Below, piece by piece: positions 1 through 64,000 of a stretch of 64,000 nucleotides of DNA (positions are counted from its first letter, which is position 1; the number at the start of each line of letters is the position of its first letter). Both the position numbers and the translations under genes were made by a program. Below the pieces are notes generated by a model. That model was not told where the DNA came from and did no database searches. It saw nothing but the letters and a program-made list of their open reading frames with translations. The stretch spans positions 25,343 through 89,342 of the forward strand of contig JAXMAB010000004.1 of NCBI GenBank assembly GCA_046350655.1, written 5' to 3'. Origin of the DNA: Planctomycetota bacterium (lineage in GTDB: Bacteria; Planctomycetota; PLA2; JAEUHO01).

Positions 1-1
1 C

Positions 2-922
2 GGCACCGCGGAGGCCGAGAAGGCCGTCGCCGCGGCCGAGTCCGACCCGTCCAAGGCCGCGGCCGCCAAGACCGCCGTCGCCGCCGCGATCGAGGCCGAC
101 CCGAAGGCGGTCGCGCCTCGCCTGCTGGAGGCGCGCGTCCTCGCCGTCGAGGCGAAGGGCAAGAAGACGGCGCAGCGCGCGGCGGCCTACGCGCTCGTCT
201 TCGACGCGCTCGCGAAGGCGTCCGAGCTCGACCCGTGGGACCCGGCGCCCTTCAAGCTCAAGTCCGACGTGATGACGGCCATGGGCACGCCCGACCACGA
301 GGCGTACGCCGAGGCCCTGCGCGCGACCGCGATCCGCAGCCCCGGCGACGCGACGGCGCGCGAGGCCTACACGCGCCACACGGGCAAGGTCCCGACGATC
401 GTCGCGGGCGACCCGATGCCGAAGGTGTCGTGGAAGGACGCCGAGGGCAAGGACGTCACGGCGGCCAGCCTCTACGCGAAGGGCGCGGTCGTGATCGAGC
501 TGTACCGCTCGGCGGTCTGGTGCCCGTTCTGCATGAAGCAGCTCATCGTGCTGCACGACAACGTGGACAAGCTCGCCAAGGAGGGCCTCTCGGTCGTCGC
601 GTGCTCGCCGGACACGACGGAGACGATCGCGAAGATCGCCAAGGAAGGCCTCAAGGACAAGAAGCCCTACCGCGTGCCGCTCCTCTCCGACCCCGAGGGC
701 AAGACGGCCGACAAGCTCGGCGTGCTGAACCCCGAGACGGTGAAGCCCGACACGGCGAAGGACGCGTTCGGCCTGCCGTTCCCCACGACGATCATCGTGG
801 ACGGCAAGGGCATCATCCGCTTCGTGAAGACGCACGGCGACCACCGCGACCGCGTCAAGCCCGAGGAGATGATCGCGGTCGGCAAGAAGATCCGCGCGTC
901 CGAGGCCGCCCCGACGAAGTGA
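2..922 (+). CDS. Thioredoxin-fold redoxin (AhpC/TSA-like, single WCPFC CxxC motif) with Ala-rich N-terminal region. 5'-partial: the reading frame is open from the first base of the window.
   Basis: Frame open from window start. Motif WCPFC and the surrounding redoxin-like sequence. Stop at 920-922. Confidence 0.6.
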   Translation, partial: GTAEAEKAVAAAESDPSKAAAAKTAVAAAIEADPKAVAPRLLEARVLAVEAKGKKTAQRAAAYALVFDALAKASELDPWDPAPFKLKSDVMTAMGTPDHEAYAEALRATAIRSPGDATAREAYTRHTGKVPTIVAGDPMPKVSWKDAEGKDVTAASLYAKGAVVIELYRSAVWCPFCMKQLIVLHDNVDKLAKEGLSVVACSPDTTETIAKIAKEGLKDKKPYRVPLLSDPEGKTADKLGVLNPETVKPDTAKDAFGLPFPTTIIVDGKGIIRFVKTHGDHRDRVKPEEMIAVGKKIRASEAAPTK

Positions 923-989
923 CGTCGCGGTCGGAGATTCGGGACCGCGAGGCCCGGCGGCCGCCGGGCCTCGCGCTCCCGGACCCCGG

Positions 990-2171
990 TCATCGGGGCG
1001 TGGCCGCGTCCCGCGCCTCGCGCGCGACGCGACGCGCGGCGGCCGCGTCGGCGCGGTCGGCGTGGCCGAGCTCGCGCAGCGCCCACCAGCTCGCCGTGCC
1101 CTCGTTGACCTCGGTGCGCTCGACCCAGCCCTCCAGCACGCGGAGGGCGGCTTCGTAGGCCTCCTCGCCGAGGTCCTTCGCCAGCCGCGCGAGCGCGACC
1201 CGGTTGGCGTAGTAGCCGCCCGACTCCAGCTCCGCGACGATCCACCGGCGCGCCGCCGTGGCGTCGACCGTCGGCAGGAGCTCGTGCGCCGCGCGCAGCG
1301 CGGGGCGGACGTCCGGGCCCCCGCCCTGGACGTCTCGGGCGAGCAGGAGCAGGGCGTCGAGGCCGACGAGACGGGCCTCCACGGGGACCGACCTCGTCCA
1401 CGTCGCGAGCGCCGCGGCCGCCGTCGCGATCTGGGCCGCCGTCCCGACCGACGCCCCCCAGCCGGGGATCTCGCCGCGCCAGTTCCCCTGGTACCAGTCG
1501 ATCGGCGCCTCGCCGAGCGCCGCGAAGAACGCCTCGCGATGGGCCGGCGCCACGGCGGGACGGACGGGGCCGGGCGGCGCGTACGGATGTTCGGCGAGGA
1601 CCCGCTGCACGTGCTCGACCAGCTCGCCCTCCGACTTCGGGGCGTCGCGGGCGAGCATCGGTCCGCCCGGGTTGATGAGCTGGCGGAGGGCCCAGATCGA
1701 GCCGTCGGCGGCGACGAACCGGGCGGCGGCGTGCGCGCTGCCGACCCCGCCGTAGCGACGCATGCCCGTGTGGTACAGCCGTCCGTCGAGTTCCTCGAGC
1801 CACAGCAGCACGCGGCCGGTGAGCGTCGGCGTGTGGAACCCGGACGTGGGGCGCTTGGACGGCACGAGGCTCGTGTCCGCGTCGAGGTGCCCGGCGACGG
1901 TGCTCGAGAGCCCCCAGACGGCGACGTGGTCCTCGGGCCACGAGCCGCGGAGCCAGCGCACGACGCGGAACTGCGCCTTCGCCGGATCCCAGTCGAAGAG
2001 GCCGACGTGGGACGAGACGGCCGAGACCTGTTCGAGACTGGCCGTCCCGATGATCCCGGCGGACGCCGGGCGCGTCGCCGAGAGCGTGGCGAGCGCCGCG
2101 AGCAGCGCCAGGCCGCGCACGACGAGCCCGCGCGATCGAACGGGGGAACGGACCGGGGCGCCGATCGTCAT
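990..2171 (-). CDS. Secreted hypothetical protein (394 aa). Start ATG at 2171..2169 precedes the signal peptide MTIGAPVRSPVRSRGLVVRGLALLAALATLSA.
   Basis: Protein-like composition begins at this Met. The upstream part of the listed ORF is Arg/Pro-rich junk. Confidence 0.55.
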   Translation of the reverse strand: MTIGAPVRSPVRSRGLVVRGLALLAALATLSATRPASAGIIGTASLEQVSAVSSHVGLFDWDPAKAQFRVVRWLRGSWPEDHVAVWGLSSTVAGHLDADTSLVPSKRPTSGFHTPTLTGRVLLWLEELDGRLYHTGMRRYGGVGSAHAAARFVAADGSIWALRQLINPGGPMLARDAPKSEGELVEHVQRVLAEHPYAPPGPVRPAVAPAHREAFFAALGEAPIDWYQGNWRGEIPGWGASVGTAAQIATAAAALATWTRSVPVEARLVGLDALLLLARDVQGGGPDVRPALRAAHELLPTVDATAARRWIVAELESGGYYANRVALARLAKDLGEEAYEAALRVLEGWVERTEVNEGTASWWALRELGHADRADAAAARRVAREARDAATPR

Positions 2172-2259
2172 CTCTCGTCTCCCGAGCGGAGGTCTCCTGC
2201 GGCCAGCATATCGCGGACCGCCGAGCCCGTGTGGCGCGGCGGTCGCGCCTCCGGCGCGG

Positions 2260-3111
2260 TCAGCGCGGCGGAGTCGCGGCGCGTCGCCAGGTCGCGAGCG
2301 CGATGCCGCCGAGGACGGCCGCGCCCGCCGCGACGAGGCGGAGCGAGGGCGCCTCGCCGAGCACGAAGGTCGCCGCGAGGGCGGCCAGGACCGGCACCGC
2401 GAGCTGCAGGATCGCGGCCCGCGTCGTGCCGAGCGCCGGCAGGACCGTGTACCAGACGACGTACCCGAGGCCCGACAGGCCGGCGCCCGAGGCCGTCGCG
2501 AGCGCGAGGCCCGTCGCGTCGGCCCGGACCGTGCCCGTCGTCCACGCGACCGCGCCGGCGACGAGTGCGAGGGGCAGTGCGCCGAGGAAGGCGGCGGCGG
2601 TCGCGGCGACGGGGTCGCCGGCGCTCCGGCCGAGCAACGAGTACGCACCCCAGGCGACGCCGGCGCCGGCCATCGCGAGGACGCCGACCGGGTCGGGCGC
2701 CGTCGCGCCCGGGAGCGTGAGCGTCGCGAGGCCGCCGAGCGCGAGCGCGAGCCCGGCCCACTGCACGCCCCGCGGCCCGACCCCGGCCCGCACCGCCGCG
2801 ACGAGCATCGTCAGCTGCACCGCGGCGAACAGCACGAGCGCGCCCGGGCCCGCGGGCACGCGGACGTAGGCCCACGAGAACAGCGCGGCGTAGGCGAACA
2901 ACGCGATCGCCCGGGCAGGGCTCCGTCGTCGGTCGCCGCGCGCGCGCCCGCGCGCGAGGACGGCGAGCATCCCGGCGCCCGTCGCGATGCGGACCAGGGT
3001 GAACGTCGCGGGGTCGACGTGGTGGCCCGCGAGCGCGCCGCGGCACAGGATCGAGTTGCCTGCGAACGCGAGCAACGCGCAGCCGGCGAGGAGGGCGGTG
3101 CGGCGGCTCAC
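2260..3111 (-). CDS. DMT/EamA-family transporter (10-TM-like, Ala/Leu/Gly-rich hydrophobic repeats).
   Basis: 283-aa ORF with two internally similar hydrophobic halves, typical of EamA-domain permeases. Confidence 0.7.
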   Translation of the reverse strand: MSRRTALLAGCALLAFAGNSILCRGALAGHHVDPATFTLVRIATGAGMLAVLARGRARGDRRRSPARAIALFAYAALFSWAYVRVPAGPGALVLFAAVQLTMLVAAVRAGVGPRGVQWAGLALALGGLATLTLPGATAPDPVGVLAMAGAGVAWGAYSLLGRSAGDPVAATAAAFLGALPLALVAGAVAWTTGTVRADATGLALATASGAGLSGLGYVVWYTVLPALGTTRAAILQLAVPVLAALAATFVLGEAPSLRLVAAGAAVLGGIALATWRRAATPPR

Positions 3112-3153
3112 GGCCCCCGAGCCTATCCTCCGGTCCGACGACGCGCCCCTCCG

Positions 3154-3954
3154 CTACCCGTCGCGGGGCGCGATCGACTCGAGGCCCGCGTCCGCGAGCC
3201 CGCGCAGCACCTCGAACACCCCGCCGAAGGTCACCCGGCTCCGGAGCGGCGACGGGACGTCGAGCACGGCGTGCTCGACGCGCTCCCCACGCCGCCGCGC
3301 GCCCTCGACGAGCCCTCGCACGTCGGCCCGGGCGGCCCACGCGGTCCGCCACGGGAGCGCGTCGAGGTCCGCGGGGAACGCACCGACGTCGTCGACCGGC
3401 ACGTCCACGACGACGAACCGGACCTCGAGCGTGGCGGCGGCCTCGCCTCCGCCCGCGGCGACCGAGCCGATCCGCACCCAGCCGAGCGGCAGCGTCCAGG
3501 CGTCTCCGATCACATCTGGGAACCCGACGCCCGGTGCGACCGCCATCCACACGCCGTCGTCGGGCGCGTCCGTGCGTGCCAGCCGCAGCGCGCGGTGCCC
3601 GCCTGCTCGCGCGACCCCCACGAGCTCGAGCACCGCGGCCCACGGGACGTCCGGCGCCGCGACCATCTCGACGGGCGCGCCTCGCGACGTCCGGCCGTCG
3701 GTGAGTTCGGCCCGCAACGCCGCGTGCGTCGCCCCGTCCTTCAGGGCGCCGAGCGCCACCGCGCCGCGACCCGGCGCGGCGAGACGCACGCGACCGTCCG
3801 ACGCGATCTCCACGCGGATCGCAGCGCCGTCCGGGGCACGATCCACGGCGTCCGGTACGCGAGGCCCGGTGGCCCGCAGCGCGAGCGACCCGGCGAGCAC
3901 GGCGATCGCGACGAGCGGGAGGGACGCGAGGACTCGGGGTCGGGCGCGTCGCAC
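3154..3954 (-). CDS. Membrane-anchored protein with ExbD/TolR-like biopolymer-transport motif (VPWAAVLELVGVARAGG). GTG start at 3954..3952.
   Basis: N-terminal TM segment LASLPLVAIAVLAGSLAL. The upstream part of the ORF overlaps the divergent DUF3500 gene and is junk-like. Confidence 0.4.
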   Translation of the reverse strand: MRRARPRVLASLPLVAIAVLAGSLALRATGPRVPDAVDRAPDGAAIRVEIASDGRVRLAAPGRGAVALGALKDGATHAALRAELTDGRTSRGAPVEMVAAPDVPWAAVLELVGVARAGGHRALRLARTDAPDDGVWMAVAPGVGFPDVIGDAWTLPLGWVRIGSVAAGGGEAAATLEVRFVVVDVPVDDVGAFPADLDALPWRTAWAARADVRGLVEGARRRGERVEHAVLDVPSPLRSRVTFGGVFEVLRGLADAGLESIAPRDG

Positions 3955-4090
3955 GGGGGTGGAACGTGGGGGATCGTGCGCCGGTTCGGACGGGTTCCCG
4001 ATGGGGGCGCTGGGGGCGGGAGAGGTGGCCCCGGCGCACCGATAGGATCGGAGGGCGCGCCGATCCCCGGGCGCTCGGACGGACCCGCCC

Positions 4091-5191
4091 ATGAAGCCCC
4101 TCGTCGTCGCCGCGCTCGCGGGTTCGATCGTCGTCGCGGTGGCGCTCCTCGCGCCGACGCCCGCGCGCTCCGCGGAGGCCACGTGGCTCGAGGGCATGGC
4201 CCGCGCCGCGCGCGGGTGGCTCGCCGCGCTGCCGCGCACGGACGGCGCGCAGGTCCCGTTCGCGTCGGAGGCGCGACGCGACTGGCACTGCGTCCCGCGC
4301 AGCCGACCGGGCCTCGCGTTGCGCGACATGACCGAGCCCCAGCGGGCCGCCGCGACCGCGCTCCTGCGCGCCGGGCTCTCGACGAAGGGCGCCGACCGCG
4401 CCGCGGCGATCATGGCCCTCGAGTCCGTGCTGGCCGACCTCGAGGGCTCGTCGCGGCGCTTCCGCGACCCGCTGAACTACGCGTTCGTCGTCTTCGGGAC
4501 GCCGGGCGTCGTGCCGTGGGGCTGGCGCGTCGAAGGGCACCATCTCTCCGTGAACGTCACCGTCGCGGCGGAGGGCCGCGCGGCGTTCACGCCGCTGTTC
4601 ACGGGCTCGAACCCCGCGCGGGTGCCGTCGGGCCCGCGGGCGGGCGAGCGCCTCCAGACCGACGAGGTCGAGCTCGCGCTCGCGCTCGTGTCGAGCCTCG
4701 ACGCGCGGCAGCTCGCCGCGGCGACGCTGCGCGGTCGTTCGTTCGGCGACATCGTCGCGGGGCCCGGGCGGCTCGACGCGCTCGCGACGCCGGAGGGGCT
4801 CCTCGCCACGGAGCTCACGGAGGCGCAACGGGCCACGCTCGTGCGGCTGATCGAGACGTACGTGGGCCTCGCGCGCGACGAGTTCGGACGGCCCTACCTC
4901 GAGCTCGTGCGGGCCGGGCTCGACGCGACGCGGTTCGCGTGGGCCGGCGGGACGCGGCACGGCACGGCCTACTACTACCGGGTCCACGGCCCGCGCGTGT
5001 GGATCGAGCTCGACAACACGCAGGGCGGCGGGAACCACGTCCACAGCCTGTGGCGCGACCCCGTCGACGACTTCGGTCGCGACGACCTGCGCGCGCACTA
5101 CGCGGCGGCCGCGCAGGGCCACGGCGGCGTGGCGGACCCCGCGAAGGGCGCGGCGCCCGTCGCGCCGCCGGTGCCCGCCGGACCGCGCTGA
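4091..5191 (+). CDS. Secreted DUF3500-family protein.
   Basis: Signal peptide MKPLVVAALAGSIVVAVALLAPTPARSAEA. EGHHLS motif, which I recall as characteristic of DUF3500 proteins. Confidence 0.6.
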   Translation: MKPLVVAALAGSIVVAVALLAPTPARSAEATWLEGMARAARGWLAALPRTDGAQVPFASEARRDWHCVPRSRPGLALRDMTEPQRAAATALLRAGLSTKGADRAAAIMALESVLADLEGSSRRFRDPLNYAFVVFGTPGVVPWGWRVEGHHLSVNVTVAAEGRAAFTPLFTGSNPARVPSGPRAGERLQTDEVELALALVSSLDARQLAAATLRGRSFGDIVAGPGRLDALATPEGLLATELTEAQRATLVRLIETYVGLARDEFGRPYLELVRAGLDATRFAWAGGTRHGTAYYYRVHGPRVWIELDNTQGGGNHVHSLWRDPVDDFGRDDLRAHYAAAAQGHGGVADPAKGAAPVAPPVPAGPR

Positions 5192-5299
5192 CGGCGCGCG
5201 GGCCTCGCGGTCCCGAGAGGCGGGTCGCCGCGGAGCGGGCGCTCGCGGCGGGAGGACGGCCCGCGCCGCACCGGGCGCGGCGCGGGCCGAGCGACGCGA

Positions 5300-6088
5300 C
5301 TACTTCGGGCCGGGGCCGCCCGGGCCGCCCTCGTGGGCGCGCTTCACGGAGAAGGGCTTCAGCTCGAGGTCGTCGCCCTTGAACGTGACGGTCTGGGGCG
5401 GGAAGTCGCCGGCCTTCTGGATGTCGGCCCAGGTGACCTTCCAGGTGACCGACGTGCCGTCCTCGCTCTTGGTCCCGTCGGTCGAGACGATCGTGCCGGG
5501 CAGCGTGAGCTTGCGCGTGACCTCGAGGTCCTTCATGAAGGGCTCGAGCATCGGCATCATCGCCTTCGCCATCTCGGCGGCGTCGTCCTTGGCGCCCGGC
5601 GCGGCGGGCGCGGCCTCGCCCTGCTTCGTGTTCGACGTGAACTTGAGGGTCCACGAGCCGTCCTCGTTCTTCGTGAGGTCGGCGTTCATCTCCATGCCGG
5701 TCGCGCGCGCGTAGGCCTCGAGGGTCTTGAACTTCGCCTCGACGACGACGTTCGTCTTGCCGTCCTTCTGCTCGGACGTCGCCTTCGTGACCTCGAGCCC
5801 CTCGATGCCCTTCCACTCCTTCTTGAGCTTCTCGAGGGGGTCGTCGTTCGCGGGGCCCTTCTTGGCGTCGCCGGTGGTCGGCGCGTCCTTGCCGCCGCCG
5901 GGAGGCCCGCCGAGGGCGTCCTCGAGGCCCTTCATGGCCGTGAGGTCGAGGACGATGGTCTCGGTGTAGGTGCCGGAGCCGTCGTCGGCGACGGTGACTT
6001 CGTTGGTCTGCTTGATGCAGCCGGCGAGGGTGAACGAAGCGGCGAGCAACATCGCGCCGGCGGTCCGGGCGAAGGGGGAACGCGACAT
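5300..6088 (-). CDS. Lipoprotein (262 aa). Lipobox LAGC. Lys/Glu/Thr-rich mature part.
   Basis: ATG at 6088..6086 followed by MSRSPFARTAGAMLLAASFTLAGC. Composition is very different from the surrounding junk ORFs. Confidence 0.6.
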   Translation of the reverse strand: MSRSPFARTAGAMLLAASFTLAGCIKQTNEVTVADDGSGTYTETIVLDLTAMKGLEDALGGPPGGGKDAPTTGDAKKGPANDDPLEKLKKEWKGIEGLEVTKATSEQKDGKTNVVVEAKFKTLEAYARATGMEMNADLTKNEDGSWTLKFTSNTKQGEAAPAAPGAKDDAAEMAKAMMPMLEPFMKDLEVTRKLTLPGTIVSTDGTKSEDGTSVTWKVTWADIQKAGDFPPQTVTFKGDDLELKPFSVKRAHEGGPGGPGPK

Positions 6089-6216
6089 GGAGGGTCCTCG
6101 AGGGTGGGGGATGGACAACCGCTCCCAGCGTACGGGGCCGCGGCGGCTCTGCCACACGTCGGGCGCGTCCGGGGCCTTCGGGCCGCCCGGCGGGGCCGCG
6201 GACACGGCCCCGCGCG

Positions 6217-7458
6217 TCAGCGGTGCGCCTCGTCGTCGGCGATCAGGGCGGCGGCGACGCGGTCGCACGCGGCGGCCGCGCCGTCGCCGCCCTGGTTGCA
6301 CGTGACGAGGACCGCGAAGTCGCGCGCGGGCGCGAGCCACGCGACGCAGAACCACATCGTGTTGCTGCCGGTGTGCGTCAGGACGCGGCCCCCCGCCCAG
6401 GGCCGCTCCGTCACGACCCACCCGAGGGCGTAGTCGCCGCCGGCGGGCGGCGTGTGCAGGCGCGTGAAGGCCGCGGGCGGCAGCAGGGGCGCCTTCCCCC
6501 GCGCGCCGGCGACGTGGAGGGCGACGAACTTCGCCCAGTCCGCGAGCGTCGCGTGGACGCGGCCCGCCGGCGTGATCGCGGGCGGGTTGTCGCCCGCCGG
6601 GCCCGGCGCGACGGGCGTGCCGTCGCCCGTGTGGCCCCACGGCTGGTCGAGCGCCGCGGCGTCGCCGGGCGCGCCGAACCCCGCGGACGTCATGCCGAGG
6701 GGTCGGAACAGGCGCGCGGCGATCAGCTCCTCGAACGCGGTGCCCGTCGCCCACTCGGCCATCGCACCCGCGAGCGCATACCCGCCGTTGGCGTACTCGA
6801 ACGCGGTCCCGGGCGGGTGCGAGGGCGGGTACGGCAACAGGCCGGACGCGAGCACCTTCCGCGCGTCGCGCGGCGGGCCGCGGTGGGCCCACAACGTCGC
6901 CCACAGTCCGTGCGCGTCGAGCGACGTCGGCACGCCGCCGCGATGCTGCAGCAGGCGCTCGAGCGTCGCGCCCTTCCAGCCCGCGTCCGGCTTCGCGACG
7001 ACCGGCGCGAGCGCGACCACGACCTCGTCGTCCCACGCGAGGCGCCGCTCCTCCACGAGCATCGCGCAGAGCGTGGCGGTCATCGCCTTCGTGCACGACC
7101 CGAGGTGCCACCGGTCGTCGGTCGTGACGGGCGCCGCGGCGCCGCGCTTGCGGACGCCGTCCACGCCGAGCGCGACGACGGCGCCGCCGCGCACGATCGC
7201 GCCGCCCATCGCGGGCACGCCGGCCGCGGTCCGGATCGGGCGCAGGAGCGCCGCGAGGTCGCGCGGGGCCTTCGCGCGCGCCGGCGGCGCGTCCGCGGCC
7301 TCCGACCGCGCGCCGCCCGTCGGCCCCGCGAGGAGCGCGAGTGCGAGCATGCCGGCGAGCCCGACCCCACGGCGGGGCGCGATCCGGGTCCCGGGACGCA
7401 AGGCCCGCGCGCCTCCCGGGGCCGACGACGGCGGGCGAACGGCGGCGGTCGGGGTCAT
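6217..7458 (-). CDS. Serine hydrolase of the beta-lactamase/transpeptidase-like family. SxxK motif is GSCTKAM. Secreted.
   Basis: ATG at 7458..7456 (MTPTAAV...). Signal-like LAGMLALALLAG. Motifs SCTK and YANGGY. Confidence 0.7.
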   Translation of the reverse strand: MTPTAAVRPPSSAPGGARALRPGTRIAPRRGVGLAGMLALALLAGPTGGARSEAADAPPARAKAPRDLAALLRPIRTAAGVPAMGGAIVRGGAVVALGVDGVRKRGAAAPVTTDDRWHLGSCTKAMTATLCAMLVEERRLAWDDEVVVALAPVVAKPDAGWKGATLERLLQHRGGVPTSLDAHGLWATLWAHRGPPRDARKVLASGLLPYPPSHPPGTAFEYANGGYALAGAMAEWATGTAFEELIAARLFRPLGMTSAGFGAPGDAAALDQPWGHTGDGTPVAPGPAGDNPPAITPAGRVHATLADWAKFVALHVAGARGKAPLLPPAAFTRLHTPPAGGDYALGWVVTERPWAGGRVLTHTGSNTMWFCVAWLAPARDFAVLVTCNQGGDGAAAACDRVAAALIADDEAHR

Positions 7459-7496
7459 GGCGCTCCGGAGGGGCCGCGTCGCGCGCGGCGGACGGG

Positions 7497-7856
7497 TCAG
7501 ACGAGCCGCGTGAAGCCGCCGTACGCCATGCGGTCCGGGTCGAACGGCATGGGGCCGAGGTCGTCGGAGCACATCGCGGGGTCGGCCAGCGCGCGCTTCA
7601 TCACGCGGTCGCGGTGCGCCCGCGACTTGTACCCGATCACCGCGGTGACGACGGTCTCGCCGCGCTTCGCCTTGGCCATCGCGGGGAACTTCACCCCGGG
7701 GAACTCCGGGTGGAGGTCTTCGCCCACGTACTCGCGGTACTCGAGCGCGCCGTGGCGGAGGAACACGGTCCGTCCGAGGAGCGCCCACTTCTTGTAGGCG
7801 GCGATGCGCCGCTTCGCGATCGGCATCACGAAGACGTCGACGTAGGGACTTTCCAC
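7497..7856 (-). CDS. DUF1428-family protein.
   Basis: 119 aa. MESPYVDVFVMPIAKRRIAAYKKWA matches my recollection of the conserved N-terminus of DUF1428 proteins. Confidence 0.65.
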   Translation of the reverse strand: MESPYVDVFVMPIAKRRIAAYKKWALLGRTVFLRHGALEYREYVGEDLHPEFPGVKFPAMAKAKRGETVVTAVIGYKSRAHRDRVMKRALADPAMCSDDLGPMPFDPDRMAYGGFTRLV

Positions 7857-7908
7857 GGGAACTCCTTGGCGGGTGGGGGCGGGTGAGGTGGGGTGCGGCG
7901 CGACGCGG

Positions 7909-8274
7909 TCAGGCGAAGTGCCAGCAGACGCCGGCGGGGTCGATGAGGTGCACCTCGCGCTGGCCCCACGGGAACGTCGTGGGGGGCTTCGCGCGCGCGC
8001 CCGGGTAGCGGTCGAGCACGCCGGACGACGTCACGTGGGCCCACCACGCGTCGAGGTCGTCCGTCCGGACGAACATCATCGTGTTGGCCTGCACGTGGTC
8101 GTCGTGGAACGCCTGCAGGAGGAACGCGGCGTCGCCGTGTCGCAACTCGGCGAGCCCGGGGACCTCCCACGCGACCTCGAAGCCGAGGTCGCGGAAGAAC
8201 GCGAGCGACGTCGCGAAGTCCTGGCCCGCGGGCACGAACGGCTTCACGGCCGACAGGCGGGGTCCCGACGACAT
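7909..8274 (-). CDS. VOC/glyoxalase-bleomycin-resistance-family protein.
   Basis: ATG at 8274..8272 (MSSGPRLSAVKPFVPAG...). FRDLGFEVAWE and FVRTDDLDAWW motifs fit the VOC fold. Confidence 0.6.
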   Translation of the reverse strand: MSSGPRLSAVKPFVPAGQDFATSLAFFRDLGFEVAWEVPGLAELRHGDAAFLLQAFHDDHVQANTMMFVRTDDLDAWWAHVTSSGVLDRYPGARAKPPTTFPWGQREVHLIDPAGVCWHFA

Positions 8275-8417
8275 GGCGTCCTCCGAGGGCGCGCGCACCT
8301 TACCCGGCCCGCGGGGTCGGCGCCCGGAGGCCATGGGTCGCCGGACCGGGCGGCGGTACGCGAGGCCCGCACGCGCGCGGGCCTCGCGGTCGCGGTCCCG
8401 GGTCGCCCCGCCGGAAG

Positions 8418-9386
8418 GTGGCCGGCGGTACGATGTCCGCGGAGGCTGGCATGGACCTGCGCGCGTTCTCGCTGGGGCTCGGGATCGGCGGAGTGCTCGC
8501 GGGCGGCGCCCTCGTGTGGAGCCGGGGAGGGACGGCCGAGACCGTCACCCCCACGGAGGCCGGCGGCTCGGCCGCGACCGCGGACGCCGTGTCGGACCGG
8601 TTGGACGCCCGGCTCGCGCGGATCGAACGGTGGATGCAAGCGCAGTCGGACGCAGGTGGGACGACGCGAGCGGACGGGGCGGCGGACGCGCCGGGGGTGA
8701 CCGTCACGGCGGCTCCGCCGCTCGCATCGGCCGGGGCGCCGGCGGGCGCGGCGAGCGGCCCCGCGGAGCCGATCCCGGCACCGCGGGCGACCGAGTCCAC
8801 GCCCGTCGAGCCGAGCGCCGCGTTCGTCGATGTGGTGCTCGAGGCGATGGAGCGCGCGGAGGTGCGCCGCGAACAGCGCCGCGACCCCGCGGACGCGCTC
8901 CGCAGCGCGAACCGACGCCTCAACGAGGAGAAGGACCCGGCCAGCGCCGTGAAACTCCTGCAGGGGCTCCTCGCGCGCACGGATGTCCCGGACGCGGTGC
9001 GCCGCGACGCGAGGCTCCAACTGTCGATCGCGCAGCGATCGTCCAAGGACGTGGCGGGCGCCGAGCGGACGCTGGCGGCGCTGCTCGACGAGACGCCGAC
9101 GGGCGATCCACGGAGGGATTGGCTGCGGTACCAGCAGGTGTGGAACCTCTCGGAACTCGGGCGCGCGGCCGACGCGCTCGCGTTGGCGGACGACTGCGCT
9201 CGGAGCGCGAGCAACGAGGACGCACGGTGGCAGGCGATGTACGCCGTCGCGCTCGTCGCACGCACGGCGGGCGACGCCGTGCGCGCGCAGGCGGCGTTCG
9301 ACGCGATCGGCCGCGGGGCGGAGAGCAACGGGAGGGCGCGCCGACTGCACCAAGAACTGGTGGGCCTGGGCTTCGTGGCGCGCTGA
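8418..9386 (+). CDS. Membrane-anchored hypothetical protein with TPR-like C-terminal helices.
   Basis: N-terminal TM LGLGIGGVLAGGALVW. Balanced composition. Confidence 0.45.
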   Translation: MAGGTMSAEAGMDLRAFSLGLGIGGVLAGGALVWSRGGTAETVTPTEAGGSAATADAVSDRLDARLARIERWMQAQSDAGGTTRADGAADAPGVTVTAAPPLASAGAPAGAASGPAEPIPAPRATESTPVEPSAAFVDVVLEAMERAEVRREQRRDPADALRSANRRLNEEKDPASAVKLLQGLLARTDVPDAVRRDARLQLSIAQRSSKDVAGAERTLAALLDETPTGDPRRDWLRYQQVWNLSELGRAADALALADDCARSASNEDARWQAMYAVALVARTAGDAVRAQAAFDAIGRGAESNGRARRLHQELVGLGFVAR

Positions 9387-9578
9387 CCGACGGCGGGACG
9401 ACGGACGCGCGGTTCGCGAGGTCCGGCTCGCGGGCGGACGGGCGCGTGCGGACGCACGGGCCCGTCGGTCCCCCGGGTCAACCGCTCGGCGGGCCCGCCC
9501 GGAACGAGCCCCCTTGTTCCAGGCCGCGAGTTCGCTAGGGTGAGATTCGGGACCGAGGCGGTCCCGAGGAGCGTCGTC

Positions 9579-9941
9579 ATGCAGCACAAGACCGAGCACA
9601 AGGCGTTCGCGAAGGCCGACGAGGTGCGTTCGTTCCCGAACGGTCGCGCGGAGATCCTCAAGATCGGCGGGGCCGAAGTGGGCCGGCTCACGTTCCAGCC
9701 GGGTTGGAAGTGGTCGAAGGACGTGAAGCCGCTCGCGAACACGAAGTCGTGCGAGGCGCCGCACTTTCAGTACCACGTGAGCGGCAAGCTCGGGATCCGC
9801 ATGGACGACGGGACCGAGTTCATCGCGGGCCCCGGCGACATCACGTCGCTGCCGTGCGGCCATGACGCGTGGGTCGTCGGGAACGAGCCCGTCGTCGTCG
9901 TGGACTGGTACGGCGCGAGCGCGTACGCGAAGGGGAAGTAG
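9579..9941 (+). CDS. Cupin-domain protein.
   Basis: MQHKTEHKAF... Motifs HFQYHVSG and PCGHDAWVVGNEP are typical of a cupin beta-barrel. Confidence 0.6.
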   Translation: MQHKTEHKAFAKADEVRSFPNGRAEILKIGGAEVGRLTFQPGWKWSKDVKPLANTKSCEAPHFQYHVSGKLGIRMDDGTEFIAGPGDITSLPCGHDAWVVGNEPVVVVDWYGASAYAKGK

Positions 9942-10116
9942 CGGCGTGACGAGGTCCGCGGGGCGTCCGGGTCGCGTTCGGCCCCTCGCCTCGCGGACGT
10001 CACGTCCCGTGCGCCGCGGCGTCGCCTCGCGGGCGAGCGGGCCTCGCGTCCCCGCGACGGGGACCGCGTCCCCGGGGCTCCCGTCCGACCACGCGCCGGT
10101 CCCGTACACTCCGCGC

Positions 10117-10593
10117 ATGTTGCGTCTCCGCCGCGCCACCCTCTCCGATGCCGCGACGCTCGAGTCGTTGCGCCGGTTCGTGCACGAGCCACACGTCGCG
10201 GCCGAGCCGCACGTGTACGCCGCGATCGACGACGCGGCCGGGCTCGCCGCCATGCGCGAGCGGCTCGCGGGGCCGGGCCTCGTCGCGATCGTCGCCGAGC
10301 ACGACGGCGCGGCGGCTGGGTACCTCCTGGCGCAGGAGGTCCGCCGCGCGGCCACGCCGCTCACCGCGGCGCGGTCGTACCTCATCGTGGACGAGCTCGC
10401 GGTCGCGGCGTCGGCGCGCCGCCTGGGCGTGGGGCGCGCGCTGATGGCCGAGGCCGAGGCCGTCGCGACGGAGCTCGGGTTGGCCCGCATCGAGCTCGAC
10501 GTCCGTGCGTGGAACGAGGGCGCGGCGCGGTTCTACGCCGCGCTCGGCTACGCGCCGTTCTCGGCGCGACTCGGGCGCGACCTCGGGCGCTGA
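10117..10593 (+). CDS. GNAT-family N-acetyltransferase.
   Basis: ATG at 10117. Acetyl-CoA-binding-like RRLGVGRALMAEAE and the C-terminal GNAT fold pattern. Confidence 0.65.
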   Translation: MLRLRRATLSDAATLESLRRFVHEPHVAAEPHVYAAIDDAAGLAAMRERLAGPGLVAIVAEHDGAAAGYLLAQEVRRAATPLTAARSYLIVDELAVAASARRLGVGRALMAEAEAVATELGLARIELDVRAWNEGAARFYAALGYAPFSARLGRDLGR

Positions 10594-10609
10594 CCGACCG
10601 TCGAGGTCG

Positions 10610-11407
10610 TCAGCCGAGGCGGATCCCCGGCCCGAGGACGCCGATGAAGACGGCGGCGGCGACGGCCGCCGCGACGATCCACGGGACCGAGCGGGAGATC
10701 GTCTCCTTCGGCGCCGTCGAGTCGAAGGAGGGGTCGCCGAGCATGCTGGGGCCCCAGACCAGGCCGGACGTGCCGCCGAGCGACGCCGCCGCGCCCGACA
10801 CGACGAGGAGGAACGTGCCGAGGGGGTTGAGGAGCCCGGAGAGGCCGTACAGGAGCGCGCCGGTCACGTACGCCGGGATCGTGAGCCGGAACCCGTCGCG
10901 CGAGCGCGACGCGCCGAGGAACGGCACGAGGCCGCGCATCGCGTGGGTCACGACCCACAGGTAGAGGCCCGCGCCGACGGCCGCCATGCCCCAGCGGAAG
11001 ACCGCGTGCGGGGTCCAGCCGTGGATCACGACCGCCCAGTCGCCGAAGTCGGTGAGGCCCGAGAAGATCAGGTACCCGGTGGCCTGGAGCAGGCTCACGG
11101 TCGCGAACGTCCACCAGAAGAAGCGCGCGACGCCGTGGGCGCGGCGCTCGCGCCACGACGCGAACGCGCCCGCGAGCGCGTTCACGACCGAGCCGCCCGC
11201 GGCGATCGCCTTCACCGCGGCGTCGGAGAGGTCCGACGCGACGCCCTGGTAGTGGAGCGACGACAGCACCTGCGGCTTCCCGCCGACGAGCAGCGCGACG
11301 CCACCGTGCCCGAGGCCCTCGTGCAGCACGTTGTCGAGGGCGTAGGCCACGGTGGCGACGGCGACGACGGTGAGCAGGTCGTGGCGGGCGGGGCCGGTGT
11401 CGGGCAT
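10610..11407 (-). CDS. Integral membrane protein (about 6 TM) carrying an HEGLGH motif. Possibly a membrane metallo-hydrolase.
   Basis: ATG at 11407..11405 (MPDTGPARHDLLTVVAVATVAYAL...). Multiple hydrophobic segments. Confidence 0.5.
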   Translation of the reverse strand: MPDTGPARHDLLTVVAVATVAYALDNVLHEGLGHGGVALLVGGKPQVLSSLHYQGVASDLSDAAVKAIAAGGSVVNALAGAFASWRERRAHGVARFFWWTFATVSLLQATGYLIFSGLTDFGDWAVVIHGWTPHAVFRWGMAAVGAGLYLWVVTHAMRGLVPFLGASRSRDGFRLTIPAYVTGALLYGLSGLLNPLGTFLLVVSGAAASLGGTSGLVWGPSMLGDPSFDSTAPKETISRSVPWIVAAAVAAAVFIGVLGPGIRLG

Positions 11408-11563
11408 GGGGGAATCGTACGGGATGGGGCATCGGCCCTCGCGGGCGCCCTCCCCGGCGCGAGGCGGCCGGCGCGGCACGCTCGGAGGGCGCCGGGCCTC
11501 GCGTGCCGGAGGGGGGATCGGACCCGATCGCCGAGGGAGGGGACGATCGGATACGCTCAGGGG

Positions 11564-12859
11564 ATGCGTGGGACGTGCCTCTTCGTGCTGACGTTGTTCG
11601 CGGGCGGCACGGTCGTGCACGCCGATCCGGGCGAGCTCGACCGTCGTCTCCAGGCCGGCGAGGTCCCGAACGCGCTGCGGAAGAAGGTGCAGCCCTGCGT
11701 GGACCGCGCGGTCGCCTTCCTCGTGGCGCGGCAGGCGAAGGACGGCTCGTTCGAGGAGCACGGCCCGCAGGAGACACCGGCGGCCCGGACGACCGTCACG
11801 TTGTGGGCGGCGCTCGCCCTCCGGCACGCGGGGACGCGCCCCGCGCTGGCCGCGTGCGACCGTGCCGCGGCCTGGCTGTTCGACGGTGGCGCGGCGCGGC
11901 GCGCGGAACTTGAGTCACGCACCGCGGACCTCGGGCTCGCGTTGATGCTCCTCCTGGGTCTTCCGGAGCGACGCGCGCTCGTCCAGCCGCTCGCGACACG
12001 GTTGGTGGAGGCCATCGACCCCGTGACCGGGTTCTGGACGACTCGGACCGCCGCCGCGAAGGACGAGCGGGGCTCGCTCGCAGCGTCCCAGCTCGCGATC
12101 GACGGGCTCGTCGCGGCGCGGGCCGCAGGCGCGACGGTCCCCACGTCGGTCTGGCGCTCGCATGCCCGCGGACTGTTGGCGTCGCGGGACGCCCGCTCGC
12201 GCGCCTGGCCCCTCGTGCTCGGGGCGGCGGCCGCGACCGACGGCACGCTCTTCGCGATCGGGAGCCTCGGCGCGCTGGCCGGGCTTCCGACCGCTCCCGA
12301 AGGTGCCGACGGGATCTCCGAGGTGGACATGTCCCGCGTCCTCCGGGATGCCCACACCGCGATCGGCCGGGATGCCGGACGGGCCCTCGAGAACCCGCTG
12401 GCCCGGTTCTCCGTGATCGACGAGGAGGACGCCCTCGTCATGCCGCAGGGGAAGCCTCCCTTCGGCGTCATCGGCAAGGAGGACGGGACCGAGCGGCAGC
12501 TGTTCGTGGGCGAAGGCGCCTATGTCCGCCTGTTCGCGGTGGTCCGCATGAGCCTCTTCGCGGGTCTCCCCACGGTGGACGCGTACCCGAAGGGCAAGCA
12601 CATCGCGGGGCCCGGTGAGCGGAAGCCGACGCCCGTGCCGTGTTACGCGAGCGCGGCGGGATGGCTGCTCGAGCGCCAGCGACGCGACGGGGGCTTCGCG
12701 TCGGAGGCGAACGACCCGAAGGCCCAGCGGAGCGAGACCGACACCGCCTTGGCGTTGCTGACGCTCACTCGTGCCTTGTCGGCCTACGATCCCGTCACGC
12801 CGGCGCCGATGGACGCGATCCCGCGCCCGGCGCCTCCGCCCGCCGCCGGACCGAAGTAG
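11564..12859 (+). CDS. Secreted protein with prenyltransferase/squalene-oxidase-like (alpha-alpha toroid) repeats.
   Basis: ATG at 11564. Signal MRGTCLFVLTLFAGGTVVHA. Repeated (A)RQAKDGSF / QRRDGGF motifs. Confidence 0.55.
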   Translation: MRGTCLFVLTLFAGGTVVHADPGELDRRLQAGEVPNALRKKVQPCVDRAVAFLVARQAKDGSFEEHGPQETPAARTTVTLWAALALRHAGTRPALAACDRAAAWLFDGGAARRAELESRTADLGLALMLLLGLPERRALVQPLATRLVEAIDPVTGFWTTRTAAAKDERGSLAASQLAIDGLVAARAAGATVPTSVWRSHARGLLASRDARSRAWPLVLGAAAATDGTLFAIGSLGALAGLPTAPEGADGISEVDMSRVLRDAHTAIGRDAGRALENPLARFSVIDEEDALVMPQGKPPFGVIGKEDGTERQLFVGEGAYVRLFAVVRMSLFAGLPTVDAYPKGKHIAGPGERKPTPVPCYASAAGWLLERQRRDGGFASEANDPKAQRSETDTALALLTLTRALSAYDPVTPAPMDAIPRPAPPPAAGPK

Positions 12860-12899
12860 CGCACGGCCGCGCGCCGGCCCGTCGGTGGCGCGTCCGGTG

Positions 12900-13682
12900 T
12901 CACGCGCTCCGGGCCGTGTCCGGCGGCGGGGGGCTACGGAGCCGGACGGAGACCGAGGACCCGTACGGGAGGAAGCCGAGGCGGCGCGCGATGGCCATCG
13001 ACGGCGCGTTCGACGTCAGCGTGCGGTATTGGGGGAGCAACCCGGCCGCGATCGCGTGCCGCGCGGCGCACGCGATCGCCGCGGTCGCGAACCCGTGGCC
13101 GCGTGCGTCCGGCGCAGTGACGATCGAGAGGTGGGCGATCTCCCCGCCCCAGACCCGATAGCCGGCCAAGGCACGGATCTCGCCGTGCTCCGACCGCACG
13201 CCGAACGTGGGCACCACGCCGACCTCGCTCCCGCCGTGCGCCCACGCCTCGTCGCCGCAGGCCGTGCGCAGTCGGGTTACCGCGGGCAGGTCCGCGGCCG
13301 AGACGGCGCAGGCGGTCTCCGACGTCCGCAGGTCCAGTGTCGAAGAGGTGCCGTACCCGATGAACGCGGGCCCGACGACCCGCTCGACCTCGAACGGGAG
13401 GAACCGCTCCGCCAGGGCGTCCGGACTCGACACCGTCGAGAGGGTCCACCTGCGCGCGTGCGCACCGATCGCGGCGTGGACGTGCGAGGGGAGGGACACG
13501 AGCGGCGCGGGTCCGACGCAGAGGATCCACGCGTTGGGCGCGCCGGCGAGCGTGCCCGCGTGTGACTGCACGTGGGTCGTCGGGGGTCGCAGCGCGGTCG
13601 CGGCGCAGCCGAAGTCCCGCGCCCACCATCGGTCCGCAACGTCGAGGACCCGGGGATCGAGGACGGGCGGCGTGGACGGCAC
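12900..13682 (-). CDS. GNAT-family acetyltransferase (C-terminal GNAT domain).
   Basis: IAHLSIVTAPDARGHGFATAAI...AIAAGLLPQYRT motif. Confidence 0.55.
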   Translation of the reverse strand: MPSTPPVLDPRVLDVADRWWARDFGCAATALRPPTTHVQSHAGTLAGAPNAWILCVGPAPLVSLPSHVHAAIGAHARRWTLSTVSSPDALAERFLPFEVERVVGPAFIGYGTSSTLDLRTSETACAVSAADLPAVTRLRTACGDEAWAHGGSEVGVVPTFGVRSEHGEIRALAGYRVWGGEIAHLSIVTAPDARGHGFATAAIACAARHAIAAGLLPQYRTLTSNAPSMAIARRLGFLPYGSSVSVRLRSPPPPDTARSA

Positions 13683-13847
13683 GCGCCCAGCGTGCCATGG
13701 GTCGCCGCCGCGGCGCGTGGGGGACCGGGTGGGCGGGGTCCGGCTGCGGGGCTCCGCGAGCCGGCCCTGTCCGCGCGCGCGGGGATTCGGGAGTCAAGGG
13801 GGGAGCCGGACGGGTGTCCGGCGCAGACAGCCCCCCCGGAGAGTCCC

Positions 13848-14759
13848 ATGCGTCACGCGTACAGCTATGCCACCGCCCTCGCCTCGTCGGAGAAGATCCG
13901 CTGGCGCGTCGAGGACGTCATCGGCGGCGAGAAGCGCCTCGACTTCTCGATGCCGTTCCTCCCCGAGTCGCTCGCGCGGGTCGAGCCCCTCACGTTCCTG
14001 AGCCCCGCCGAGCAGACCGCCCTCAACCAGATCCGCGCCCACGAGTACCTCTCGATGTTCGGGATCGTGGAGGAGTTCATCGTCCCGTTCGTGCTCGACC
14101 ACGTGCGGCCGCACCTCTCGGGCGACGACGCGCGCGTCCGCGCGCTGCTCCAGTTCGCCGGCGAGGAGGCCAAGCACATCGACATGTTCAAGCGGTTCCG
14201 CGCGGAGTTCGACCGCGGCTTCGGCACGCCGTGCGCGGTCATCGGGCCGGCGGACGCGATCGGCAAGGAGGTCCTCTCGCACGACCCGCTCGCGGTCGCC
14301 CTCGCGATCCTGCAGATCGAGTGGATGACCCAGCGGCACTTCGAGGAGTCGGTCCGCGACGACCGCGGGCTCGACCCGCAGTTCGCGAGCCTGCTGCGGC
14401 ACCACTGGACCGAGGAGGCGCAGCACGCCAAGCTCGACACCCTGATGGTCGAGGCGCTCGCGGCCGGCCGCTCCCCCGACCGCATCCTGTCGGCCGTCGA
14501 GGAGTACCTCGCGATCGGCGCGTTCGTCGACCAGGGGCTCGCGTCGCAGCTCGAGCTCAACCTCGCGAGCCTCGAGGCGGCGACGCGCCGCACGCTCACG
14601 CCGGCCGAGCGCGAGTCGTACCGGACGCACCAGCGCCGGGCGGCCCGCTGGACCTACCTCGGCTCCGGCATGACGCACCCGCGGTTCGTCGAGACGCTCG
14701 TGGCCCTCGACCCGCGCGCCGCCCGGCGCGTGGCCGACGTGGCCCCCGCGTTCTGCTGA
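13848..14759 (+). CDS. AurF-like diiron oxygenase (ferritin-like / p-aminobenzoate N-oxygenase family).
   Basis: ATG at 13848. Paired carboxylate/His motifs EEAKHIDMF and TEEAQHAKL. Confidence 0.6.
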   Translation: MRHAYSYATALASSEKIRWRVEDVIGGEKRLDFSMPFLPESLARVEPLTFLSPAEQTALNQIRAHEYLSMFGIVEEFIVPFVLDHVRPHLSGDDARVRALLQFAGEEAKHIDMFKRFRAEFDRGFGTPCAVIGPADAIGKEVLSHDPLAVALAILQIEWMTQRHFEESVRDDRGLDPQFASLLRHHWTEEAQHAKLDTLMVEALAAGRSPDRILSAVEEYLAIGAFVDQGLASQLELNLASLEAATRRTLTPAERESYRTHQRRAARWTYLGSGMTHPRFVETLVALDPRAARRVADVAPAFC

Positions 14760-14802
14760 CCCGCACCACGGCACGGGCCTCGCGGTCCCGGCGGGTCGTC
14801 GG

Positions 14803-17800
14803 CTAGGAACCGACGATCCGCCGCACGAGCGGCACGTCGCGCGCGGCCCGCGCGCGGTCCGCCGGTTCCGCCGTCGCGAGCATCCGCTCGAGACGGTCGC
14901 GGGCGCGCTCGGCGACGAGCGCGCCGCCTCCGCGCGCCGCGAGCAGGCTCGCGATGCGCAGGCCCTGGAACGCCGGCAGCACGTGTGCCTGCGCCTCCAA
15001 CGCGATGCGGACCGGGGCCGCGTCGCCGCCGCGCACGATCGCGACCAGCGCCTGCGCGGCCGCGACCGTCCCGGGCACTCCGGCCGTCGTCGCCTGCCGC
15101 AAGGCCCCCTCGAGCGGCGCGAGGGCCTCCGTGTCGCGGTGCGCCTCGGCGAGGAGGAGCCCGAGGCGGAGCGAGGCCTGGAGCGTCTCCGCGCCGAAGG
15201 CCCCCTCGGCCGCGTGGGCGAGCGCCTCGCGCAGCAGGCCCTCGGCGCCGTCCGACCGGCCCTCGGCCTCCTCGATCTCGGCCCGCAGCAGCGCGAGGCG
15301 CGCCCGCTCGAGGGCGCCCGACGCCGGGAAGCGCGCCTCGCGCCGCGCGAGGGCGCCGCGCGCGGCCTCGAAGTCCCCGAGCCACGCCGCGGGCCCCGCG
15401 AGCTCCGCGAGGGCGACCGGCGTGCTCGCGACCGAGGGTTCGGCCTCGGCGCGCCGGACCGCGTCCCGGAGGTCCGCCATCGCGGGACCGACGTCGCCGG
15501 CCTCGAACCGGAGCCGGCCGCGGGCGGCGAGCGCCCGCGCGTGGAGGTTGCCGTACCCCGTCCGCGCGGCGAGGGCTTCCGCGGCGGCGGTGGCGGCGAG
15601 GGCCGCGTCCCGGTCGCCCGCGACCGCATGCGCGGCGGCGAGGCCGCCGAGCACGACCGTCTCCATCCGCGAGTAGCCGAGCTCGCGCGCGATCGAGAGG
15701 ACGTCGGTCATCGTGCGCACGGCGTCGGCGGGCGCCGGCTCGAGCATCGCCACCCGCGCGAGGCCCATCAGCGCCGTCGCCTCCAGCAGGCGATGGCCGT
15801 GCAGGCGCACCGTCGCGATCGCGAGCTCGAGGTGTCCGCGCGCGTCGCCGGCGCGTCCGAGCTGCGCCTCGATCTCCCCCAGCTGGATCGCGACGTGGGC
15901 GACCGTCAGCGCGTCGCGGGCCTCGCGTGCGAGCGCCAGGGCGTCGATCGCGCGCTCGCGGGCCTCCTCCCGGCGGCCGACGAGCGTCAGCGTCTGCGCG
16001 TGGCTCCCGAGGACCGCGGACCGGAGCGCCGGGTCGCCCGTCCGCGAGGCACGCTCGAGGGCGGACGCCTCCAGCGCCAGCGCGCCGGCGGGGTCGTGTC
16101 CGCGACACAGCGCGGCGAGATGGAAGAGGGCGCGGGCCTCCTTGTCGGGGTCGTCGGCCTCCACGGCCAGCCGCCGCGCGTCCTCGAGCTGCTCGCGCGC
16201 GGCGTCGGGGCGGCCGTGCGTCAGGCGACCGAAGGCCAGGATGAGGCTCGCGTGGGCGCGGACCACGACCGGGAGCGACGGCCCGACCGCGAGCGCGCGC
16301 TCGGCGGTCTCGGCGGCGCGGCGGTACTCGAGCGCCCCGTGCTGGTGGTCGAGGGCCGCCACCAGGTACGGCGCGGCGCGCGCGGGGTCCTCGCCCAGCA
16401 GGAAGTGGTGCGCGAGGCGCTGCGCGACCGCGCCCGTCGTCGGCCGTCCCCGCGTCGCGGCCTCGAGGGCCTGTCCGAGCGCGCCGTGGTACGCGCGGCG
16501 CAGCGCGGGGGGCAGCGCCTCGCGGACCGTCTCCTCGACGAGATGGTGCTGGAACCGGTAGCGGTCGCCCTCGGGGACGAGGAGCCCGTGGCGCCGGTCG
16601 AGGTCGTGGATCGTCTGCAGGCCCTCGAGGTGGCGCACGCCGAGCGTGTCGCACAGGAGCACGGGGTCGAACCCGTCGCCCGCGCAGGCGGCGAGGTCGA
16701 GGAAGCGGCGTTCGTCGGGCCCGAGGGCCGACAGCCGCGCCTCGAGGATCGACCGTAGCGACGCGGGCAGCGCCTCGGGGCCGCCCCGACCGACGTCGTG
16801 TCCCCGGGCGCGCGCGCGCGCGAGCTCGAGCAGGAAGAGCGGATGGCCGTCGGAGCGGCGCACGAGGTCGCGGACCTCCTCCGACGACGTGCCCGCCGGG
16901 AGGAGCGACCGCGCCAGGTCGCCCGCGGCCTCGGTGTCGAGACCGGCGAGCACGATCCGACGGACCGCGAGGCCCGCGGGCCATCGCCCGTCGGGCCGCG
17001 TGCCGAGCACGAGCAGCAGCCGGTTCCCCCGCAGCTGCTCGGCGATACGCGCGAGGGCGTCACGGTCGTCGGGGGACGCGGCGTGGAGGTCGTCCACGAC
17101 GAGCAGGAGCGGGCGCTCCTCGGAGAGCGCCCGCAGCACCGCCGCGTACGCCGCGGTCAGCGCGTGCGCGTCCGCGCTGCCGGCGGGCGCGCCCGCGAGG
17201 TGGCGCGCCACGATCTCGGCCTGCACCTCGCGGCCCGGGAGCCGTCGCGCGAGCGCGCCGGCGACGTCGCCGTCGTCGAGCGCCGCGCGGAGCGCGTCGG
17301 CGATCGACCACGACGCGAGCGGCGCCTCGGCCCACAGGACGCGCGCCTCCGGCGTCGCCTCGACGAGACGGTCGGCGAACGCGTCGAGCAGCCGCGTCTT
17401 GCCGAGCCCCGCCTCGCCCTCGACGACGACCGTGCCGCCCGCTCCCTGCCGCGCCGCGTCCCACGCCTCCCCGAGCGTCGCCAGCTCGGCCCCGCGGCCG
17501 TGGAACGGGCCCGAGGAGCGCGGGGAGCGCGCGCGCGGCGCGGCACCGCCGGTCCGCCGCCACCAGGCCGACCGTTCGCCCTCGCGCAGGGCCTCGGCGG
17601 TCTCGGCCGCGGACGCGGGCCGGGCCTCGCGGTCCCGGGAGAGGAGGCTGCGCACCAACGCGTCGAGCAGCGGCGACACGTGCGGCGCGAACCCGCGCAG
17701 CGACGGCGCGGGCCGCCCGGCCGCGGCGCCGAGCGGGCGCACCTCGCCGGGCCGCGCGACCGGATGGCGGCCGGCGACGAGCTCGAAGAGGAGGAGGCCC

Positions 17801-18600
17801 AGCGCGTAGAGGTCGGCCCGCGCGTCCACCGGGCCGTGCTCGAGCTGCTCGGGCGCGGCGTAGAGGAGCGACCCGACGAACTCGCCGGGCTGCGTGATCC
17901 GGTCGGCCTCGTCGCGGAGGAGCGCGACGCCGAGGTCGGCGAGCTTCACGGTCTCGTCGTCGAGCAGGAAGACGTTCTCGGGCTTCACGTCGCGGTGGAC
18001 GATGCCCGCGGCGTGGATCGCCGCGAGCGCCTCCGCGACGGCGGCCCCGACCTCGCGCGCGAGCCGTTCGGAGACGGTGCCGACCTCGTCGAGGAGCGCG
18101 CGAAGCGTGCCCGCCTCGACGTGCTCGAGCACGAGGTACGGGACCTCGACGCCGCCGTCGTCGTGGACGCCCGAGCCGAGGGTGCGCACGACGCCCGCGT
18201 GGCGGACCGCGCCGCCCGCGCGGGCCTCGCGGAGGAACCGCGCGACGAACCCCGCGCGGCCGACGAGGTGGGCGTGGGGGACCTTGACCGCGACGCGCGC
18301 GCCGTCGGGGGCCTCGGCCTCGAAGACGCGGCCCATGCCGCCGCGACCGAGCTCGCGCACGACGCGGTAGGGACCGATCGTCGCGGGGTGCGCGGGCCGG
18401 GTCGGCGACGCCGACGGCGGGCGGGGCTTCAGCGACTCCATCAGCACGAGCGCGGGCAGGAGCTCGCGGAGGTCCTGCGCGAGCGCGGGGTGCGCGCGCT
18501 CGTACGCCGCGACGTCGGGGGCCTCGCCGCGACGCAGGCGGCCGAGGAACTCCTCGACGACCGCGTCGAGGGCGGTGGTGGGATCGTCGGCCGCGCTCAC
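14803..18600 (-). CDS. Ser/Thr protein kinase fused to a STAND/AAA+ ATPase (GEAGLGKTRLL) and a long TPR-like C-terminal region (about 1265 aa).
   Basis: Kinase motifs GRGGMGRVFEA, AVKV, HRDVKPENVFL, DLGVA. GTG start at 18600..18598 overlaps the sigma-factor stop codon. Confidence 0.75.
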   Translation of the reverse strand: MSAADDPTTALDAVVEEFLGRLRRGEAPDVAAYERAHPALAQDLRELLPALVLMESLKPRPPSASPTRPAHPATIGPYRVVRELGRGGMGRVFEAEAPDGARVAVKVPHAHLVGRAGFVARFLREARAGGAVRHAGVVRTLGSGVHDDGGVEVPYLVLEHVEAGTLRALLDEVGTVSERLAREVGAAVAEALAAIHAAGIVHRDVKPENVFLLDDETVKLADLGVALLRDEADRITQPGEFVGSLLYAAPEQLEHGPVDARADLYALGLLLFELVAGRHPVARPGEVRPLGAAAGRPAPSLRGFAPHVSPLLDALVRSLLSRDREARPASAAETAEALREGERSAWWRRTGGAAPRARSPRSSGPFHGRGAELATLGEAWDAARQGAGGTVVVEGEAGLGKTRLLDAFADRLVEATPEARVLWAEAPLASWSIADALRAALDDGDVAGALARRLPGREVQAEIVARHLAGAPAGSADAHALTAAYAAVLRALSEERPLLLVVDDLHAASPDDRDALARIAEQLRGNRLLLVLGTRPDGRWPAGLAVRRIVLAGLDTEAAGDLARSLLPAGTSSEEVRDLVRRSDGHPLFLLELARARARGHDVGRGGPEALPASLRSILEARLSALGPDERRFLDLAACAGDGFDPVLLCDTLGVRHLEGLQTIHDLDRRHGLLVPEGDRYRFQHHLVEETVREALPPALRRAYHGALGQALEAATRGRPTTGAVAQRLAHHFLLGEDPARAAPYLVAALDHQHGALEYRRAAETAERALAVGPSLPVVVRAHASLILAFGRLTHGRPDAAREQLEDARRLAVEADDPDKEARALFHLAALCRGHDPAGALALEASALERASRTGDPALRSAVLGSHAQTLTLVGRREEARERAIDALALAREARDALTVAHVAIQLGEIEAQLGRAGDARGHLELAIATVRLHGHRLLEATALMGLARVAMLEPAPADAVRTMTDVLSIARELGYSRMETVVLGGLAAAHAVAGDRDAALAATAAAEALAARTGYGNLHARALAARGRLRFEAGDVGPAMADLRDAVRRAEAEPSVASTPVALAELAGPAAWLGDFEAARGALARREARFPASGALERARLALLRAEIEEAEGRSDGAEGLLREALAHAAEGAFGAETLQASLRLGLLLAEAHRDTEALAPLEGALRQATTAGVPGTVAAAQALVAIVRGGDAAPVRIALEAQAHVLPAFQGLRIASLLAARGGGALVAERARDRLERMLATAEPADRARAARDVPLVRRIVGS

Positions 18601-19262
18601 GTCGGGAGGGGCCCGGTCCCGCCGACGTCGCGCACGTACGCGGCCTTGAGGCGCGCGAGCGCGCGCAGGTACCGCTTGCTGGCCGCGTCCGGCTCGATGC
18701 CGAGCGTGCGGGCGACCTCCGCGTTCGACAGCTCCTCGAAGTGGCGGAGCGCGAGCACCTCGCGGTCGGTCGCGTCCATCCCGTCGAGCACCGCGACGAG
18801 CCGCTGCCGGAGCTCGCCGGCCGCGGCCACGCCGCTCGGGCTCGGCCCGGTCGCGACGAGCCGGTCCACGATCGCGGCCGTCGTCGCCTCGGGCCCGACG
18901 GCGGCGTCGGCGACCTGGCGACGGGCGTCGCGCTTCTGGGCCTCCACGTGGAACCGCCGCAGCTTCAGCAGGCGCTGCGCGGCGAGGAACCGGACCCAGA
19001 GGTAGAAGGTCATGTCCGGCGCGCGGACCCAGTCGTCGACGCGCTGCTGCACCTCGAGCCACGTCTCCTGGAGGACGTCCGACGCGCCGATCCGGGCGCG
19101 GAGCACGGGGTCCATGCGCGCGTCGAGCATGCGGGCGAGCCGCGGGCGGCACGCCTCGAACAGCGCCGCGAGCCGGGCCTCGCGGTCGGGGCCCGCGTCC
19201 CGGAGCAGTGCGGCTTCGTCGGGTGCGCCGTCGCCCATCCCGGGAGTGTAGCGCTCCCGCAC
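18597..19262 (-). CDS. ECF (sigma-70 family) RNA polymerase sigma factor.
   Basis: Region-2 and region-4 like motifs (DVLQETWLEV..., LALRHFEELSNAEVARTLGI). Stop TGA at 18599..18597 overlaps the kinase GTG start as GTGA. Confidence 0.75.
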   Translation of the reverse strand: MRERYTPGMGDGAPDEAALLRDAGPDREARLAALFEACRPRLARMLDARMDPVLRARIGASDVLQETWLEVQQRVDDWVRAPDMTFYLWVRFLAAQRLLKLRRFHVEAQKRDARRQVADAAVGPEATTAAIVDRLVATGPSPSGVAAAGELRQRLVAVLDGMDATDREVLALRHFEELSNAEVARTLGIEPDAASKRYLRALARLKAAYVRDVGGTGPLPT

Positions 19263-19405
19263 CGCCGACGGGGGCCGGGCAACGACCCGCGGGGGGCCGG
19301 GGCGGGCGTCGCCGGAATCCGTGTCCGCGGACGCCCGCGCCCGGGAGTCAGGGGGGTGGGCCCGAGCAGTCGGGCCTCGCGTACCCCTCGATCCCGGAGT
19401 CCTCC

Positions 19406-20683
19406 ATGCGTTCCCTTGGCCGCGTCTTCATCGTCGTCGGGCTGGTCGCGGGCACGGGGTGCGGCGGCGGCGGGCCCGCGTCGGGACCGGCCACGCCGCC
19501 CCCGCCCCCGCCGCCGCCGCCCGTGCGCACGCGGATCCCGCCCGCGCCGGTGGCGTACGTCGCGGGCGCGGTCTCCGACGTGCCGCCGCCGGTGTTCGGC
19601 TCCGCGCCGTACACGCTCGTCGCGACCGCCCTCGGCGACCACGACGAGGACGGCAAGGTCGATCTCGCGTGGATCGCGGCCACGGCCTCGACGTCGACGA
19701 CCCACGAGACCGGCTCGCGGCCCGGGACGGGCGCCGGCGGCTTCACCGGCGACTTCGGCGGCAGCGGCGTGAGGGCGGCGGCGACCCCGTTCCTCGGGGT
19801 CGGCGCGGTCCTCGGCGCCGCGGAGGAAGGGTTCGTGTTCGCGGTGCAGGTGACCGCGACGTTCGTGAGCGTCTCGACGGTCGGCTACCGCGTCTCCGGC
19901 GCGAACCGCGCGGAGGTCGGCGGTGCCGGATCGTTCTCCGGCACCGTCGCGGGGATCGCCGCCGGCGACCTCGACGGCGACGGGATCGACGACGTCGTGG
20001 CGCTCGACGCCGCCGGCCGCCGCGTGATCGGGTACGTCTCGCAGGGCGAGGTCGGGCTCGACGCGGCCGTCCCGTCCGCGCTGCCCGCGGGTTCGGGCGC
20101 GACGCCCACCGCGCTCGCCGTGGGCCGCTTCCACGGAGCCACGGCGCCCGCCGACGTCGTCGTCGCGCTCGGCGCCGACGGGTACGTGCTCCTCGAGAGC
20201 GAGGGCGACGGCGGATTGGTCGCCGGCGACGTCGTGCCGCTCGGCGGCGGCCGGTCGTTCGAGGCCCTCGTCGCGGGCGACTTCGACGGCGACGGTCTCG
20301 TCGACGTCGCCGGCGCCCTCGCGACGCCCGGCGGCCCGCGCCGCGTCGGGACGTTGTTCGGCCGCGGCGACGGCAGCTTCGAGGCGCTCGTGCCCTCCGA
20401 CGTCGAGGCCGTGGTCGGCGCCGCCGCGTGGCGCGACCTCGTCGCCGCCGACGCGAACCGCGACGGTCGCAGCGACCTCCTGTTCGCGATCCCGTCGCTC
20501 GGTCGCGCCGTCGTGCTCCTCACCGACGCCGCCGGCGGCTTCGGGGCCGTCACCGACACGGACCTCGTCGGCCCTTCGTCCACCCTCTCCGTGCACGACC
20601 TCGACGGCGACGGCGAGCTCGACCTCGTGCTCGGCGGCGCCGCCGCGCTGAAGGTGCGCCCGCTCCTCGGCGCGCGCAACTGA
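19406..20683 (+). CDS. Lipoprotein with FG-GAP/VCBS-like repeats (DxDGDGxxD).
   Basis: ATG at 19406. Lipobox VAGTGC. Pro-rich linker. Repeated GDLDGDGIDDVV / GDFDGDGLVDV motifs. Confidence 0.6.
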   Translation: MRSLGRVFIVVGLVAGTGCGGGGPASGPATPPPPPPPPPVRTRIPPAPVAYVAGAVSDVPPPVFGSAPYTLVATALGDHDEDGKVDLAWIAATASTSTTHETGSRPGTGAGGFTGDFGGSGVRAAATPFLGVGAVLGAAEEGFVFAVQVTATFVSVSTVGYRVSGANRAEVGGAGSFSGTVAGIAAGDLDGDGIDDVVALDAAGRRVIGYVSQGEVGLDAAVPSALPAGSGATPTALAVGRFHGATAPADVVVALGADGYVLLESEGDGGLVAGDVVPLGGGRSFEALVAGDFDGDGLVDVAGALATPGGPRRVGTLFGRGDGSFEALVPSDVEAVVGAAAWRDLVAADANRDGRSDLLFAIPSLGRAVVLLTDAAGGFGAVTDTDLVGPSSTLSVHDLDGDGELDLVLGGAAALKVRPLLGARN

Positions 20684-20769
20684 CCCCTGCTCCCGGCCAT
20701 GGGCCCGGCCCGCGGCGGGTCCCGACGCCGAGCCCCTCGTCCCCCTGGAACCCCTGGAAGATCGACCCC

Positions 20770-21609
20770 ATGCCCACGCCCCCGAACCCCGCCCCGGCCG
20801 CCCCCGCCCCTTCTCTCGAGGCCGTGAAGGCTCGCCAGCAGCAGACCTGGTCGAGCGGCGACTTCGCCGTCATCGGCACGATGATCCACGCGTCCGCCGA
20901 GGCTCTCGTCACGGCCGCCGACCTCTCGGCCGGCTGGAGGGTCCTCGACGTCGCGACCGGCAGCGGCAACGCGGCGCTCGCCGCGGCGCGCTACGGGTGC
21001 GAGGTCGTCGGCCTCGACTACGTGCCGGCGCTGCTCGCCCGCGGGCGCGAGCGCGCGGCCGCCGAGCGGCTCGCCGTCACGTTCGTCGAGGGCGACGCCG
21101 AGCGCATGCCGTTCGACGACGCCTCGTTCGACGCGGTCCTCTCGATCTACGGCGTGATGTTCGCGCCCGACGCGCCGCGCGCGGCGCGGGAGCTCCTGAG
21201 GGTCGTGCGGCCCGGCGGGCGCATCGCGCTCGCGAACTGGACGCCGCAGGGCTTCGTCGGCGAGATGCTGCGCACGGTGAGCCGTCACGTCCCGCCGCCC
21301 GCGGGCGTGACGCCGCCGACCGCGTGGGGCACCGAGTCGCGCCTCCGCGAGCTGTTCGGCGACGGCCTCGCGTCGCTCGAGGTCCGCGAGCGCGAGTTCG
21401 TCTTCCGCTTCCGCTCCGCGGCCGAGTTCGTCGACGTCTTCCGCCGCTACTACGGCCCGACGCTGAAGGCGTTCCAGGCCGTCGGCGCCCCGGGCGAGGC
21501 CGCCCTCCACGCGGACCTGCTCGACCTCGCGCGTCGCTTCGACCGCAACGGCACGGGCCCCGTGGCGATGCCCGCGCAGTACCTCGAGGTGCTCGCGACC
21601 CGTCGTTGA
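20770..21609 (+). CDS. Class I SAM-dependent methyltransferase.
   Basis: ATG at 20770. Motif I VLDVATGSGNAA. Acidic loop and motif II as in the Methyltransf_11 family. Confidence 0.65.
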   Translation: MPTPPNPAPAAPAPSLEAVKARQQQTWSSGDFAVIGTMIHASAEALVTAADLSAGWRVLDVATGSGNAALAAARYGCEVVGLDYVPALLARGRERAAAERLAVTFVEGDAERMPFDDASFDAVLSIYGVMFAPDAPRAARELLRVVRPGGRIALANWTPQGFVGEMLRTVSRHVPPPAGVTPPTAWGTESRLRELFGDGLASLEVREREFVFRFRSAAEFVDVFRRYYGPTLKAFQAVGAPGEAALHADLLDLARRFDRNGTGPVAMPAQYLEVLATRR

Positions 21610-21735
21610 CCGCGAGGCCCGGTCGCCGATCGTCCGCCGGTGCGGGGGCGGCCCCGCGCCGGCCACCGGGCCTCGCGTCCCCGGGAGCACGACCGCGCCA
21701 CGACGCGTGGAGCGTGGACGGTGCGCCGCGGGCGG

Positions 21736-22479
21736 TCAGGCGGAGCGGACGGCCTCGACGAGCACGTAGACGGGGAAGTCGTGCATGCGCCGCGCGAGGC
21801 CACGGCCGTCGGCGGCGTCGGGCGCGACGAGGTCGTCGAGGCCGGTGACGACGAAGCCCGCGCCGACCGCCGCGTTGACCAGGTCGGGGAGCGGGGTGAA
21901 CCAGCTCTCGTGCCCGTCGCCCCACGCGAAGGTGCGGTCCGGGCGGCGGAGCCACGCGCCGTACGAGGCGACGCGCATCCCCTTCGGCGCGCGGGTGAGG
22001 CGTTCGCGCCAGGTGCGCTTCCACGAGCCGACGGGGTGCGCGTAGTACGCGTTGAGGTCCACGACGAGCAGCTTCCCGCCGGGGCGCAGCACGCGCGCGA
22101 GCTCCCCGTACGCGCGCCCGAGCGGACGGAGGTCGTGGAGCACGAGGCAGGCGAGCGCGACGTCGAAGGCGCGATCGGGGAGCGGCAGGGGCTGTTGGAG
22201 GTCGGCTTCGACGAACTCGACGCCCGGCACCGCGCGGCGGGCCTCGGCGAGCAACGCCGCGGAGCCGTCGAGGCCGACGACCCGGCGGGCCTGCGGGCGC
22301 ACGAGGCCCGCGAGCCAGCCCGTGCCCGTGCCGATCTCGACGACGTCGAGGTCGCGCGCGCCCGCGAGGCGGCGGAGCACCGCGTCGCCGATCACGGCGT
22401 GTTTGACGCGGCCGTCGTCGGAGACGCCGAACGAGTGGTACGCGCCGGCCCGTTCCGCATCCTGGTAGTCGTGGCGCAA
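21736..22479 (-). CDS. Class I SAM-dependent methyltransferase. Start uncertain: a TTG at 22479 is proposed.
   Basis: Motif VVEIGTGTGW. Stop at 21736. Convergent with the previous methyltransferase gene. Confidence 0.5.
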   Translation of the reverse strand: MRHDYQDAERAGAYHSFGVSDDGRVKHAVIGDAVLRRLAGARDLDVVEIGTGTGWLAGLVRPQARRVVGLDGSAALLAEARRAVPGVEFVEADLQQPLPLPDRAFDVALACLVLHDLRPLGRAYGELARVLRPGGKLLVVDLNAYYAHPVGSWKRTWRERLTRAPKGMRVASYGAWLRRPDRTFAWGDGHESWFTPLPDLVNAAVGAGFVVTGLDDLVAPDAADGRGLARRMHDFPVYVLVEAVRSA

Positions 22480-22613
22480 CGCGGGCTCCTCGGACGGAAT
22501 CGTACGCGTCGTCGCCGTGCGGAGGGAGAACGCTCCGCCGCACCTCCGGGCGACTCGGTGTCCGGGACGCGAGGCCCGCTCGCGAGCAGGGCCGGCGCCG
22601 AAGCGCGTCGGCG

Positions 22614-23078
22614 TCAGCCGAGGACGACGAGCGTGATCCCGCCGGCGAGCAGCGCGGCGCCGAGGAGCAGGAACACCACGCCGACGAAGCCGAAGCCGGA
22701 CGAACGGTCGAGCACGGCGCGCGTCGGGTCGGCGGGGTCGTAGAAGACGTCCACCTTCGCGCCGACGGGGAAGCGCGCGGCCAGCGCGTCGCACTCCCTG
22801 GCGTGGCGGAGCTTCGGGTCGCGCAGGCGGACGCGGGTGCCACGACGCGACGCGCCGGCCACGGCGTAGTCGTACGTCACGTTCACGCGGCCCATGGGGA
22901 CCACCTCGACGGCGTCGCCGGCGCCGACGACGTCGCGCCAGGCGACGTCGTACGCGACGATGGTCCCGTCCGTGCGCGGCCACGATCGCGCGGCGCGGCC
23001 GCCCAGGAGAGGGAGCAGGCCCGCGACGAGGAACGCGAGCCCGGAACCGCAGAAGGCGATCGACAGGACGGTGAGCAT
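22614..23078 (-). CDS. DUF3592-family membrane protein.
   Basis: Two TM segments (one N-terminal, one C-terminal) flanking a beta-rich middle region. Confidence 0.55.
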   Translation of the reverse strand: MLTVLSIAFCGSGLAFLVAGLLPLLGGRAARSWPRTDGTIVAYDVAWRDVVGAGDAVEVVPMGRVNVTYDYAVAGASRRGTRVRLRDPKLRHARECDALAARFPVGAKVDVFYDPADPTRAVLDRSSGFGFVGVVFLLLGAALLAGGITLVVLG

Positions 23079-23148
23079 GGGCGGGGAGTCTACCGGAGCC
23101 GTTTCCTGCGATGCGAGGGGCCGCCCGGGACCGTGCGCCGCGTACGCG

Positions 23149-24117
23149 CTACTTCGTGAGCTCGACGCGGCGGATCGTGTCCTCGTAGGCGGCGCGGCGG
23201 GACTGGCCCTTCTCGGTGACGGCCTCGACGAAGCAGGACTGCAGGTCCGCGGGGTTGACGATCCGCGTGAAGGGGATCGCGAACGGGCTGCCCGTCGGCG
23301 AGGGCTCGACCTCGACCCAGCCGAGGTCGGGGAGGTGGACCTCGGCCCAGACGTGGCGGTTGGGGTCGTCGTGGCCGTCGAGGAGGCCGGTCGCGTTGTC
23401 GAGCGAGTGGCCGACGACCTTCCGCGCGGGGAGGCCCGCCGCCTGGCAGAGCCCGAGGAAGATCGTCGCGCGGTGGCCGCAGTGGCCGGCGCCGCCCGCG
23501 AGGATCGCGTCGATGTCGTCGAGGCGGTACGCGACGTTGCCGCGGTGGGTGACGTGCGCGCGGATCCACTGCGCGAACGCCTCGATCGTGCCGACGACGT
23601 CCTTCGACTTCTTGCGGAGGTCGCGGAAGACCTCGAGCAGCTTCGGCGTCGGCGTCGGGAGCGCGGGCTGGCCCTTCATGGCCTCGGCCGCGTCCGCCTC
23701 GACGTCCTTCCACCGGATCGTGAGGCCCGCGGTGTCGAGGTCGCGGTCGGCCGACGGGAGGTCGAACGTGGTCACGAAGTCGAGGACGCCGGGCGCCGGG
23801 CCGCGCACGTCCCACTTCCAGGCGACGCCGCCCTCGGCGTGGGTCGCGATCTCCTCGGCGCCCTTCGGGGCGAAGGTGGCGTTCGTGACCGCGAACGGGT
23901 CCGCGAGGCCCGGCCACGTCCGGGCGCGCGGCTTCGCCTGCCACACCTGCAGGCGGGCGGTGCCCGCCTCGACCGTGACCTTGGTCGAGTGCGTGACGCG
24001 CAGGCGGTGGACCTTGCCGACCCGGACGCGGGACTTGCCGTCGGCGCCGGTCGCGGCGCCGGCGCCGGCCAGGAGAGCCATCGCGAGCACGACGAGCCTC
24101 GTCAGCGTTCGCCGCAT
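23149..24117 (-). CDS. Secreted transglutaminase-like (Cys-protease core) superfamily protein.
   Basis: Signal MRRTLTRLVVLAMALLAGAGAA. Motifs GHCGHRATIF and VWAEVHLP (Cys/His/Asp-like core). Confidence 0.65.
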   Translation of the reverse strand: MRRTLTRLVVLAMALLAGAGAATGADGKSRVRVGKVHRLRVTHSTKVTVEAGTARLQVWQAKPRARTWPGLADPFAVTNATFAPKGAEEIATHAEGGVAWKWDVRGPAPGVLDFVTTFDLPSADRDLDTAGLTIRWKDVEADAAEAMKGQPALPTPTPKLLEVFRDLRKKSKDVVGTIEAFAQWIRAHVTHRGNVAYRLDDIDAILAGGAGHCGHRATIFLGLCQAAGLPARKVVGHSLDNATGLLDGHDDPNRHVWAEVHLPDLGWVEVEPSPTGSPFAIPFTRIVNPADLQSCFVEAVTEKGQSRRAAYEDTIRRVELTK

Positions 24118-24197
24118 GTCGCCGACCTCCGGAGGCGCCCAGCCCGAGGGGCCTCCGGAGGCATCCTACCGGCGCGCGCCGTCGGCGGCGCCGGCCG

Positions 24198-24398
24198 TCA
24201 TTTCGAGTCGATCTCGATCGACTCCTTCCGGCCGCTGTTGGCGACCGCGATCATCAGCCCGATCCCGAGCGCGACGAGGACGATGATCCACCGCCACGTC
24301 GGGTCGATCTGGTCCCAGAGACCCCACTTCCAGAGCGCGAGGCCGACGCCGGCCATGACGAGGGCGAAGCCGAGGAGATAGACGCTCATCCACTTCAT
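24198..24398 (-). CDS. Small two-TM membrane protein (66 aa). Hypothetical.
   Basis: Hydrophobic. Trp-rich. Non-junk composition. Confidence 0.4.
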   Translation of the reverse strand: MKWMSVYLLGFALVMAGVGLALWKWGLWDQIDPTWRWIIVLVALGIGLMIAVANSGRKESIEIDSK

Positions 24399-24541
24399 CG
24401 CGGGTCTCCGGGCCGGCGGCGGCGGGCGCCGGGGCTGTCGGTTGGATGCCGGCGGGACGATCGAGGTCGGATCGGGGACCGCGGGCGAGCCCTTTCGCCG
24501 TTTGCGGCATCCAAAGGGACGCCCCTGTTCGAGGAGTCCCC

Positions 24542-24811
24542 ATGACGGTGCTCGAGATCGTGATCTTCCTGCTGGTCGGCGCGATCTGCGCCGGTATCGC
24601 GCAGTCGATCCTGGGGATCCGGACCGGCCTCTTGGGTTCGATCGTGATCGGCTGGCTGGGGGCGTTCGTCGGTACGTGGATCGCGCGACAGACCGGCATG
24701 CCGGAGCTCTACGTCCTGCGCGTCGGTGAGGCCGCGATCCCGATCATCTGGACGATCGTCGGGTCGTTCGTGCTGGTGGCGATCGTCGGGTTGCTGCGAC
24801 GGGCGCCCTGA
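24542..24811 (+). CDS. GlsB/YeaQ/YmgE-family (transglycosylase-associated) stress membrane protein.
   Basis: ATG at 24542 (MTVLEIVIFLLVGAICAGIAQSILG...). Characteristic small 3-TM Gly-rich pattern. Confidence 0.6.
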   Translation: MTVLEIVIFLLVGAICAGIAQSILGIRTGLLGSIVIGWLGAFVGTWIARQTGMPELYVLRVGEAAIPIIWTIVGSFVLVAIVGLLRRAP

Positions 24812-24865
24812 CGGGGCAAGGGCCCGGCGCCGGGGCCGACGGCCTGCCGCGTCGAGGGGTAGGCG

Positions 24866-26914
24866 CTACTTCCCTTCGACGTGTCGCTTGCGACGCGCCT
24901 CGGCCGCGAGGTCGAGCTCGCGGGTGGCGGAGTTGACGGGCGGGACGTCGGGCAGGACCCGCTTCGCCTCGCCCTCCCACCAGCGGATCCATCGCGCCTT
25001 GTCGCGCGCGAACGTCCTGCCGGTGAGCTCCGCGAGCGCGCGCTCGGCGCCGTCGCCAACCGAGTTCCAGGCGGTGAACGTCCACCGCGTGTCATCGCCG
25101 AGCAGGCCGATCAGCAGGTCCACGCACCGCGGGTCGCGGAGACCGGAGAGGTAGGCGACGGGGGGGCGAGGTCCCTCGAACGCGGCGCGCAGCGTGTCCC
25201 ATCCGCGCTCGTCGCCGAGCGCGGCCATGGCGGCCGCGGCCGCGAAGCGTTCGTTCCCGTCCGGCTTCGTGCGCAGCGCGTCGAGGTCGGGAAGGGCGTC
25301 CTTGCCCATCCAGGTCGCGAGGATCCAGGCCGCGGGCCCCGCGATCCGCGAGGTGGGCCTCGCCGCGAGGCGGAACTCCGGAAGGGCCTCGCGGACCTCG
25401 TGGTCGAACAGCAACTGCATCAGGTCGGCCCCGAGGCTCCAGTCGAACGCGTCGGTCTCGACGCGGGTGCGGAGCGCCGCGCGCAGGGCGGGGACGAGCG
25501 CCGGATCCCACGCCTGGCTCGCGACGTGGGTGGCCCAGGCCACCTCGAGGTCCGATCCCGCCGCGAGCGCCTCGCGAACGAGGTCGATCGGCTCGTACGG
25601 GATCCGGCGGACCGCGCCGTCCGCGGTCGGCGTCGGTGTGGGTTCGACGACGTGTTCGTAGATCGCGCCGGGCCCGTCGTAGAGGAGGCGGTCGCCGCCG
25701 GGCATCCAGACGAGCTGTGAGGGCGGGTCGTCCGGCGAGGGGAGCGCGAGGTCGTGCGTGCGGCCGGTGCCGAGGTCGAGGACCCGGACGACCGGCTTCG
25801 GCACGCGGCCGCGTTCGTCCCTCTCGCCCGTCAGGAACGCGAGCCGACGGCCCGCGGGGTCGATGTAGGGCGTGTCCTTGAGCGTCGCGTCGTCGGTGAC
25901 CCGTGCGACGTCGGAGCCGTCGGCGTTCGTCACGAACAACTCGGAGCGGGCGCCTCCCCGCTCGAGCGCGAAGGCCCCGCGCGTCCCGTCGGCGCTCCAC
26001 GTCGAGCGCCGCCAGCCGGTGACGTCGACGCTCGTCGCGAGCACGCGCGCGGTGCCGTCAAGGTCGAGGAGGCCCGTCCGCTGCCAGTAGTACGGCCGCC
26101 CGTACTGGTGGAGGCGCAGCGTGAAGCGCAGCCGCTGACCGTCGGGTGTCCACTCGAAGACGCCCTTCTGCAGGTTCATCCCACCGGCCTCCCACGCGAG
26201 GCGCTGCCCGTCGGGCGGGTTCCGGAGGACGAGGGGTTTCGGCGCGTGGCCCGCCTCCAGGAGATAGACGACGGCCTCGACGCTCCGGTACGCGTCGTCG
26301 CGGACGGGGCCGTCGGCGATGCACACGGCCCGCGTGCCGTCGGGCGACCACGCGAGCGACGTGGGGATCGCGCCCTTCGGGAGCTCGAGCGACGCGGTCC
26401 GGGCCGCGCCGGTCGTTGCGTCGACGAGCGAGCCGTCGTCGAGGAGCAGCGTCTGCTCGTCGGTCCACGTCACCGGCAGCCGCATCCGGTCGGTGTGGAT
26501 GGCCCCGTCGGCGCTCTCGGGCGTCCAGCCGGGGAGGCGGCGTTCGGTGCCCCGCGCGAGGTCGCGCAGCCACACTTCGGGCACGGCGTCGAGCGACTGG
26601 CCGGGGCGGTGGGGGCCCACGAAGTGCGTCGTGCCGGCGGGGAGGTCGGTCCAGCGGACGAACGACATCGTCGCGCCGCTCGGCGAGAGCCGCGGCCGCG
26701 AGCCCGGCGTCACGATCGAGCAGCCCGGGGGCAGCGGCGGGGGCGCAGGGGCTGCGGGCACCGGCGGCGCGGCGACGGGCGCGACGGGCACGGCGGGCGG
26801 ACGAGCCGCCGACGGCACGCAGCCGTTTCGCGGCGCACACGTGCAGCCCGTGAGCGCGAGCGCGGCGCCGGCGAGGAACACGAGGTTCCACGGTCGGGGC
26901 GAGCGCAGCTGCAT
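24866..26914 (-). CDS. Lipoprotein with TolB/WD40-like beta-propeller repeats and a C-terminal HEAT-like region (682 aa).
   Basis: ATG at 26914..26912. Lipobox LALTGC. Repeated 'DG.. WSPDGTR' propeller motifs. Confidence 0.6.
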   Translation of the reverse strand: MQLRSPRPWNLVFLAGAALALTGCTCAPRNGCVPSAARPPAVPVAPVAAPPVPAAPAPPPLPPGCSIVTPGSRPRLSPSGATMSFVRWTDLPAGTTHFVGPHRPGQSLDAVPEVWLRDLARGTERRLPGWTPESADGAIHTDRMRLPVTWTDEQTLLLDDGSLVDATTGAARTASLELPKGAIPTSLAWSPDGTRAVCIADGPVRDDAYRSVEAVVYLLEAGHAPKPLVLRNPPDGQRLAWEAGGMNLQKGVFEWTPDGQRLRFTLRLHQYGRPYYWQRTGLLDLDGTARVLATSVDVTGWRRSTWSADGTRGAFALERGGARSELFVTNADGSDVARVTDDATLKDTPYIDPAGRRLAFLTGERDERGRVPKPVVRVLDLGTGRTHDLALPSPDDPPSQLVWMPGGDRLLYDGPGAIYEHVVEPTPTPTADGAVRRIPYEPIDLVREALAAGSDLEVAWATHVASQAWDPALVPALRAALRTRVETDAFDWSLGADLMQLLFDHEVREALPEFRLAARPTSRIAGPAAWILATWMGKDALPDLDALRTKPDGNERFAAAAAMAALGDERGWDTLRAAFEGPRPPVAYLSGLRDPRCVDLLIGLLGDDTRWTFTAWNSVGDGAERALAELTGRTFARDKARWIRWWEGEAKRVLPDVPPVNSATRELDLAAEARRKRHVEGK

Positions 26915-26958
26915 CGTGCGAAGGTACCACCCGCGCGGGAGGTCGGGCGGCGGGCCGG

Positions 26959-27936
26959 TCACCACGACACGAAGTAGAAGAGGAACCGTCCGTCCGGGCC
27001 GACGTAGAGGTGCGCGTGTTCGCCGGCCGCGGCGAAGTGGATCCGGAAGCCGTAGGGCCCGAGGTCGTCCACCGTCAGGGGATCGACCCGCACGCGCGCG
27101 TAGGGCGTGCCGTCGCCGTGGGTGATCCGGCGGCACCACACCGTGTCCGTGCCACGCCGGACGGCGAGGATCGCGACGCCCGCCCCGTCCTGCCCGAGCT
27201 TCCACGCCTCGATGCGCAGTTCGCCCCGCAATTGCTGGGAGACCGGCGGCGCCTCGGCCGGCGCCTCACAGGACACGCCGACGAACGGTCCGTCGTCCAT
27301 CGTGAGGCTCATCGCGGCGTAGCGGTCCACCGAGCCGAGCTCGTCCCGGAACCACGTGGTCAGCCGGCGAAGCGCCGCCCCGCGGTCGGCCGCGCTGCCG
27401 TCGAAGGCGACGTCGGGGGCGCCGAGCTCGGTGTGGAGGAACTTGCCCACCTCGCGGGCCAGAGCGACGTCGTCGTCGGACCATGATGCTCGGTCCCAGA
27501 GCGGCTCGAGCATCGCGACGAAGCTCGGCAGCATCCCGTACATCGCGCGTCGGTCGATCGGCATCGCAGGGCCGAGCTCCGCGGGCTGCTGCGGTCGCTC
27601 GGACACGAGACCCTGCGCGGACTCGCGGTCCAGCACCTCCTTCCTCCGAGTCCGGTCCTCGGGGAACCGGCGCAGCATGTCGAGGAAGCGTTTCGAGTCC
27701 TTCGGGTCCGCGCCGAAGAGCTCCCACCAGCCGCCGGACCGGAACGCACCGAGGTCTGGGAACCGGTCCCCTGGGAGCACGATGCCGGTGCCGCCGTCGG
27801 GCGGTGGGGTCGCCGTCCCGGCGGACACGGGCACGACGGGCGCCGGCGTTACCGGCGGGCGCGGCGGCGTCGCCTCGCCGCAGCCGATCAGGAGCGCGAG
27901 GGCCAGGATCCCGCCGACGGTGGACACGTTTCCCAT
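26959..27936 (-). CDS. Lipoprotein. Hypothetical.
   Basis: ATG at 27936..27934 (MGNVSTVGGILALALLIGCGE). 44 bp upstream of the previous gene, so likely an operon. Confidence 0.55.
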   Translation of the reverse strand: MGNVSTVGGILALALLIGCGEATPPRPPVTPAPVVPVSAGTATPPPDGGTGIVLPGDRFPDLGAFRSGGWWELFGADPKDSKRFLDMLRRFPEDRTRRKEVLDRESAQGLVSERPQQPAELGPAMPIDRRAMYGMLPSFVAMLEPLWDRASWSDDDVALAREVGKFLHTELGAPDVAFDGSAADRGAALRRLTTWFRDELGSVDRYAAMSLTMDDGPFVGVSCEAPAEAPPVSQQLRGELRIEAWKLGQDGAGVAILAVRRGTDTVWCRRITHGDGTPYARVRVDPLTVDDLGPYGFRIHFAAAGEHAHLYVGPDGRFLFYFVSW

Positions 27937-28110
27937 GGCGGCACGGTACCCGACCGGCCGCCGTGTCGGCGGGCCGCCTCCGGGGCACGGTCGTCGGTGC
28001 GGACGGCCGTCGGCCGGGTTCGAGCGACCCCTGGTCGCGAGCGTCCGCCCACCGGGGGGGCGCTTTGCGCGCAGGTTCCGCCCGCGGCGACCGACCTTAC
28101 AGGGGAGTCC

Positions 28111-29379
28111 ATGCACGGCGACACCCCGCTCGCTCCGACCCCCGAGTTCGACGCCCGCATCCTGCGGGGGCGGGAACTCGCCGATCGGGGCGAGTTCCAC
28201 GCCGCCGAGGGGGTCTTCCGGACGCTCCTGACGGAGGCGCGCGGGCGCCACCTCGGCAATCACGCCCGCGCCCTCTCGATGCTGACGACGCTCTACGGCC
28301 GCGCGGGCCGGTACCTCGAGGCGCACACGCTCGGGGTCCATCTGGTATCACTCGCGCGGTCCGCGGGCCCCGCCGCGGGCCGCACGCTGGCGTTCGCGCT
28401 CGCCCGCGTCTGCGGCGCGTTGAGTCAGCTGCGGATGGCGGACGCCCTCGACGAGTCGCTCCGCGAGCTCCGGCAGGTGCTCGACGCGCAGCCGATCGTG
28501 CTCGACAACCTCGAGCTCGAGTACCACGTGGCCTCGGGCGACCATGCGACGCTCCTCGGCGACGTCCCCCGCGCGCGCGCGCACGTGGAGGCCTACCGCC
28601 GGATCCTTGCGACCGTGAACGCCCCGGACACGGTGTACCGCTGGGCGCTCACGATGGCCGAGGCCCGCGTGCTCCTGCTCGAAGGCCGCGCGACGGAGGC
28701 CCGCGCGCAGGTGGCCCGGCTCGGCGCGGACGTCCCGTCGCCCGAGTTCGGCCGGCTCCACGCGCTCGTGCTCGAGGTCGAGATCGGCGTCGCGCTCGGC
28801 GAGTCCGAGCGGGCGCTTCACGCCGGCCGCGAGGCGCTCGACCGGATGGCCGACGTCGATCGTGCATCCTTCCTCTCGGCCGACTACGTGCATCAAGGAG
28901 GGCGCCTGGCGAGCGCGTTCGAGCGACTCGGCGCGATCCACTTCGCGCACGAGGCGTACGACCGGATGGCCGCAGCGGTCCTCGTGAGCCTGGAGCAGGT
29001 GGACGAGTGCGCGCGCTGGCTCCCCGAGCTCGCGCCGGCGATCGGCGACGACGCCGCGCCGCTCTCCCGCGCGCGCAAGCAGTTCCTCCGGGAGCAGAAG
29101 ACGCTCCTCGGCCGCGTGGCGCACCTCCTCGAGAGTCACGGCGGGTCGCGGGTCCGCGCGCTCCTCGTGCATCCCGAGAAGGCGGGGCTGGTGGCGATCT
29201 GCGCCTGGTGCGAGCGGGTCCGGACGGCGGAGGAGGTCTGGCTCCCGATCGGTCACTTCGTGCCGCGCTCGGGCCCGTTCGAGGTGACCCACGGGATGTG
29301 CCCGCCGTGCGCCGCCGACTTCCAGAGCGACGCCGCCGACGCGGCGCCGTCCTCCCGTCGCCGGCCCGTGCCGTCGTAG
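28111..29379 (+). CDS. TPR-like helical repeat protein with C-terminal Cys motif (CAWCERV...HGMCPPC). Possible regulator.
   Basis: ATG at 28111. The listed ORF's N-terminus is junk-like before this Met. Confidence 0.5.
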   Translation: MHGDTPLAPTPEFDARILRGRELADRGEFHAAEGVFRTLLTEARGRHLGNHARALSMLTTLYGRAGRYLEAHTLGVHLVSLARSAGPAAGRTLAFALARVCGALSQLRMADALDESLRELRQVLDAQPIVLDNLELEYHVASGDHATLLGDVPRARAHVEAYRRILATVNAPDTVYRWALTMAEARVLLLEGRATEARAQVARLGADVPSPEFGRLHALVLEVEIGVALGESERALHAGREALDRMADVDRASFLSADYVHQGGRLASAFERLGAIHFAHEAYDRMAAAVLVSLEQVDECARWLPELAPAIGDDAAPLSRARKQFLREQKTLLGRVAHLLESHGGSRVRALLVHPEKAGLVAICAWCERVRTAEEVWLPIGHFVPRSGPFEVTHGMCPPCAADFQSDAADAAPSSRRRPVPS

Positions 29380-29547
29380 CCGCGGGGCCGCGGGGTCCAC
29401 GGCACGTCTCGCCCCCGCAAAGGTCCCGTACGGACGGGAGGTTCGCCGGTCGCGGCGGCGGGCCCGCGGGACGGCAAGGGGGGCCTTCCCAGAGCGAGCG
29501 ACGGGTGCGCTACGATGCGTCGCCGCATGTCCCCCGGGGGAGCCTCC

Positions 29548-30375
29548 ATGCCTCGACGCTTCCGCGCGTGCCTGTGTCTGCTCGCGCTCGCGGGCCCGGT
29601 TCGTTCGGCCCGTTCCGATCCGCCCGCCGCTCCGCCCGCTGCACCGGCCCCGGACGCGTCGGACACCGGGGAGGCGACGGCTCGCGCCGAAGCCAGGGTC
29701 AAGGAACTCGCGGCCGAGGCGCAGAAGGCCCGCGCGGAGGTCGAGCGCGCTCTCAACGACGGCAAGCGCGACCCCACGACCGCCGTGGTGAAGGCCGCGC
29801 TCGAGAAGGCGTCCGACGTCGATCGTCGGTTGCAGGCGGCCCAGGACGAGCTCGATCGACTGCGTGACGACCGCGGCCACCGGATCGACGAGGCGCAGCG
29901 GGTGTGTGTCGAGAAGGCCGACGACGTCGTGCGAGCCAGAAAGGCCCTGGCGGGCGTGCAGTCCGGCGGACGGCCCGAAGCGGAGGTGGTCGCGGCGAAG
30001 GCCCGCGTCGCGGAGGCGCAGCAAGCGCTGCGGGACGCGCAGGCGGCGCTCGTCGCCCTGCCCGCTCCGGCCGAGCCGAGGACCCGCCCCGACTACTTCG
30101 ACCGCCTGCTGGCGCGGGCGACGGATCGCGCGGAACTGCTCGCCCAGGGGGCGAAGTCCGCCGGTGAAGCCGCGGCGGCCGTCGAGGCGACCGGTGATCC
30201 CGTGCAGATCGCGCTCTTCTACGAGCGCGCCACCAAGCTCCAGGAGCAGGCCGACGAGGCCCGCGACGTGCTCGCGCTCATCCGCTCCCTGCTCGACGCG
30301 GCCCGTCCCGCCCCGGCGCCGAAGCCCGCCGAGCCCGCCGGCGGCGGCGGTCCGACGGTCCCGCGGTCGCGGTAG
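29548..30375 (+). CDS. Secreted coiled-coil protein.
   Basis: Signal MPRRFRACLCLLALAGPVRSARS. Ala/Glu/Arg-rich heptad-like sequence. Confidence 0.45.
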   Translation: MPRRFRACLCLLALAGPVRSARSDPPAAPPAAPAPDASDTGEATARAEARVKELAAEAQKARAEVERALNDGKRDPTTAVVKAALEKASDVDRRLQAAQDELDRLRDDRGHRIDEAQRVCVEKADDVVRARKALAGVQSGGRPEAEVVAAKARVAEAQQALRDAQAALVALPAPAEPRTRPDYFDRLLARATDRAELLAQGAKSAGEAAAAVEATGDPVQIALFYERATKLQEQADEARDVLALIRSLLDAARPAPAPKPAEPAGGGGPTVPRSR

Positions 30376-30425
30376 CGATTCGTCCGGCGAATCCGACGGT
30401 TGTCCGGTCCTACGCGACCGTCGCG

Positions 30426-31649
30426 CTATTCGAGCACGAGCTCGAGGTCGATCGGCGCGTCTGCGACCGCGACCTTCTTCGCCACTCGCCCCCAGCGCTC
30501 CTTCCCCTTCGCCATCGCGCCGACGGTCCACGTGCCCGGCGTCAGGCGGAGGAGGAACGTGCCGTCCGGGGCGATCTCGACCCGTCGCACCGGGTCGTCG
30601 GGGGAGTCCGACGTGGCGTCGGCCTTCGCGCCGGCGAGGTCGGAGGCCCCGCGAAGCCGTCCACGGATCTCCGCTCCCGCCGACAGACGCAGCGTGACGA
30701 TCGTCTCGGAGGGTGCGACGCCGACGAGCGAGCCCACCCGCGGCTCCGAGCCCCCGAGTTCGCGGAATCGGAGGTCGTACCGCCGGTCCGGCGCGAGGCC
30801 TTCGACGTCCACATCGACGACGTCGGCGCTGCCGCGCCCCGCGAGGTCCGATCCGCCGGAGGCGAGCCGGCCCTTGACGTTCCACGTCAGGTCGGACTTC
30901 GAACGGTTCTCGAGGTGGACGCGAATCCGTTGCGGTCGCGTGTTCACCCGAAAGGTCGCTTCCCGCGCATCGCTTCGGACCTCGGTCCACGCGTCGGGCT
31001 CCAACCGGACGGTCGACCCGCGCGCCGTCGCCTGCACTCGCCGGGTCGTGTTCGGCTCCATGACGAGCTCGAACGTCCCGGAGGCGTCCGCGAGGCCGAG
31101 CCGGTAGGCGCCGGCTCCGTTCGCCTCGACGTGGAACGCCGCCGCGGCCACGGGCGTCGCTCCATCGCTCGCGTCCACCGCGCGCAGGAGGACCGTCGGG
31201 TTCAGTTGGACGGTCACGACGTCGTCGCGGGAGCGCCACGGCGACCGATGAACGCGCGGGAAGGCGGGCGGGGGGTGGTGTCGCGTCCGCGAAACCAGGG
31301 TGTCCATCACGATCGGCGGTCCGGCGACGGGGCTCACCGTCAGCTCGCACTCCAGGTCCCTCGGCAGGTCGACCAGCGTCGCGATCCCGTTGGGCCCGGT
31401 CGTCGCCGAGACGGGACGGGTCATCTCGATCGTGGGCGCGGCAAGCGGCTGGACCCAGAGGTGCGCGCCCGCGACCGGTGCTCCGGTCTGGGACAACACG
31501 CGGACCTCGACGTCCTTCGTCGCGCGCGCCGCGATCTCGCCTCGCCCGCAGGCGCCGAGGCCCGAGGCGAGGACGCAGATCAGGACGACCCGCGACGACG
31601 CGACCCACCACGGCTGTGCGCGCAACGGTCCGTATGACCCCCTGTGCAT
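30426..31649 (-). CDS. Lipoprotein with carboxypeptidase-regulatory-like / Ig-like beta-sandwich repeats.
   Basis: ATG at 31649..31647. Lipobox LASGLGAC. Repeated 'TxxNGxATL' and 'DASGTFEL' motifs. Confidence 0.5.
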   Translation of the reverse strand: MHRGSYGPLRAQPWWVASSRVVLICVLASGLGACGRGEIAARATKDVEVRVLSQTGAPVAGAHLWVQPLAAPTIEMTRPVSATTGPNGIATLVDLPRDLECELTVSPVAGPPIVMDTLVSRTRHHPPPAFPRVHRSPWRSRDDVVTVQLNPTVLLRAVDASDGATPVAAAAFHVEANGAGAYRLGLADASGTFELVMEPNTTRRVQATARGSTVRLEPDAWTEVRSDAREATFRVNTRPQRIRVHLENRSKSDLTWNVKGRLASGGSDLAGRGSADVVDVDVEGLAPDRRYDLRFRELGGSEPRVGSLVGVAPSETIVTLRLSAGAEIRGRLRGASDLAGAKADATSDSPDDPVRRVEIAPDGTFLLRLTPGTWTVGAMAKGKERWGRVAKKVAVADAPIDLELVLE

Positions 31650-31716
31650 AGGTCCTCCCCCGGCCGATCCGCCCGGGTCGGTACCCCTCGTCGTCTGCTT
31701 CATTGAGTTCGGCCGG

Positions 31717-32148
31717 ATGGGGCCGCCGACGGACCGCGAGGGTGTCCGGATCGAGCGCGCCGACAGGGTACCCCACGCGAAGACCCCCGAGGGGCGGCTC
31801 CTGCGGGACCCGCTCGACGCGTTCGCCGAGTACGAGCGGTCGATGATCCGGGCCCGGACCGTCGCCGCGCTCCGTGCCCGCCGGGAACGGGGCCTTCGGT
31901 TCACGCTCCATCCGCCGTACGGGTGGCGGTTCGTCGGCGGCCGGATGGTCGCGGACCCCGCGCAGCAGAAGACGTTGGTCCGGATGCGGACGTTGCGGTC
32001 GCGCGGCGAGACGTACCGGGCGATCGGGGCGCGGCTGCTGGCCGAAGGGCGCCGTCCCGCCCGGGCCAAGGCGTGGTCGATCGGGATGGTGCGGTCGCTC
32101 GTCCACCGCGCGCCGCCGGATGGTGGCGCCGCCCGCCGGGGGGCATGA
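31717..32148 (+). pseudogene. Serine-recombinase (resolvase / large serine recombinase) fragment. It lacks the catalytic N-terminus and most of the C-terminal domain.
   Basis: AEYERSMIRARTVAALRARRERG...HPPYGWR...YRAIGARLLAEG..WSIGMVRSLVH matches the conserved end of the resolvase domain and the start of the recombinase domain. Only about 144 aa. Confidence 0.55.
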
Positions 32149-32238
32149 CGCCCCCGCGAACTTTGAATCTTCCTTGATCTCGCCCCGCGGGATCGCGGAT
32201 CGGCCGCGCGCAGGAACCCCCGTTCGGACGCGGAAAAT

Positions 32239-32300
32239 GGCGGAGAGGGCGGGATTCGAACCCGCGATACAGTGTTACCCGTATGCCGGCTTAGCAATCT
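32239..32300 (-). repeat. Distal attachment-site repeat: duplicated 3' end of tRNA-Ser. 29 nt identical to 46010-46038, then about 80% identity for roughly another 30 nt.
   Basis: tggcggagagggcgggattcgaacccgcg occurs at both 32239 and 46010. No complementary 5' acceptor strand nearby, so this is not an intact tRNA. Confidence 0.6.
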
Positions 32301-32601
32301 GGCGAGCGTCCTCGCGCCAAGACCGTGTGTTTTCGGGGTTTGGGGCGTCCGCATGCGAGTTAGGGACCTCCTACCTCATGCGGCACAAAGCGCAATAGAG
32401 GCGCAAGCGGACAGCGGAATCCTCGTTTGCTGACGTGGCTGCTGACGCGGAGTGCGGCGGCCCCGTCCCCGTCCCGGGGCGTCGTGGGCGCCTGCCGGGG
32501 CGGTGCGCCGCCTGCGAACGCGCCCGGCGCCGCCGCGTCCGGGGCCCCATCCAGGGGGTGAGCCCGGCGGAGTGGGCCGCGCTGCGGCCCGAGGAGGCGT
32601 A

Positions 32602-33054
32602 ATGGTCGCTCGCACCGAGCTCGGTCGTGTCCGCGTGGAGACGAGGCGCATCGCCGACCTCGTCCCGGCCCCGTACAACCCGCGCCGGATCTCGGACGAC
32701 GCCCTCGCCGGCCTCGGGGAGTCGATCGGGCGCTTCGGCCTCGTCCAGCCCGTGATCGTGAACTCCCGGACCGGGCGGATCGTCGGGGGGCATCAGCGCC
32801 TGAAGGCCCTCGCGGCTCGAGGCGTCGAGGAGACCGACGTCGTCGTCGTGGACCTCCCCGAGGCCGAGGATAAGGCGCTCAACCTCGCGCTCAACTCCCA
32901 GGCGATCTCGGGGGAGTGGACCGCGGACGCGCTCGCCCTCGTGGAGGAGGCCACGTGGCGCGACGCCGCGGGCACGGGGCCCCGCGCGAGACCACGCCGC
33001 GCCCCCTCCTTCGGGAGGGGGCCCTCTACTGGGCCGACAATGGCCGCGTGATCT
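32602..33054 (+). CDS. ParB-N-terminal-domain (ParB/Srx-like nuclease fold) protein. A truncated duplicate of the N-terminus of the ParB-methyltransferase gene at 38154.
   Basis: ATG at 32602 with GAGGAGG RBS. First ~115 aa nearly identical to the product of 38154..39494, then diverges to low complexity. Confidence 0.5.
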
Positions 33055-33389
33055 GCGTGAAGTGCGCCGGCATGTCAGCCCTCTACACCGGCCGCGACAT
33101 CAGCGGCCAGCCCGTCGAGCGCGTCACCGTCGAGGACGTGCGCGCGTGGCCCGAGGACCTCGGGGTCCTCCACTGCGAGTCGAACTGCACCGCGCTCTCG
33201 CCGATCGCGGGCCCCGACGGGTGGCCGATGGCGAAGGCCGCCGTCTGCCCGTGCTGGTGCGAGGGGAAGATCGCCGACCACGACGACCGCGGGTGGGCCC
33301 CGTGGGCCTGCCCGGACTGCGGGGACGACAGCGACACGGATCTCGGGAAGCCGTGCACGGGGTGCGCGAAGGGACCCGACGTCCCATAG
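33048..33389 (+). CDS. Cys-rich (at least 12 Cys) putative zinc-binding protein. It may be the frameshifted C-terminal part of the preceding ParB-like gene.
   Basis: CxxC-type pairs (CVKC, CPCWC, CPDC, CTGC). Start is uncertain: GTG at 33048 or ATG at 33072. Confidence 0.35.
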   Translation: MICVKCAGMSALYTGRDISGQPVERVTVEDVRAWPEDLGVLHCESNCTALSPIAGPDGWPMAKAAVCPCWCEGKIADHDDRGWAPWACPDCGDDSDTDLGKPCTGCAKGPDVP

Positions 33390-33458
33390 CTCAAGCCGCG
33401 GCGCTGTGCGCCACTCGCCCGTGAGGCCGAAGCCTCGCGGGCGTTCTCGGTCGGTGGC

Positions 33459-33899
33459 ATGGGATCAACGGAAGAGTATGCTGCCCCGCCTCGTCCAAGC
33501 GGGCGGAGGGTCGTCTTCGTGCGATCGCTTCTCGTTGTCGCACTCGCGCTCACGGGGTGCTGCTGCCCCACGCGCTCATGCGTTCGGCCGTCGCACGTCG
33601 CGCAGATTCGTCGGGAGTTGCGCGAGGGAATGTCGTTCGACGAGGTGTCCGAGATCGTCCATCGGCACCAGGAGTCGCCGAGCGGGGCGATCGGCGGGCT
33701 CGGCTCCGCTAGTTGGTCGCTCGCCGACGGTGAGAGGCTCACGCTCGTGTTCGACGCCGACTACCCGGGCAAGGCAGTCGGGCTTCAGGAGACGACCAGT
33801 ACCGTGTCGGATGAGGCGCCGCCGTCGATGCGTCACCCTTGGCTGTCGCGGCTGATGCGCGCGGCCGACTTCGCGCCCGAACACGACCGCGATCCGTAG
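33459..33899 (+). CDS. Putative lipoprotein (LALTGCCC).
   Basis: Signal-like RRVVFVRSLLVVALALTGC. Start uncertain. Confidence 0.4.
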   Translation: MGSTEEYAAPPRPSGRRVVFVRSLLVVALALTGCCCPTRSCVRPSHVAQIRRELREGMSFDEVSEIVHRHQESPSGAIGGLGSASWSLADGERLTLVFDADYPGKAVGLQETTSTVSDEAPPSMRHPWLSRLMRAADFAPEHDRDP

Positions 33900-34010
33900 C
33901 CGGACGGAGAGCGCGCGCACGGCGGCGCTCCGCGCCTACGCCCGAGAGGCCGACGCCTCGCGGGCGTTCTCGTTCCGGGCGCTACCATGCACAGTTCGGA
34001 GGCGCATGTC

Positions 34011-34223
34011 ATGAAGATCCCCGCCAAGCCGGGTGCTCTCGCGAACGGCGTCGCCTTCGGCCTTCTCTTCACAGCGTTCCAGTGGGGCTGGGACGCCATC
34101 GAGGGGAAGATCGCGCCTTGGCCTCGCTGGGCCCTGGCCTACGGCAGTGCCATGCTCGTCGCGAGCACCCTGTGGGGCCTGTTCTGGTGGTGGCTGCAAC
34201 GCCGCGAGGCAAGACGCAAGTAG
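34011..34223 (+). CDS. Small membrane protein (2 TM, Trp-rich).
   Basis: MKIPAKPGALANGVAFGLLFTAFQWGW...LWGLFWWWL. Confidence 0.4.
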   Translation: MKIPAKPGALANGVAFGLLFTAFQWGWDAIEGKIAPWPRWALAYGSAMLVASTLWGLFWWWLQRREARRK

Positions 34224-34344
34224 GACGATGTCGTGCGCGTGACGCTGCACGGGCAGGACGGGGCGGTGCTGTTCGAGGGCGAGGTGCGGTAGCGCGCCTC
34301 TCTGGCCTACCACGCGCCTGACTCCGGGAGAGGATTCCGACAGA

Positions 34345-36015
34345 TCACCAGGTCAGTGGAAACGGCGTGATGGCATTGGCCTTCACGTGGCCGATGATCC
34401 GCGCGCGCTCCTCGCCACCGAGTGACACTACCAGTTCGACGTCCCCTTCGGCGAACGGGCCGAGGATCATCCCGGGCCGCGCGATCGACGCGCTCTCGCC
34501 GTCGCAGTCGTCACTCTCGATGTCGTGTGCGTCTCGTTCGCCAAGCCACGCGCCGTCCGCCCTTCGGATCGTCAGTGTGCCGAGCCCCGGCGTCGGGACG
34601 CGGGGACTCGTCGCCAGGAGGTACCCACCGGGCACGAGAGTGAGCTTCAGGCGACCGCGACTGGGAACCTCTATCGGGCGGCTCACCCACCAGGCTCCCC
34701 ACTCGGCGATCACCCTCGAGCCGGGGCGCACGTCCTCCAGCCGGTTCTCGTGCTCGATGTAGAACCCGAAGTCGTCGGCCCTGCCTGCCGTGGGACCCGT
34801 GACGTGCAGGAACGGAGAGTCAGTGCGGGGGGGCTTGCGAGCGCACTCGACGTCCACCCCGTCCAGGAAGGGCAGGTCGTCGGCGCGAACGGCGATATCG
34901 ATTGGGGGGGCCGCCGTGGGCTCGCCGGTCGCCCCGGGGAGCGTGACCTCGCCGGGGGCGATCCCGTCGCCCCTCCACCTGAGCTTCGCCGGCTTCGCGG
35001 CGGGGACGATCGTCAGCGACCCGGCTTGCGGACTCCCATCCTTCCACTCGAGCGTCCCGTCGAGGTTCATCTCGTCGGGCGTCCCCTCCGCGTAGCGGGT
35101 GACCATGTCCGATCGCCTGAGCCCGGGCGGAACGGAACCGGTGACGGTGAATCGGATCGGGACCTCGATCAGCGGCTCCGGCGCCGGATCTCGGCGGAAG
35201 GTCACGCGTCCGGGAGCCCGCACGACCGCGGGATCGGCTAGCCATCCGGCGCCGAGCCAATGCCCCGACTTCTCTTCGCCCTCGACCTCGAGCCAGAGCC
35301 GGTAGGGCACGCCCTTTGGCAATTCCACATTCCCGGAATGGATCGCGAGCGACCATCGCTCGTCGTTCGGCTCGCCCCGCGCGGGGTAGTAGGAAGGGCG
35401 TGCCTTCGGCTCGCCTTCCTCCTCGGCATAGACCCGAGCCCGAGCGGGGTCGACTCCCGCCACATCCACCGTCACCGAGGCGAGCGCGGGGAGTCGGACC
35501 TCCACGCGCGACGTCCCGCCCGCCGCCACGGGCACGTCGAGCAAGAGCGCACGCGGCTCCTCCTTCCCGGGGAAGACGACGCCGACGTCGTACTTGGCGA
35601 CCGTGGGCACGGGGATCCGCGCGGCCCCGTTCGCGTCGATTTCGGCCTGCGGCCAGTCGGGCATCGTCGTCTCTGACACCCTTCCGACGCGCACCGCGTA
35701 CGCGATTGCGCCGCTTGCGGGCTTCCCGTCGGCCCGGAGCGCAGTCACCTCGATCCACCCCGCTACGTCGCTGCCCTGAGCGGGCTCAGCCGACGTTTGT
35801 GGGGGAGACCCAGCGCGCGCATTGAGGTCGATGTCGTCCCACGTCCAGCCCGGGGTGGCCGCCCATGTCCGGCCGCCGTCGTTCGACACGAAGAGTCCGC
35901 CGTAAGGCGACTGCGCCCGGATCACATCCTGCTGGGCGGGGGGGCAGCACGGACGCGAGCGGCAGCAACCCCCGAAGAGCGTGACGAGCGCAAGCGCCGG
36001 AGCAACGAGCCGCAT
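34345..36015 (-). CDS. Secreted hypothetical protein (556 aa) on the island.
   Basis: Signal MRLVAPALALVTLFGGCC. Balanced beta-rich composition. Confidence 0.55.
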   Translation of the reverse strand: MRLVAPALALVTLFGGCCRSRPCCPPAQQDVIRAQSPYGGLFVSNDGGRTWAATPGWTWDDIDLNARAGSPPQTSAEPAQGSDVAGWIEVTALRADGKPASGAIAYAVRVGRVSETTMPDWPQAEIDANGAARIPVPTVAKYDVGVVFPGKEEPRALLLDVPVAAGGTSRVEVRLPALASVTVDVAGVDPARARVYAEEEGEPKARPSYYPARGEPNDERWSLAIHSGNVELPKGVPYRLWLEVEGEEKSGHWLGAGWLADPAVVRAPGRVTFRRDPAPEPLIEVPIRFTVTGSVPPGLRRSDMVTRYAEGTPDEMNLDGTLEWKDGSPQAGSLTIVPAAKPAKLRWRGDGIAPGEVTLPGATGEPTAAPPIDIAVRADDLPFLDGVDVECARKPPRTDSPFLHVTGPTAGRADDFGFYIEHENRLEDVRPGSRVIAEWGAWWVSRPIEVPSRGRLKLTLVPGGYLLATSPRVPTPGLGTLTIRRADGAWLGERDAHDIESDDCDGESASIARPGMILGPFAEGDVELVVSLGGEERARIIGHVKANAITPFPLTW

Positions 36016-36036
36016 GCAGCCTCCGAAGGTAAGAGC

Positions 36037-37290
36037 CTACTTCCTGCCGTCCACTGGCGACCCGTGCTGCGCCCGTCGCGCGGACCACCATCTCTTCGCT
36101 TCGGCGACGACCTCTGCCCAGTCGCCGCGCGTGACCTTCGCGGTCATCCGCGCCTTGTCCAATGCGTGCCCTGAGATGTCGTCCAGGATGGCGAGAGCGA
36201 CGTCTCGCATTCGATCGACTTGCATCTCTCGATGGAACCGTCCCTGAAACGAGCTTACGTGTCGGACGTACGTGTCGTCGTCGAGTGCCTCGATGAGGTG
36301 CGGAACGGCGGCGTCCCCGAGCGCTCGGAGTCGCTCCGCCGCGGATGTGGGCGAATGACCAGTTACCCTCGCGAGATCCGGATCCATCAGTTCCGCGCCG
36401 CCAGGGACACGCAGCGCGGTAATCAGGTCGGCGACTGTATCGGGGTTCGATCCGCAGCGGGCGCTCACCTCACGGGCCGCGTCACTCGCCTCCCGCGCGA
36501 CGGTGCGGTCGATCAGTGCCGCCGCCTCGACTGCGCGATCGCTCACGTCGGGCCCAGAGGCCCACCTGGCGAACTCACGACGGATGTCGGACCACGTCGC
36601 GCCTGGATCTCCGAGTCGCCCGTTCGCCGCGAGCAGCGCTCCGTAGCGGATCAACTTCTTCCATCGCGAAAGTCTGTCGTCGGAATCGGATGCGCCGTTG
36701 CCTGCCGTCGCCAACGGGAGCAGGGAGAGCGCCTGCCCGCGAAGACCTCGCGCCGCGCAAGCTCGAGCGAGCACGAGGAGACGGTAGGTCGCCTTCTGCC
36801 AATACTCCCGCTCGAAGACGAACGGATCGACGATGCGGTTCTGTGGCTGAGGGCTCGCTAGGAGCGCGACGCCTGCATCGACCGTCGCTGCGAGGTCCGC
36901 GCGCTCGAAGCCAGCGGAGTTGGCGGTCTCGCCACCTCGCGGCTTCTCCCAACTGCGTGTCCAGAGGTCTGTCCCGAGAACGGTGAAGTCGCGATCGGTC
37001 TCCGAAAGCAGAAAGCCCTGATCCCAGCCATCGCCGGGACCGCCAGCGGCCCTTCCCCATCCGGGGCGGTATCGGACGAACGGACTGTCCTTGAGATCTG
37101 GAAGGCCGATCTCATCCCACCACTTGAAGAACGCGGTCGCGTCGTCCTGCAGGGAACGGGTGTCGTCGGCTGCGGAAGCTCCGCCAGCCACCGCGGAGAC
37201 GACGAAGCCCACCGCGAGTAGGAACGCCCGGAGCACCGCGCGGGGAAACGGGCGTTTGTGCTCGAGGTTCAGCACCCTGCGATCGAGCAT
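36037..37290 (-). CDS. Secreted hypothetical protein (417 aa). Immediately upstream of 34345..36015, so likely an operon.
   Basis: ATG at 37290..37288 (MLDRRVLNLEHKRPFPRAVLRAFLLAVGFVVSAVAGGASAADD). Confidence 0.55.
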   Translation of the reverse strand: MLDRRVLNLEHKRPFPRAVLRAFLLAVGFVVSAVAGGASAADDTRSLQDDATAFFKWWDEIGLPDLKDSPFVRYRPGWGRAAGGPGDGWDQGFLLSETDRDFTVLGTDLWTRSWEKPRGGETANSAGFERADLAATVDAGVALLASPQPQNRIVDPFVFEREYWQKATYRLLVLARACAARGLRGQALSLLPLATAGNGASDSDDRLSRWKKLIRYGALLAANGRLGDPGATWSDIRREFARWASGPDVSDRAVEAAALIDRTVAREASDAAREVSARCGSNPDTVADLITALRVPGGAELMDPDLARVTGHSPTSAAERLRALGDAAVPHLIEALDDDTYVRHVSSFQGRFHREMQVDRMRDVALAILDDISGHALDKARMTAKVTRGDWAEVVAEAKRWWSARRAQHGSPVDGRK

Positions 37291-37353
37291 ACCAGTCGGC
37301 GCACGTGGTAGGATTCCCCCGCGCTCAACCCAGCGGGCGCGTGCCGAGGCGTC

Positions 37354-38154
37354 ATGCCGTCGAAGCCGCGTTCGCTCGCTGGGATCCTCCACCGCCGTCG
37401 TGCCGCGGACGCGGAGTACAACCGTGCCCGCCGTAGCGATCCCGACCGGGGCGTCGAGGACGCGGTCGTCTCGTCCGCGCGATGGAAGGCGCTGCGCGCG
37501 CGGCTCCTCCGCGACGAACCCCTCTGCCGTGCGTGCGCGGCCGCGGGTCGCACCGAGCTCGCGACGCAGGTAGACCACGTCGTCCCCGTGCGGGCGCGCC
37601 CCGACCTCGCGTACGACCCCGGGAACTGCCAGCCCCTATGCGGGCCCTGCCACGGTGCCAAGACGGCAACGGAGCGGGCGTCCGGGGGGGTGGGGGGGCC
37701 TGCGGACTCTCACGCATCGGCCGCCTACGGCGGGGCGCGGGGCGCGTCGCAATTTTCACGGGTTAGCCCTCCCGCCGTGTCCGCCCCCCCGGATCGCCAT
37801 GGAAGGCCGGCAGATCCGGCCTTGGCGGGCGATCGGGGCGCCCAGGACGCCCCCCAGGGCGCCCCCGCCGCCGCGGACGCCCAAACGCCCGCCAGGCCTC
37901 AGGGACGCGCCCCTACGGGCGATTCGGCGCCTCCCGTGGGCTCTGACGCGAAACCCGCCCTTTCGTGGGGTATCCCCCCGCCTGGAACCCCCCTTTCGGG
38001 GGGTGTCACCCCCCCGGAACGCCCCCTCTCGCCCCGGGACATCGACGCCATGGCGGTCGGCGTGGCCCTCACCCACGGCCTCCCCCTCGAGGCGGTCCGG
38101 TCCCGGATCGAGGCGGCCCTCGCCCGCGGGGAGCGGGTCCTGGAGTTCCCCTGA
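37354..38154 (+). CDS. HNH endonuclease with a long low-complexity linker and a C-terminal helical region.
   Basis: CRAC...DHVVP...NCQPLCGPCH (HNH/zinc-hook signature). Stop TGA overlaps the next gene's ATG. Confidence 0.6.
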   Translation: MPSKPRSLAGILHRRRAADAEYNRARRSDPDRGVEDAVVSSARWKALRARLLRDEPLCRACAAAGRTELATQVDHVVPVRARPDLAYDPGNCQPLCGPCHGAKTATERASGGVGGPADSHASAAYGGARGASQFSRVSPPAVSAPPDRHGRPADPALAGDRGAQDAPQGAPAAADAQTPARPQGRAPTGDSAPPVGSDAKPALSWGIPPPGTPLSGGVTPPERPLSPRDIDAMAVGVALTHGLPLEAVRSRIEAALARGERVLEFP

Positions 38155-39494
38155 TGGCCACCCCCGCCCACCTCGGCCGCGTCCGCGTCGAGACCCGCCG
38201 GGTCGCCGACCTCCTGCCGGCGCCCTACAACCCCCGGCGCATCTCCGACGAGGCGCTCGCGGGGCTGGGGGAGTCCATCGGGAGGTTCGGCCTCGTCCAG
38301 CCCGTGATCGTGAACTCCCGCACGGGGCGGATCGTCGGGGGGCACCAGCGGCTCAAGGTCCTCGCGGCCCGGGGCGTCGAGGAGACCGACGTCGTCGTCG
38401 TGGACCTCCCCGAGGCCGAGGAGAAGGCCCTCAACCTCGCCCTCAACAGCCAGGCGATCTCCGGCGAGTGGACCGAGGGCGCGCTCGCCCTCGTCGAGGA
38501 GGTGGCGAAGTCGCTGCCCGACCTCTCGGCGGCTCTCCGCATGGGCGACCTCGACGAGGCGCTGCGGGACCTCTTCTCCGGCGAGGCGATCGTAGTCGAG
38601 GAGGACGAGGTCCCCGAGCCCCCCGACGACCCGGTGACGAAGCCGGGCGACCTCTGGGTGCTCGGCGACCACCGCCTGCTGTGCGGGGACTCGGGTTCCC
38701 CCGCCGACCTCGACCGGCTCCTCGCCGGCGTCCCCGTCCACCTGCTCAACACCGACCCGCCCTACAACGTGAAGGTCGAGCCGCGCTCGAACAACGCGAT
38801 CGCGGCGGGGCTCTCGTCGTTCCAGGCGCCGCAGACGCGACACCACCAGGCGATGGACCTCGCCCGCCACCCGGGGAAGTCCAAGCCCACGCACAAGAAG
38901 ATGCGGGCGAAGGACCGCCCGCTCGCGAACGACTTCCTGCCCGACGAGGAGTTCGAGAAGCGGCTGCGCGCGTGGTTCGGCAACGCCTCGCGGGTCCTCC
39001 TGCCGGGCCGTGGCTTCTACATCTGGGGCGGGTACGCGAACGTCGCGAACTACCCGCCGGCCTTGAAGGAGGCCGGCTTCTACTTCAGCCAGACCATCAT
39101 CTGGGACAAGCAGCACCCGGTCCTGACGCGGAAGGACTTCATGGGTGCGCACGAGTGGTGCTTCTACGGCTGGAAGGAGGGCGCCGCTCACCAGTTCTTC
39201 GGGCCCGCGAACGTGCCCGACCTCTGGCCGGTGAAGAAGGTGAACCCGCAGTCGATGGTCCACCTCACGGAGAAGCCCGTCGAGCTCGCGGCGCGCGCGA
39301 TCCAGTACTCCTCGCGCGCGGGCGAGAACGTGCTCGACCTCTTTGGCGGCTCGGGCTCGACTCTGATCGCGGCGGAGAAGACCGGCCGACGCGCGTTCCT
39401 GATGGAACTCGACCCGGCGTACTGCGACGTGATCGTCCAGCGCTGGGAGAACGCCGCGGGAAAGAAGTCGGAGCGGGAGGCTACTCGTGCGTAG
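38154..39494 (+). CDS. ParB-N-terminal domain fused to an N6-adenine/N4-cytosine DNA methyltransferase (DPPY motif). Phage-type orphan MTase.
   Basis: ATG at 38154. ParB-like GGHQRLKVLAARG. MTase motif IV NTDPPYN and SAM-binding FGGSGSTLIAAEKTGR. Confidence 0.75.
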   Translation: MATPAHLGRVRVETRRVADLLPAPYNPRRISDEALAGLGESIGRFGLVQPVIVNSRTGRIVGGHQRLKVLAARGVEETDVVVVDLPEAEEKALNLALNSQAISGEWTEGALALVEEVAKSLPDLSAALRMGDLDEALRDLFSGEAIVVEEDEVPEPPDDPVTKPGDLWVLGDHRLLCGDSGSPADLDRLLAGVPVHLLNTDPPYNVKVEPRSNNAIAAGLSSFQAPQTRHHQAMDLARHPGKSKPTHKKMRAKDRPLANDFLPDEEFEKRLRAWFGNASRVLLPGRGFYIWGGYANVANYPPALKEAGFYFSQTIIWDKQHPVLTRKDFMGAHEWCFYGWKEGAAHQFFGPANVPDLWPVKKVNPQSMVHLTEKPVELAARAIQYSSRAGENVLDLFGGSGSTLIAAEKTGRRAFLMELDPAYCDVIVQRWENAAGKKSEREATRA

Positions 39495-39957
39495 CACCGT
39501 CGTCTGGGCCCTCGTCCTGCACCCGCGTCCGAGCGAGGTCCATGCGCGCCTCCTCGATGCTCATCCCCGCAGCGCGGAGGACTTCCCCCGCGATCCCTTC
39601 GTCGCCCAGGAGCCCCAGGAAGACGTGCGCGACATCAATCCGTGGCTCGCGCAAGAGCTGCGCCTCCGCCAGGGATGCCTCCAGCACGCGCTTGACGGAG
39701 GGCGTGACGGGCAGTCCCCCCGGGGAGACCGCTTCGGAGCCGCGGTGCGCTCGCGCGAGGATGGTGTCGCGAATCGTTGCGCCGTCCATCCCCTTGCGGG
39801 CAAGCAGATCCCGGAGGCGCGTGCTCGGGTGCTCCACGCACGCGATCAAGATGTGCTCCGGGGTGACGCAGGGGATGCCCAGCGCTCTGGCGGCATCCAT
39901 CGCTCTGTGCAGGAGACGCGGCCCACCTTGCTCAGGCGCCTTGGACATGGGCCCCAT
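39481..39957 (-). CDS. Clp amino-terminal (Clp_N) domain protein.
   Basis: Two Clp_N-like repeats (PEHILIACVEH..., AHVFLGLLGDEGIAGEVL). Start at 39957 or 39948. Confidence 0.5.
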   Translation of the reverse strand: MGPMSKAPEQGGPRLLHRAMDAARALGIPCVTPEHILIACVEHPSTRLRDLLARKGMDGATIRDTILARAHRGSEAVSPGGLPVTPSVKRVLEASLAEAQLLREPRIDVAHVFLGLLGDEGIAGEVLRAAGMSIEEARMDLARTRVQDEGPDDGATHE

Positions 39958-40006
39958 TCTACGGGTCGACACGGCGGCACCTTCCGGCCCGCGGAGATCG
40001 CCTAAC

Positions 40007-40510
40007 GTGGGCACCCGTGGACCCTCCCCGACGCCGACGCGGCTGCTCCAGCTGCGCGGCTCCTGGCGCGCGAAGCAGCGCGTGAACGAACCCCGGCCCC
40101 GGCGCACGCGTCCGCGGCCGCCGGCGACGCTCGGGGCCGAGGCGAAGAAGGGGTTCCTCTCCCTCGTGCGCCAGCTCTACGCCCAGCACGTCGTCGTGGG
40201 GCTCGACGCCCAGTCGCTCGCGCGCTACGCGGACCTCCTCGTCGACTACTGGAAGGCCGCCGAGTTCGTCGCGAAGCACGGCGCCGTCTACGTCGTGCGG
40301 GGGAAGCCAGCACGGGAGGGCGAGCAGGGCCCCGCGATCGGCTTCCGTCCCTACCCGCAGATGGCGCTCAAGATCGCGCTGGCCTCCGAACTCCTGCGCC
40401 TGGAGCGCGAGTTCGGGCTGACCCCCTCGGCCCGCGCCCGGGTCGAGGTCGAGGCGCCCGTGCCCGCGGAGCCGGCCTTCCACTACTTCGACGCGACGGA
40501 GGTCGGATGA
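40007..40510 (+). CDS. Phage terminase small subunit, P27 family.
   Basis: GTG at 40007. C-terminal LEREFGLTPSARARV matches my recollection of the P27-family signature. Confidence 0.6.
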   Translation: MGTRGPSPTPTRLLQLRGSWRAKQRVNEPRPRRTRPRPPATLGAEAKKGFLSLVRQLYAQHVVVGLDAQSLARYADLLVDYWKAAEFVAKHGAVYVVRGKPAREGEQGPAIGFRPYPQMALKIALASELLRLEREFGLTPSARARVEVEAPVPAEPAFHYFDATEVG

Positions 40511-41044
40511 CCGGGTCCCGCAAGACCCCGGCGCGGGGGGCGAAGGCCCCCGTCGCGGCGTGGAAGGACGCCGCGCTCGAGCGGGTCTGCCGCACGGGGA
40601 TCCCGGGCTACGACCCGTGGGCGGCCGCGGGGGCGGGCCACCGCTTCGACGTCAGGCGCGCCCGTCGCGCGATCGGCTTCTTCCACGACATGCTCGTCTT
40701 CGTCGAGGGCGAGCGCGCGGGGGAGCCGTTCGAGCTCGAGCCCTGGCAGGCGGCGATCGTGGGGAACCTCTTCGGTTGGGTCGAGAGGAAGCCCGGACTT
40801 CCGCTGGTACCCGAAGCAGGGGACCGTCGTCGGCTACGTGAACGGCGTCGCCGCCGGCGTCGCGAGCGTGGACACGGACGCGCGGACGATCACGTTCGCG
40901 GCGGCGCCGGGGGTGGGGGCCACTGTGAAGGCGACCTACCGGGGCCTACGCCTCGTCCGCCTCTCGGATCCGCCCTCGTTCCAGGGCGTCACGAAGCGCT
41001 TCGGGCAGTACGAACTCGCGCTCGAGGAGGTCCTGCGCGACTGA
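40507..41044 (+). pseudogene. Phage terminase large-subunit N-terminal fragment (about 95 aa) joined, out of frame, to the C-terminal tail (about 80 aa) of another phage protein. Deletion scar.
   Basis: FELEPWQAAIVGNLFGW is the conserved terminase-large N-terminal motif. After about 40795 the frame turns to junk, while another frame encodes ...GYVNGVAAGVASVDTDARTITF...GQYELALEEVLRD*. Confidence 0.5.
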
Positions 41045-41140
41045 CCGTCCCCGGTGGGGTCTCCCCGCGGTATGCTGTCGGCGTAACAGTTCCGAAGGGC
41101 AGTCCTCTCCAGCGGGCCGCCCCTCCACACGGAGGTCCTC

Positions 41141-41470
41141 ATGCGCCCGCTGGTCCTGCTCCTCGCTCTCGTCGCACTCCTGCTCCCCGCCTGCCAGGCC
41201 GGCTCCGGTCCGTCCAGCACGCTGGAGGTCCAGCCCGCGGTCGGCGCGGGGGCGCGCGTCTTCGCCGGCCCCGAGGACGGAGTCGGTGCCGCCGCTCGCC
41301 TCGACCTCGGGAAGTACGGCTTTCGCACGGGCAAGGCGGCCGAGCCGGCCCCCGCGGCCGCGCCGTCCGCCACCCCCGAGGAGTGCCCCAGCGGCATGTG
41401 CCCCGTGCCGAAGGCGGACCCACTGCGCGTCCCCGAGGCGCCCGCCCCCGACGCCGGGAGGCGGCCGTGA
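41141..41470 (+). CDS. Small Pro/Ala-rich lipoprotein with 4 Cys. Resembles an o-spanin.
   Basis: RBS ggagg. Lipobox LLPAC. Stop overlaps the next gene's GTG (GTGA). Confidence 0.45.
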   Translation: MRPLVLLLALVALLLPACQAGSGPSSTLEVQPAVGAGARVFAGPEDGVGAAARLDLGKYGFRTGKAAEPAPAAAPSATPEECPSGMCPVPKADPLRVPEAPAPDAGRRP

Positions 41471-42225
41471 GCGCCCTGCGTGGAGCCCTCACCTCGCGCT
41501 ACGCGGGGTGGGCCGCGGTCCTCCTGGCGGGCCTGGCGGCGTGCCAGGGCGTCGAGTTTGGCGTCGGGGTGAAGCCTGCGGTCCCCCCGCCGGACCCGGC
41601 GGTCGTGAAGCAGGTCGAGGACGCGAAGGTCGCCGTCGGCGAGGCCGAGCGGAAGGCGAAGGAGGCGGGGCAGCTCGCGGCGGAGGCGGAGGCCGCGCGC
41701 GCGGCGGCTGCCGCCACGGCCGCAGAGCTCGAGCGCAGGGTCGCCGCCGGCGAGGCCACCCAGGCGGACCTCGAGCAGGCCCGGCGACGCGCCACGGAGG
41801 CCGCGACCGAGGCGACCCAGGCGAGGGAGCGCGCCGACCGCGCCCGCGCGTGGACCGACGACTTCTCGGCGCGCGTCACGGCGGCGAACGACCGCCTCGC
41901 GAAGGCCGAGGCGGCGTGGCGCGACGCCGCGGGCGCCGGGCTCAACGCCGAGGGCCCGAAGGACACGACGCCGTGGGGACTCCTCTCCTGGGCGATCAGC
42001 ACGGGGCTCCTCGTGGTGCTCAACGAGAGGCGCAAGCGCGAGGCGAAGGCCGTGCTGGACGCCGCGAAGCAGGAGAGCGCGGACGTCGTCGCGCGCCAGG
42101 ACGACGCCCCGTTCGTGGGCAGCGGCGGGAAGCTCGAGCCCGAGCATCGCCTGGCCGACACGCCCTCCCGTCTCGACGCCGTCGAGGCCGCGCTGTCGGC
42201 CGCGGGCGTGCTGAAGCGGCCGTGA
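41467..42225 (+). CDS. Coiled-coil protein with a lipobox (LAAC) and a C-terminal TM.
   Basis: GTG at 41467. Ala/Glu/Arg-rich heptads, then WGLLSWAISTGLLVVL. Confidence 0.45.
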   Translation: MSALRGALTSRYAGWAAVLLAGLAACQGVEFGVGVKPAVPPPDPAVVKQVEDAKVAVGEAERKAKEAGQLAAEAEAARAAAAATAAELERRVAAGEATQADLEQARRRATEAATEATQARERADRARAWTDDFSARVTAANDRLAKAEAAWRDAAGAGLNAEGPKDTTPWGLLSWAISTGLLVVLNERRKREAKAVLDAAKQESADVVARQDDAPFVGSGGKLEPEHRLADTPSRLDAVEAALSAAGVLKRP

Positions 42226-42506
42226 CCCACGACCGTGGCCCCCGCTTCGCCCCTGCAGAGTCCGACGACCCGACTCGTCGGCTCCGCCGCCTCGAGGACT
42301 GGGCCGGCCGCCACGACCAGTGGTCGGCCCAGACCGCGGTCGAGGGGCACGAGAAGGTGGTCCGCGTGGAGGAGCGCGTGACGGTCCTCGAGGGCAAGGT
42401 CGTGAGGCTCTTCGCGTCGGTCGGCGAGCACCGGCTCAAGTGGGGGATCGTGGCGTGGGTCGTCGGGACGGCGACGGCGGCGGCGATCGCCATGCTGGCC
42501 CGCTAG
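42222..42506 (+). CDS. Small protein with a C-terminal TM (WGIVAWVVGTATAAAIAMLA).
   Basis: GTG at 42222 overlapping the upstream stop (GTGA). Confidence 0.4.
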   Translation: MTHDRGPRFAPAESDDPTRRLRRLEDWAGRHDQWSAQTAVEGHEKVVRVEERVTVLEGKVVRLFASVGEHRLKWGIVAWVVGTATAAAIAMLAR

Positions 42507-42581
42507 GATTGACGGACCACCGCAGGTCGTAACGTGTCGCGAGCGGGCACCGCCTGATCGAGGCGCCGTCGGGAGCTGAAC

Positions 42582-44768
42582 ATGATCCTCCGCTACTCGT
42601 GTCGAGGTCGCCGTCGGTTCACTCTCGGGGCTGCGCGGCGAGACTCAAGATGGGTGGCGGCGATCGCGCTCGCACTCCTGGTGAGCCCCGTATGGGCGGA
42701 GGACCCGCCGGCCGACCCCGAAGTCTCGTCTTACCCGCTCGTGTTCCGGTCCGACGATCGCAAGGATGTGGTTGCCACCACGGTGCTCGACGGCCGAACG
42801 GGCCGCCCAATCCGCGGAGCTATCGTGCGCGGCTACGCCGAGGGTGTGAGCGGCAGGGCGGCGGCCGTGAATGCCCTGGTCTGCTCGCTCACGACGGACG
42901 AACAGGGGATCGCGTCGGCCCGACTCGACACGGAGGCCCTGGGGTGCAGCCACTGGACGGTCACGGCCCCTGGCTATCGACCCTACGCGGAGTTCCATGG
43001 GTACTGGCCCCCAACGCGCGTGCTGCTTAAGCCCGGCACGCCGATGGCGGTCCGAGTTCTGGACGCCATGGGCCGCTCTGTCGTCGATGTAGCCGTCGAA
43101 GGGTACGAGGGCTGCCCGCACGCGCCGGCGGCGGTGCGCGGCCGGACTGACGCGAACGGCATCTTCCGCGTCGAGGACGGCTCTGCCCGGGGATACGAAC
43201 TGTGGGTCGAGGCGGCCGGCTGCGCACGCCGGCCGGAATCGCTCCAGGCCGTGTTCGGCGACACGCCTGACACTTGCCTACTGCGCCCGGGGATCGATGT
43301 GCGGGGGCGTCTAACGGACGTCGACGGCCGACCGATCCACGGCGCGGTCGTCCGTGGCACTGGCTACCCGCGCGGTCCCGCTACGCTGACGGACAGCGAC
43401 GGCCGCTTCGTGCTCTCGGGACTAGGCGTGGAAGATGGGGTCCAGGTCTTCCACCCGACGCTTGCCGTGGAGGGAGAGACGACCCACATGGTCCGTCGCG
43501 TCGCGGCGGACGCGCCGCTCGACCTTGTGTGGACGGTGGAAGGCCTGGCGCTTCCCCCGGCGCGCGGCACTCTCGTCATTGCAGCGCGAGACGGCAAGGG
43601 GGCGCCGGGATCGGGACTCCACCTTCTCGTGATCGGGCGCGACGGTCGGTGCTATCCCGCGGCGACGGACGACAGCGGGGCCGCATCCCTCGAGGTCCCG
43701 TGTGGCGAGGTTCGCGTCCGTGGCGACAGCCCGTTCGACCCGTACGAGGTCGCGGAGACGACCGCTGTCGTGCGCCAGGCGGAGACCTCGCGGGTCGATC
43801 TCGCGTTTACCGCGCGCCCGCGTTTTCAGATCGAGGGCGGCGTGGCGCCCGATGTCGATGCGAGCCTCGCGGCGGCGGGCCGGGTCTACGACGGCGATCT
43901 GCTCCCGACCGACAAGGGTGCGCCCCCGCCAGTCTGGTTGCCCGCGGACGCGCCCGCCGTACTCCGACTGTCTGCCGAGCAGGAGACATCCTGGTCCTTC
44001 CAGGAAGTCGGGCCGGTCGTGGACGGCGTGCGGACCGTGAAGGTGCGGCCGCGGCCTGCCCATCGCGTTCGCATCGCACCGGACGATCGCCTCGACGGCG
44101 CCTGGGTCTTCGTGACCTCGGACGGTGGGTCCGGGGAGGGGCGCCCGTACGATGTCGTCCACGGGGTCATTTCGTTCTTTCGCGGGGGCCGATTCCGAAT
44201 CGTGGTGGATACGGAGGGGGACTCGCCCGCGCGAGTCGTGTCGCTGGAGCTCCCCCCGCTCGCGCAGGGAGCCATCGAACGGTCAGTCGATCTCGCGAAG
44301 GAAGGGCAGATCGACCATCTCAGTGGCACGGCGAGGCTCCTCGTCACGATGGCCGACGGCAAGGCTGTTCCCGAGATGAAAGTCTCGGGCGACAGGTTCT
44401 CAGTGGACGGGGCAGAGTCCCCAGTCGAGGTCTCGGCGCCCGACTCCGTCCTCCTCGCGCCCGTGGGGCTCCAGCCGCTCCAGGTCTTCGTCCCGCGCGC
44501 TGGCGACCAGAAGGTCCTGTTCCCGACCGGAGGCATCGACCTCTCGACGACGGATGCCGCGGGCGCTCCAGTCACGGTTTCCGTCCTGATCGACGGGGTT
44601 GAACACCGCGCCGCTGAGGGACACCTGGCGCTGCGCGGCCTCGCCGCTGGCGCTCACGCAGTGATTGTCCAGCGTGAGTCGTGGCCGCCCCGCGTTCCCG
44701 AGAGTCGCATTTGGCGGTTCACTCTCGCCGACGGCGAGGTGCGGGCGAAAACTCTCCCTCTTCCGTGA
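42582..44768 (+). CDS. Secreted protein with carboxypeptidase-regulatory-like domains (728 aa).
   Basis: Signal WVAAIALALLVSPVWAEDP. Motifs TDANGIFRV and TDSDGRFVLSGL. Confidence 0.55.
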   Translation: MILRYSCRGRRRFTLGAARRDSRWVAAIALALLVSPVWAEDPPADPEVSSYPLVFRSDDRKDVVATTVLDGRTGRPIRGAIVRGYAEGVSGRAAAVNALVCSLTTDEQGIASARLDTEALGCSHWTVTAPGYRPYAEFHGYWPPTRVLLKPGTPMAVRVLDAMGRSVVDVAVEGYEGCPHAPAAVRGRTDANGIFRVEDGSARGYELWVEAAGCARRPESLQAVFGDTPDTCLLRPGIDVRGRLTDVDGRPIHGAVVRGTGYPRGPATLTDSDGRFVLSGLGVEDGVQVFHPTLAVEGETTHMVRRVAADAPLDLVWTVEGLALPPARGTLVIAARDGKGAPGSGLHLLVIGRDGRCYPAATDDSGAASLEVPCGEVRVRGDSPFDPYEVAETTAVVRQAETSRVDLAFTARPRFQIEGGVAPDVDASLAAAGRVYDGDLLPTDKGAPPPVWLPADAPAVLRLSAEQETSWSFQEVGPVVDGVRTVKVRPRPAHRVRIAPDDRLDGAWVFVTSDGGSGEGRPYDVVHGVISFFRGGRFRIVVDTEGDSPARVVSLELPPLAQGAIERSVDLAKEGQIDHLSGTARLLVTMADGKAVPEMKVSGDRFSVDGAESPVEVSAPDSVLLAPVGLQPLQVFVPRAGDQKVLFPTGGIDLSTTDAAGAPVTVSVLIDGVEHRAAEGHLALRGLAAGAHAVIVQRESWPPRVPESRIWRFTLADGEVRAKTLPLP

Positions 44769-44792
44769 CCCCCTGGCCCGCGGACGAGTCCA

Positions 44793-45895
44793 CTACGCGA
44801 GCACCTTCCCGACCGCGGCCCGCCGCCGTTCCGACGTCGAGTGGGCGTAGCGCATCGTCATGGCGGCCGTCTTGTGGCGCATGAGGTCCTGGACCGTCCG
44901 CAGGTCCACGCCCTTCGCGAGGAGGGCCGTCGCGAAGGAGTGCCGCAGTGTGTGCCAGCCGATCGCGGGGAAGTCCCGATCGCCGGCGTCCCAGTCCGCC
45001 CGGGCGCGGACGAGCGCCTCGCGCTTCCTCGTGCAGCCGCTCGCGGGGTCGGCCAGGTACTTCGCGACGCGGAGCTTCAGGTGGACGCGCCGGCAGAAGC
45101 GGTGGAGCCCCGTGTAGGCGGCGCGGATGTGGGGCCCGAGGCGGACGACGGGGCCGGCCACGACCCGGTGGCGCTTCAGGATCTCCATGAGCGGGGGGCT
45201 GATCTCGAGCTTCGCGTCCCGGTGCGTCTTCGTGGCCCGCACGAGCAGCACCTGGCGGTCCCAGTCGATGTCCGAGGTCTGCAGGCCGTAGAACTCGGCG
45301 CGGCGAAGGCCGGCGAGCGCGGCGAGCGCCACCGGGGGCTCCCACTTCGTGCCGCGGACCGCCTCGAGGAGGAGGGCGACCTGCTCGGGCTCAAGGTGCT
45401 TGGGCTCCTCCTGCTGGATCGTCGGGCAACGGAAGTCGCCGACGAAGTCGGGGCAGGCGACCCCGCTCCCCTCGGCGCCGGCCCAGCGGATGAACCGGCG
45501 GCACTCGCCGACGAACATCTGGATCGACCGGGGGCCCCAGCCGTGTGGTCCGCCACGTAGCGGACGAAGAGCGCCCGGGTCCACTGGTGCATCGGTGTGG
45601 AGGCCCATGCTCCGAAGAGCGGCTCGAGCCTGGCGCGGCACATCTCGATCGTGGCCGGCCGGGCCCCGAGACGCTTCTCGTCGAGGTAGGTGTCGAGAGC
45701 GTCCGTGGCGCTCTTGAGCGCCGGGTTGTTGTGGCGCGCGCCGTGAGAGCGTTCGAAGGCGCGCAGGTAGGTCTTCGCGATCGCCTCGTTGTCGGTCTTG
45801 AGTCCCTTGCTGTGGACGTTCCCGAGCTCGTCGCGCCACTGCAGGTAGGCGAGACGCTGGCCCTTGAGCGTCTCGCGCCATCGGATCCAGGCCAT
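44793..45895 (-). pseudogene. Tyrosine integrase (phage-integrase family), frameshifted near 45535 in a G/C homopolymer run.
   Basis: N-terminal arm/SAM-like part in one frame (MAWIRWRETLKGQRLAYLQW...). Catalytic domain (R..HxLRHSFAT..LMRH...Y) in another frame. About 115 bp from tRNA-Ser. Confidence 0.65.
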
Positions 45896-46009
45896 GTAAG
45901 GCTCCTCTGCTGACGTGGATTTGCTGACGTGGGCCCTTGAGAGCCCTTGTAGCGCGCATGGGGGACGCCCCGGGAAGCCGCGTAAGTCCGCGGCACATCG
46001 GGGTTTGTA

Positions 46010-46101
<92 letters not shown>

Positions 46102-46315
46102 GAAGAGGTCGCGGCGTTATACCCCGGGCCGCCCGCCGCGCCATGTCGCGCACCCAGGTTCACCGGCCCTGCGCCCCCATCGTCGCCCCCCGGGCCGGGC
46201 GCCCCGTCCCGCCGCCCGTCGCCGGAGGGCCCTGCGAGTAGAACGGAGCCGCAGGGACGGGACGCCCGCGGCGGCATCGATGCGACGCCGGATCCCGCCC
46301 GCCGAGGGGGTCCCG

Positions 46316-47542
46316 ATGCTCGTCCGTCGCGCGCTCGAAGCAGTCCTGCTCCTCGGGTGCCTCGCGGCCGGCCCGCGCCCCGCGTCGGCCTGCTGCATGG
46401 TCCCGACGAGCTGGAAGGGCGACGTGGACCAGGCCGACCAGCACGGCGTCGTGCTCCACCACGACGGGCACGAGGAGCTCATCGTCCGCGTCGCACCGTT
46501 CTTCCAGACGACGGACCGCACCCCGCTCGCCGCCGACGCCCCTCCGCCGCCCGCGCTCGAGTGGGTCGTCACCGTCCCCACGCCGCCCACGAGCTACGGC
46601 CTCGTCCCCGCCTCGGTCTTCACCGACGTGGCCGCGCTCGTGAGCCGACTGCAACGCCTCGCGGCCGAGCAGCACGAAGCCCGCACGCGCTGGGAGGTGC
46701 CGCTCCTCAAGACGTACAGCCTCGGCGCCTCCGCTCCCTCGGCCGGCACCTGGGACGCCCTCGACGTCGGCCCGCGCGTCCGCGTCGGCCCGTACGAGAT
46801 CACGCCCGTCAAGGCGCGCGGCCGCGAAGCCCTCGACACGCTCAACCGCTACCTCGCCGAACGCGGCTTCCCCGAGGAGACCCCCGACCACATGGCGTGG
46901 TTCGTCGAGCGCGGGTTCACGTTCCTCTGCATCCACATCACGCCGCCCGCCGGCGCGGCCCACCTCGGCGAACGCCTCGACCTCGAGCCCCTGCGCATCG
47001 GCTTCGCCACGGATCGGCCGTACTACCCCGCCAAGTTCTCGAGCCGACAGGGCGACTTCGCGCTCTCCCTCGCCGTCCTCAGTTCGCGCCCCGTCGCGAA
47101 GCCGTCCCTCGCCCGCATCGGCGACCGGTTGCGCGCCGGCCGGTCCACCGCCAACCTCTTCACCGTCGCCACGCCGCCCGCGTCGCTCGCGAGCGCCGTG
47201 CCGTCCGGCGTGGACCGCTGGTACGTCAACGCGTTCCGCTCGAAGGGCGTCAACCCGTTCGACGACGGCGGCCGACCCGCGATCTCCTCGTGGACCGACG
47301 ACGTCTTCTTCGACCTCGGCGGCGACGCCGACGCGCCGCCCGGGTGGTACTACGGCGACCGCGACCTCTGGATCGCCGAACGGGTCGTCCGCGAGCACGG
47401 CATCGCGATCGCGGTCTGGGGCGTGCTCGGCGCCGGGATCGCGGTCACGTTCCGCCGACGCAAGGCCCGCTCGCGATCGGCCGCCGGGCCTCGCGGTCCG
47501 GGCGCGAACTCCGTCGAGGCGGGAGACGTCTCCCGACGTTGA
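46316..47542 (+). CDS. Secreted protein with a C-terminal TM anchor. Possibly DUF2330-like.
   Basis: Signal MLVRRALEAVLLLGCLAAGPRPASA. C-terminal IAIAVWGVLGAGIAVTFRRRK. Confidence 0.5.
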   Translation: MLVRRALEAVLLLGCLAAGPRPASACCMVPTSWKGDVDQADQHGVVLHHDGHEELIVRVAPFFQTTDRTPLAADAPPPPALEWVVTVPTPPTSYGLVPASVFTDVAALVSRLQRLAAEQHEARTRWEVPLLKTYSLGASAPSAGTWDALDVGPRVRVGPYEITPVKARGREALDTLNRYLAERGFPEETPDHMAWFVERGFTFLCIHITPPAGAAHLGERLDLEPLRIGFATDRPYYPAKFSSRQGDFALSLAVLSSRPVAKPSLARIGDRLRAGRSTANLFTVATPPASLASAVPSGVDRWYVNAFRSKGVNPFDDGGRPAISSWTDDVFFDLGGDADAPPGWYYGDRDLWIAERVVREHGIAIAVWGVLGAGIAVTFRRRKARSRSAAGPRGPGANSVEAGDVSRR

Positions 47543-47549
47543 GAACGGG

Positions 47550-48377
47550 GTGAGGCTCCGGGTCGCCGTCGCCGCCTTCCTGTCGCTCGCGGCCTGCACC
47601 GGCCCGCGCGGGGCACGCGTGCGCGCGCCGTTCGTCGATCCCGACGTCGGCCGGCCGCCGACGCTCGCGGACCGCCAGCGCGGGCGCGGCGTCGCGCCCG
47701 GCGACGAACGGGGCCCCGGCGGGTTCGTGCCGCGGCGCGAGGCGAAGTCGTTCTACTCCGCGGGCGGCGGCCGCCTCTGGTACTACCTCAACACGTACTA
47801 CTGGGCGCCGACGGCGCTCGAGACCGACGACCTCTGGATCTTCGCCGACGTCGTCGAGCGGTTCACCGACCTGCGCCGCTGGACCGACGGTGCGCCGGAG
47901 CCGGTGCCCGCGTCGCGGCGGCCCGCGCCGAAGCACACGACCGAGTACTGGCAGGTCGGCCGCACCGGCCGCGCCATCTCGCTCGACAACCACAAGGACT
48001 TCTGCCTCCTCGACGACGACCTCTGCACCGGCGCGATCGAGGTGACCGTCACGCTGACGCTCGGGAGGCTGCGCGTGCGCGGGCCCGACGGGACGTGGGG
48101 CCGATCGAAGCAACCGTACGTCCTCGAGTTCCGCGACTACGGCGACGGGCGCGGGCTCGGCGCCGCGAACGCCCGCTTCACGCCGCTCGACGACGAGCCC
48201 ACGACGACGTGGACGTACCGCGTGCCGTGGTCGTCGCTACCCGGCCGCATGACGCGGAGCACGTGGGAGGAGCTGCGCGTGCCGACGTGGACGCTCGTCG
48301 AGCGTCGTCCGTCCCGCCGTCCCACCGACGACGCCGCGCCCGGCGCCACCGCTCCCGTCACGACGACCGACGACTGA
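47550..48377 (+). CDS. Lipoprotein (LAAC). Hypothetical.
   Basis: GTG at 47550. Tyr/Trp-rich mature domain. Confidence 0.5.
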   Translation: MRLRVAVAAFLSLAACTGPRGARVRAPFVDPDVGRPPTLADRQRGRGVAPGDERGPGGFVPRREAKSFYSAGGGRLWYYLNTYYWAPTALETDDLWIFADVVERFTDLRRWTDGAPEPVPASRRPAPKHTTEYWQVGRTGRAISLDNHKDFCLLDDDLCTGAIEVTVTLTLGRLRVRGPDGTWGRSKQPYVLEFRDYGDGRGLGAANARFTPLDDEPTTTWTYRVPWSSLPGRMTRSTWEELRVPTWTLVERRPSRRPTDDAAPGATAPVTTTDD

Positions 48378-48477
48378 CGAATCGGTCCACCGACACGGGT
48401 CGTCGATCGGCGGGTCGTGGTTCGGCGGACGGGCGCGTCCGTCGGCCACCGGGCCTCGCGTGCCCCGGGGTCGCCGT

Positions 48478-48562
48478 CCGATCCGCCAATCAACGCCGGT
48501 CGATGATGGGCGGATCCGCCAATAAACGCCGGTCGATTATTGGCGGATGCCGATCGTGGGCG
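48478..48562. repeat. Two tandem copies of a 31-bp palindromic element, CCGCCAAT-N15-ATTGGCGG.
   Basis: ccgccaatcaacgccggtcgatgatgggcgg and ccgccaataaacgccggtcgattattggcgg in a convergent intergenic region. Confidence 0.6.
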
Positions 48563-48565
48563 GGC

Positions 48566-51500
48566 CTACTTCGAGGGCGTCGGGGCGGGCGCCTCGTCGG
48601 AGCGGACGTCGGTCAGGGTGAGCGTGAGCGTGGTGCTCGTCGTGTCGTTGCGCGTGCGGTCGGAGGGCAGCGCGGGCATCGGGATCGACACCGAGCCGCC
48701 GGGCGCGAGCGACGCGCGGAACGGCCGCGAGACCTCGCGCATCACGGGCAGCTCGACGTTCATGGGGGTGCCCACCCCGAAGTCCCAGGGCCGCGTCCGC
48801 ACGGGCGTGTCGGGCGCCATCCGCAGGAACCGCCCCTCGACGACGTGCATGCCGCCGGCCTCCGGGCGCACGGTCGCCTCGACGACGAGCCCGTACGGGA
48901 GCGACTGCACGATCGGGTCCACGAGCCACGCGCCGGGCCGCCCCGACACCTCCGCGCCCGCGATGTACGGCACCTGGTGCACGATCGAGATCGTCGCGGT
49001 CTGCCCCTCGAACACGCGCACCGTCGGCGACTGGAGCTTCCGCTCCTGCCCGCCCTGCTGCGCGGTCCACACCGCCTCCAGCGTCGCGACCCGCGGCGCC
49101 GCGGGCGGCTTCGGCTCCGCCGTCACCCGCGTCCAGCCGCGCGCCACCGGCGCCGCCGCGCCCCGCGTCGCGCGCACGCGCACCGCGAGGTCGCTGTCGC
49201 CGAGCCGCTCCGTCGCCACCATGCCCTCCGCGGGCACGGGCCACGCCGTCTCGAGCTGCCGCTGCACCAGCGCGGGCAGCTCGACCCCGGCCCGCGGCCC
49301 GCGCGGCGCGACGCCCGGCGGCGGCGCCGCGTCCACGCCGAACGACGCCGCGACCGACAGGTGCACCTGCGGGTCGCTGCCCGCGCCGCCCTCGCCGACG
49401 CTGGCCACGAGCCCGATCCCGTCGGCCCACGTCCGCACGACGGGCGCGAGCGGCCGGCCCGCGGCCTTCGCCGCGCCGGCCTCCGGCGTCTCGAGGTACG
49501 CGTGCCGCACGTGCCGCCACGCCGCGACGCTGCGGTTGTGCGGCACCTCGAGCGTGTACGTCGCGATCGGCGCGCCCGCGCCCGCGCGCACCACCTCCAC
49601 GTCGAGCCGCACGACCGGCCCGCCCGTCGTCGCGAGGCGGTCGAGCGCGCGCTCCACCGCGTCGAACCGGCGGCTCGGCACGCACACGACCACCGTCGTC
49701 GGCGCACCGGCCGGCGTCCCGCCCGCGCGCGCGAGCGCGAAGCCGTCCTCGACCTCCGTCCGCAGCTCGTGCGCGATGCGCGCCGCGCGACGGCTCACCG
49801 CCGGCGCCGGCGTGGACCCGTCGGGCGCGAGCGACGTCGCCGGCGCGTCCTTGGCGAACGCCGGCGGCGGCGTCGCGTCGTCGCCGTGCGCCAGCGCGGC
49901 CGACAGGTCGTAGACCCGCAGCACGTCCGGCGCGAGCGTCGCGAGCTCCGCCGGCGTCAGCATCAGGAACCCCGCCTCCGACGCGTCGACGAGGCCGCGC
50001 ACCGCGGCGGCCTGCTCGCGCGCCGGCGCGCCGCGCACGGCGGCGAGCGCCGCGTCGTCCGGTCGGGTCGACACTCGGGGGCTCGGGGACGCAAGGCCCG
50101 CTCGCCGTTCGAGCTCGGCGACGACCGCCTTCGTGGACGGAGCCTCGTACGTCACGGTCACGAGCGGCGCGCCGCCGACGTCGCGCGCCGTCTCCGATGC
50201 GCCCGGCGCGAGCCGGAAGCGGAAGGGTCGACTCACCGCGCGCGCGACCGGCAGCTCGATTCGCTCCGACCGCGTCTCGGGCTTCGGCATCGTCCGCGGG
50301 CTCGGGTCGGTCGTCCTCCACGTCACGACGACGTCCACCACGCGGCTCCCGTCCGCGGCCGGCGCGTCGCATCGGGCGGTCACGTCGATCCGGTCGCCGT
50401 CCGGACGGTCCGCCAGCGTCAGCGTCGCCTCCTGGCCCGCGAGCGATGACATCGCTGCCCGCAGCGGCGCGCGGCCCGCGTTCGCCTCCACCGTGAACGT
50501 GAACGACGCCACGCGCGCGTCCACGATCCCCGCCGGCGGCGCGCCCGGCGCGACGCGGGCCCACCCGCGCGCCGCCGGCGTCGTCGCCGTCGGCGTGACC
50601 TCGACGATCGCGAACGTGTCCGCCGTGCCCAGCCGCAGCAGCAGCGTGCGGGCCCGGCCGTCGTCGGGGACGCCGACCGATCCCCGGACGAGCTCGAGCT
50701 TCGGGACCTCGATCGTGACGGCCTCCGTTCCCCGCCCGGCGAGCGACGTCGAGAAGGTCGGCAGCGGCGTCGGCGCGCGCAGGTGCTTCACGTCCACGCG
50801 CAGCGCGCGCCCGCCGTCCGTCGCGACGTCCACCACGGCCGTCGCGCCGACGCCTTCGCGGAGTACGCCGACGATCGGCTCCACGACGTTGTCGTTCCCG
50901 ACCTCGACGTCGTAGTCCTTCACGTACGAACGGTCGAACGCGCGCCACGCCGTCGCGCGCCGGCCCGCCGGCGTGGGCAGCGCGAAGTGCGCGATCCGGG
51001 CCGAGGCGCGATCGGCGGCCGACATGGACGCAAGGCCCGTGGCATCGCGCGACGCACCCGCGGCCAGCGCCCGCAGGCCGAGGCGGTCGGCCCACGCGGC
51101 CGACTCGAGCACGTCCACCGCCACCGCGTACCCGCGACCGCCCACGGTCGCGACGCGCTCGAGCGCGGCCTCGGCGCGCGTGAGGTCGTCGGGCCCGCCG
51201 AGCACGACGACGCAGGCGTGGGGGGCCAGCGGGTCGTGCGGGGCCGCGGTCGGCGTCCACACGTCGACGAACGTCGGCGCCGCGATGGTCGGCGGCTTCA
51301 CGCAGTCGGCGACCGCGCCGCCGATCCGCGTGGCGCGTCGCACGACCGCGGCGGCCGGCGTCGGCTCGACGACGGGCCACGTCGCTTCCGGCACGTCCGG
51401 GAACGTCCACCACGCGGGGAACGCGCCGTCGCCCCCCGACGCGAGCGCGCCCGCGAGGTCGTAGACCCGCAGCACGTCCGGCGCGAGCGACGCCAACGCG

Positions 51501-51793
51501 CCTGCGTCGAGCGAGAGGAGCGCATCGCGCGACGTCTTGTGCATCGCGAGCAGGGCGGTGCGCTGCTTCGTCGGGTCGGTCTCGGCGTGGACGGCGGCCA
51601 ACTCCTTGGCGAGGGCGGCGGCCGGGCCTTGCGTCGGCGGAACGAAGTCCGCGTCCCTCGCCGCTCCGGGCGCGGGGGCGGGCGCGACCGCCGGCGGGGG
51701 CGCGGGGGGCGTGTCGTCGGCGTGTGCTCGTGCGACCAGCGCACCCGCGGCGACCAGGACCGACAACCCGAGCGACGGACGGCGGATCGACAT
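48566..51793 (-). CDS. Large secreted protein (about 1075 aa) made of two homologous modules of about 480 aa.
   Basis: Signal MSIRRPSLGLSVLVAAGALVARAHA. Duplicated segments (ALASLAPDVLRVYDLAGALA / ELATLAPDVLRVYDLSAALA, and others). Confidence 0.55.
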   Translation of the reverse strand: MSIRRPSLGLSVLVAAGALVARAHADDTPPAPPPAVAPAPAPGAARDADFVPPTQGPAAALAKELAAVHAETDPTKQRTALLAMHKTSRDALLSLDAGALASLAPDVLRVYDLAGALASGGDGAFPAWWTFPDVPEATWPVVEPTPAAAVVRRATRIGGAVADCVKPPTIAAPTFVDVWTPTAAPHDPLAPHACVVVLGGPDDLTRAEAALERVATVGGRGYAVAVDVLESAAWADRLGLRALAAGASRDATGLASMSAADRASARIAHFALPTPAGRRATAWRAFDRSYVKDYDVEVGNDNVVEPIVGVLREGVGATAVVDVATDGGRALRVDVKHLRAPTPLPTFSTSLAGRGTEAVTIEVPKLELVRGSVGVPDDGRARTLLLRLGTADTFAIVEVTPTATTPAARGWARVAPGAPPAGIVDARVASFTFTVEANAGRAPLRAAMSSLAGQEATLTLADRPDGDRIDVTARCDAPAADGSRVVDVVVTWRTTDPSPRTMPKPETRSERIELPVARAVSRPFRFRLAPGASETARDVGGAPLVTVTYEAPSTKAVVAELERRAGLASPSPRVSTRPDDAALAAVRGAPAREQAAAVRGLVDASEAGFLMLTPAELATLAPDVLRVYDLSAALAHGDDATPPPAFAKDAPATSLAPDGSTPAPAVSRRAARIAHELRTEVEDGFALARAGGTPAGAPTTVVVCVPSRRFDAVERALDRLATTGGPVVRLDVEVVRAGAGAPIATYTLEVPHNRSVAAWRHVRHAYLETPEAGAAKAAGRPLAPVVRTWADGIGLVASVGEGGAGSDPQVHLSVAASFGVDAAPPPGVAPRGPRAGVELPALVQRQLETAWPVPAEGMVATERLGDSDLAVRVRATRGAAAPVARGWTRVTAEPKPPAAPRVATLEAVWTAQQGGQERKLQSPTVRVFEGQTATISIVHQVPYIAGAEVSGRPGAWLVDPIVQSLPYGLVVEATVRPEAGGMHVVEGRFLRMAPDTPVRTRPWDFGVGTPMNVELPVMREVSRPFRASLAPGGSVSIPMPALPSDRTRNDTTSTTLTLTLTDVRSDEAPAPTPSK

Positions 51794-52073
51794 GACTCCC
51801 TCCCAGGGCGGCGGGAGCATGGTGCGGTGCCGTCACCCCGGGGTCACTCCCCGGTCACCGATCTTCCGTGCCGGCGACCTGGCACCCGCGGGTCCGGCTG
51901 CCGGTTCGCCCCGTGGGCCCTCGCCCTCCGCTCCGACGCGGCAGTCCCGGGAGTGCGGGATCGCACGGTGCGGACCGATCCCTGGGGTGGGGGGCGTCAT
52001 GCGCCGTTGTCGCCCAGGGGGGCGGGCGGCTATCCTCGCCCCGCTCGATGGTCGGCGTCACGGAGGGTCACGG

Positions 52074-54482
52074 ATGACGGCTCGGATCGGACGGCGGTTC
52101 GCCACAGCCCCCGCGCTCGCCTTCGTCTCCTTGGCTGCGCTCGTCGCGAGCCTCGGTGTTCCCTCGGTTTTCGCCGACGACCCGCCGCCGCCGGCCGCGC
52201 CCGCGGTTCCCGCGCCGCCGCCGATCCCGCCCGCCCCGCCGGAGGCCGGCACCGCGACGTCGACGATGGTTCCCCCGCCCCCGAACGGGCCCACGGTCCC
52301 GCCCCCGACCCCCGCCCCGACCGACGCTCCGACGTCCGCGCCCGCGTTGCCGGCGCCGTCGGGCCCGAACGTCCCCGTCGCGACGACCGAGATCCGTCCC
52401 CGGCCGCCGGCCCCGCCGCCGCCCGAGATGGACATGCCGACGTGGGACCTCTTCTACAAGTCCCGTGGCGTGTGCCTGCCGCCGCCGCCCCCGCCGCCGG
52501 ACCCGTTCGAGTGCCGGCCCATCGACCTGCGGCCGGACCGGCTCGTGTCGGCGGACCAGCGCGTGAAGGAGGTGCGGCGCGTCCCGCAGTGGGTCGACGT
52601 CGTGCGCCGACAGGACGTGACGGAGTGGCGTCCGCTCGGGCTCGGCGACCTGATGCGGCGCTTCCCGAACGTGATGATCGGCGACGGCGGCAGCCCGTTC
52701 CAGGCGCTGCCGATCATCCGTGGCCTCGGCGGCGACCGCGTGCGGATCATGACGGACGGCGTCTGGCCGTCGACGCAGGCGCTCGGGCCGTTCGGCAGCA
52801 CGCTCGGCCTGTGGGACCCGGAGACGGCGGAGCGCGTCGAGGTCTATCACGGGCCCGGCGCGTACCTGCGCGGCGCGGAGGCCGGCGGCGGCGTCATCAA
52901 CGTCGTGCCGCGGCGCCCGCACCGGCACGAGTGCCTGTCGGACGCGTGGCTCGAGGAGTCGACGGCGTACCGCTCGGCCGACAACGCGTTCCGCCAGCGC
53001 GTGGGCGCCGACTTCGGGCAGGGGCGCGTCGCGGGCCTCGTCGGGGCGACGTACGAGAACCACGACGACCGCGAGACGGCCGACGGCACGCTCGACCCGT
53101 CGTCGTACGAGTGGCTCGGCGTGGACGCGGCCGTCGACTACTTCCTCGACAACCAGTCCACGCTCGGCTTCACGGGCCAGTACGTGAAGGCCAAGGACAT
53201 CAAGAGCCCGATCGGCGGCGGCGACCTGCTCACGCAGCCCGAGTACGAGCGCCTGTTCCTCGGCATGACGCTGTCGTCGCTCGACATGGGCACGTACTTC
53301 CACGGCGCGCGCGCGACGGTCACGTTCGACTCGTTCGTGCAGCAGGACGACGCGCAGACGAACCTCTCGCTGACCGACGGCATCTCGGCGAAGGACGACG
53401 TCAAGCGCTTCGACTTCCACCTCGCGGGCAACCTCTACCTCTGGGACTGCCACGACACGTGGGCCGAGGTGTCGGTCGGGTACGCGCACCTCGAGCGCAC
53501 CGAGGCCATCCTCTGCCTCAACCTCGTCGACACGGACCACGTCGAGGCGGTGAAGAACCTCGGCATCTTCACGAACGCGGTCCCCGGCACCTGCGTGGAC
53601 GGCGTCGCGACGCTGCAGGCCGAGGAGATCCGCGTGAAGGCCCTCATCGAGGACGAGTGGCACTCGGCCTGCTGGGACTTCCACGCGGGCGCGCGCATCG
53701 ACGTGCAGTACCTCGACGACGACCGCACGGGCGAGGACACGCTCGAGGTCATCGGCGGCGTCGCGGGCGGCGTCGCGCGGCACCTCTCGACCTGCTGGAC
53801 CGTGTACGGCAACGGCTCGTTCGGCCAGCGCTTCCCGAGCATCCACGAGCTCTACAGCGTCTCGATCCTCGACGGCGTGACGGTCTTCGGCAACCCGGAC
53901 CTCGACCCCGAGACCGCGTGGAACGTCGAGGTCGGCTTCAAGTACGGCAGCGACAACCACTCGACGGCCCAGCTCGCCGGCTTCGTCCACGGCATCGACG
54001 ACTTCATCGGGCGGCGCGCCGTGGGCGCCGACGAGCTCTGGGACTCGCTCGGCGACGTCCTGCTGGCGGGCGTCGAGGCGACGGGCTCGTGGCGGCCGAA
54101 CGGGTGCTGCTGCGAGGGCCTCGAGTTCTTCGGCATGCTCGGCAGCACCTGGAGCGACGACGAGGACATCGTCGCGAGCGTGCCGTTCCACGGCCGCGTG
54201 GGCGCGCGGCTCTCGACCAACTACGGCCCGGGCTGCGGCCTGCGGCGCTGGTTCGTCGAGGCGTCGGCCCGCGGCGCCGCCGAGAGCGGCTTCCGCGCGG
54301 ACGACGACGCGTTCGTCACGTCCGAGCTGCTCGCCGGCGCGAGCTTCGGCTTCGGCGGTCGCCGCGTCGGCACGCTGACGATCGGCGGCGTGAACCTGTT
54401 CGACGAGGCCTACACCGAGCCCTTCGCGCGCCTGCCCGCCCACGGCCGCAGCCTGATCGCGTCGCTCTCCTTCGACTTCTGA
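52074..54482 (+). CDS. TonB-dependent outer-membrane receptor with a Pro-rich N-terminal extension.
   Basis: ATG at 52074. Signal sequence. Plug motifs (RFPNVMIGDGGSPFQALPIIRGLGGDRVRIMTDG). C-terminal ...SLSFDF with terminal Phe. Confidence 0.7.
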   Translation: MTARIGRRFATAPALAFVSLAALVASLGVPSVFADDPPPPAAPAVPAPPPIPPAPPEAGTATSTMVPPPPNGPTVPPPTPAPTDAPTSAPALPAPSGPNVPVATTEIRPRPPAPPPPEMDMPTWDLFYKSRGVCLPPPPPPPDPFECRPIDLRPDRLVSADQRVKEVRRVPQWVDVVRRQDVTEWRPLGLGDLMRRFPNVMIGDGGSPFQALPIIRGLGGDRVRIMTDGVWPSTQALGPFGSTLGLWDPETAERVEVYHGPGAYLRGAEAGGGVINVVPRRPHRHECLSDAWLEESTAYRSADNAFRQRVGADFGQGRVAGLVGATYENHDDRETADGTLDPSSYEWLGVDAAVDYFLDNQSTLGFTGQYVKAKDIKSPIGGGDLLTQPEYERLFLGMTLSSLDMGTYFHGARATVTFDSFVQQDDAQTNLSLTDGISAKDDVKRFDFHLAGNLYLWDCHDTWAEVSVGYAHLERTEAILCLNLVDTDHVEAVKNLGIFTNAVPGTCVDGVATLQAEEIRVKALIEDEWHSACWDFHAGARIDVQYLDDDRTGEDTLEVIGGVAGGVARHLSTCWTVYGNGSFGQRFPSIHELYSVSILDGVTVFGNPDLDPETAWNVEVGFKYGSDNHSTAQLAGFVHGIDDFIGRRAVGADELWDSLGDVLLAGVEATGSWRPNGCCCEGLEFFGMLGSTWSDDEDIVASVPFHGRVGARLSTNYGPGCGLRRWFVEASARGAAESGFRADDDAFVTSELLAGASFGFGGRRVGTLTIGGVNLFDEAYTEPFARLPAHGRSLIASLSFDF

Positions 54483-54544
54483 CGCGCGATCCCCTCTCCG
54501 GTACGCGAGGCCCGGCGGCCGGCGGGCCTCGCGTCCCGTGGATC

Positions 54545-54640
54545 GCCGATCCGCCAATATGTGCCGGTCGATTACTGGCGGATTCTCCCCCGGTCGAATC
54601 CGCCAATCCGTGCCGGTCGAATATTGGCGGGTCGAATGTC
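54545..54640. repeat. Second cluster of the 31-bp CCGCCAAT..ATTGGCGG palindromic element: 2 full copies plus partial arms.
   Basis: ccgccaatatgtgccggtcgattactggcgg and ccgccaatccgtgccggtcgaatattggcgg, between the TonB receptor stop and the next gene. Confidence 0.6.
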
Positions 54641-54727
54641 GGCGGATGCGCGTCGTCGTGGCGTGATCCGCGGAGCGGCGGGGGACCGCGCGTCCCGGCG
54701 CCGCGGCCGGGGCTATGCTCGGAGACG

Positions 54728-55903
54728 ATGTCTTCCCCGGCGCTCGGTGGTGATCTCGTCCTCGCGGCGCGGCCCGTGACGCCGGAGGCGTTCGCGCCGT
54801 ACGGGCGGATGGTCGCGGCCGGCGACCGGGTGAAGCTGGGGAACAAGGCCGCCTCGGTGCTGGTCGCGCTCGACCCCCGCGAGGTCGGCCCGCGCCGCGT
54901 GCTGACGCTCCAGCGGTTCGTCGGCGCCAAGCGGCTCCTCGTGCCGCTCGCGGCCGACGGGTTCCTGCTCGTCGTCGCGGGCGCGGGCGACCCGCCCGCC
55001 GGCCCGGCCGCGGCCTACCTCGTGCGCGGCGGGACGGGGGTCGTCCTCGACGCGGGCGTGTGGCACGCCGGGCCGTACCCGCTCACCGACGGGACCGTCC
55101 TCGAGGCCGTCGAGGTGACCGGCCCCGCCGACCACGTGGACCGGTGCAGCGTGCTCGACGCGTTCGGGGCCGAGGGCCTCCGGCTCATGACGTCCGACGA
55201 GGAGGGCGCGCCCGGCACCGGCCTCGACCTGGCCGACGACCTAGCGATCACGCTGGCGGAAGGGCTCCGCGGCCGGCTGGCGCTCGGATGCCTCGCGTTC
55301 GACGGGCTCACCGTCGGCGACGCCGACGACGCGTTGCGCGAGGAGGGCGACCGCCTCGAGGCCGCGCTGCGCGCGCAGTGGGGCGGCGAGACCTCGCCGT
55401 CGGAGATCCCCGCGCTGAAGCCGGTGCGCGACCTGTACCGGGCGCTCGGGCTCGACCCGACGAAGACGCGCCCCGCGAGCGAGGCCCTGCTGCGCCGCGT
55501 GCTGCAGGGCCGCCCGCTCTACCGCGTGAACAGCCTCGTGGACGCCATGAACCTCTGCTCGCTGACGACGCTCGTCCCGTTCGGCGTGTACGACCGGGCC
55601 CGCATCGTCGCGCCGGTGATGCTGCGGTTCGGGTCGGTCGGCGAGGGCTACGAGGGCATCGGCCGCGGGCGCGTCGGCGTCGAGGGCAAACCCGTCCTCG
55701 TCGACCGCGACGGCCCGTTCGGCAACCCCACCGCCGACTCGCTCCGCACCAGCGTCGGCCACGGCACCACCAAGGCCCTCGTCGTCCTCTACCTGCCGCC
55801 CACCGTGGACGCCGCCCACGTGGACCGCTTCCTCGGCGCCGCCTCGGCCGCGGTGGTCCGCGCGTGCGGCGGGGCCGAGACCGGCCGCCGGGTCGTGCGA
55901 TGA
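54728..55903 (+). CDS. Fusion protein: ureidoglycolate-lyase-like cupin N-domain joined to a B3/4 (tRNA-binding-like) C-domain.
   Basis: ATG at 54728. The N-terminus resembles AllA-type proteins (PVTPEAFAPYG). The C-terminus resembles B3/4-domain proteins (NSLVDAMNLCSLTTLVPFGVYD). Confidence 0.55.
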   Translation: MSSPALGGDLVLAARPVTPEAFAPYGRMVAAGDRVKLGNKAASVLVALDPREVGPRRVLTLQRFVGAKRLLVPLAADGFLLVVAGAGDPPAGPAAAYLVRGGTGVVLDAGVWHAGPYPLTDGTVLEAVEVTGPADHVDRCSVLDAFGAEGLRLMTSDEEGAPGTGLDLADDLAITLAEGLRGRLALGCLAFDGLTVGDADDALREEGDRLEAALRAQWGGETSPSEIPALKPVRDLYRALGLDPTKTRPASEALLRRVLQGRPLYRVNSLVDAMNLCSLTTLVPFGVYDRARIVAPVMLRFGSVGEGYEGIGRGRVGVEGKPVLVDRDGPFGNPTADSLRTSVGHGTTKALVVLYLPPTVDAAHVDRFLGAASAAVVRACGGAETGRRVVR

Positions 55904-56364
55904 CCTTCAAGCCGCGCAGGATCCCGACGGTCTCCCTCGAGGCCCCGCTCGAGCGGCGGTGGGAGGTGATGGGCGAGGAAGAGGCCGCCCGCCTCCACGC
56001 CCGACGGCAGGAGGAGGCCGTCCGCTTCTCCTGGCGCGCCCCGCGCATCAAGAAGCGCGCGTTCCGCTGCTTCGTGCTCACGCCGATCGGCTTCATGGTG
56101 CTCGGCTGGTGCTTCGTGGGCGGGAACCTCCGCACGGCCGCCGTCTTCTTCGGCGTCGGGTTCCCCCTGGGCGGGCTGACCTTCTTCCTCCGCCCGACCG
56201 ACTACCTCTCCGGGCTCCTGTACGCGATCTGCGGCGTCGCCGCGACCGCGATCGCCTCGCGCGCGCACCCGATCACGCTGCTGATGGTCGCGATGCTCTG
56301 CGGCAGCATCGGCATCGCGATGGGCCGGGCGGAGCTCGACCGCCGCATGGACCTCGAGGACTGA
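55900..56364 (+). CDS. Membrane protein (3-4 TM). ATGA overlap with the upstream gene.
   Basis: ATG at 55900 overlapping the stop at 55901-55903. Hydrophobic segments. Confidence 0.5.
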   Translation: MTFKPRRIPTVSLEAPLERRWEVMGEEEAARLHARRQEEAVRFSWRAPRIKKRAFRCFVLTPIGFMVLGWCFVGGNLRTAAVFFGVGFPLGGLTFFLRPTDYLSGLLYAICGVAATAIASRAHPITLLMVAMLCGSIGIAMGRAELDRRMDLED

Positions 56365-56399
56365 CCCCCCGCGGGGGACGGCAAGCCCGGTCCATTCAC

Positions 56400-57950
56400 G
56401 AGGGATGAGCGGCGCCGGGGGCTGAACGATTTTCGGTGGCCGGTTGGGGGCGATGGATGCGACCCGGGCGCGGCGCGGAGGCGACGACCGCGTGTTCCTG
56501 CACCACATGGGATGAGAGGCAGGTCCCCCTGACGGGGTAGCCCATCAGGGCCCCCCAGGTGCCAACGGCGAGCTCGCGGGGCGGCTCAACTACGGAGGAC
56601 CTGCCATGGACGACACTAGCACCGTGGCGGTGGAGGTGACATTGGGCGTGGACCTGGGTGACCGGGTGTCCTACGCCTGCGCCCTCGACCAGCGGACCGG
56701 CCACGTACTGGAGCGATTCCGGGTCGCCTCGACGCGCGAGGCGTTCCTGGGGGTCTTCGTCCCTCGGTGTCCGACCCGGCTGGTGGTGGAGGCCGGGACC
56801 CACTCGGGCTGGGCCAGTCGCCTCCTTCGCGCCGCGGGATACGACGTGATCGTGGCCAACCCTCGACGGGTGCGCCTGATCGGGTCGAGTCGGCGCAAGA
56901 GCGACCGGATGGACGCGGAGTTGCTGGCGCGCCTGGGGCGGGCCGACCCGAAGTTGCTCTTCCCGATCCGGCACCGCGACGCGCAGCACCACGAGCACTT
57001 GGCGGTGTTGCGTTCTCGCAGGCTCCTCGTCGAGAAGCGATCCGCCCTGATCTGCCACGTTCGCGGCACCCTGAAGGCGATGGGTGAGCGCGCGCCGACG
57101 ACCTCCACGGAAGCGTTCCCGCGTCGGGTTCGTGAGGCGGTCTGCGAGGAGAGCGTGCGCATGCTCGAGCCTATCCTCCAAACGCTGGACGGGCTGACCG
57201 AGACGATCCGCAGCTACGACGACACGATCGAACGTCTGGGTGCGGAGACCTACCCCGTGACCCGCCGGCTCCAACTCATCGAGGGCGTCGGACCGCTCAC
57301 GGCCTTGGCCTTCGTACTGGTCGTGGAGGACCCGTTCCGATTCGCGCACGCCCGGTCCGTGGGAGCCTTCGTCGGGCTCTGCCCGGGCCTAAGCCAGTCG
57401 GGCGACATCAACCCACAACTCCCCATCACCAAGACCGGGGACCAGATGCTGCGCTGCCTGCTCGTCGGAGCCGCGCAGTACATCCTCGGGCCGTTCGCGA
57501 CGGACAGCACCTTGCGCCGCTATGGACAGCGCCTGATGGTCGTGGGCGGCCGGGCGGCCAAGAAGCGCGCCGTGGTGGCGGTGGCGCGCAAGCTCGCCGT
57601 GCTGCTGCTCCACCTCTGGCGTCACCCGGACGAGACCTACGACGCGTTGTACGACGCCCCACCGCTTCCGGCGCTGGGGACCCTGGACCCGAACTCGACC
57701 ACGGAGGACCCTGCATGAGCCATGGCTCGGGCTGCCGCCGGCGGCGCGCCCGCCCCTGACCGGGACGGCCCCCTCCCCGCGCCCGACATGCCGATCCCGG
57801 GCGACTGCGTCCTTGGCGTTGAGCGTCCTTCGAGGCTCAGACCTTGCCGGACAGCTCGTGTACCACCTTCGCAGCGCCCCCCTTCATGCGGAACCCAGCA
57901 TGCACCACCCCGGTGACCCGGGACGAGTGCGGATAGAACCAAGGCGGAAG
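56400..57950 (+). mobile_element. Solitary IS110-family insertion sequence. Boundaries are approximate; this family typically lacks terminal inverted repeats.
   Basis: Transposase CDS flanked by non-coding sequence with an imperfect hairpin at about 56520-56555. Confidence 0.45.
56606..57718 (+). CDS. IS110-family transposase (DEDD).
   Basis: N-terminal DEDD region (GVDLGDRVSYACA). C-terminal LIEGVGPLTALAFVLVVEDPFRFAHARSVGAFVGLCPGLSQSG motif. Confidence 0.7.
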   Translation: MDDTSTVAVEVTLGVDLGDRVSYACALDQRTGHVLERFRVASTREAFLGVFVPRCPTRLVVEAGTHSGWASRLLRAAGYDVIVANPRRVRLIGSSRRKSDRMDAELLARLGRADPKLLFPIRHRDAQHHEHLAVLRSRRLLVEKRSALICHVRGTLKAMGERAPTTSTEAFPRRVREAVCEESVRMLEPILQTLDGLTETIRSYDDTIERLGAETYPVTRRLQLIEGVGPLTALAFVLVVEDPFRFAHARSVGAFVGLCPGLSQSGDINPQLPITKTGDQMLRCLLVGAAQYILGPFATDSTLRRYGQRLMVVGGRAAKKRAVVAVARKLAVLLLHLWRHPDETYDALYDAPPLPALGTLDPNSTTEDPA

Positions 57951-58432
57951 GGTCAGGGCGGCGGGGCTGGAACCGGAAGGCAAGGCGCTACCGCCACGGC
58001 GTCCGCGCAGAAATTCTCTTGCTGCCTCTCATAGAACGCCGAGGAGCCTCCGCGCCGTGGCCCACGCGTTCGTTCCCGCCGGCGGCGCTGCGATACGCCC
58101 GGGTCGCAGCCGCGGCCCCAACCTCGTCCCCTCGTGCATGGGCCGGGCTCGGCCCGGTGGCCGTCGCGCCCCCCGGAAATCGGGGACACCTAACGAGTCG
58201 TTCGGTACCGAAGTAAGGCAATTGTTTGGTAGTTGTTCGGTTTCGGGTCGGGCGCCGTCCCCGGTCGCGGTGCGGCGTCGGCGCGGGCCCAACGGTCCCG
58301 GCGCGGGCCGCGGATCCGTCCGGGCCCGGTACACTTCGCCCCTTTCCGGGCCTGCCGTGGGGGGCCTGGACGCCTCATCCCGGGCGCGTCGCGCCTGGGA
58401 CCCACCGGACCCCGCGGACGAGGACCTCGAAG

Positions 58433-61181
58433 ATGACCTGGAAGACCGAGATCGACCGGACGGTGCACGAGGCGCTTCGGCGCGCGTTCGACGACCGGCG
58501 CAGCGACGGCAGCCGCGCGATCGCGCTCGCCAACGATTTCGTGGCGCTCGCGCCGGCGCGCGAGCAGAGCCACTTCGCGCTCGGCCTGGTGGAGGAGCTG
58601 ACCCACCTGCGCACGCTGGCCCGCGACGCGGGCGGCCGCGCGCGGCGCCGCGACGGCGAGCGTCCGGAGGAGTCGCAGCAGGAGGGCGCGCCCGCCCCGA
58701 CCGACGGCACGGAGGCGGCCGGCGCGGTCGCCGCGGCGACGACGGAGCCGGTCGCGACGGAGTCGGTGGCGAGCGGCCCCGACGGCGCGCGGGACGGTCG
58801 CCGAGACGGTGGCCGAGAGGGTGGCCGGGACGCCGGCGACGTGGACGAGCGCGAGACGGGCACGGACACCGACGAGGGGGCACCGGCCGCGGCGCCGCAG
58901 ACCCTCGCGACGTCGCCCGACGGCCCGTGCGCGCTCTGGCGTTTCCTCGGGCGCCTCGACGCCGCGTCGCGCGGCGGTCCGCGCGCGCGCGTGCGCGAGC
59001 TGGCCGGTGACGCCGCGATGGAGCTCGCGCTCGCGCGGGGCGCCGAGGGCCGCATGGCCCTGCGCGCCGTCTCGCGTGCGCTGCTGTTCGGCGGCGAGGA
59101 CGCGCGCGTGTACGACCTCGTGCTGCGGCACCTGAAGGCCACGGGCGACGAGGGCAGCCGCCGCGACGCCGACGGGCTCGTCGGCGACGCCGCGCGTCAT
59201 GCCGATGATCTCGCGCGCGACGGCGACGAGGCCGGCGCCAGCGCCGCGCTCGCCCGCGCGCTGAAGTTCGCGGTCGACGCGGGCCTCGAGGGCCGCGCCG
59301 CCGCGAAGGTGCAGCGCAAGGTGGGCCGCGCCCACCAGCTCGCCGGCCGCTGGGCCGAGGCGAAGCAGGCGTACCAGGACGCGCTCACGCGCCTGTCCGC
59401 CGAGGACCGCTACCGCTCGGTGCTCCAGGGCGACCTCGCGCTGGCGGCGCTCGAGGTGCGCGGCACGCTCGACCTCCTGCCGAAGGAGGGTCGCGGCAAC
59501 GTCGAGGAGGCCGAGGCGCTGCTCGCGCAGGCCGAGGGCGGCGGCGAGGGCGAGTCGTACAACGCGATCTACACGCTGGGCGTGCTCGCGTACGAGCGCG
59601 GCGACTTCTCCCGGGCGGCCGATCGGTTCCGCGAGGCCGACCGCCTCATGCGCGAGACGCGCGCCAAGGCGCGCATCGTGCACGCCCGCGCCCGGTTCTT
59701 CCTCGGCGCGTGCCTGCTCAAGCTCGGCGCGGCCGACGAGGCCCTGCGCGAGGCCGAGCAGTGCATCACGAAGGACGCGAGCGCCGCGGCGCTCGACGCC
59801 TCCGTGAAGGAGCCCGTGTTCGACCTGCTCGCGACGGCGCTGCCGACGGCCCGGATCCCGGGGCGCGGCGGGCCGCGCGCCGAGGGCGAGGGCCGCGAGG
59901 GCGGCCGACGCGAGCGCGGCCGTCGCGGCCGCGACCGTGGCGAGCGCGGGGACCGTGGCGAGCGCGAGCCCCGCGAGGGCGCGGGCGACGCGCCGGTCGC
60001 GGCGGCCGGCGAGGGCGGCGAGGGCCGTCCGGCCGGCGACGGGCGTCCGGAGGCCGCGGAGCGGCTCGACCGGTACGCGTCCGGTCGCGGCGCGGGCGCG
60101 GCGAGCGCGCCCCGAGGCGCGGGGCGACCGCCCCGCGGCCGCTGGCGAGCGTGCCGGCGGCGAGCGCCCGGGCGGCGAGCGCGGCGAACGTGGGGGCGGG
60201 CGTGGCGATCGCGGCGACCGCCGCGGGCGCGGCCCGCGCCACGACGGTTCGCGCGAGGTGCACCCGGCGCCGGTGCCGGTGGCGGGCGCGGCGCCCGCGT
60301 CGCTCGCGGGCGGCTTCCTCGCCACCGCGCGGCGCGTGCTCGACGCCGACCCGCACGGCGCGCTGAAGGCCGTGGACGACACGTTCCGCAGCCGGCCGAC
60401 GTTCGAGGAGTGGGCGACGGCGTACCGCATCCGGCTCGAGGCGCTCATCCGCCTCGGCGAGCGCGGCGAGGCCATGCGCACCTTCGAGCGCTTCCGCGCG
60501 AAGATCCACGAGCGCAACCACCCGGAGCGGCTCGAGGAGCTGCTGGTGGACCCCTCGAGCCCCATGGCCGAGGTGCTCGACGACGCGGCCATGAAGGCCG
60601 AGCTGGTCGACCTCTACGGCGCGATGGCCGGGCGCGAGCGCCCGTTCATCGAGGCGGCGACGGCGCTGGCCGCCCACCACGCCGACCAGGGCACGCCCGC
60701 GAGCCTGCGCACGGCGATCTCGCTGCTGCGCGAGGCCGTCGCGCTCGGCGGCGACGAGGCGCGCGACATGTGGACCGACGTCGCCACGCGGGCCCGCGCC
60801 GCGGGCGTCGAGGTGGACGGTCCGTCGCTCGAGGACGTCCGCGCGCGCTTCGAACAGCGCGGCGGCGCGAAGGTCGTGGTCGTCGGCGGCGACGACGCGT
60901 CGCGGGCGCACGGGCCTCGGGTCGAGGACCTGGGGCGTCGCGCGGGCTTCGAGGGCTCCCTCGTGCTCGGCGGCGCCAAGCCGGCGGCGAAGACGCTGGC
61001 CGACGTCGAGGCGCTCGCGCGCGGCGCGGCCGCGATCGTGCTGCTGCACTCGACGACGCCGGAGCTGCGCGACCAGGTGAAGCGCCTGGCCGCCGACCTC
61101 TCCGTGCCGGTCCGCGAGCTGCCCTACGCGGGACCCGCGAGCCTCGAGCCCGAGCTCCTGACCGAGCTCTCGAACCTCTAG
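58433..61181 (+). pseudogene. TPR-repeat protein with an Arg/Gly-rich low-complexity linker and a C-terminal DUF2325-like domain. It apparently needs a +1 frame change inside the RG-rich repeats near 60100-60140.
   Basis: N-terminal part (ATG 58433) in one frame. C-terminal domain (VVVVGGDD...IVLLHSTTPELRDQVKRLAADLSVPVRELPYAGPASL, ending with TAG at 61181) in the +1 frame. No stop in the first frame before pepP's stop. Confidence 0.45.
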
Positions 61182-61216
61182 GCCGCACGGACCCCATCGC
61201 CGAACGGAGCCCGCCG

Positions 61217-62542
61217 ATGCTCGAGCCCGCCAAGGACGTCTTCGCCGACCGCCGCCGCCGCTTCATGGAGCGGATGGGCGACCGGTCGGTGGCCGTGTTC
61301 TGCTCCGCACCCGAGGTGGTGCGGAGCAACGACTCGCACTTCGACTTCCGCCAGAACTCCGACCTCTGGTACCTGACGGGCTTCGAGGAGCCCGACACCG
61401 TCCTCGTGCTCATCCCCGGGCACGACAAGCACCCCGTGGTCATGTTCGTGCGCAAGCGCGACAAGGAGCGCGAGGTGTGGGACGGCCCGCGGGCCGGCGT
61501 CGAGGGCGCGAAGGAGCGGTACGGCGCGAACGAGGCGTTCCTCGTCGAGGAGCTCGACGCGAAGCTGCCCGAGCTGCTCGAGGGGCGCGACCGCCTCTTC
61601 TACGGGCTCGGGCTCTACGCCGACCGCGACCGCCGCGTGATCCACGCGCTCACCCGCGTGCGCGCGTCGGCGCGGCGCGGCAAGCGCGCCCCGCGCGAGA
61701 TCGTCGACCCGTCCTACGTCCTCCACGAGATGCGCCTGTTCAAGACGCCCGCCGAGGTCGACACGCTGCGGCGCGCGGTCGAGGTGTCGGCGGACGGCCA
61801 CGTCCGCGCGATGCAGACCACGCGGCCGGGGCGCGGCGAGTGGGAGCTGCAGGCCGAGGTCGAGTACGTGTTCAAGCGCGGCGGCGCGAAGGCGCCGGGC
61901 TACACGACGATCGTCGGCTCGGGCCCGAACGCGTGCATCCTCCACTACGTGCAGAACGCGCGGCGCATGGAGGCCGGCGAGCTGGTGCTCGTCGACGCGG
62001 GCGCCGAGGTCGGCTACTACACCGGCGACATCACGCGCACGTGGCCCGTGTCGGGCACGTTCACGGGCCCGCAGCGGGAGATCTACGACCTCGTGCTGCG
62101 CTCGCAGCAGGAGGTCATCGCCATGAGCAAGCCCGGCGTCCCGTGGACCGCGCTCCACGAGAAGGCCGTGGAGGTGCTCACGCAGGGCATGGTGGACCGC
62201 GGCATCCTCGCGGGCCCGGTGCCGAAGGCGATCGAGGAGAAGACCTTCCGCGCCTGGTACATGCACAGCACCGGCCACTGGCTCGGCATCGACGTCCACG
62301 ACGTCGGGTCGTACTACGACGCCCCCGAGGAGGCCCGCACGCTCCAGCCCGGGATGGTGTTCACGGTCGAGCCGGGCCTCTACTTCGCGCCCGACGCGCC
62401 GGGCGTCCCCGAGCGCTACAAGGGCATCGGCATCCGCATCGAGGACGACGTCCTCGTGACGGCGACGGGGCACGACGTGCTCAGCAAGGGCGCGCCGAAG
62501 GAGCCCCACGAGATCGAGGCCCTGGTCGGCACCGCCGTCTGA
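61217..62542 (+). CDS. pepP: Xaa-Pro aminopeptidase (M24B family).
   Basis: ATG at 61217. Motifs HYVQNARRMEAGELVLVDAG, YTGDITRTWPV, HSTGHWLGIDVHD, GIGIRIEDDVLVT. Confidence 0.75.
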   Translation: MLEPAKDVFADRRRRFMERMGDRSVAVFCSAPEVVRSNDSHFDFRQNSDLWYLTGFEEPDTVLVLIPGHDKHPVVMFVRKRDKEREVWDGPRAGVEGAKERYGANEAFLVEELDAKLPELLEGRDRLFYGLGLYADRDRRVIHALTRVRASARRGKRAPREIVDPSYVLHEMRLFKTPAEVDTLRRAVEVSADGHVRAMQTTRPGRGEWELQAEVEYVFKRGGAKAPGYTTIVGSGPNACILHYVQNARRMEAGELVLVDAGAEVGYYTGDITRTWPVSGTFTGPQREIYDLVLRSQQEVIAMSKPGVPWTALHEKAVEVLTQGMVDRGILAGPVPKAIEEKTFRAWYMHSTGHWLGIDVHDVGSYYDAPEEARTLQPGMVFTVEPGLYFAPDAPGVPERYKGIGIRIEDDVLVTATGHDVLSKGAPKEPHEIEALVGTAV

Positions 62543-62724
62543 CGGCGCGTCGGCGCGCCCCGGGGCGAGGTCCGCTCCGGGGCGCGCGTCGTCCCCGCGC
62601 CCGACCGGGGCCGAAGGAGTGCTGCGGTCGTCCTCGGGGGACCGCGAGGCCCGGTCGCCGGCGTCCGCCGCGGGCCGCGGCCGTCCCCCTTGCCGCGACC
62701 GCCGTCGGCGGCGATGCTCTCGCC

Positions 62725-63567
62725 ATGCGCCGCCCCGCTCGCCTCCTGCTCGCCGGCTCCCTCCTGCTCGCGTCGTCGCTCGCCGCGTGCGGCCGCGGGG
62801 CCCCGCCGTCGGGCGGCGGCGACCTCGTCGCGCGCAGCACGGTGCAGCAGGTCGTCGAGCGCGGCGAGCTCGTCGTGCTGATGGAGGCCCAGTTCAAGCC
62901 GTTCACCTACAAGGAGGACGGCGTGCTCAAGGGCTTCGACGTCGACCTCGGCCGCGCGCTCGCCGACGAGCTCGGCGTGAAGGTCCGTTTCGAGGAGCGC
63001 GAGTGGGGGATGCTCGCGACCGAGCTCCTGCAGGGCAAGGGCGACCTCGTGATCTCGGGGATCACCGCGACGCCGAAGCGCGCGCTGACGGCCGCGTTCA
63101 GCGCGCCGTACTTCCTGACGCGCACGATCGCGCTCGTCGGCGTCCCGTCGGCCGACGGGATCACGTCGGTGCGCCAGCTCGACGCGCCGGGTCGGACCGT
63201 CGTGGCGCAGGGCCAGAGCACGGGCGAGGTGGCCGCGCGCAAGCACCTGCCGAAGGCGAAGCTCCTGACGTTCCCGACCGAGGCCGCGTGCGTGCTCGAG
63301 GTGGTGCAGGGGCGCGCCGACGCGTTCGTGTACGACGAGTGGCAGATCCGCGAGCACGCGCGGCTCAACCCCGGCCGCACGCGGGTGCTCGAGGAGACGC
63401 TGAGCGTCGAGCCCTACGGCATCGAGTTCCGTCGCGGCGACCCCGAGACCGCGGCGTGGCTCGACCTCGCGCTGCGCACGATGAGGCTCGACGGCCGCCT
63501 GGCCGCGTTGTTCGAGAAGCACCTGCCCGGGATCGCGGTCCCGGCCGAGCTGGCCCCGCCGCGTTGA
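62725..63567 (+). CDS. Amino-acid ABC transporter substrate-binding lipoprotein (family 3 SBP).
   Basis: ATG at 62725. Lipobox LAAC. Motifs FKPFTYKEDGVLKGFDVDL, GKGDLVISGITAT, ADAFVYD. Confidence 0.7.
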   Translation: MRRPARLLLAGSLLLASSLAACGRGAPPSGGGDLVARSTVQQVVERGELVVLMEAQFKPFTYKEDGVLKGFDVDLGRALADELGVKVRFEEREWGMLATELLQGKGDLVISGITATPKRALTAAFSAPYFLTRTIALVGVPSADGITSVRQLDAPGRTVVAQGQSTGEVAARKHLPKAKLLTFPTEAACVLEVVQGRADAFVYDEWQIREHARLNPGRTRVLEETLSVEPYGIEFRRGDPETAAWLDLALRTMRLDGRLAALFEKHLPGIAVPAELAPPR

Positions 63568-63596
63568 CGGCCGGGCCTCGCGTACCCGGAGGATCC

Positions 63597-64000
63597 ATGG
63601 CCGCTCCCCTGGTGGTCCCTTCTCCCCGCGACCGCGCGGTCCGGTGGGCGGTCACGCTCGCGGTCCTCGGCGCGGTCGGCGGGTTCCTGCTCGCGACCGG
63701 CCCCACGGACGGCTGGCGGTGGAGCCGCGTGTGGGGCGACGGCGACCGCGTCGGGTGGCGCGACGCGTTCCTCGCGGGGCTGTGGGTGACGCTGCGCGCG
63801 AGCGCGGGCGCGCTCGTGGTGGCGGTCGTGGTGGGGTTCGCGGCGGGGATGGCGCGGCTGTCGTCGCGGGCGTGGCTGTCGCAGCTCGCGACCGTGTACG
63901 TCGAGCTGGTGCGCGGGACGCCGCTGCTGGTGCAGCTGTTCGTCGCGATGTACTGCGTCGGGTACTCGCTCGGGATCGACGACCGGCTGCTGGTCGGGAC
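63597..64000 (+). CDS. Amino-acid ABC transporter permease (polar amino-acid family). 3'-partial, runs off the window.
   Basis: RBS ggagga, ATG at 63597. TM-rich. EAA-loop region not reached. Confidence 0.6.
   Translation, partial: MAAPLVVPSPRDRAVRWAVTLAVLGAVGGFLLATGPTDGWRWSRVWGDGDRVGWRDAFLAGLWVTLRASAGALVVAVVVGFAAGMARLSSRAWLSQLATVYVELVRGTPLLVQLFVAMYCVGYSLGIDDRLLVG

Follow-up and report, generated by a model that had tools for sequence, protein, structure and literature searches.

The HNH, ParB_N–methyltransferase and Clp_N genes examined here most probably (probability of about 0.85) form the upstream part of a late operon for DNA packaging. The operon would be that of a temperate HK97-like phage, now defective, which lies at tRNA-Ser in a Planctomycetota chromosome; the element includes a Clp_N moron, a deletion from the large terminase (TerL) to a tail gene, and a ParB_N scrap of a second phage. 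The window, i.e. the whole stretch of DNA analyzed, covers 64,000 nucleotides (Table 1). The domain calls of the initial annotation were right: an HNH domain (PF01844), a ParB_N domain (PF02195) joined to an N6_N4_Mtase domain (PF01555) with a DPPY motif, and a convergent Clp_N domain (PF02861). The locus could be explained because the small terminase (TerS) and the truncated TerL lie directly downstream, past position 39957, where that annotation ended. We propose that the HNH and ParB-methylase genes be annotated as phage packaging-region genes rather than as a novel module for defence or restriction.

Table 1. Features of the island, with coordinates in the window
Feature	Coordinates	Strand	Remarks
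Degenerate copy of the tRNA-Ser 3' ~66 nt	32237..32302	-	Left attachment-site repeat
orf55, 5'-truncated small Cys-containing ORF	32435..32602	+	Homologue of the L003 ORF between HNH and ParB-MTase
Truncated ParB_N-only ORF (copy A, ParB_N'), 149 aa	32602..33051	+	PF02195 E 6.9e-9; phrog_620, phrog_498
Cys-rich ORF, 11 Cys	32955..33389	+	GTG start at 32955 inferred; small phage-/island-associated family
HNH endonuclease, terminase-associated	37354..38154	+	266-aa ORF; PF01844 E 4.6e-8
ParB_N + N6_N4 DNA methyltransferase (ParB-MTase)	38154..39494	+	Beta-class N6-adenine type; gene intact
Stand-alone Clp_N-domain protein, 155 aa	39481..39948	-	PF02861 E 3.3e-12, two stretches
Small terminase (TerS), P27 family	40007..40510	+	PF05119 E 5.6e-14; phrog_83; GTG start inferred from L003/L089 alignment
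Large terminase (TerL), first ~98 codons only	40507..40800	+	phrog_10517, phrog_9; rest deleted
Phage tail-family gene, C-terminal fragment (DUF2460)	40796..41044	+	19 homologues; far end of deletion
Tyrosine integrase	44793..45895	-	Adjoins tRNA; spread over two reading frames
tRNA-Ser (GCT)	46010..46099	-	Integration target and right island border; ARAGORN; Rfam RF00005 62 bits

The packaging region and its deletion

The HNH protein has three parts: a ~160-aa core, a linker of low complexity, and a conserved C-terminal tail of ~45 aa. PF01844 spans residues 58–105, and the translation contains the CRAC and CGPC pairs and the DH…N…H motif. The best PHROG match was phrog_589 (E 6e-26), and the matched families (phrog_589/144/2323) place the protein in the terminase-associated packaging class. 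It is 58–64% identical to the HNH proteins of the related loci L003, L011, and L084. This long ORF recurs in the viral contig L089, unbroken up to the methylase junction; the C-terminal tail had no homologue among the genome loci and was found only in this contig. The HNH and methylase genes meet at TGATG with a 1-nt overlap; the ATGA coupling reported for this junction is instead found between TerS and TerL (40507–40510).

TerS and the TerL fragment are located within 1.9 kb downstream of the HNH gene. An HNH gene beside the terminase genes was also found in L003, L011, L089, L126, L127, L166, and L168. Across the relatives, it tracks TerS/TerL and not the methylase: the order is MTase–HNH–TerS–TerL in L126, L127, L166, and L168, and HNH–orf–MTase–TerS–TerL in L003. 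HNH genes that adjoin cos sites and terminases are described in PMC3592412. With HK97 gp74-type HNH proteins, the window protein shares the small core, the H-N-H motif, the two CxxC pairs, and a gene position near a P27-type small and an HK97-type large terminase. It differs from them in a C-terminal extension of ~105 aa, conserved in L089, and in that the methylase gene separates HNH from TerS. Homology and synteny suggest that it may act as a small accessory nuclease, aiding the terminase in cohesive-end cutting.

The TerS protein scored 43.6 bits with TIGR01558, slightly below the cut-off of 45.6 bits; it is 54% identical to the L003 TerS (from 40001) and 80% to that of L089. The TerL fragment is 77–80% identical to the N-terminal ends of TerL in L003 and in L011, where the protein has 559 aa. 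Position 40800 is the last with this homology, and a change of coding frame is seen at about 40730–40800. The fragment that follows is related to a 141-aa homologue (P0228) carrying PF09343. Searches with the portal and capsid proteins of L003 and L011 (tblastn) yielded no homology anywhere in the window. A deletion that took TerL from codon ~98 through the end of a tail gene, and that came after the Clp_N insertion, would account for this arrangement.

The intact relatives display the expected continuation. L003 has the order HNH – small ORF – ParB-MTase – TerS – TerL (ATPase and nuclease) – portal – HK97-type capsid – connector – tail completion. The series HNH – ParB-MTase – TerS – TerL – portal – capsid is common to L003, L089, and L011, all of them lacking Clp_N, and in L089 the long HNH ORF, TGATG, MTase, TerS, TerL, and portal follow one another. 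In Clostridium phage CWou-2020b, the order is HNH – ParB-MTase – HNH – … – P27 TerS – TerL.

The island extends from tRNA-Ser to a repeat of its 3' part, about 13.7–13.8 kb. The left attachment copy was seen as two direct repeats (D6 and D9), matching 46009–46072 at 95% and 86%, and its alignment with tRNA-Ser extends from the 3' end as far as the anticodon arm. Neither ARAGORN nor Rfam called the left repeat as a tRNA, and the tRNA was the sole match in the Rfam scan of 30–48 kb. The element thus has attachment repeats at a tRNA and an integrase, which is frameshifted, and it lacks the full set of terminase, portal, capsid, and tail genes that a functional prophage carries. The N- and C-terminal parts of the integrase are in separate ORFs (C-terminal part: PF00589, E 1.5e-21), due to either a true frameshift or an assembly error. 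The source is a metagenome-assembled genome, so misassembly might in principle account for this frameshift and for the deletion junctions.

The methylase fusion and the Clp_N gene

In the ParB-MTase, the ParB_N domain was recognized by PF02195 (E 5e-7, 30.1 bits versus a cut-off of 26.3). This domain is of the NTP-binding fold, and its translation shows GGHQR, with the conserved box-II arginine, at residues 62–66. The catalytic domain matched PF01555 with 98.2 bits (E 8.7e-28). DPPY occupies residues 201–204 (38754–38765), and the SAM motif DLFGGSGST residues 395–403, with FGGSG at 397–401 (about 39336–39362). Motif IV precedes motif I, and both align to the corresponding motifs of CcrM. The nearest solved structures are CcrM and Spo0J. 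phrog_498 covered residues 9–441 (E 3.4e-110), and the protein is 86% identical to its L003 counterpart over 446 aa.

The ParB_N–N6_N4 methylase fusion is already known in the literature; phages and prophages are enriched for fusions of a ParB-CTPase with an N6N4 MTase (PMC12704722). The family is large, with 772 GenBank phage records, 436 genome loci, and 456 IMG/VR loci; in 290 of the phage records, the match spans 80% or more of the query. The window gene shares with the phage fusions (PHROG 498; PF02195 and PF01555) the two-domain order, the beta-class arrangement of DPPY motif IV before the FxGxG motif I, and the late-region position just upstream of the terminase genes. The proteins of cultured phages, e.g. 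the 'DNA modification methylase' of CWou-2020b and that of Bacillus phage vB_BtS_B83, are 35–39% identical to it over 95–98% of the length. In contrast to these, the window gene sits in a defective prophage and belongs to a Planctomycetota-centred clade, in which the MTase domains are 70–88% identical. Members of this clade occur very frequently among Planctomycetota prophages and viral contigs, for which the clade could be a handy marker.

Among solved structures, the catalytic region was matched best by CcrM (PDB 6pbd), a beta-class N6-adenine MTase, with the DPPY and SAM motifs aligned. The window protein is nevertheless distinct from CcrM: it scored 59.5 bits against the equivalog cut-off of 830, far below it; its ParB_N domain is N-terminal, whereas CcrM has a C-terminal domain; and it is phage-borne, whereas CcrM is a core cell-cycle gene. 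The enzyme is probably a phage 'orphan' beta-class N6-adenine methylase that would mark phage DNA, and host DNA too in the lysogen, most likely for escape from restriction. The ParB-type nucleotide-binding domain may help it to load on or find DNA. An epigenetic or anti-restriction role of the methylase, as suggested earlier, fits the role inferred for phage ParB-MTase fusions (PMC12704722).

The Clp_N gene is convergent with the methylase gene, and its stop overlaps the methylase 3' end by 14 nt. It is absent from the related phages L003, L089, and L011. In L003 and L089, the MTase and TerS genes abut directly, and L011 has a different insert there. Because these intact relatives are without it, Clp_N appears to be an unrelated moron, acquired as a ~510-bp insertion at the MTase/TerS junction. 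It would be a cargo gene, dropped in opposite orientation between methylase and terminase. Phage morons have the same traits: a single oppositely oriented gene with lower G+C (0.69 in 39–40 kb), at a junction that is empty in some relatives (L003 and L089) and holds another gene in a further one (L011). A tblastn search against 50,697 phage records yielded no match to Clp_N. The word-indexed protein search found two close homologues only, the nearest of which (P0076) is flanked by non-phage genes. An exhaustive search returned 8792 distant relatives, mostly multi-repeat proteins, which were uninformative on function. The protein is not of the Clp/Hsp100 (ClpA/B/C) kind, as its 155 aa contain only Clp_N repeats and no AAA+ modules after them, and the ClpB model gave 24 bits where its cut-off is 1232.

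The second ParB_N segment and alternative readings

The 5' part of copy A (32602–32952) aligns with the start of the ParB-MTase gene (copy B, 38154–38504), in register, without gaps, and far beyond chance; the homology stops at about 32952. PGAP annotates copy A as a 'ParB N-terminal domain-containing protein' (MFO0931130.1). The initial annotation had described a near-identical internal duplication. The segment is real, but the identity is 85.5% (300/351 nt; 89% at the aa level), with dS = 0.47, dN/dS = 0.16, and mostly synonymous differences. Third codon positions account for 36 of the 51 differences, which indicates a gene that stayed functional over a long evolutionary time until it was truncated. 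Upstream, orf55 is joined to the ParB_N' start by a TAATG overlap. It is 53% identical (tblastn) to positions 4300–4440 of L003, which are directly upstream of the L003 ParB-MTase; the L003 ORF has two CxxC...CxxC units and orf55 has one. In comparison with L003, the orf55 and ParB_N' pieces have each lost both ends.

Copy A could have arisen if the beginning of the resident ParB-MTase gene was duplicated in situ and the copy then diverged. The two copies share strand and island, with 5.5 kb between them, and the best aa match of copy A is copy B (89%, compared with 78% to L003). We consider this origin improbable, as copy B is no closer to copy A than to phages from other samples: its synonymous distance is 0.34 to L003 and 0.47 to L089, both from other metagenomes, the latter equal to that between the copies. 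The neighborhoods differ as well, since copy A has the L003-type small ORF upstream, whereas the element of copy B lacks it and has the extended HNH tail seen in L089. The preponderance of third-position changes also speaks against it. Judged from these comparisons, copy A did not arise by recent duplication in place but is what remains, in diverged form, of a second, related phage. The initial annotation was right that recombination shaped the island; the 'duplication' would be the wreckage of another phage, an ordinary finding of little import beyond annotation. Copy A and its upstream ORF may have come to lie beside the first gene of the island, the Cys-rich ORF, through a deletion or through illegitimate recombination. 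Their source could be tandem lysogeny followed by two deletions, or a recombination patch, and there is no unique reconstruction. A third attachment copy, which would prove tandem lysogeny, was sought with 12-nt seeds and was not found. The island would illustrate tandem or successive lysogens decaying into chimeric junctions.

The function of the locus also admits other readings. Restriction enzymes of the HNH type exist, and the HNH and MTase genes are translationally coupled through the TGATG overlap, so that a restriction-modification (R-M) or defence module can be envisaged, with HNH as the restriction enzyme and ParB_N and Clp_N as accessories. The PADLOC MTase_II model PDLC03229 matches the methylase with E 4e-97. 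On the eight island proteins, however, PADLOC recognized no defence system, only generic MTase_II/oMTase models and weak matches of HNH to the candidate family PDC-M01B (E about 1e-4). The HNH domain is a ~110-aa catalytic core without a recognition domain, and matches phage packaging families. Its place relative to the methylase shifts among the relatives, with a separate ORF between the two in L003, whereas the TerS/TerL adjacency is constant. A type II R-M system would be expected to keep an endonuclease partner with its methylase, and no such conserved partner was found; Clp_N is not conserved with HNH and the methylase either. This reading is highly improbable, and the proposed three-gene functional module dissolves, since HNH tracks the terminase and Clp_N is missing from the related phages.

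It is also unlikely, though less so, that the island is a domesticated remnant, in which the host keeps the intact ParB-MTase, perhaps with the 149-aa ParB_N' and Clp_N, for epigenetic regulation or the exclusion of related phages. The element has kept intact ORFs for the methylase, HNH, and TerS and is otherwise gutted, with TerL, the integrase, and the genes for head and tail missing or disrupted; this could reflect selection for a host-level function instead of simple decay. The GC3 of the methylase (0.92–1.0) resembles that of host genes, and ParB_N' is an open ORF annotated as a protein. The intact genes, however, may merely reflect a recent deletion, and the dN/dS values of 0.2–0.25 mostly record within-phage evolution. 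A second genome with the same remnant was not found, and the two-sided truncation of orf55 and ParB_N' also counts against retention. A more specific version is a long shot: the ParB-methylase would serve as a host orphan m6A epigenetic enzyme or superinfection barrier, and ParB_N' and/or Clp_N would modulate it or disturb the homologous methylase of incoming related phages. The defective late operon of a temperate phage remains our preferred reading.

The Cys-rich ORF

The ORF that follows the truncated ParB_N does exist; it encodes 11 Cys, and not 12 as first counted. Its family comprises 70 homologues with a conserved 91-aa core, and 21 loci were found in IMG/VR. In the relatives, the gene has its own ATG, and what lies upstream of it differs: L086 and L087 have a DUF2924-like gene there, L084 has a divergent regulator region, and L083 a tRNA. 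We considered a ParB_N–Cys-rich fusion broken by a frameshift, and rejected it as the Cys-rich homologues start independently. By these comparisons, the ORF represents an independent phage-associated gene family. AF2 predicted residues 20–95 with pLDDT >90, and Foldseek found no match for the predicted fold in PDB or BFVD. With a confident predicted fold that is matchless in both collections, this small family is a modest lead.

Packaging genes of a defective prophage

The HNH, ParB_N–N6_N4_Mtase and convergent Clp_N genes proposed in the initial annotation were confirmed by the ORF listing and by Pfam. Two terminase genes, which it had not covered, lie directly downstream of Clp_N. The window belongs, by exact sequence match, to a 1.17-Mb contig of a Planctomycetota MAG. 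The island that carries these genes is 13.7 kb long, and its G+C content is slightly below that of the window (~75%). A direct-repeat search found no third att copy.

Features of the island and its borders
Feature	Position	Domain or profile match	Remarks
Degenerate copy of the tRNA 3' 66 nt	32237-32302		Left border
Cys-rich ORF	32955-33389		11 Cys; in-frame GTG at 32955 is a possible start
HNH protein (266-aa ORF)	37354-38154	PF01844, E 4.6e-8	
ParB_N + N6_N4_Mtase	38154-39494	PF02195; PF01555, E 8.7e-28	
Clp_N protein	39481-39948	Two PF02861 stretches, E 3.3e-12	Convergent to methylase
P27-family small terminase (TerS)	GTG 40007	PF05119, E 5.6e-14; phrog_83	Downstream of Clp_N
Large terminase N-terminus (TerL')		phrog_10517, phrog_9	Coupled to TerS by an ATGA overlap
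Tyrosine integrase	Adjoins tRNA-Ser	PF00589	Split over two frames
tRNA-Ser(GCT)	46010-46099		Right border

The methylase (PGAP: 'site-specific DNA-methyltransferase', MFO0931136.1) possesses its catalytic motifs. In the alignment with CcrM, its nearest solved structure, DPPY (residues 201–204) and DLFGGSGST (395–403) fall on motifs IV and I; the Spo0J/ParB N-domain aligns to the N-terminal part. As a beta-class DPPY enzyme, it is most likely of the N6-adenine type. The junction with the HNH gene, previously read as ATGA, is TGATG, a one-base overlap. The HNH ORF ends in an extension of ~105 aa (37680–38151), in which a low-complexity linker leads to a conserved tail of ~45 aa ('…LTHGLPLEAVRSRIEAALARGERVLEFP'). 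This extension is uninterrupted and conserved in the viral contig L089 (1–417) and is missing from the relative loci L003, L011 and L084. The TerS start was set by comparison with relatives; TIGR01558 scored 43.6 bits on this protein, slightly below the cut-off.

Relatives of the methylase numbered 436 when one genome per species was scanned, mostly in Planctomycetota MAGs, and 456 in IMG/VR; it also matched 772 GenBank phage records (290 at full length). The three closest relatives are L003, L089 and L011. In L003, an intact relative from a Planctomycetota MAG (86% identical at the protein level), the order is HNH–small CxxC ORF–ParB-MTase–TerS–TerL–portal–HK97-type capsid–connector–tail completion, and the 559-aa TerL has ATPase and nuclease domains. 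L089 has the same extended HNH ORF up to the TGATG junction, followed by ParB-MTase, TerS, TerL and portal, and L011 is arranged similarly. The cultured Clostridium phage CWou-2020b has HNH–ParB-type methylase–HNH–…–P27 TerS–TerL, and the more distant viral contigs L126, L127, L166 and L168 have MTase–HNH–TerS–TerL. This variable order argues that the HNH gene accompanies the terminase genes and not the methylase gene. The association agrees with PMC3592412, according to which many phages carry an HNH endonuclease gene beside the cos site and terminase genes. Fusions of a ParB-CTPase fold with an N6_N4 methyltransferase have been described as typical of phages, with enrichment in prophages and a suggested anti-defence role (PMC12704722).

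The Clp_N gene (PGAP: 'Clp protease N-terminal domain-containing protein', MFO0931137.1) lies on the minus strand within a 512-bp segment (39495–40006) between methylase and TerS. At the same junction, only a few bases separate the methylase and TerS genes in L003 and L089, and L011 has a different plus-strand ORF of ~130 aa (about 11340–11720); the junction is a slot for cargo genes. Clp_N had zero matches among GenBank phages. Outside this genome it has a single close homologue, P0076 (74% identity), flanked on one side by a patatin-like gene and on the other by an unrelated gene; an exhaustive search returned thousands of distant, often multi-repeat Clp_N proteins. The junctions lacking Clp_N and the non-phage context of its homologue argue for an independently acquired cargo gene, not a module partner of HNH and methylase.

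TerL homology to L003 and L011 (77–80% identity) ends at 40800, at about codon 98, and the coding frame switches at ~40730–40800. The coding piece that follows, up to 41044, corresponds to the C-terminus of a protein family whose longer member matches the phage tail family PF09343/DUF2460. The ORF translations of L003 and L011, portal and capsid among them, had no further match anywhere in the window. The TerL breakpoint and the adjoining DUF2460-family C-terminus indicate a deletion that took the head genes and most tail genes. The remnant is incapable of packaging.

The second ParB segment and the Cys-rich ORF

Positions 32602–32952 (copy A; PGAP: 'ParB N-terminal domain-containing protein', MFO0931130.1) align without gaps to 38154–38504 at the start of the methylase gene (copy B). 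The duplicate reported earlier therefore exists, but at 85.5% identity (300/351) it is not near-identical. Third codon positions account for 36 of the 51 differences, with dS 0.47 and dN/dS 0.16 (Nei–Gojobori); judged from sequence, the copies diverged under purifying selection. Over the same 117 codons, dS between copy B and L003 is 0.34, and between copy B and L089 0.47, so the distance between the two copies is like that between phages of separate samples. Upstream of copy A, and joined to it by a TAATG overlap, is orf55 (32435–32602, 55 codons). This ORF is 53% homologous to that directly upstream of ParB-MTase in L003 and keeps one of its two CxxC units, whereas the element of copy B has the L089-type HNH tail in this place. 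The divergence and the L003-type upstream ORF argue that the orf55–ParB_N pair comes from a different, L003-like phage, as a scrap of ~520 bp with both ends missing. The initial annotation is partly confirmed; reading the locus as a novel HNH/ParB-MTase/Clp_N module that contains an internal duplication does not hold up.

Deletions in a tandem lysogen may have left the scrap behind; alternatively, it may be a patch introduced by recombination. Rearrangements recur in this element family, as indicated by a comparable chimeric junction in the viral contig L172 (99–431, 601–810, 4802–5032). There, the 62 N-terminal residues of HNH are joined in frame to the Cys-rich gene, midway along it. The same contig has half a Cys-rich gene behind an orf55-like CxxC ORF and two copies of a neighbouring gene of ~103 aa, which suggests recurrent rearrangement between tandem related elements.

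The Cys-rich ORF, formerly credited with 12 Cys, has 70 homologues with a common conserved 91-aa core containing four conserved Cys. In a subgroup, to which the window's copy belongs, a Cys-rich extension follows at the C-terminus. Relatives of the ORF have their own ATG a few codons ahead of the conserved 'RPLLREGALYW', and their upstream neighbours vary: a DUF2924-like gene (L086, L087), a divergent regulator region (L084) or a tRNA (L083). DUF2924-like genes are typical partners of serine recombinases. The own start and the differing neighbours exclude a continuation of ParB in a shifted frame and mark a separate family. This family occurs on planctomycete prophage-like islands and IMG/VR contigs (L083–L087, L169–L189), usually at the att-proximal end; in L011, L084 and the window, the ORF lies at this end, 4–5.5 kb upstream of HNH. 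The AlphaFold (AF2) model has pLDDT >90 for residues 20–95, and Foldseek returned zero matches to it in PDB or BFVD.

Proposed function and other genes of the island

In the intact phage, TerS would recognise the DNA of the phage, and the cohesive ends would be made by TerL together with HNH as an accessory nuclease. The methylase would modify phage DNA before packaging, most plausibly evading host restriction, and its ParB-type NTP-binding domain would probably assist DNA engagement. The intact methylase of the remnant may still methylate the host chromosome. Only by this route would the remnant be domesticated, a more interesting reading that we consider improbable. We regard the locus as the packaging region of a defective prophage, ordinary in kind and already annotated, with a methylase of common phage type.

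The ParB-MTase clade is very abundant and conserved in Planctomycetota (loci L003–L082, L089–L168), often with several copies per MAG. Its MTase domains are 67–88% identical across Phycisphaerae and Planctomycetia MAGs; the ParB_N domain is far more divergent (~30–40% identity).

Just outside the left tRNA-fragment border, a serine recombinase fragment (31729–32145, +) retains the last third of the Resolvase domain only, which hints at another decayed mobile element. Three large secreted/lipoprotein genes lie inside or beside the island: 30429–31580 (−) and 42582–44768 (+), both with confirmed CarboxypepD_reg domains, and 34345–36015 (−), for which no Pfam match was found. Because the related islands L084 and L086 have similar genes, the three may represent recurrent cargo of such elements. 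Immediately upstream of HNH, on the other strand, 36037–37290 (−) is the stretch of the island with the lowest G+C (0.67). It encodes a secreted protein of ~417 aa that weakly matches the HEAT_PBS repeat; as the long ORF runs into the start of HNH, translation probably begins near 37290.

Follow-up and report, generated by a model that had tools for sequence, protein, structure and literature searches.

Genes and repeats at the locus

The 64-kb stretch of DNA analysed here (the window) contains a divergent pair of genes, encoding a 1075-aa protein with a signal-peptide-like N terminus and a TonB-dependent receptor, with a cluster of palindromic repeats at the 3' end of each (Table 1). Cluster 1 lies between convergent stop codons at 48377 and 48566, and cluster 2 between the receptor stop at 54482 and the following start at 54728. 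Codon-position GC indicates that both clusters are intergenic, as the preliminary description of this DNA had it when it placed them around the divergent pair. No element match was found in the divergent promoter gap with either an HMM or regular expressions. Exact-protein look-ups for a 1084-aa open reading frame, the receptor and a 391-aa gene returned no record.

Table 1. Repeat units, hairpins and flanking genes of the two clusters (positions in the window).
Feature	Coordinates	Strand	Evidence or remark
Context gene, 275 aa, no Pfam match	47550..48377	+	Frame plot; stop 103 bp upstream of copy 1
Two tandem degenerate 15-bp right-half units (GTCGTCGATCGGCGG, GTCGTGGTTCGGCGG)	48399..48428	+	Regex; TRF period 15 x 2.2 at 48396-48428
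B motif CCGGGCCTCGCGTGCCCCGGG, small GC hairpin before cluster 1	48449..48469	+	Sequence and motif layout
Family A copy 1 (GATCCGCCAATCAACGCCGGTCGATGATGGGCGGATC)	48480..48516	+	Pattern match, alignment; fold -18.7 kcal/mol, z = -3.2
Family A copy 2	48513..48549	+	12-bp perfect stem; fold -18.1 kcal/mol, z = -4.0
Degenerate right-half unit (GCCGATCGTGGGCGG)	48549..48563	+	Ends 2 nt short of the minus-strand gene's stop codon
Context gene, 1075 aa, signal-peptide-like N terminus, no Pfam family	48566..51793	-	Cluster 1 at 3' end
Divergent promoter gap of the gene pair, 280 bp	51794..52073		Element-free
Context gene, TonB-dependent receptor, 802 aa	52074..54482	+	Plug and beta-barrel domains, homologues; cluster 2 at 3' end
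Complete B hairpin (CGGTACGCGAGGCCCGGCGG/CCGGCGGGCCTCGCGTCCCG)	54499..54538		17 nt past receptor stop; inverted repeat I19, 90% complementary
Family A copy 3	54548..54584	+	Pattern match, alignment, folding
Family A copy 4	54597..54633	+	Pattern match, alignment, folding
Extra 15-bp right-half unit (GTCGAATGTCGGCGGA)	54631..54646	+	Regex; TRF period 15 x 2.1 at 54615-54645

The pattern CCGCCAAT-N15-ATTGGCGG, allowing at most one mismatch, matches the window four times (48483-48513, 48516-48546, 54551-54581 and 54600-54630), compared to a chance expectation of 0.01, and none of 100 shuffles reached four matches. The earlier count of at least four full palindromes in two clusters is therefore confirmed. 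All four copies carry the asymmetric core GCCGGTCGA on the + strand, i.e. they share one orientation. Every one of the six ATTGGCGG octamers in the window falls within these copies, which we call family A, and an HMM of the wider superfamily detected no further copy in the window. The 31-bp element originally described is real, but the conserved unit is longer, at 37 bp (GATCCGCCAAT-n4-GCCGGTCG-n4-TTGGCGGATC), and half-units occur alongside it. The arms had been described as perfect over 8-10 bp; this holds for copies 2 and 4, which match over 8-12 bp, but not for copies 1 and 3, which have one mismatch. Units are arranged head to tail, with extra 15-bp right-half units, and copies 1 and 2 overlap in a common GATC, forming a tandem with a period of 33 bp (TRF).

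Both family A clusters are preceded by a second, GC-rich motif, CGGGCCTCGCG (the B motif), which is far commoner than family A, with 27 copies in the window versus 1.4 expected. The B-linker-A composite of cluster 1 is 89% identical over 74 bp to locus L072, and the B hairpin ahead of copy 3 is the dominant stem when cluster 2 is folded. Sister B hairpins are located at 940-981 and 8359-8388.

Hairpin structure and covariation of the arms

Each unit consists of 9-11-bp complementary outer arms and, between them, an apical block that does not vary (GCCGGTCG in subfamily A) and is flanked by two free spacers of 4 nt; the central region corresponds to a 15-nt loop. Predicted folds of individual units have a 9-12-bp stem and energies of -12 to -20 kcal/mol (z = -1.6 to -4.8); cluster 2 folded as a whole has z = -6.2. 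Twenty-one copies, from the window and nine other loci, could be aligned without gaps. The alignment has three nearly invariant blocks, about 13 bp apart, and two variable 4-nt spacers. Part of the strict core invariance reflects ascertainment, since a core-containing pattern had been used to find 15 of the 21 copies; conservation also covers the right arm and the GAT/ATC ends, both of which lie outside the search patterns.

At other loci, family A is mixed with two sister subfamilies, C1 and C2. All three share the skeleton CGCCA..GCCGG.C..GGCG, with invariant inner arms and loop. Differences between their outer arms are compensated on the opposite side (GATC/GATC in A, AGACG/CGTCT in C1 and GGTTC/GAACC in C2), so that complementarity is kept. 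Across the alignment, 82% of cells are paired, compared to 21-46% when the partner is slid, and 32 cells are changed on both sides, compared to 18 in shuffles (0 of 500 shuffles reach 32). This covariation indicates that the outer arms pair with each other and are not a fixed recognition sequence, and it points to selection on the hairpin. An extension of the stem into the spacers was considered and rejected, as pairing between positions 12 and 26 is seen in only 8 of the 21 copies, with about 9 expected.

Dispersal in related genomes

Family A is also present at nine non-syntenic intergenic loci in related uncultured bacteria. At each of these the match to the window is confined to the repeats, with synteny in 0 of 9, and the neighbouring genes are functionally unrelated (CAP, glycogen debranching enzyme, CHAT/TPR, 2-thiouracil desulfurase and Uma2). 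The superfamily numbers at least 31 copies across 10 loci. All 15 clusters are intergenic, and clusters sit 40-120 bp past stop codons; 7 of the 10 clusters with both neighbours known lie in convergent gaps, and no cluster lies in a confirmed divergent gap. Units are uniformly oriented within every multi-copy cluster and every locus, while both orientations with respect to the upstream gene occur among clusters. Chimeric and half copies occur within the arrays. Density in the window is low, with only two clusters in 64 kb.

Wider searches returned few additional members. Scanning metagenomes with a 19-base pattern gave 15 stretches, too few for a census, of which eight are true family members (L112, L116, L117, L119, L121, L122 and two with weak right arms). 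A 17-base pattern was used to scan a genome collection; among the matches listed, true copies were found only in the metagenome-assembled genome JAEUHO01 (labelled Planctomycetia), and the remaining ones were mostly chance single matches. No copy was detected in viral contigs. No Rfam family matches the clusters, the sole RNA found being a tRNA-Ser, and a literature search with the arm strings returned only primer noise.

Gain and loss at orthologous sites

The gap after the receptor gene is 245 bp in the window and holds a B hairpin, two A copies and a half-unit. A 95%-identical strain (L132) has a differently built array at this position. In three 90% relatives (L129, L130 and L131) the gap is 61 bp and element-free, and 75% and 69% relatives are likewise element-free after the receptor gene. 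One diverged element is present at the counterpart of cluster 1 in a 90%-identical relative. Gene order at the locus is retained in relatives without elements, and comparison of filled and empty sites gave no clean cut-and-paste junction. The family has thus spread to unrelated intergenic sites, and it is gained, lost and altered in copy number between close relatives.

Possible roles of the elements

The preliminary description offered two readings, one of which was that the palindromes are operators for a dimeric regulator. Two-fold symmetric arms of 8-11 bp, block-wise conservation with free spacers, and two clusters flanking one gene pair are features that sites of a transcription factor controlling the secreted-protein/TonB-receptor pair could have. 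However, the 280-bp divergent promoter gap lacks any site, cluster 1 sits between two stop codons, and the bias to 3' ends and convergent gaps extends to the other loci, where the same element adjoins unrelated genes. Sites are missing or altered at the locus in the 90% and 95% relatives although the genes are conserved, and an invariant asymmetric core of fixed polarity is unexpected for a symmetric dimer site. As neither promoter location nor conservation at orthologous loci was found, the operator reading is largely refuted and we give it very little credence. A host DNA-binding protein could account just as well as REP-type spread for the block-wise conservation. Genome-wide sites for an architectural or segregation-type protein, following a logic like that of matS, NBS or parS arrays and maintained by selection rather than mobility, would be compatible with three conserved blocks about 13 bp apart and unconstrained spacers, with subfamilies that agree in invariant inner arms and loop, and with uniform orientation at each locus. 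We nevertheless find this highly improbable given the fast turnover of sites between 90-95% relatives and their strictly intergenic, 3'-biased location. The covarying outer arms also speak for pairing over recognition, and the arrays contain chimeric and half copies, as repeats in decay typically do.

Selection at gene ends for functional 3'-end RNA hairpins, either bidirectional terminators without a U-tract or mRNA stabilisers, would account for the position of the clusters past stop codons, the preference for convergent gaps and the predicted stabilities, including that of cluster 2 as a whole; a comparable role has been reported for REPs (PMC3733652). As the primary function of the elements this is unlikely, since the loop is 15 nt long with no T-run, and a scan for intrinsic terminators (GC-rich stem, short loop, U-tract) found 0 sites in 47.5-55.5 kb. 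Furthermore, cluster 2 already has a better hairpin, that of B, in front of it, units face either way with respect to the upstream gene despite the asymmetric loop, and orthologous genes do without the elements. G.T mismatches are as frequent as A.C mismatches (13 vs 17), so selection on one transcribed strand is not indicated. A sigma-70 promoter consensus scan returned nothing. Another idea in the preliminary description was that the clusters mark the limits of an acquired locus. Two genes bracketed by like-oriented direct repeats, with a tyrosine recombinase gene 2.3 kb to the left, could suggest att-like or recombination sites bordering a horizontally acquired 6-kb cassette, yet gene order is the same in relatives without cluster 2, and the bracketed genes keep their place even where the elements differ. 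GC content is 0.73-0.77, like the rest of the window, and a host-specific motif is present. In addition, integron-type core sites (AAC/GTT) are absent, and the family also occurs in gene-free tandems and at many unrelated loci. There is acquired DNA nearby, but it is a separate tRNA-Ser/integrase island at ~32.3-46.0 kb, bounded by the tRNA-Ser (46010-46099) and a 62-bp partial tRNA copy (~32236-32297); the integrase belongs to this island and a link between it and the elements was rejected. We consider the cassette-border explanation scarcely tenable.

Two other candidate associations were dismissed. An IS110 copy at ~56.5-58.1 kb lies 2 kb from cluster 2, is not inserted in any A element and has ends unrelated to the elements. 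A CRISPR array requires unique spacers of similar length, and the repeats overlap, abut or lie at most 12 bp apart.

Our data are best explained by a lineage-specific superfamily of dispersed 37-bp extragenic hairpins, REP/BIME-like and of a selfish type, to which the four palindromes probably belong (we put the probability at about 0.68). The family is best read as new. The "REP/MITE-like" half of the preliminary description fits what was found: non-syntenic dispersal in intergenic DNA, hairpins, and variable presence at orthologous sites. The units may be spread by an enzyme that acts in trans and recognises the hairpin on single-stranded DNA, such as a RAYT/IS200-type HUH transposase or an equivalent, and arm-to-arm recombination or local slippage would then expand and contract the arrays. 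In the arrays, units stand head to tail together with half-units and the CGGGCCTCGCG hairpin, in gaps just downstream of genes. Any effect on flanking genes, for example by 3'-end hairpins that end or stabilise transcripts, would be a by-product. No mobilising transposase was found in the 64-kb window, with no RAYT among its 29 proteins in a Pfam scan, and neither a target-site duplication nor a GTAG or CGTC terminal tag flanks the 21 copies. The invariant GCCGG apical loop, an arrangement of units that is strictly head to tail and a constant association with the CGGGCCTCGCG hairpin raise the prospect that the A, C1 and C2 hairpins are substrates of an undescribed, non-RAYT-like propagation mechanism, which we judge quite unlikely. 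Such a mechanism could involve a strand-specific recombinase, either acting on single-stranded DNA or guided by RNA, that places units beside existing ones. If so, the B motif would serve as its landing site in the genome, and the resident IS110 might target it as well.

Relation to known repeat families

The REP-like superfamily described here has much in common with REPs and BIMEs (sensu Higgins and Gilson; GTAG and CGTC superfamilies). Both consist of 20-40-bp imperfect palindromes that form stem-loops, with co-existing subfamilies that differ by compensatory stem changes. Both are extragenic and mostly downstream of genes, in convergent or co-directional gaps, and published REPs show the same bias to gene 3' ends and convergent gaps (PMC3733652). 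REPs and BIMEs also form mosaics with other motifs, are lineage-specific and vary between close strains (PMC3733652; PMC2817692), as do the elements here. Classical REP dimers are described as head-to-head or tail-to-tail and BIMEs as alternating in orientation (PMC3733652; PMC2817692), whereas our units run head to tail. REPs and BIMEs reach tens to thousands of copies per genome. They also have an unpaired GTAG or CGTC tag, while the 21 copies have no conserved tetranucleotide outside the stem, and their long central region, of 15 nt, contains a GCCGG(T/A)C block that is invariant. In REPIN/RAYT systems a single-copy RAYT (Y1/HUH transposase) gene is flanked by repeats; none was found among the 29 window proteins, 64 kb being much too small a sample for one to be expected.

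Untagged REP-like families in Mycobacterium tuberculosis, Deinococcus radiodurans, Bordetella, Brucella and cyanobacteria (PMC3733652) are similar in kind, being short dispersed palindromes with no conserved terminal tetranucleotide and no known dedicated transposase. The likeness is one of description, with no apparent sequence relationship, and the present lineage is uncultured, with ~75% GC, and probably belongs to the Planctomycetota. The elements add a well-defined untagged REP-like superfamily, comprising three subfamilies that covary and accompanied by a partner motif, in a poorly studied high-GC lineage. Head-to-tail polarity, an invariant loop and clear filled versus empty orthologous sites set it apart from RAYT-driven REPINs, and this contrast could help to identify the mobiliser of untagged REPs, a question that is also open for CGTC-type families. 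MITEs share terminal inverted repeats, lack of coding capacity, dispersal and presence/absence polymorphism with the elements, but here the unit is only 37 bp, a target-site duplication is absent, and half-units in tandem are foreign to MITEs. The window has no parent IS whose ends match, and the arm sequence occurs nowhere else in it.

The dRS3 repeats of Neisseria are tied to phage integration sites, an association not seen for the elements here. Neisseria intergenic mosaics, in which palindromic dRS3/CGTC-1 repeats are interleaved with other repeat families (PMC3733652), are nonetheless a parallel to the B-linker-A/C1/C2 arrays, with different sequences in a different organism. It should also be noted that these repeats break short-read assemblies and inflate intergenic regions, and should therefore not be annotated as operators. 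One Logan contig of identical sequence (L128) breaks off inside copy 1, as expected of a short-read assembly if copy 1 is a repeat.

The palindromes form a probable REP/BIME-like repeat family

On the evidence of the alignments and scans below, we read the palindromes as a new REP/BIME-like repeat family, real and non-random, and ordinary in kind. A pattern search for CCGCCAAT-N15-ATTGGCGG, accepting up to two mismatches, found four matches in the window (GC content ~75%) compared to 0.01 expected by chance. The asymmetric core GCCGGTCGA is on the plus strand in all four copies, every ATTGGCGG octamer in the window falls inside them, and a profile search of the window with the wider family found no fifth copy. 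A contig assembled from short reads matches the window exactly and breaks off within copy 1. Based on gene placement from codon-position GC profiles and ORF maps (Table), cluster 1 (copies 1 and 2) lies between two convergent stop codons, and cluster 2 (copies 3 and 4) follows the receptor stop and precedes the next start. The preliminary description, which placed at least four palindromes in two intergenic clusters flanking a divergent pair of secreted protein and TonB-dependent receptor genes, is thus borne out. No element was found in the divergent promoter gap itself (51794-52073, 280 bp).

A scan of the genome collection returned mostly chance matches, but among the matches listed, three loci of MAG JAEUHO01 (labelled Planctomycetia) carry true copies. 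A metagenome scan added six, giving nine loci outside the window. None is syntenic with the window, and alignment is limited to the repeats. By GC3-based gene calls the true copies are all intergenic, as first described for the window, and at the related loci they adjoin functionally unrelated genes (CAP, glycogen debranching enzyme, CHAT/TPR, 2-thiouracil desulfurase, Uma2 and thioesterase). Counting orthologous loci, 7 of 15 clusters occupy convergent gaps, 2-3 co-directional gaps, four lie directly 3' of a gene at a contig end and one 5' of such a gene; none of the 15 is in a confirmed divergent gap. Elements occur in both orientations with respect to the upstream gene, whereas units within a locus all face one way.

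Coordinates of features in the window and of C1/C2 hairpins at related loci
Feature	Position	Strand	Remarks
62-bp copy of tRNA 3' half	about 32236-32297
ParB_N-DNA methylase fusion	38154-39494		inside island
Tyrosine recombinase (integrase) gene	44793 to about 45900	-	inside island; adjoins 3' end of tRNA-Ser
tRNA-Ser(GCT)	46010-46099	-
420-aa gene	46280-47542		within 1.36-kb segment; no Pfam match
275-aa gene	47550-48377	+	codon-position GC, ORF map
B motif before cluster 1	48449-48469		built around CGGGCCTCGCG
Copies 1 and 2	48483-48513, 48516-48546
15-bp right-half units (GTCG-N6-GGCGG)	48399-48428, 48549-48563, 54631-54646
1075-aa protein gene	48566-51793	-	signal-peptide-like N terminus; codon-position GC, ORF map
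TonB-dependent receptor gene	52074-54482	+	Plug and barrel domains
Complete B hairpin before cluster 2	54499-54538		11-bp stem
Copies 3 and 4	54551-54581, 54600-54630
391-aa Ureidogly_lyase/B3_4 protein gene	54728-55903	+	codon-position GC, ORF map
IS110-family insertion sequence	about 56458-58061
IS110 transposase gene	56606-57718	+	DEDD_Tnp_IS110 and Transposase_20 domains
CGGGCCTCGCG example sites	946-975, 5199, 8359-8388, 14774, 21611/21667, 48450, 54504-54533, 62643, 63572
C1/C2 hairpins	L016:2060-2160, L072:3230-3330, L072:6100-6450, L112:4800-4910, L117:1190-1300, L122:1-270

Anatomy of the unit and its sister subfamilies

Alignment of 21 copies from the window and related loci defines a 37-bp family A unit, GATCCGCCAAT-nnnn-GCCGGTCG-wnnr-TTGGCGGATC, with three near-invariant blocks and two unconstrained 4-nt spacers. 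The spacers pair in 8 of 21 copies (~9 expected, no excess over chance), and the stem is therefore the outer 9-12 bp. A GATC common to copies 1 and 2 joins them in a tandem with a 33-bp period. Folding energies of single units run from -12 to -20 kcal/mol; cluster 2, folded in one piece, gives z = -6.2 and shows alternative pairings between copies. A second motif (B), built around CGGGCCTCGCG, directly precedes both clusters with fixed polarity.

The related loci also carry two sister subfamilies that have a 27-nt skeleton in common with A: C1 (AGACGCGCCA...TGCCGGACACC...TGGCGCGTCT; hairpin AGACGCGCCATTnGGTGCCGGACACCGnTTGGCGCGTCT) and C2 (GGTTCCGCCA...TGCCGGTCCC...TGGCGGAACC; hairpin GGTTCCGCCATTTGGTGCCGGTCCCAnnCTGGCGGAACC). 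Their hairpins have longer stems and small loops containing CCGG. Among 31 aligned sequences neither the inner arms nor GCCGG vary, and the outer arm pairs show compensatory changes: 82% of cells are paired, compared to 21-46% with the partner slid, and both sides changed in 32 cells compared to 18 in shuffles (0/500 shuffles as high). G.T and A.C mismatches are about equally frequent (13 and 17), so nothing here points to selection acting on a single transcribed strand. Superfamily units (A, C1 and C2) and B motifs are interspersed to form periodic mosaics, including a 92-bp B + C1 composite repeated three times at L072:6100-6450, and chimeric copies join the left arm of one subfamily to the right arm of another.

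The CGGGCCTCGCG 11-mer is itself abundant, with 27 sites in the window compared to 1.4 expected. It is the commonest 11-mer of the window and joint commonest in L129, a syntenic contig from a relative. Of the 27, approximately 18 lie between genes, often directly 3' of stop codons; three of the 27 form perfect CGCGAGGCCCG-N8-CGGGCCTCGCG hairpins. No copy occurs between 24.0 and 47.4 kb of the window or in L136, a 57%-identity relative. The 11-mer may be REP-like, terminator-like or uptake-signal-like.

Gain and loss at orthologous loci

Syntenic contigs were reached via the closest homologues of the TonB-dependent receptor. Named homologues, annotated as Planctomycetota, are 45-48% identical, so the phylum assignment is tentative. 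In the window, the 245-bp gap after the receptor gene holds a B hairpin, two A copies and one half-unit. The relative with 95% receptor amino acid identity (L132) has a different array (B hairpin, A, 21-nt spacer, A', half-unit). At 90% identity (L129, L130 and L131) the gap is 61 bp, with half a B motif and no A element; at 75% (L135) and 69% (L133) gaps of 76 and 64 bp hold no element, and at 57% (L136) neither superfamily element nor B motif was found in 22.5 kb. Because the outgroups have none, these sequences are explained parsimoniously if the window/L132 lineage gained the array. Comparison of filled and empty junctions revealed no clean insertion with duplication.

L129 and the window are collinear between the tRNA and the window end. 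In L129 the cluster 1 site is an 88-bp gap with a single diverged superfamily element, CCGCCCAAAGGTGCCGGTCGCGAAATGGCGGG. The large secreted protein gene aligns patchily with L129:1400-4732 at 66-69% nucleotide identity; the receptor and downstream genes are less diverged (84-85%). This pattern suggests fast evolution or internal repeat turnover of the secreted protein.

Alternative interpretations

It had been proposed that the palindromes are operator sites for a dimeric regulator. The empty promoter gap, the location of sites between stop codons, the missing sites at orthologous loci and the unrelated neighbour genes elsewhere all argue against this. Nor do the elements appear to mark the edges of an acquired locus, as was also suggested: the gene order predates the divergence of the group, elements change at loci where the genes remain in place, and the actual nearby island is separate, bounded by tRNA-Ser and a partial tRNA copy. 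Intrinsic termination is disfavored by the 15-nt loop, the lack of a U-tract and a consensus scan without a match, although the elements may have a secondary 3'-end RNA role. Readings as integron attC sites, a CRISPR array or MITEs were rejected, since for each of them a feature that defines the class is missing.

Two reports (PMC3733652; PMC2817692) describe REP elements and BIME-like mosaics as dispersed to unrelated gaps with 3'-end and convergent-gap bias, as having hairpin covariation, several subfamilies and mosaic clustering, and as lineage-restricted with turnover among close relatives. Our REP-like reading rests on the same traits: family A is dispersed to unrelated gaps and biased to 3' ends or convergent gaps; superfamily hairpins covary, form several subfamilies and cluster in mosaics; and the superfamily is lineage-restricted, its elements turning over among 90-95% relatives. 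Unlike classical REP families, however, the elements have no GTAG or CGTC tag, and their units run head-to-tail, not head-to-head, tail-to-tail or in alternation. We would therefore file them as an untagged family working like REPs, outside the GTAG/CGTC superfamilies. The head-to-tail polarity, the invariant GCCGG loop and the partnership with a very abundant 11-mer are unusual. A hairpin-reading enzyme would mobilise units in trans and arrays would grow by slippage; that the A/C1/C2 hairpins spread by a non-RAYT mechanism seems improbable.

Neighbouring mobile DNA

The tRNA-Ser, recombinase and partial tRNA copy outline a putative integrated island of ~13.7 kb (32236-46099), with lower GC (0.70-0.72). 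Stand-alone contigs of ~1.5 kb, 100% identical to the IS110 copy, occur in four Logan runs, indicating that this element is multi-copy. Neither the IS110 copy nor the 1.36-kb segment at 46225-47587 is present in L129. At its empty IS110 site, the CGCGAGGCCCG motif comes after the stop codon of a 154-aa gene, and IS110 may have landed in or beside this motif. The 1.36-kb segment directly adjoins tRNA-Ser in the window; in L129 there is a 103-bp gap instead.
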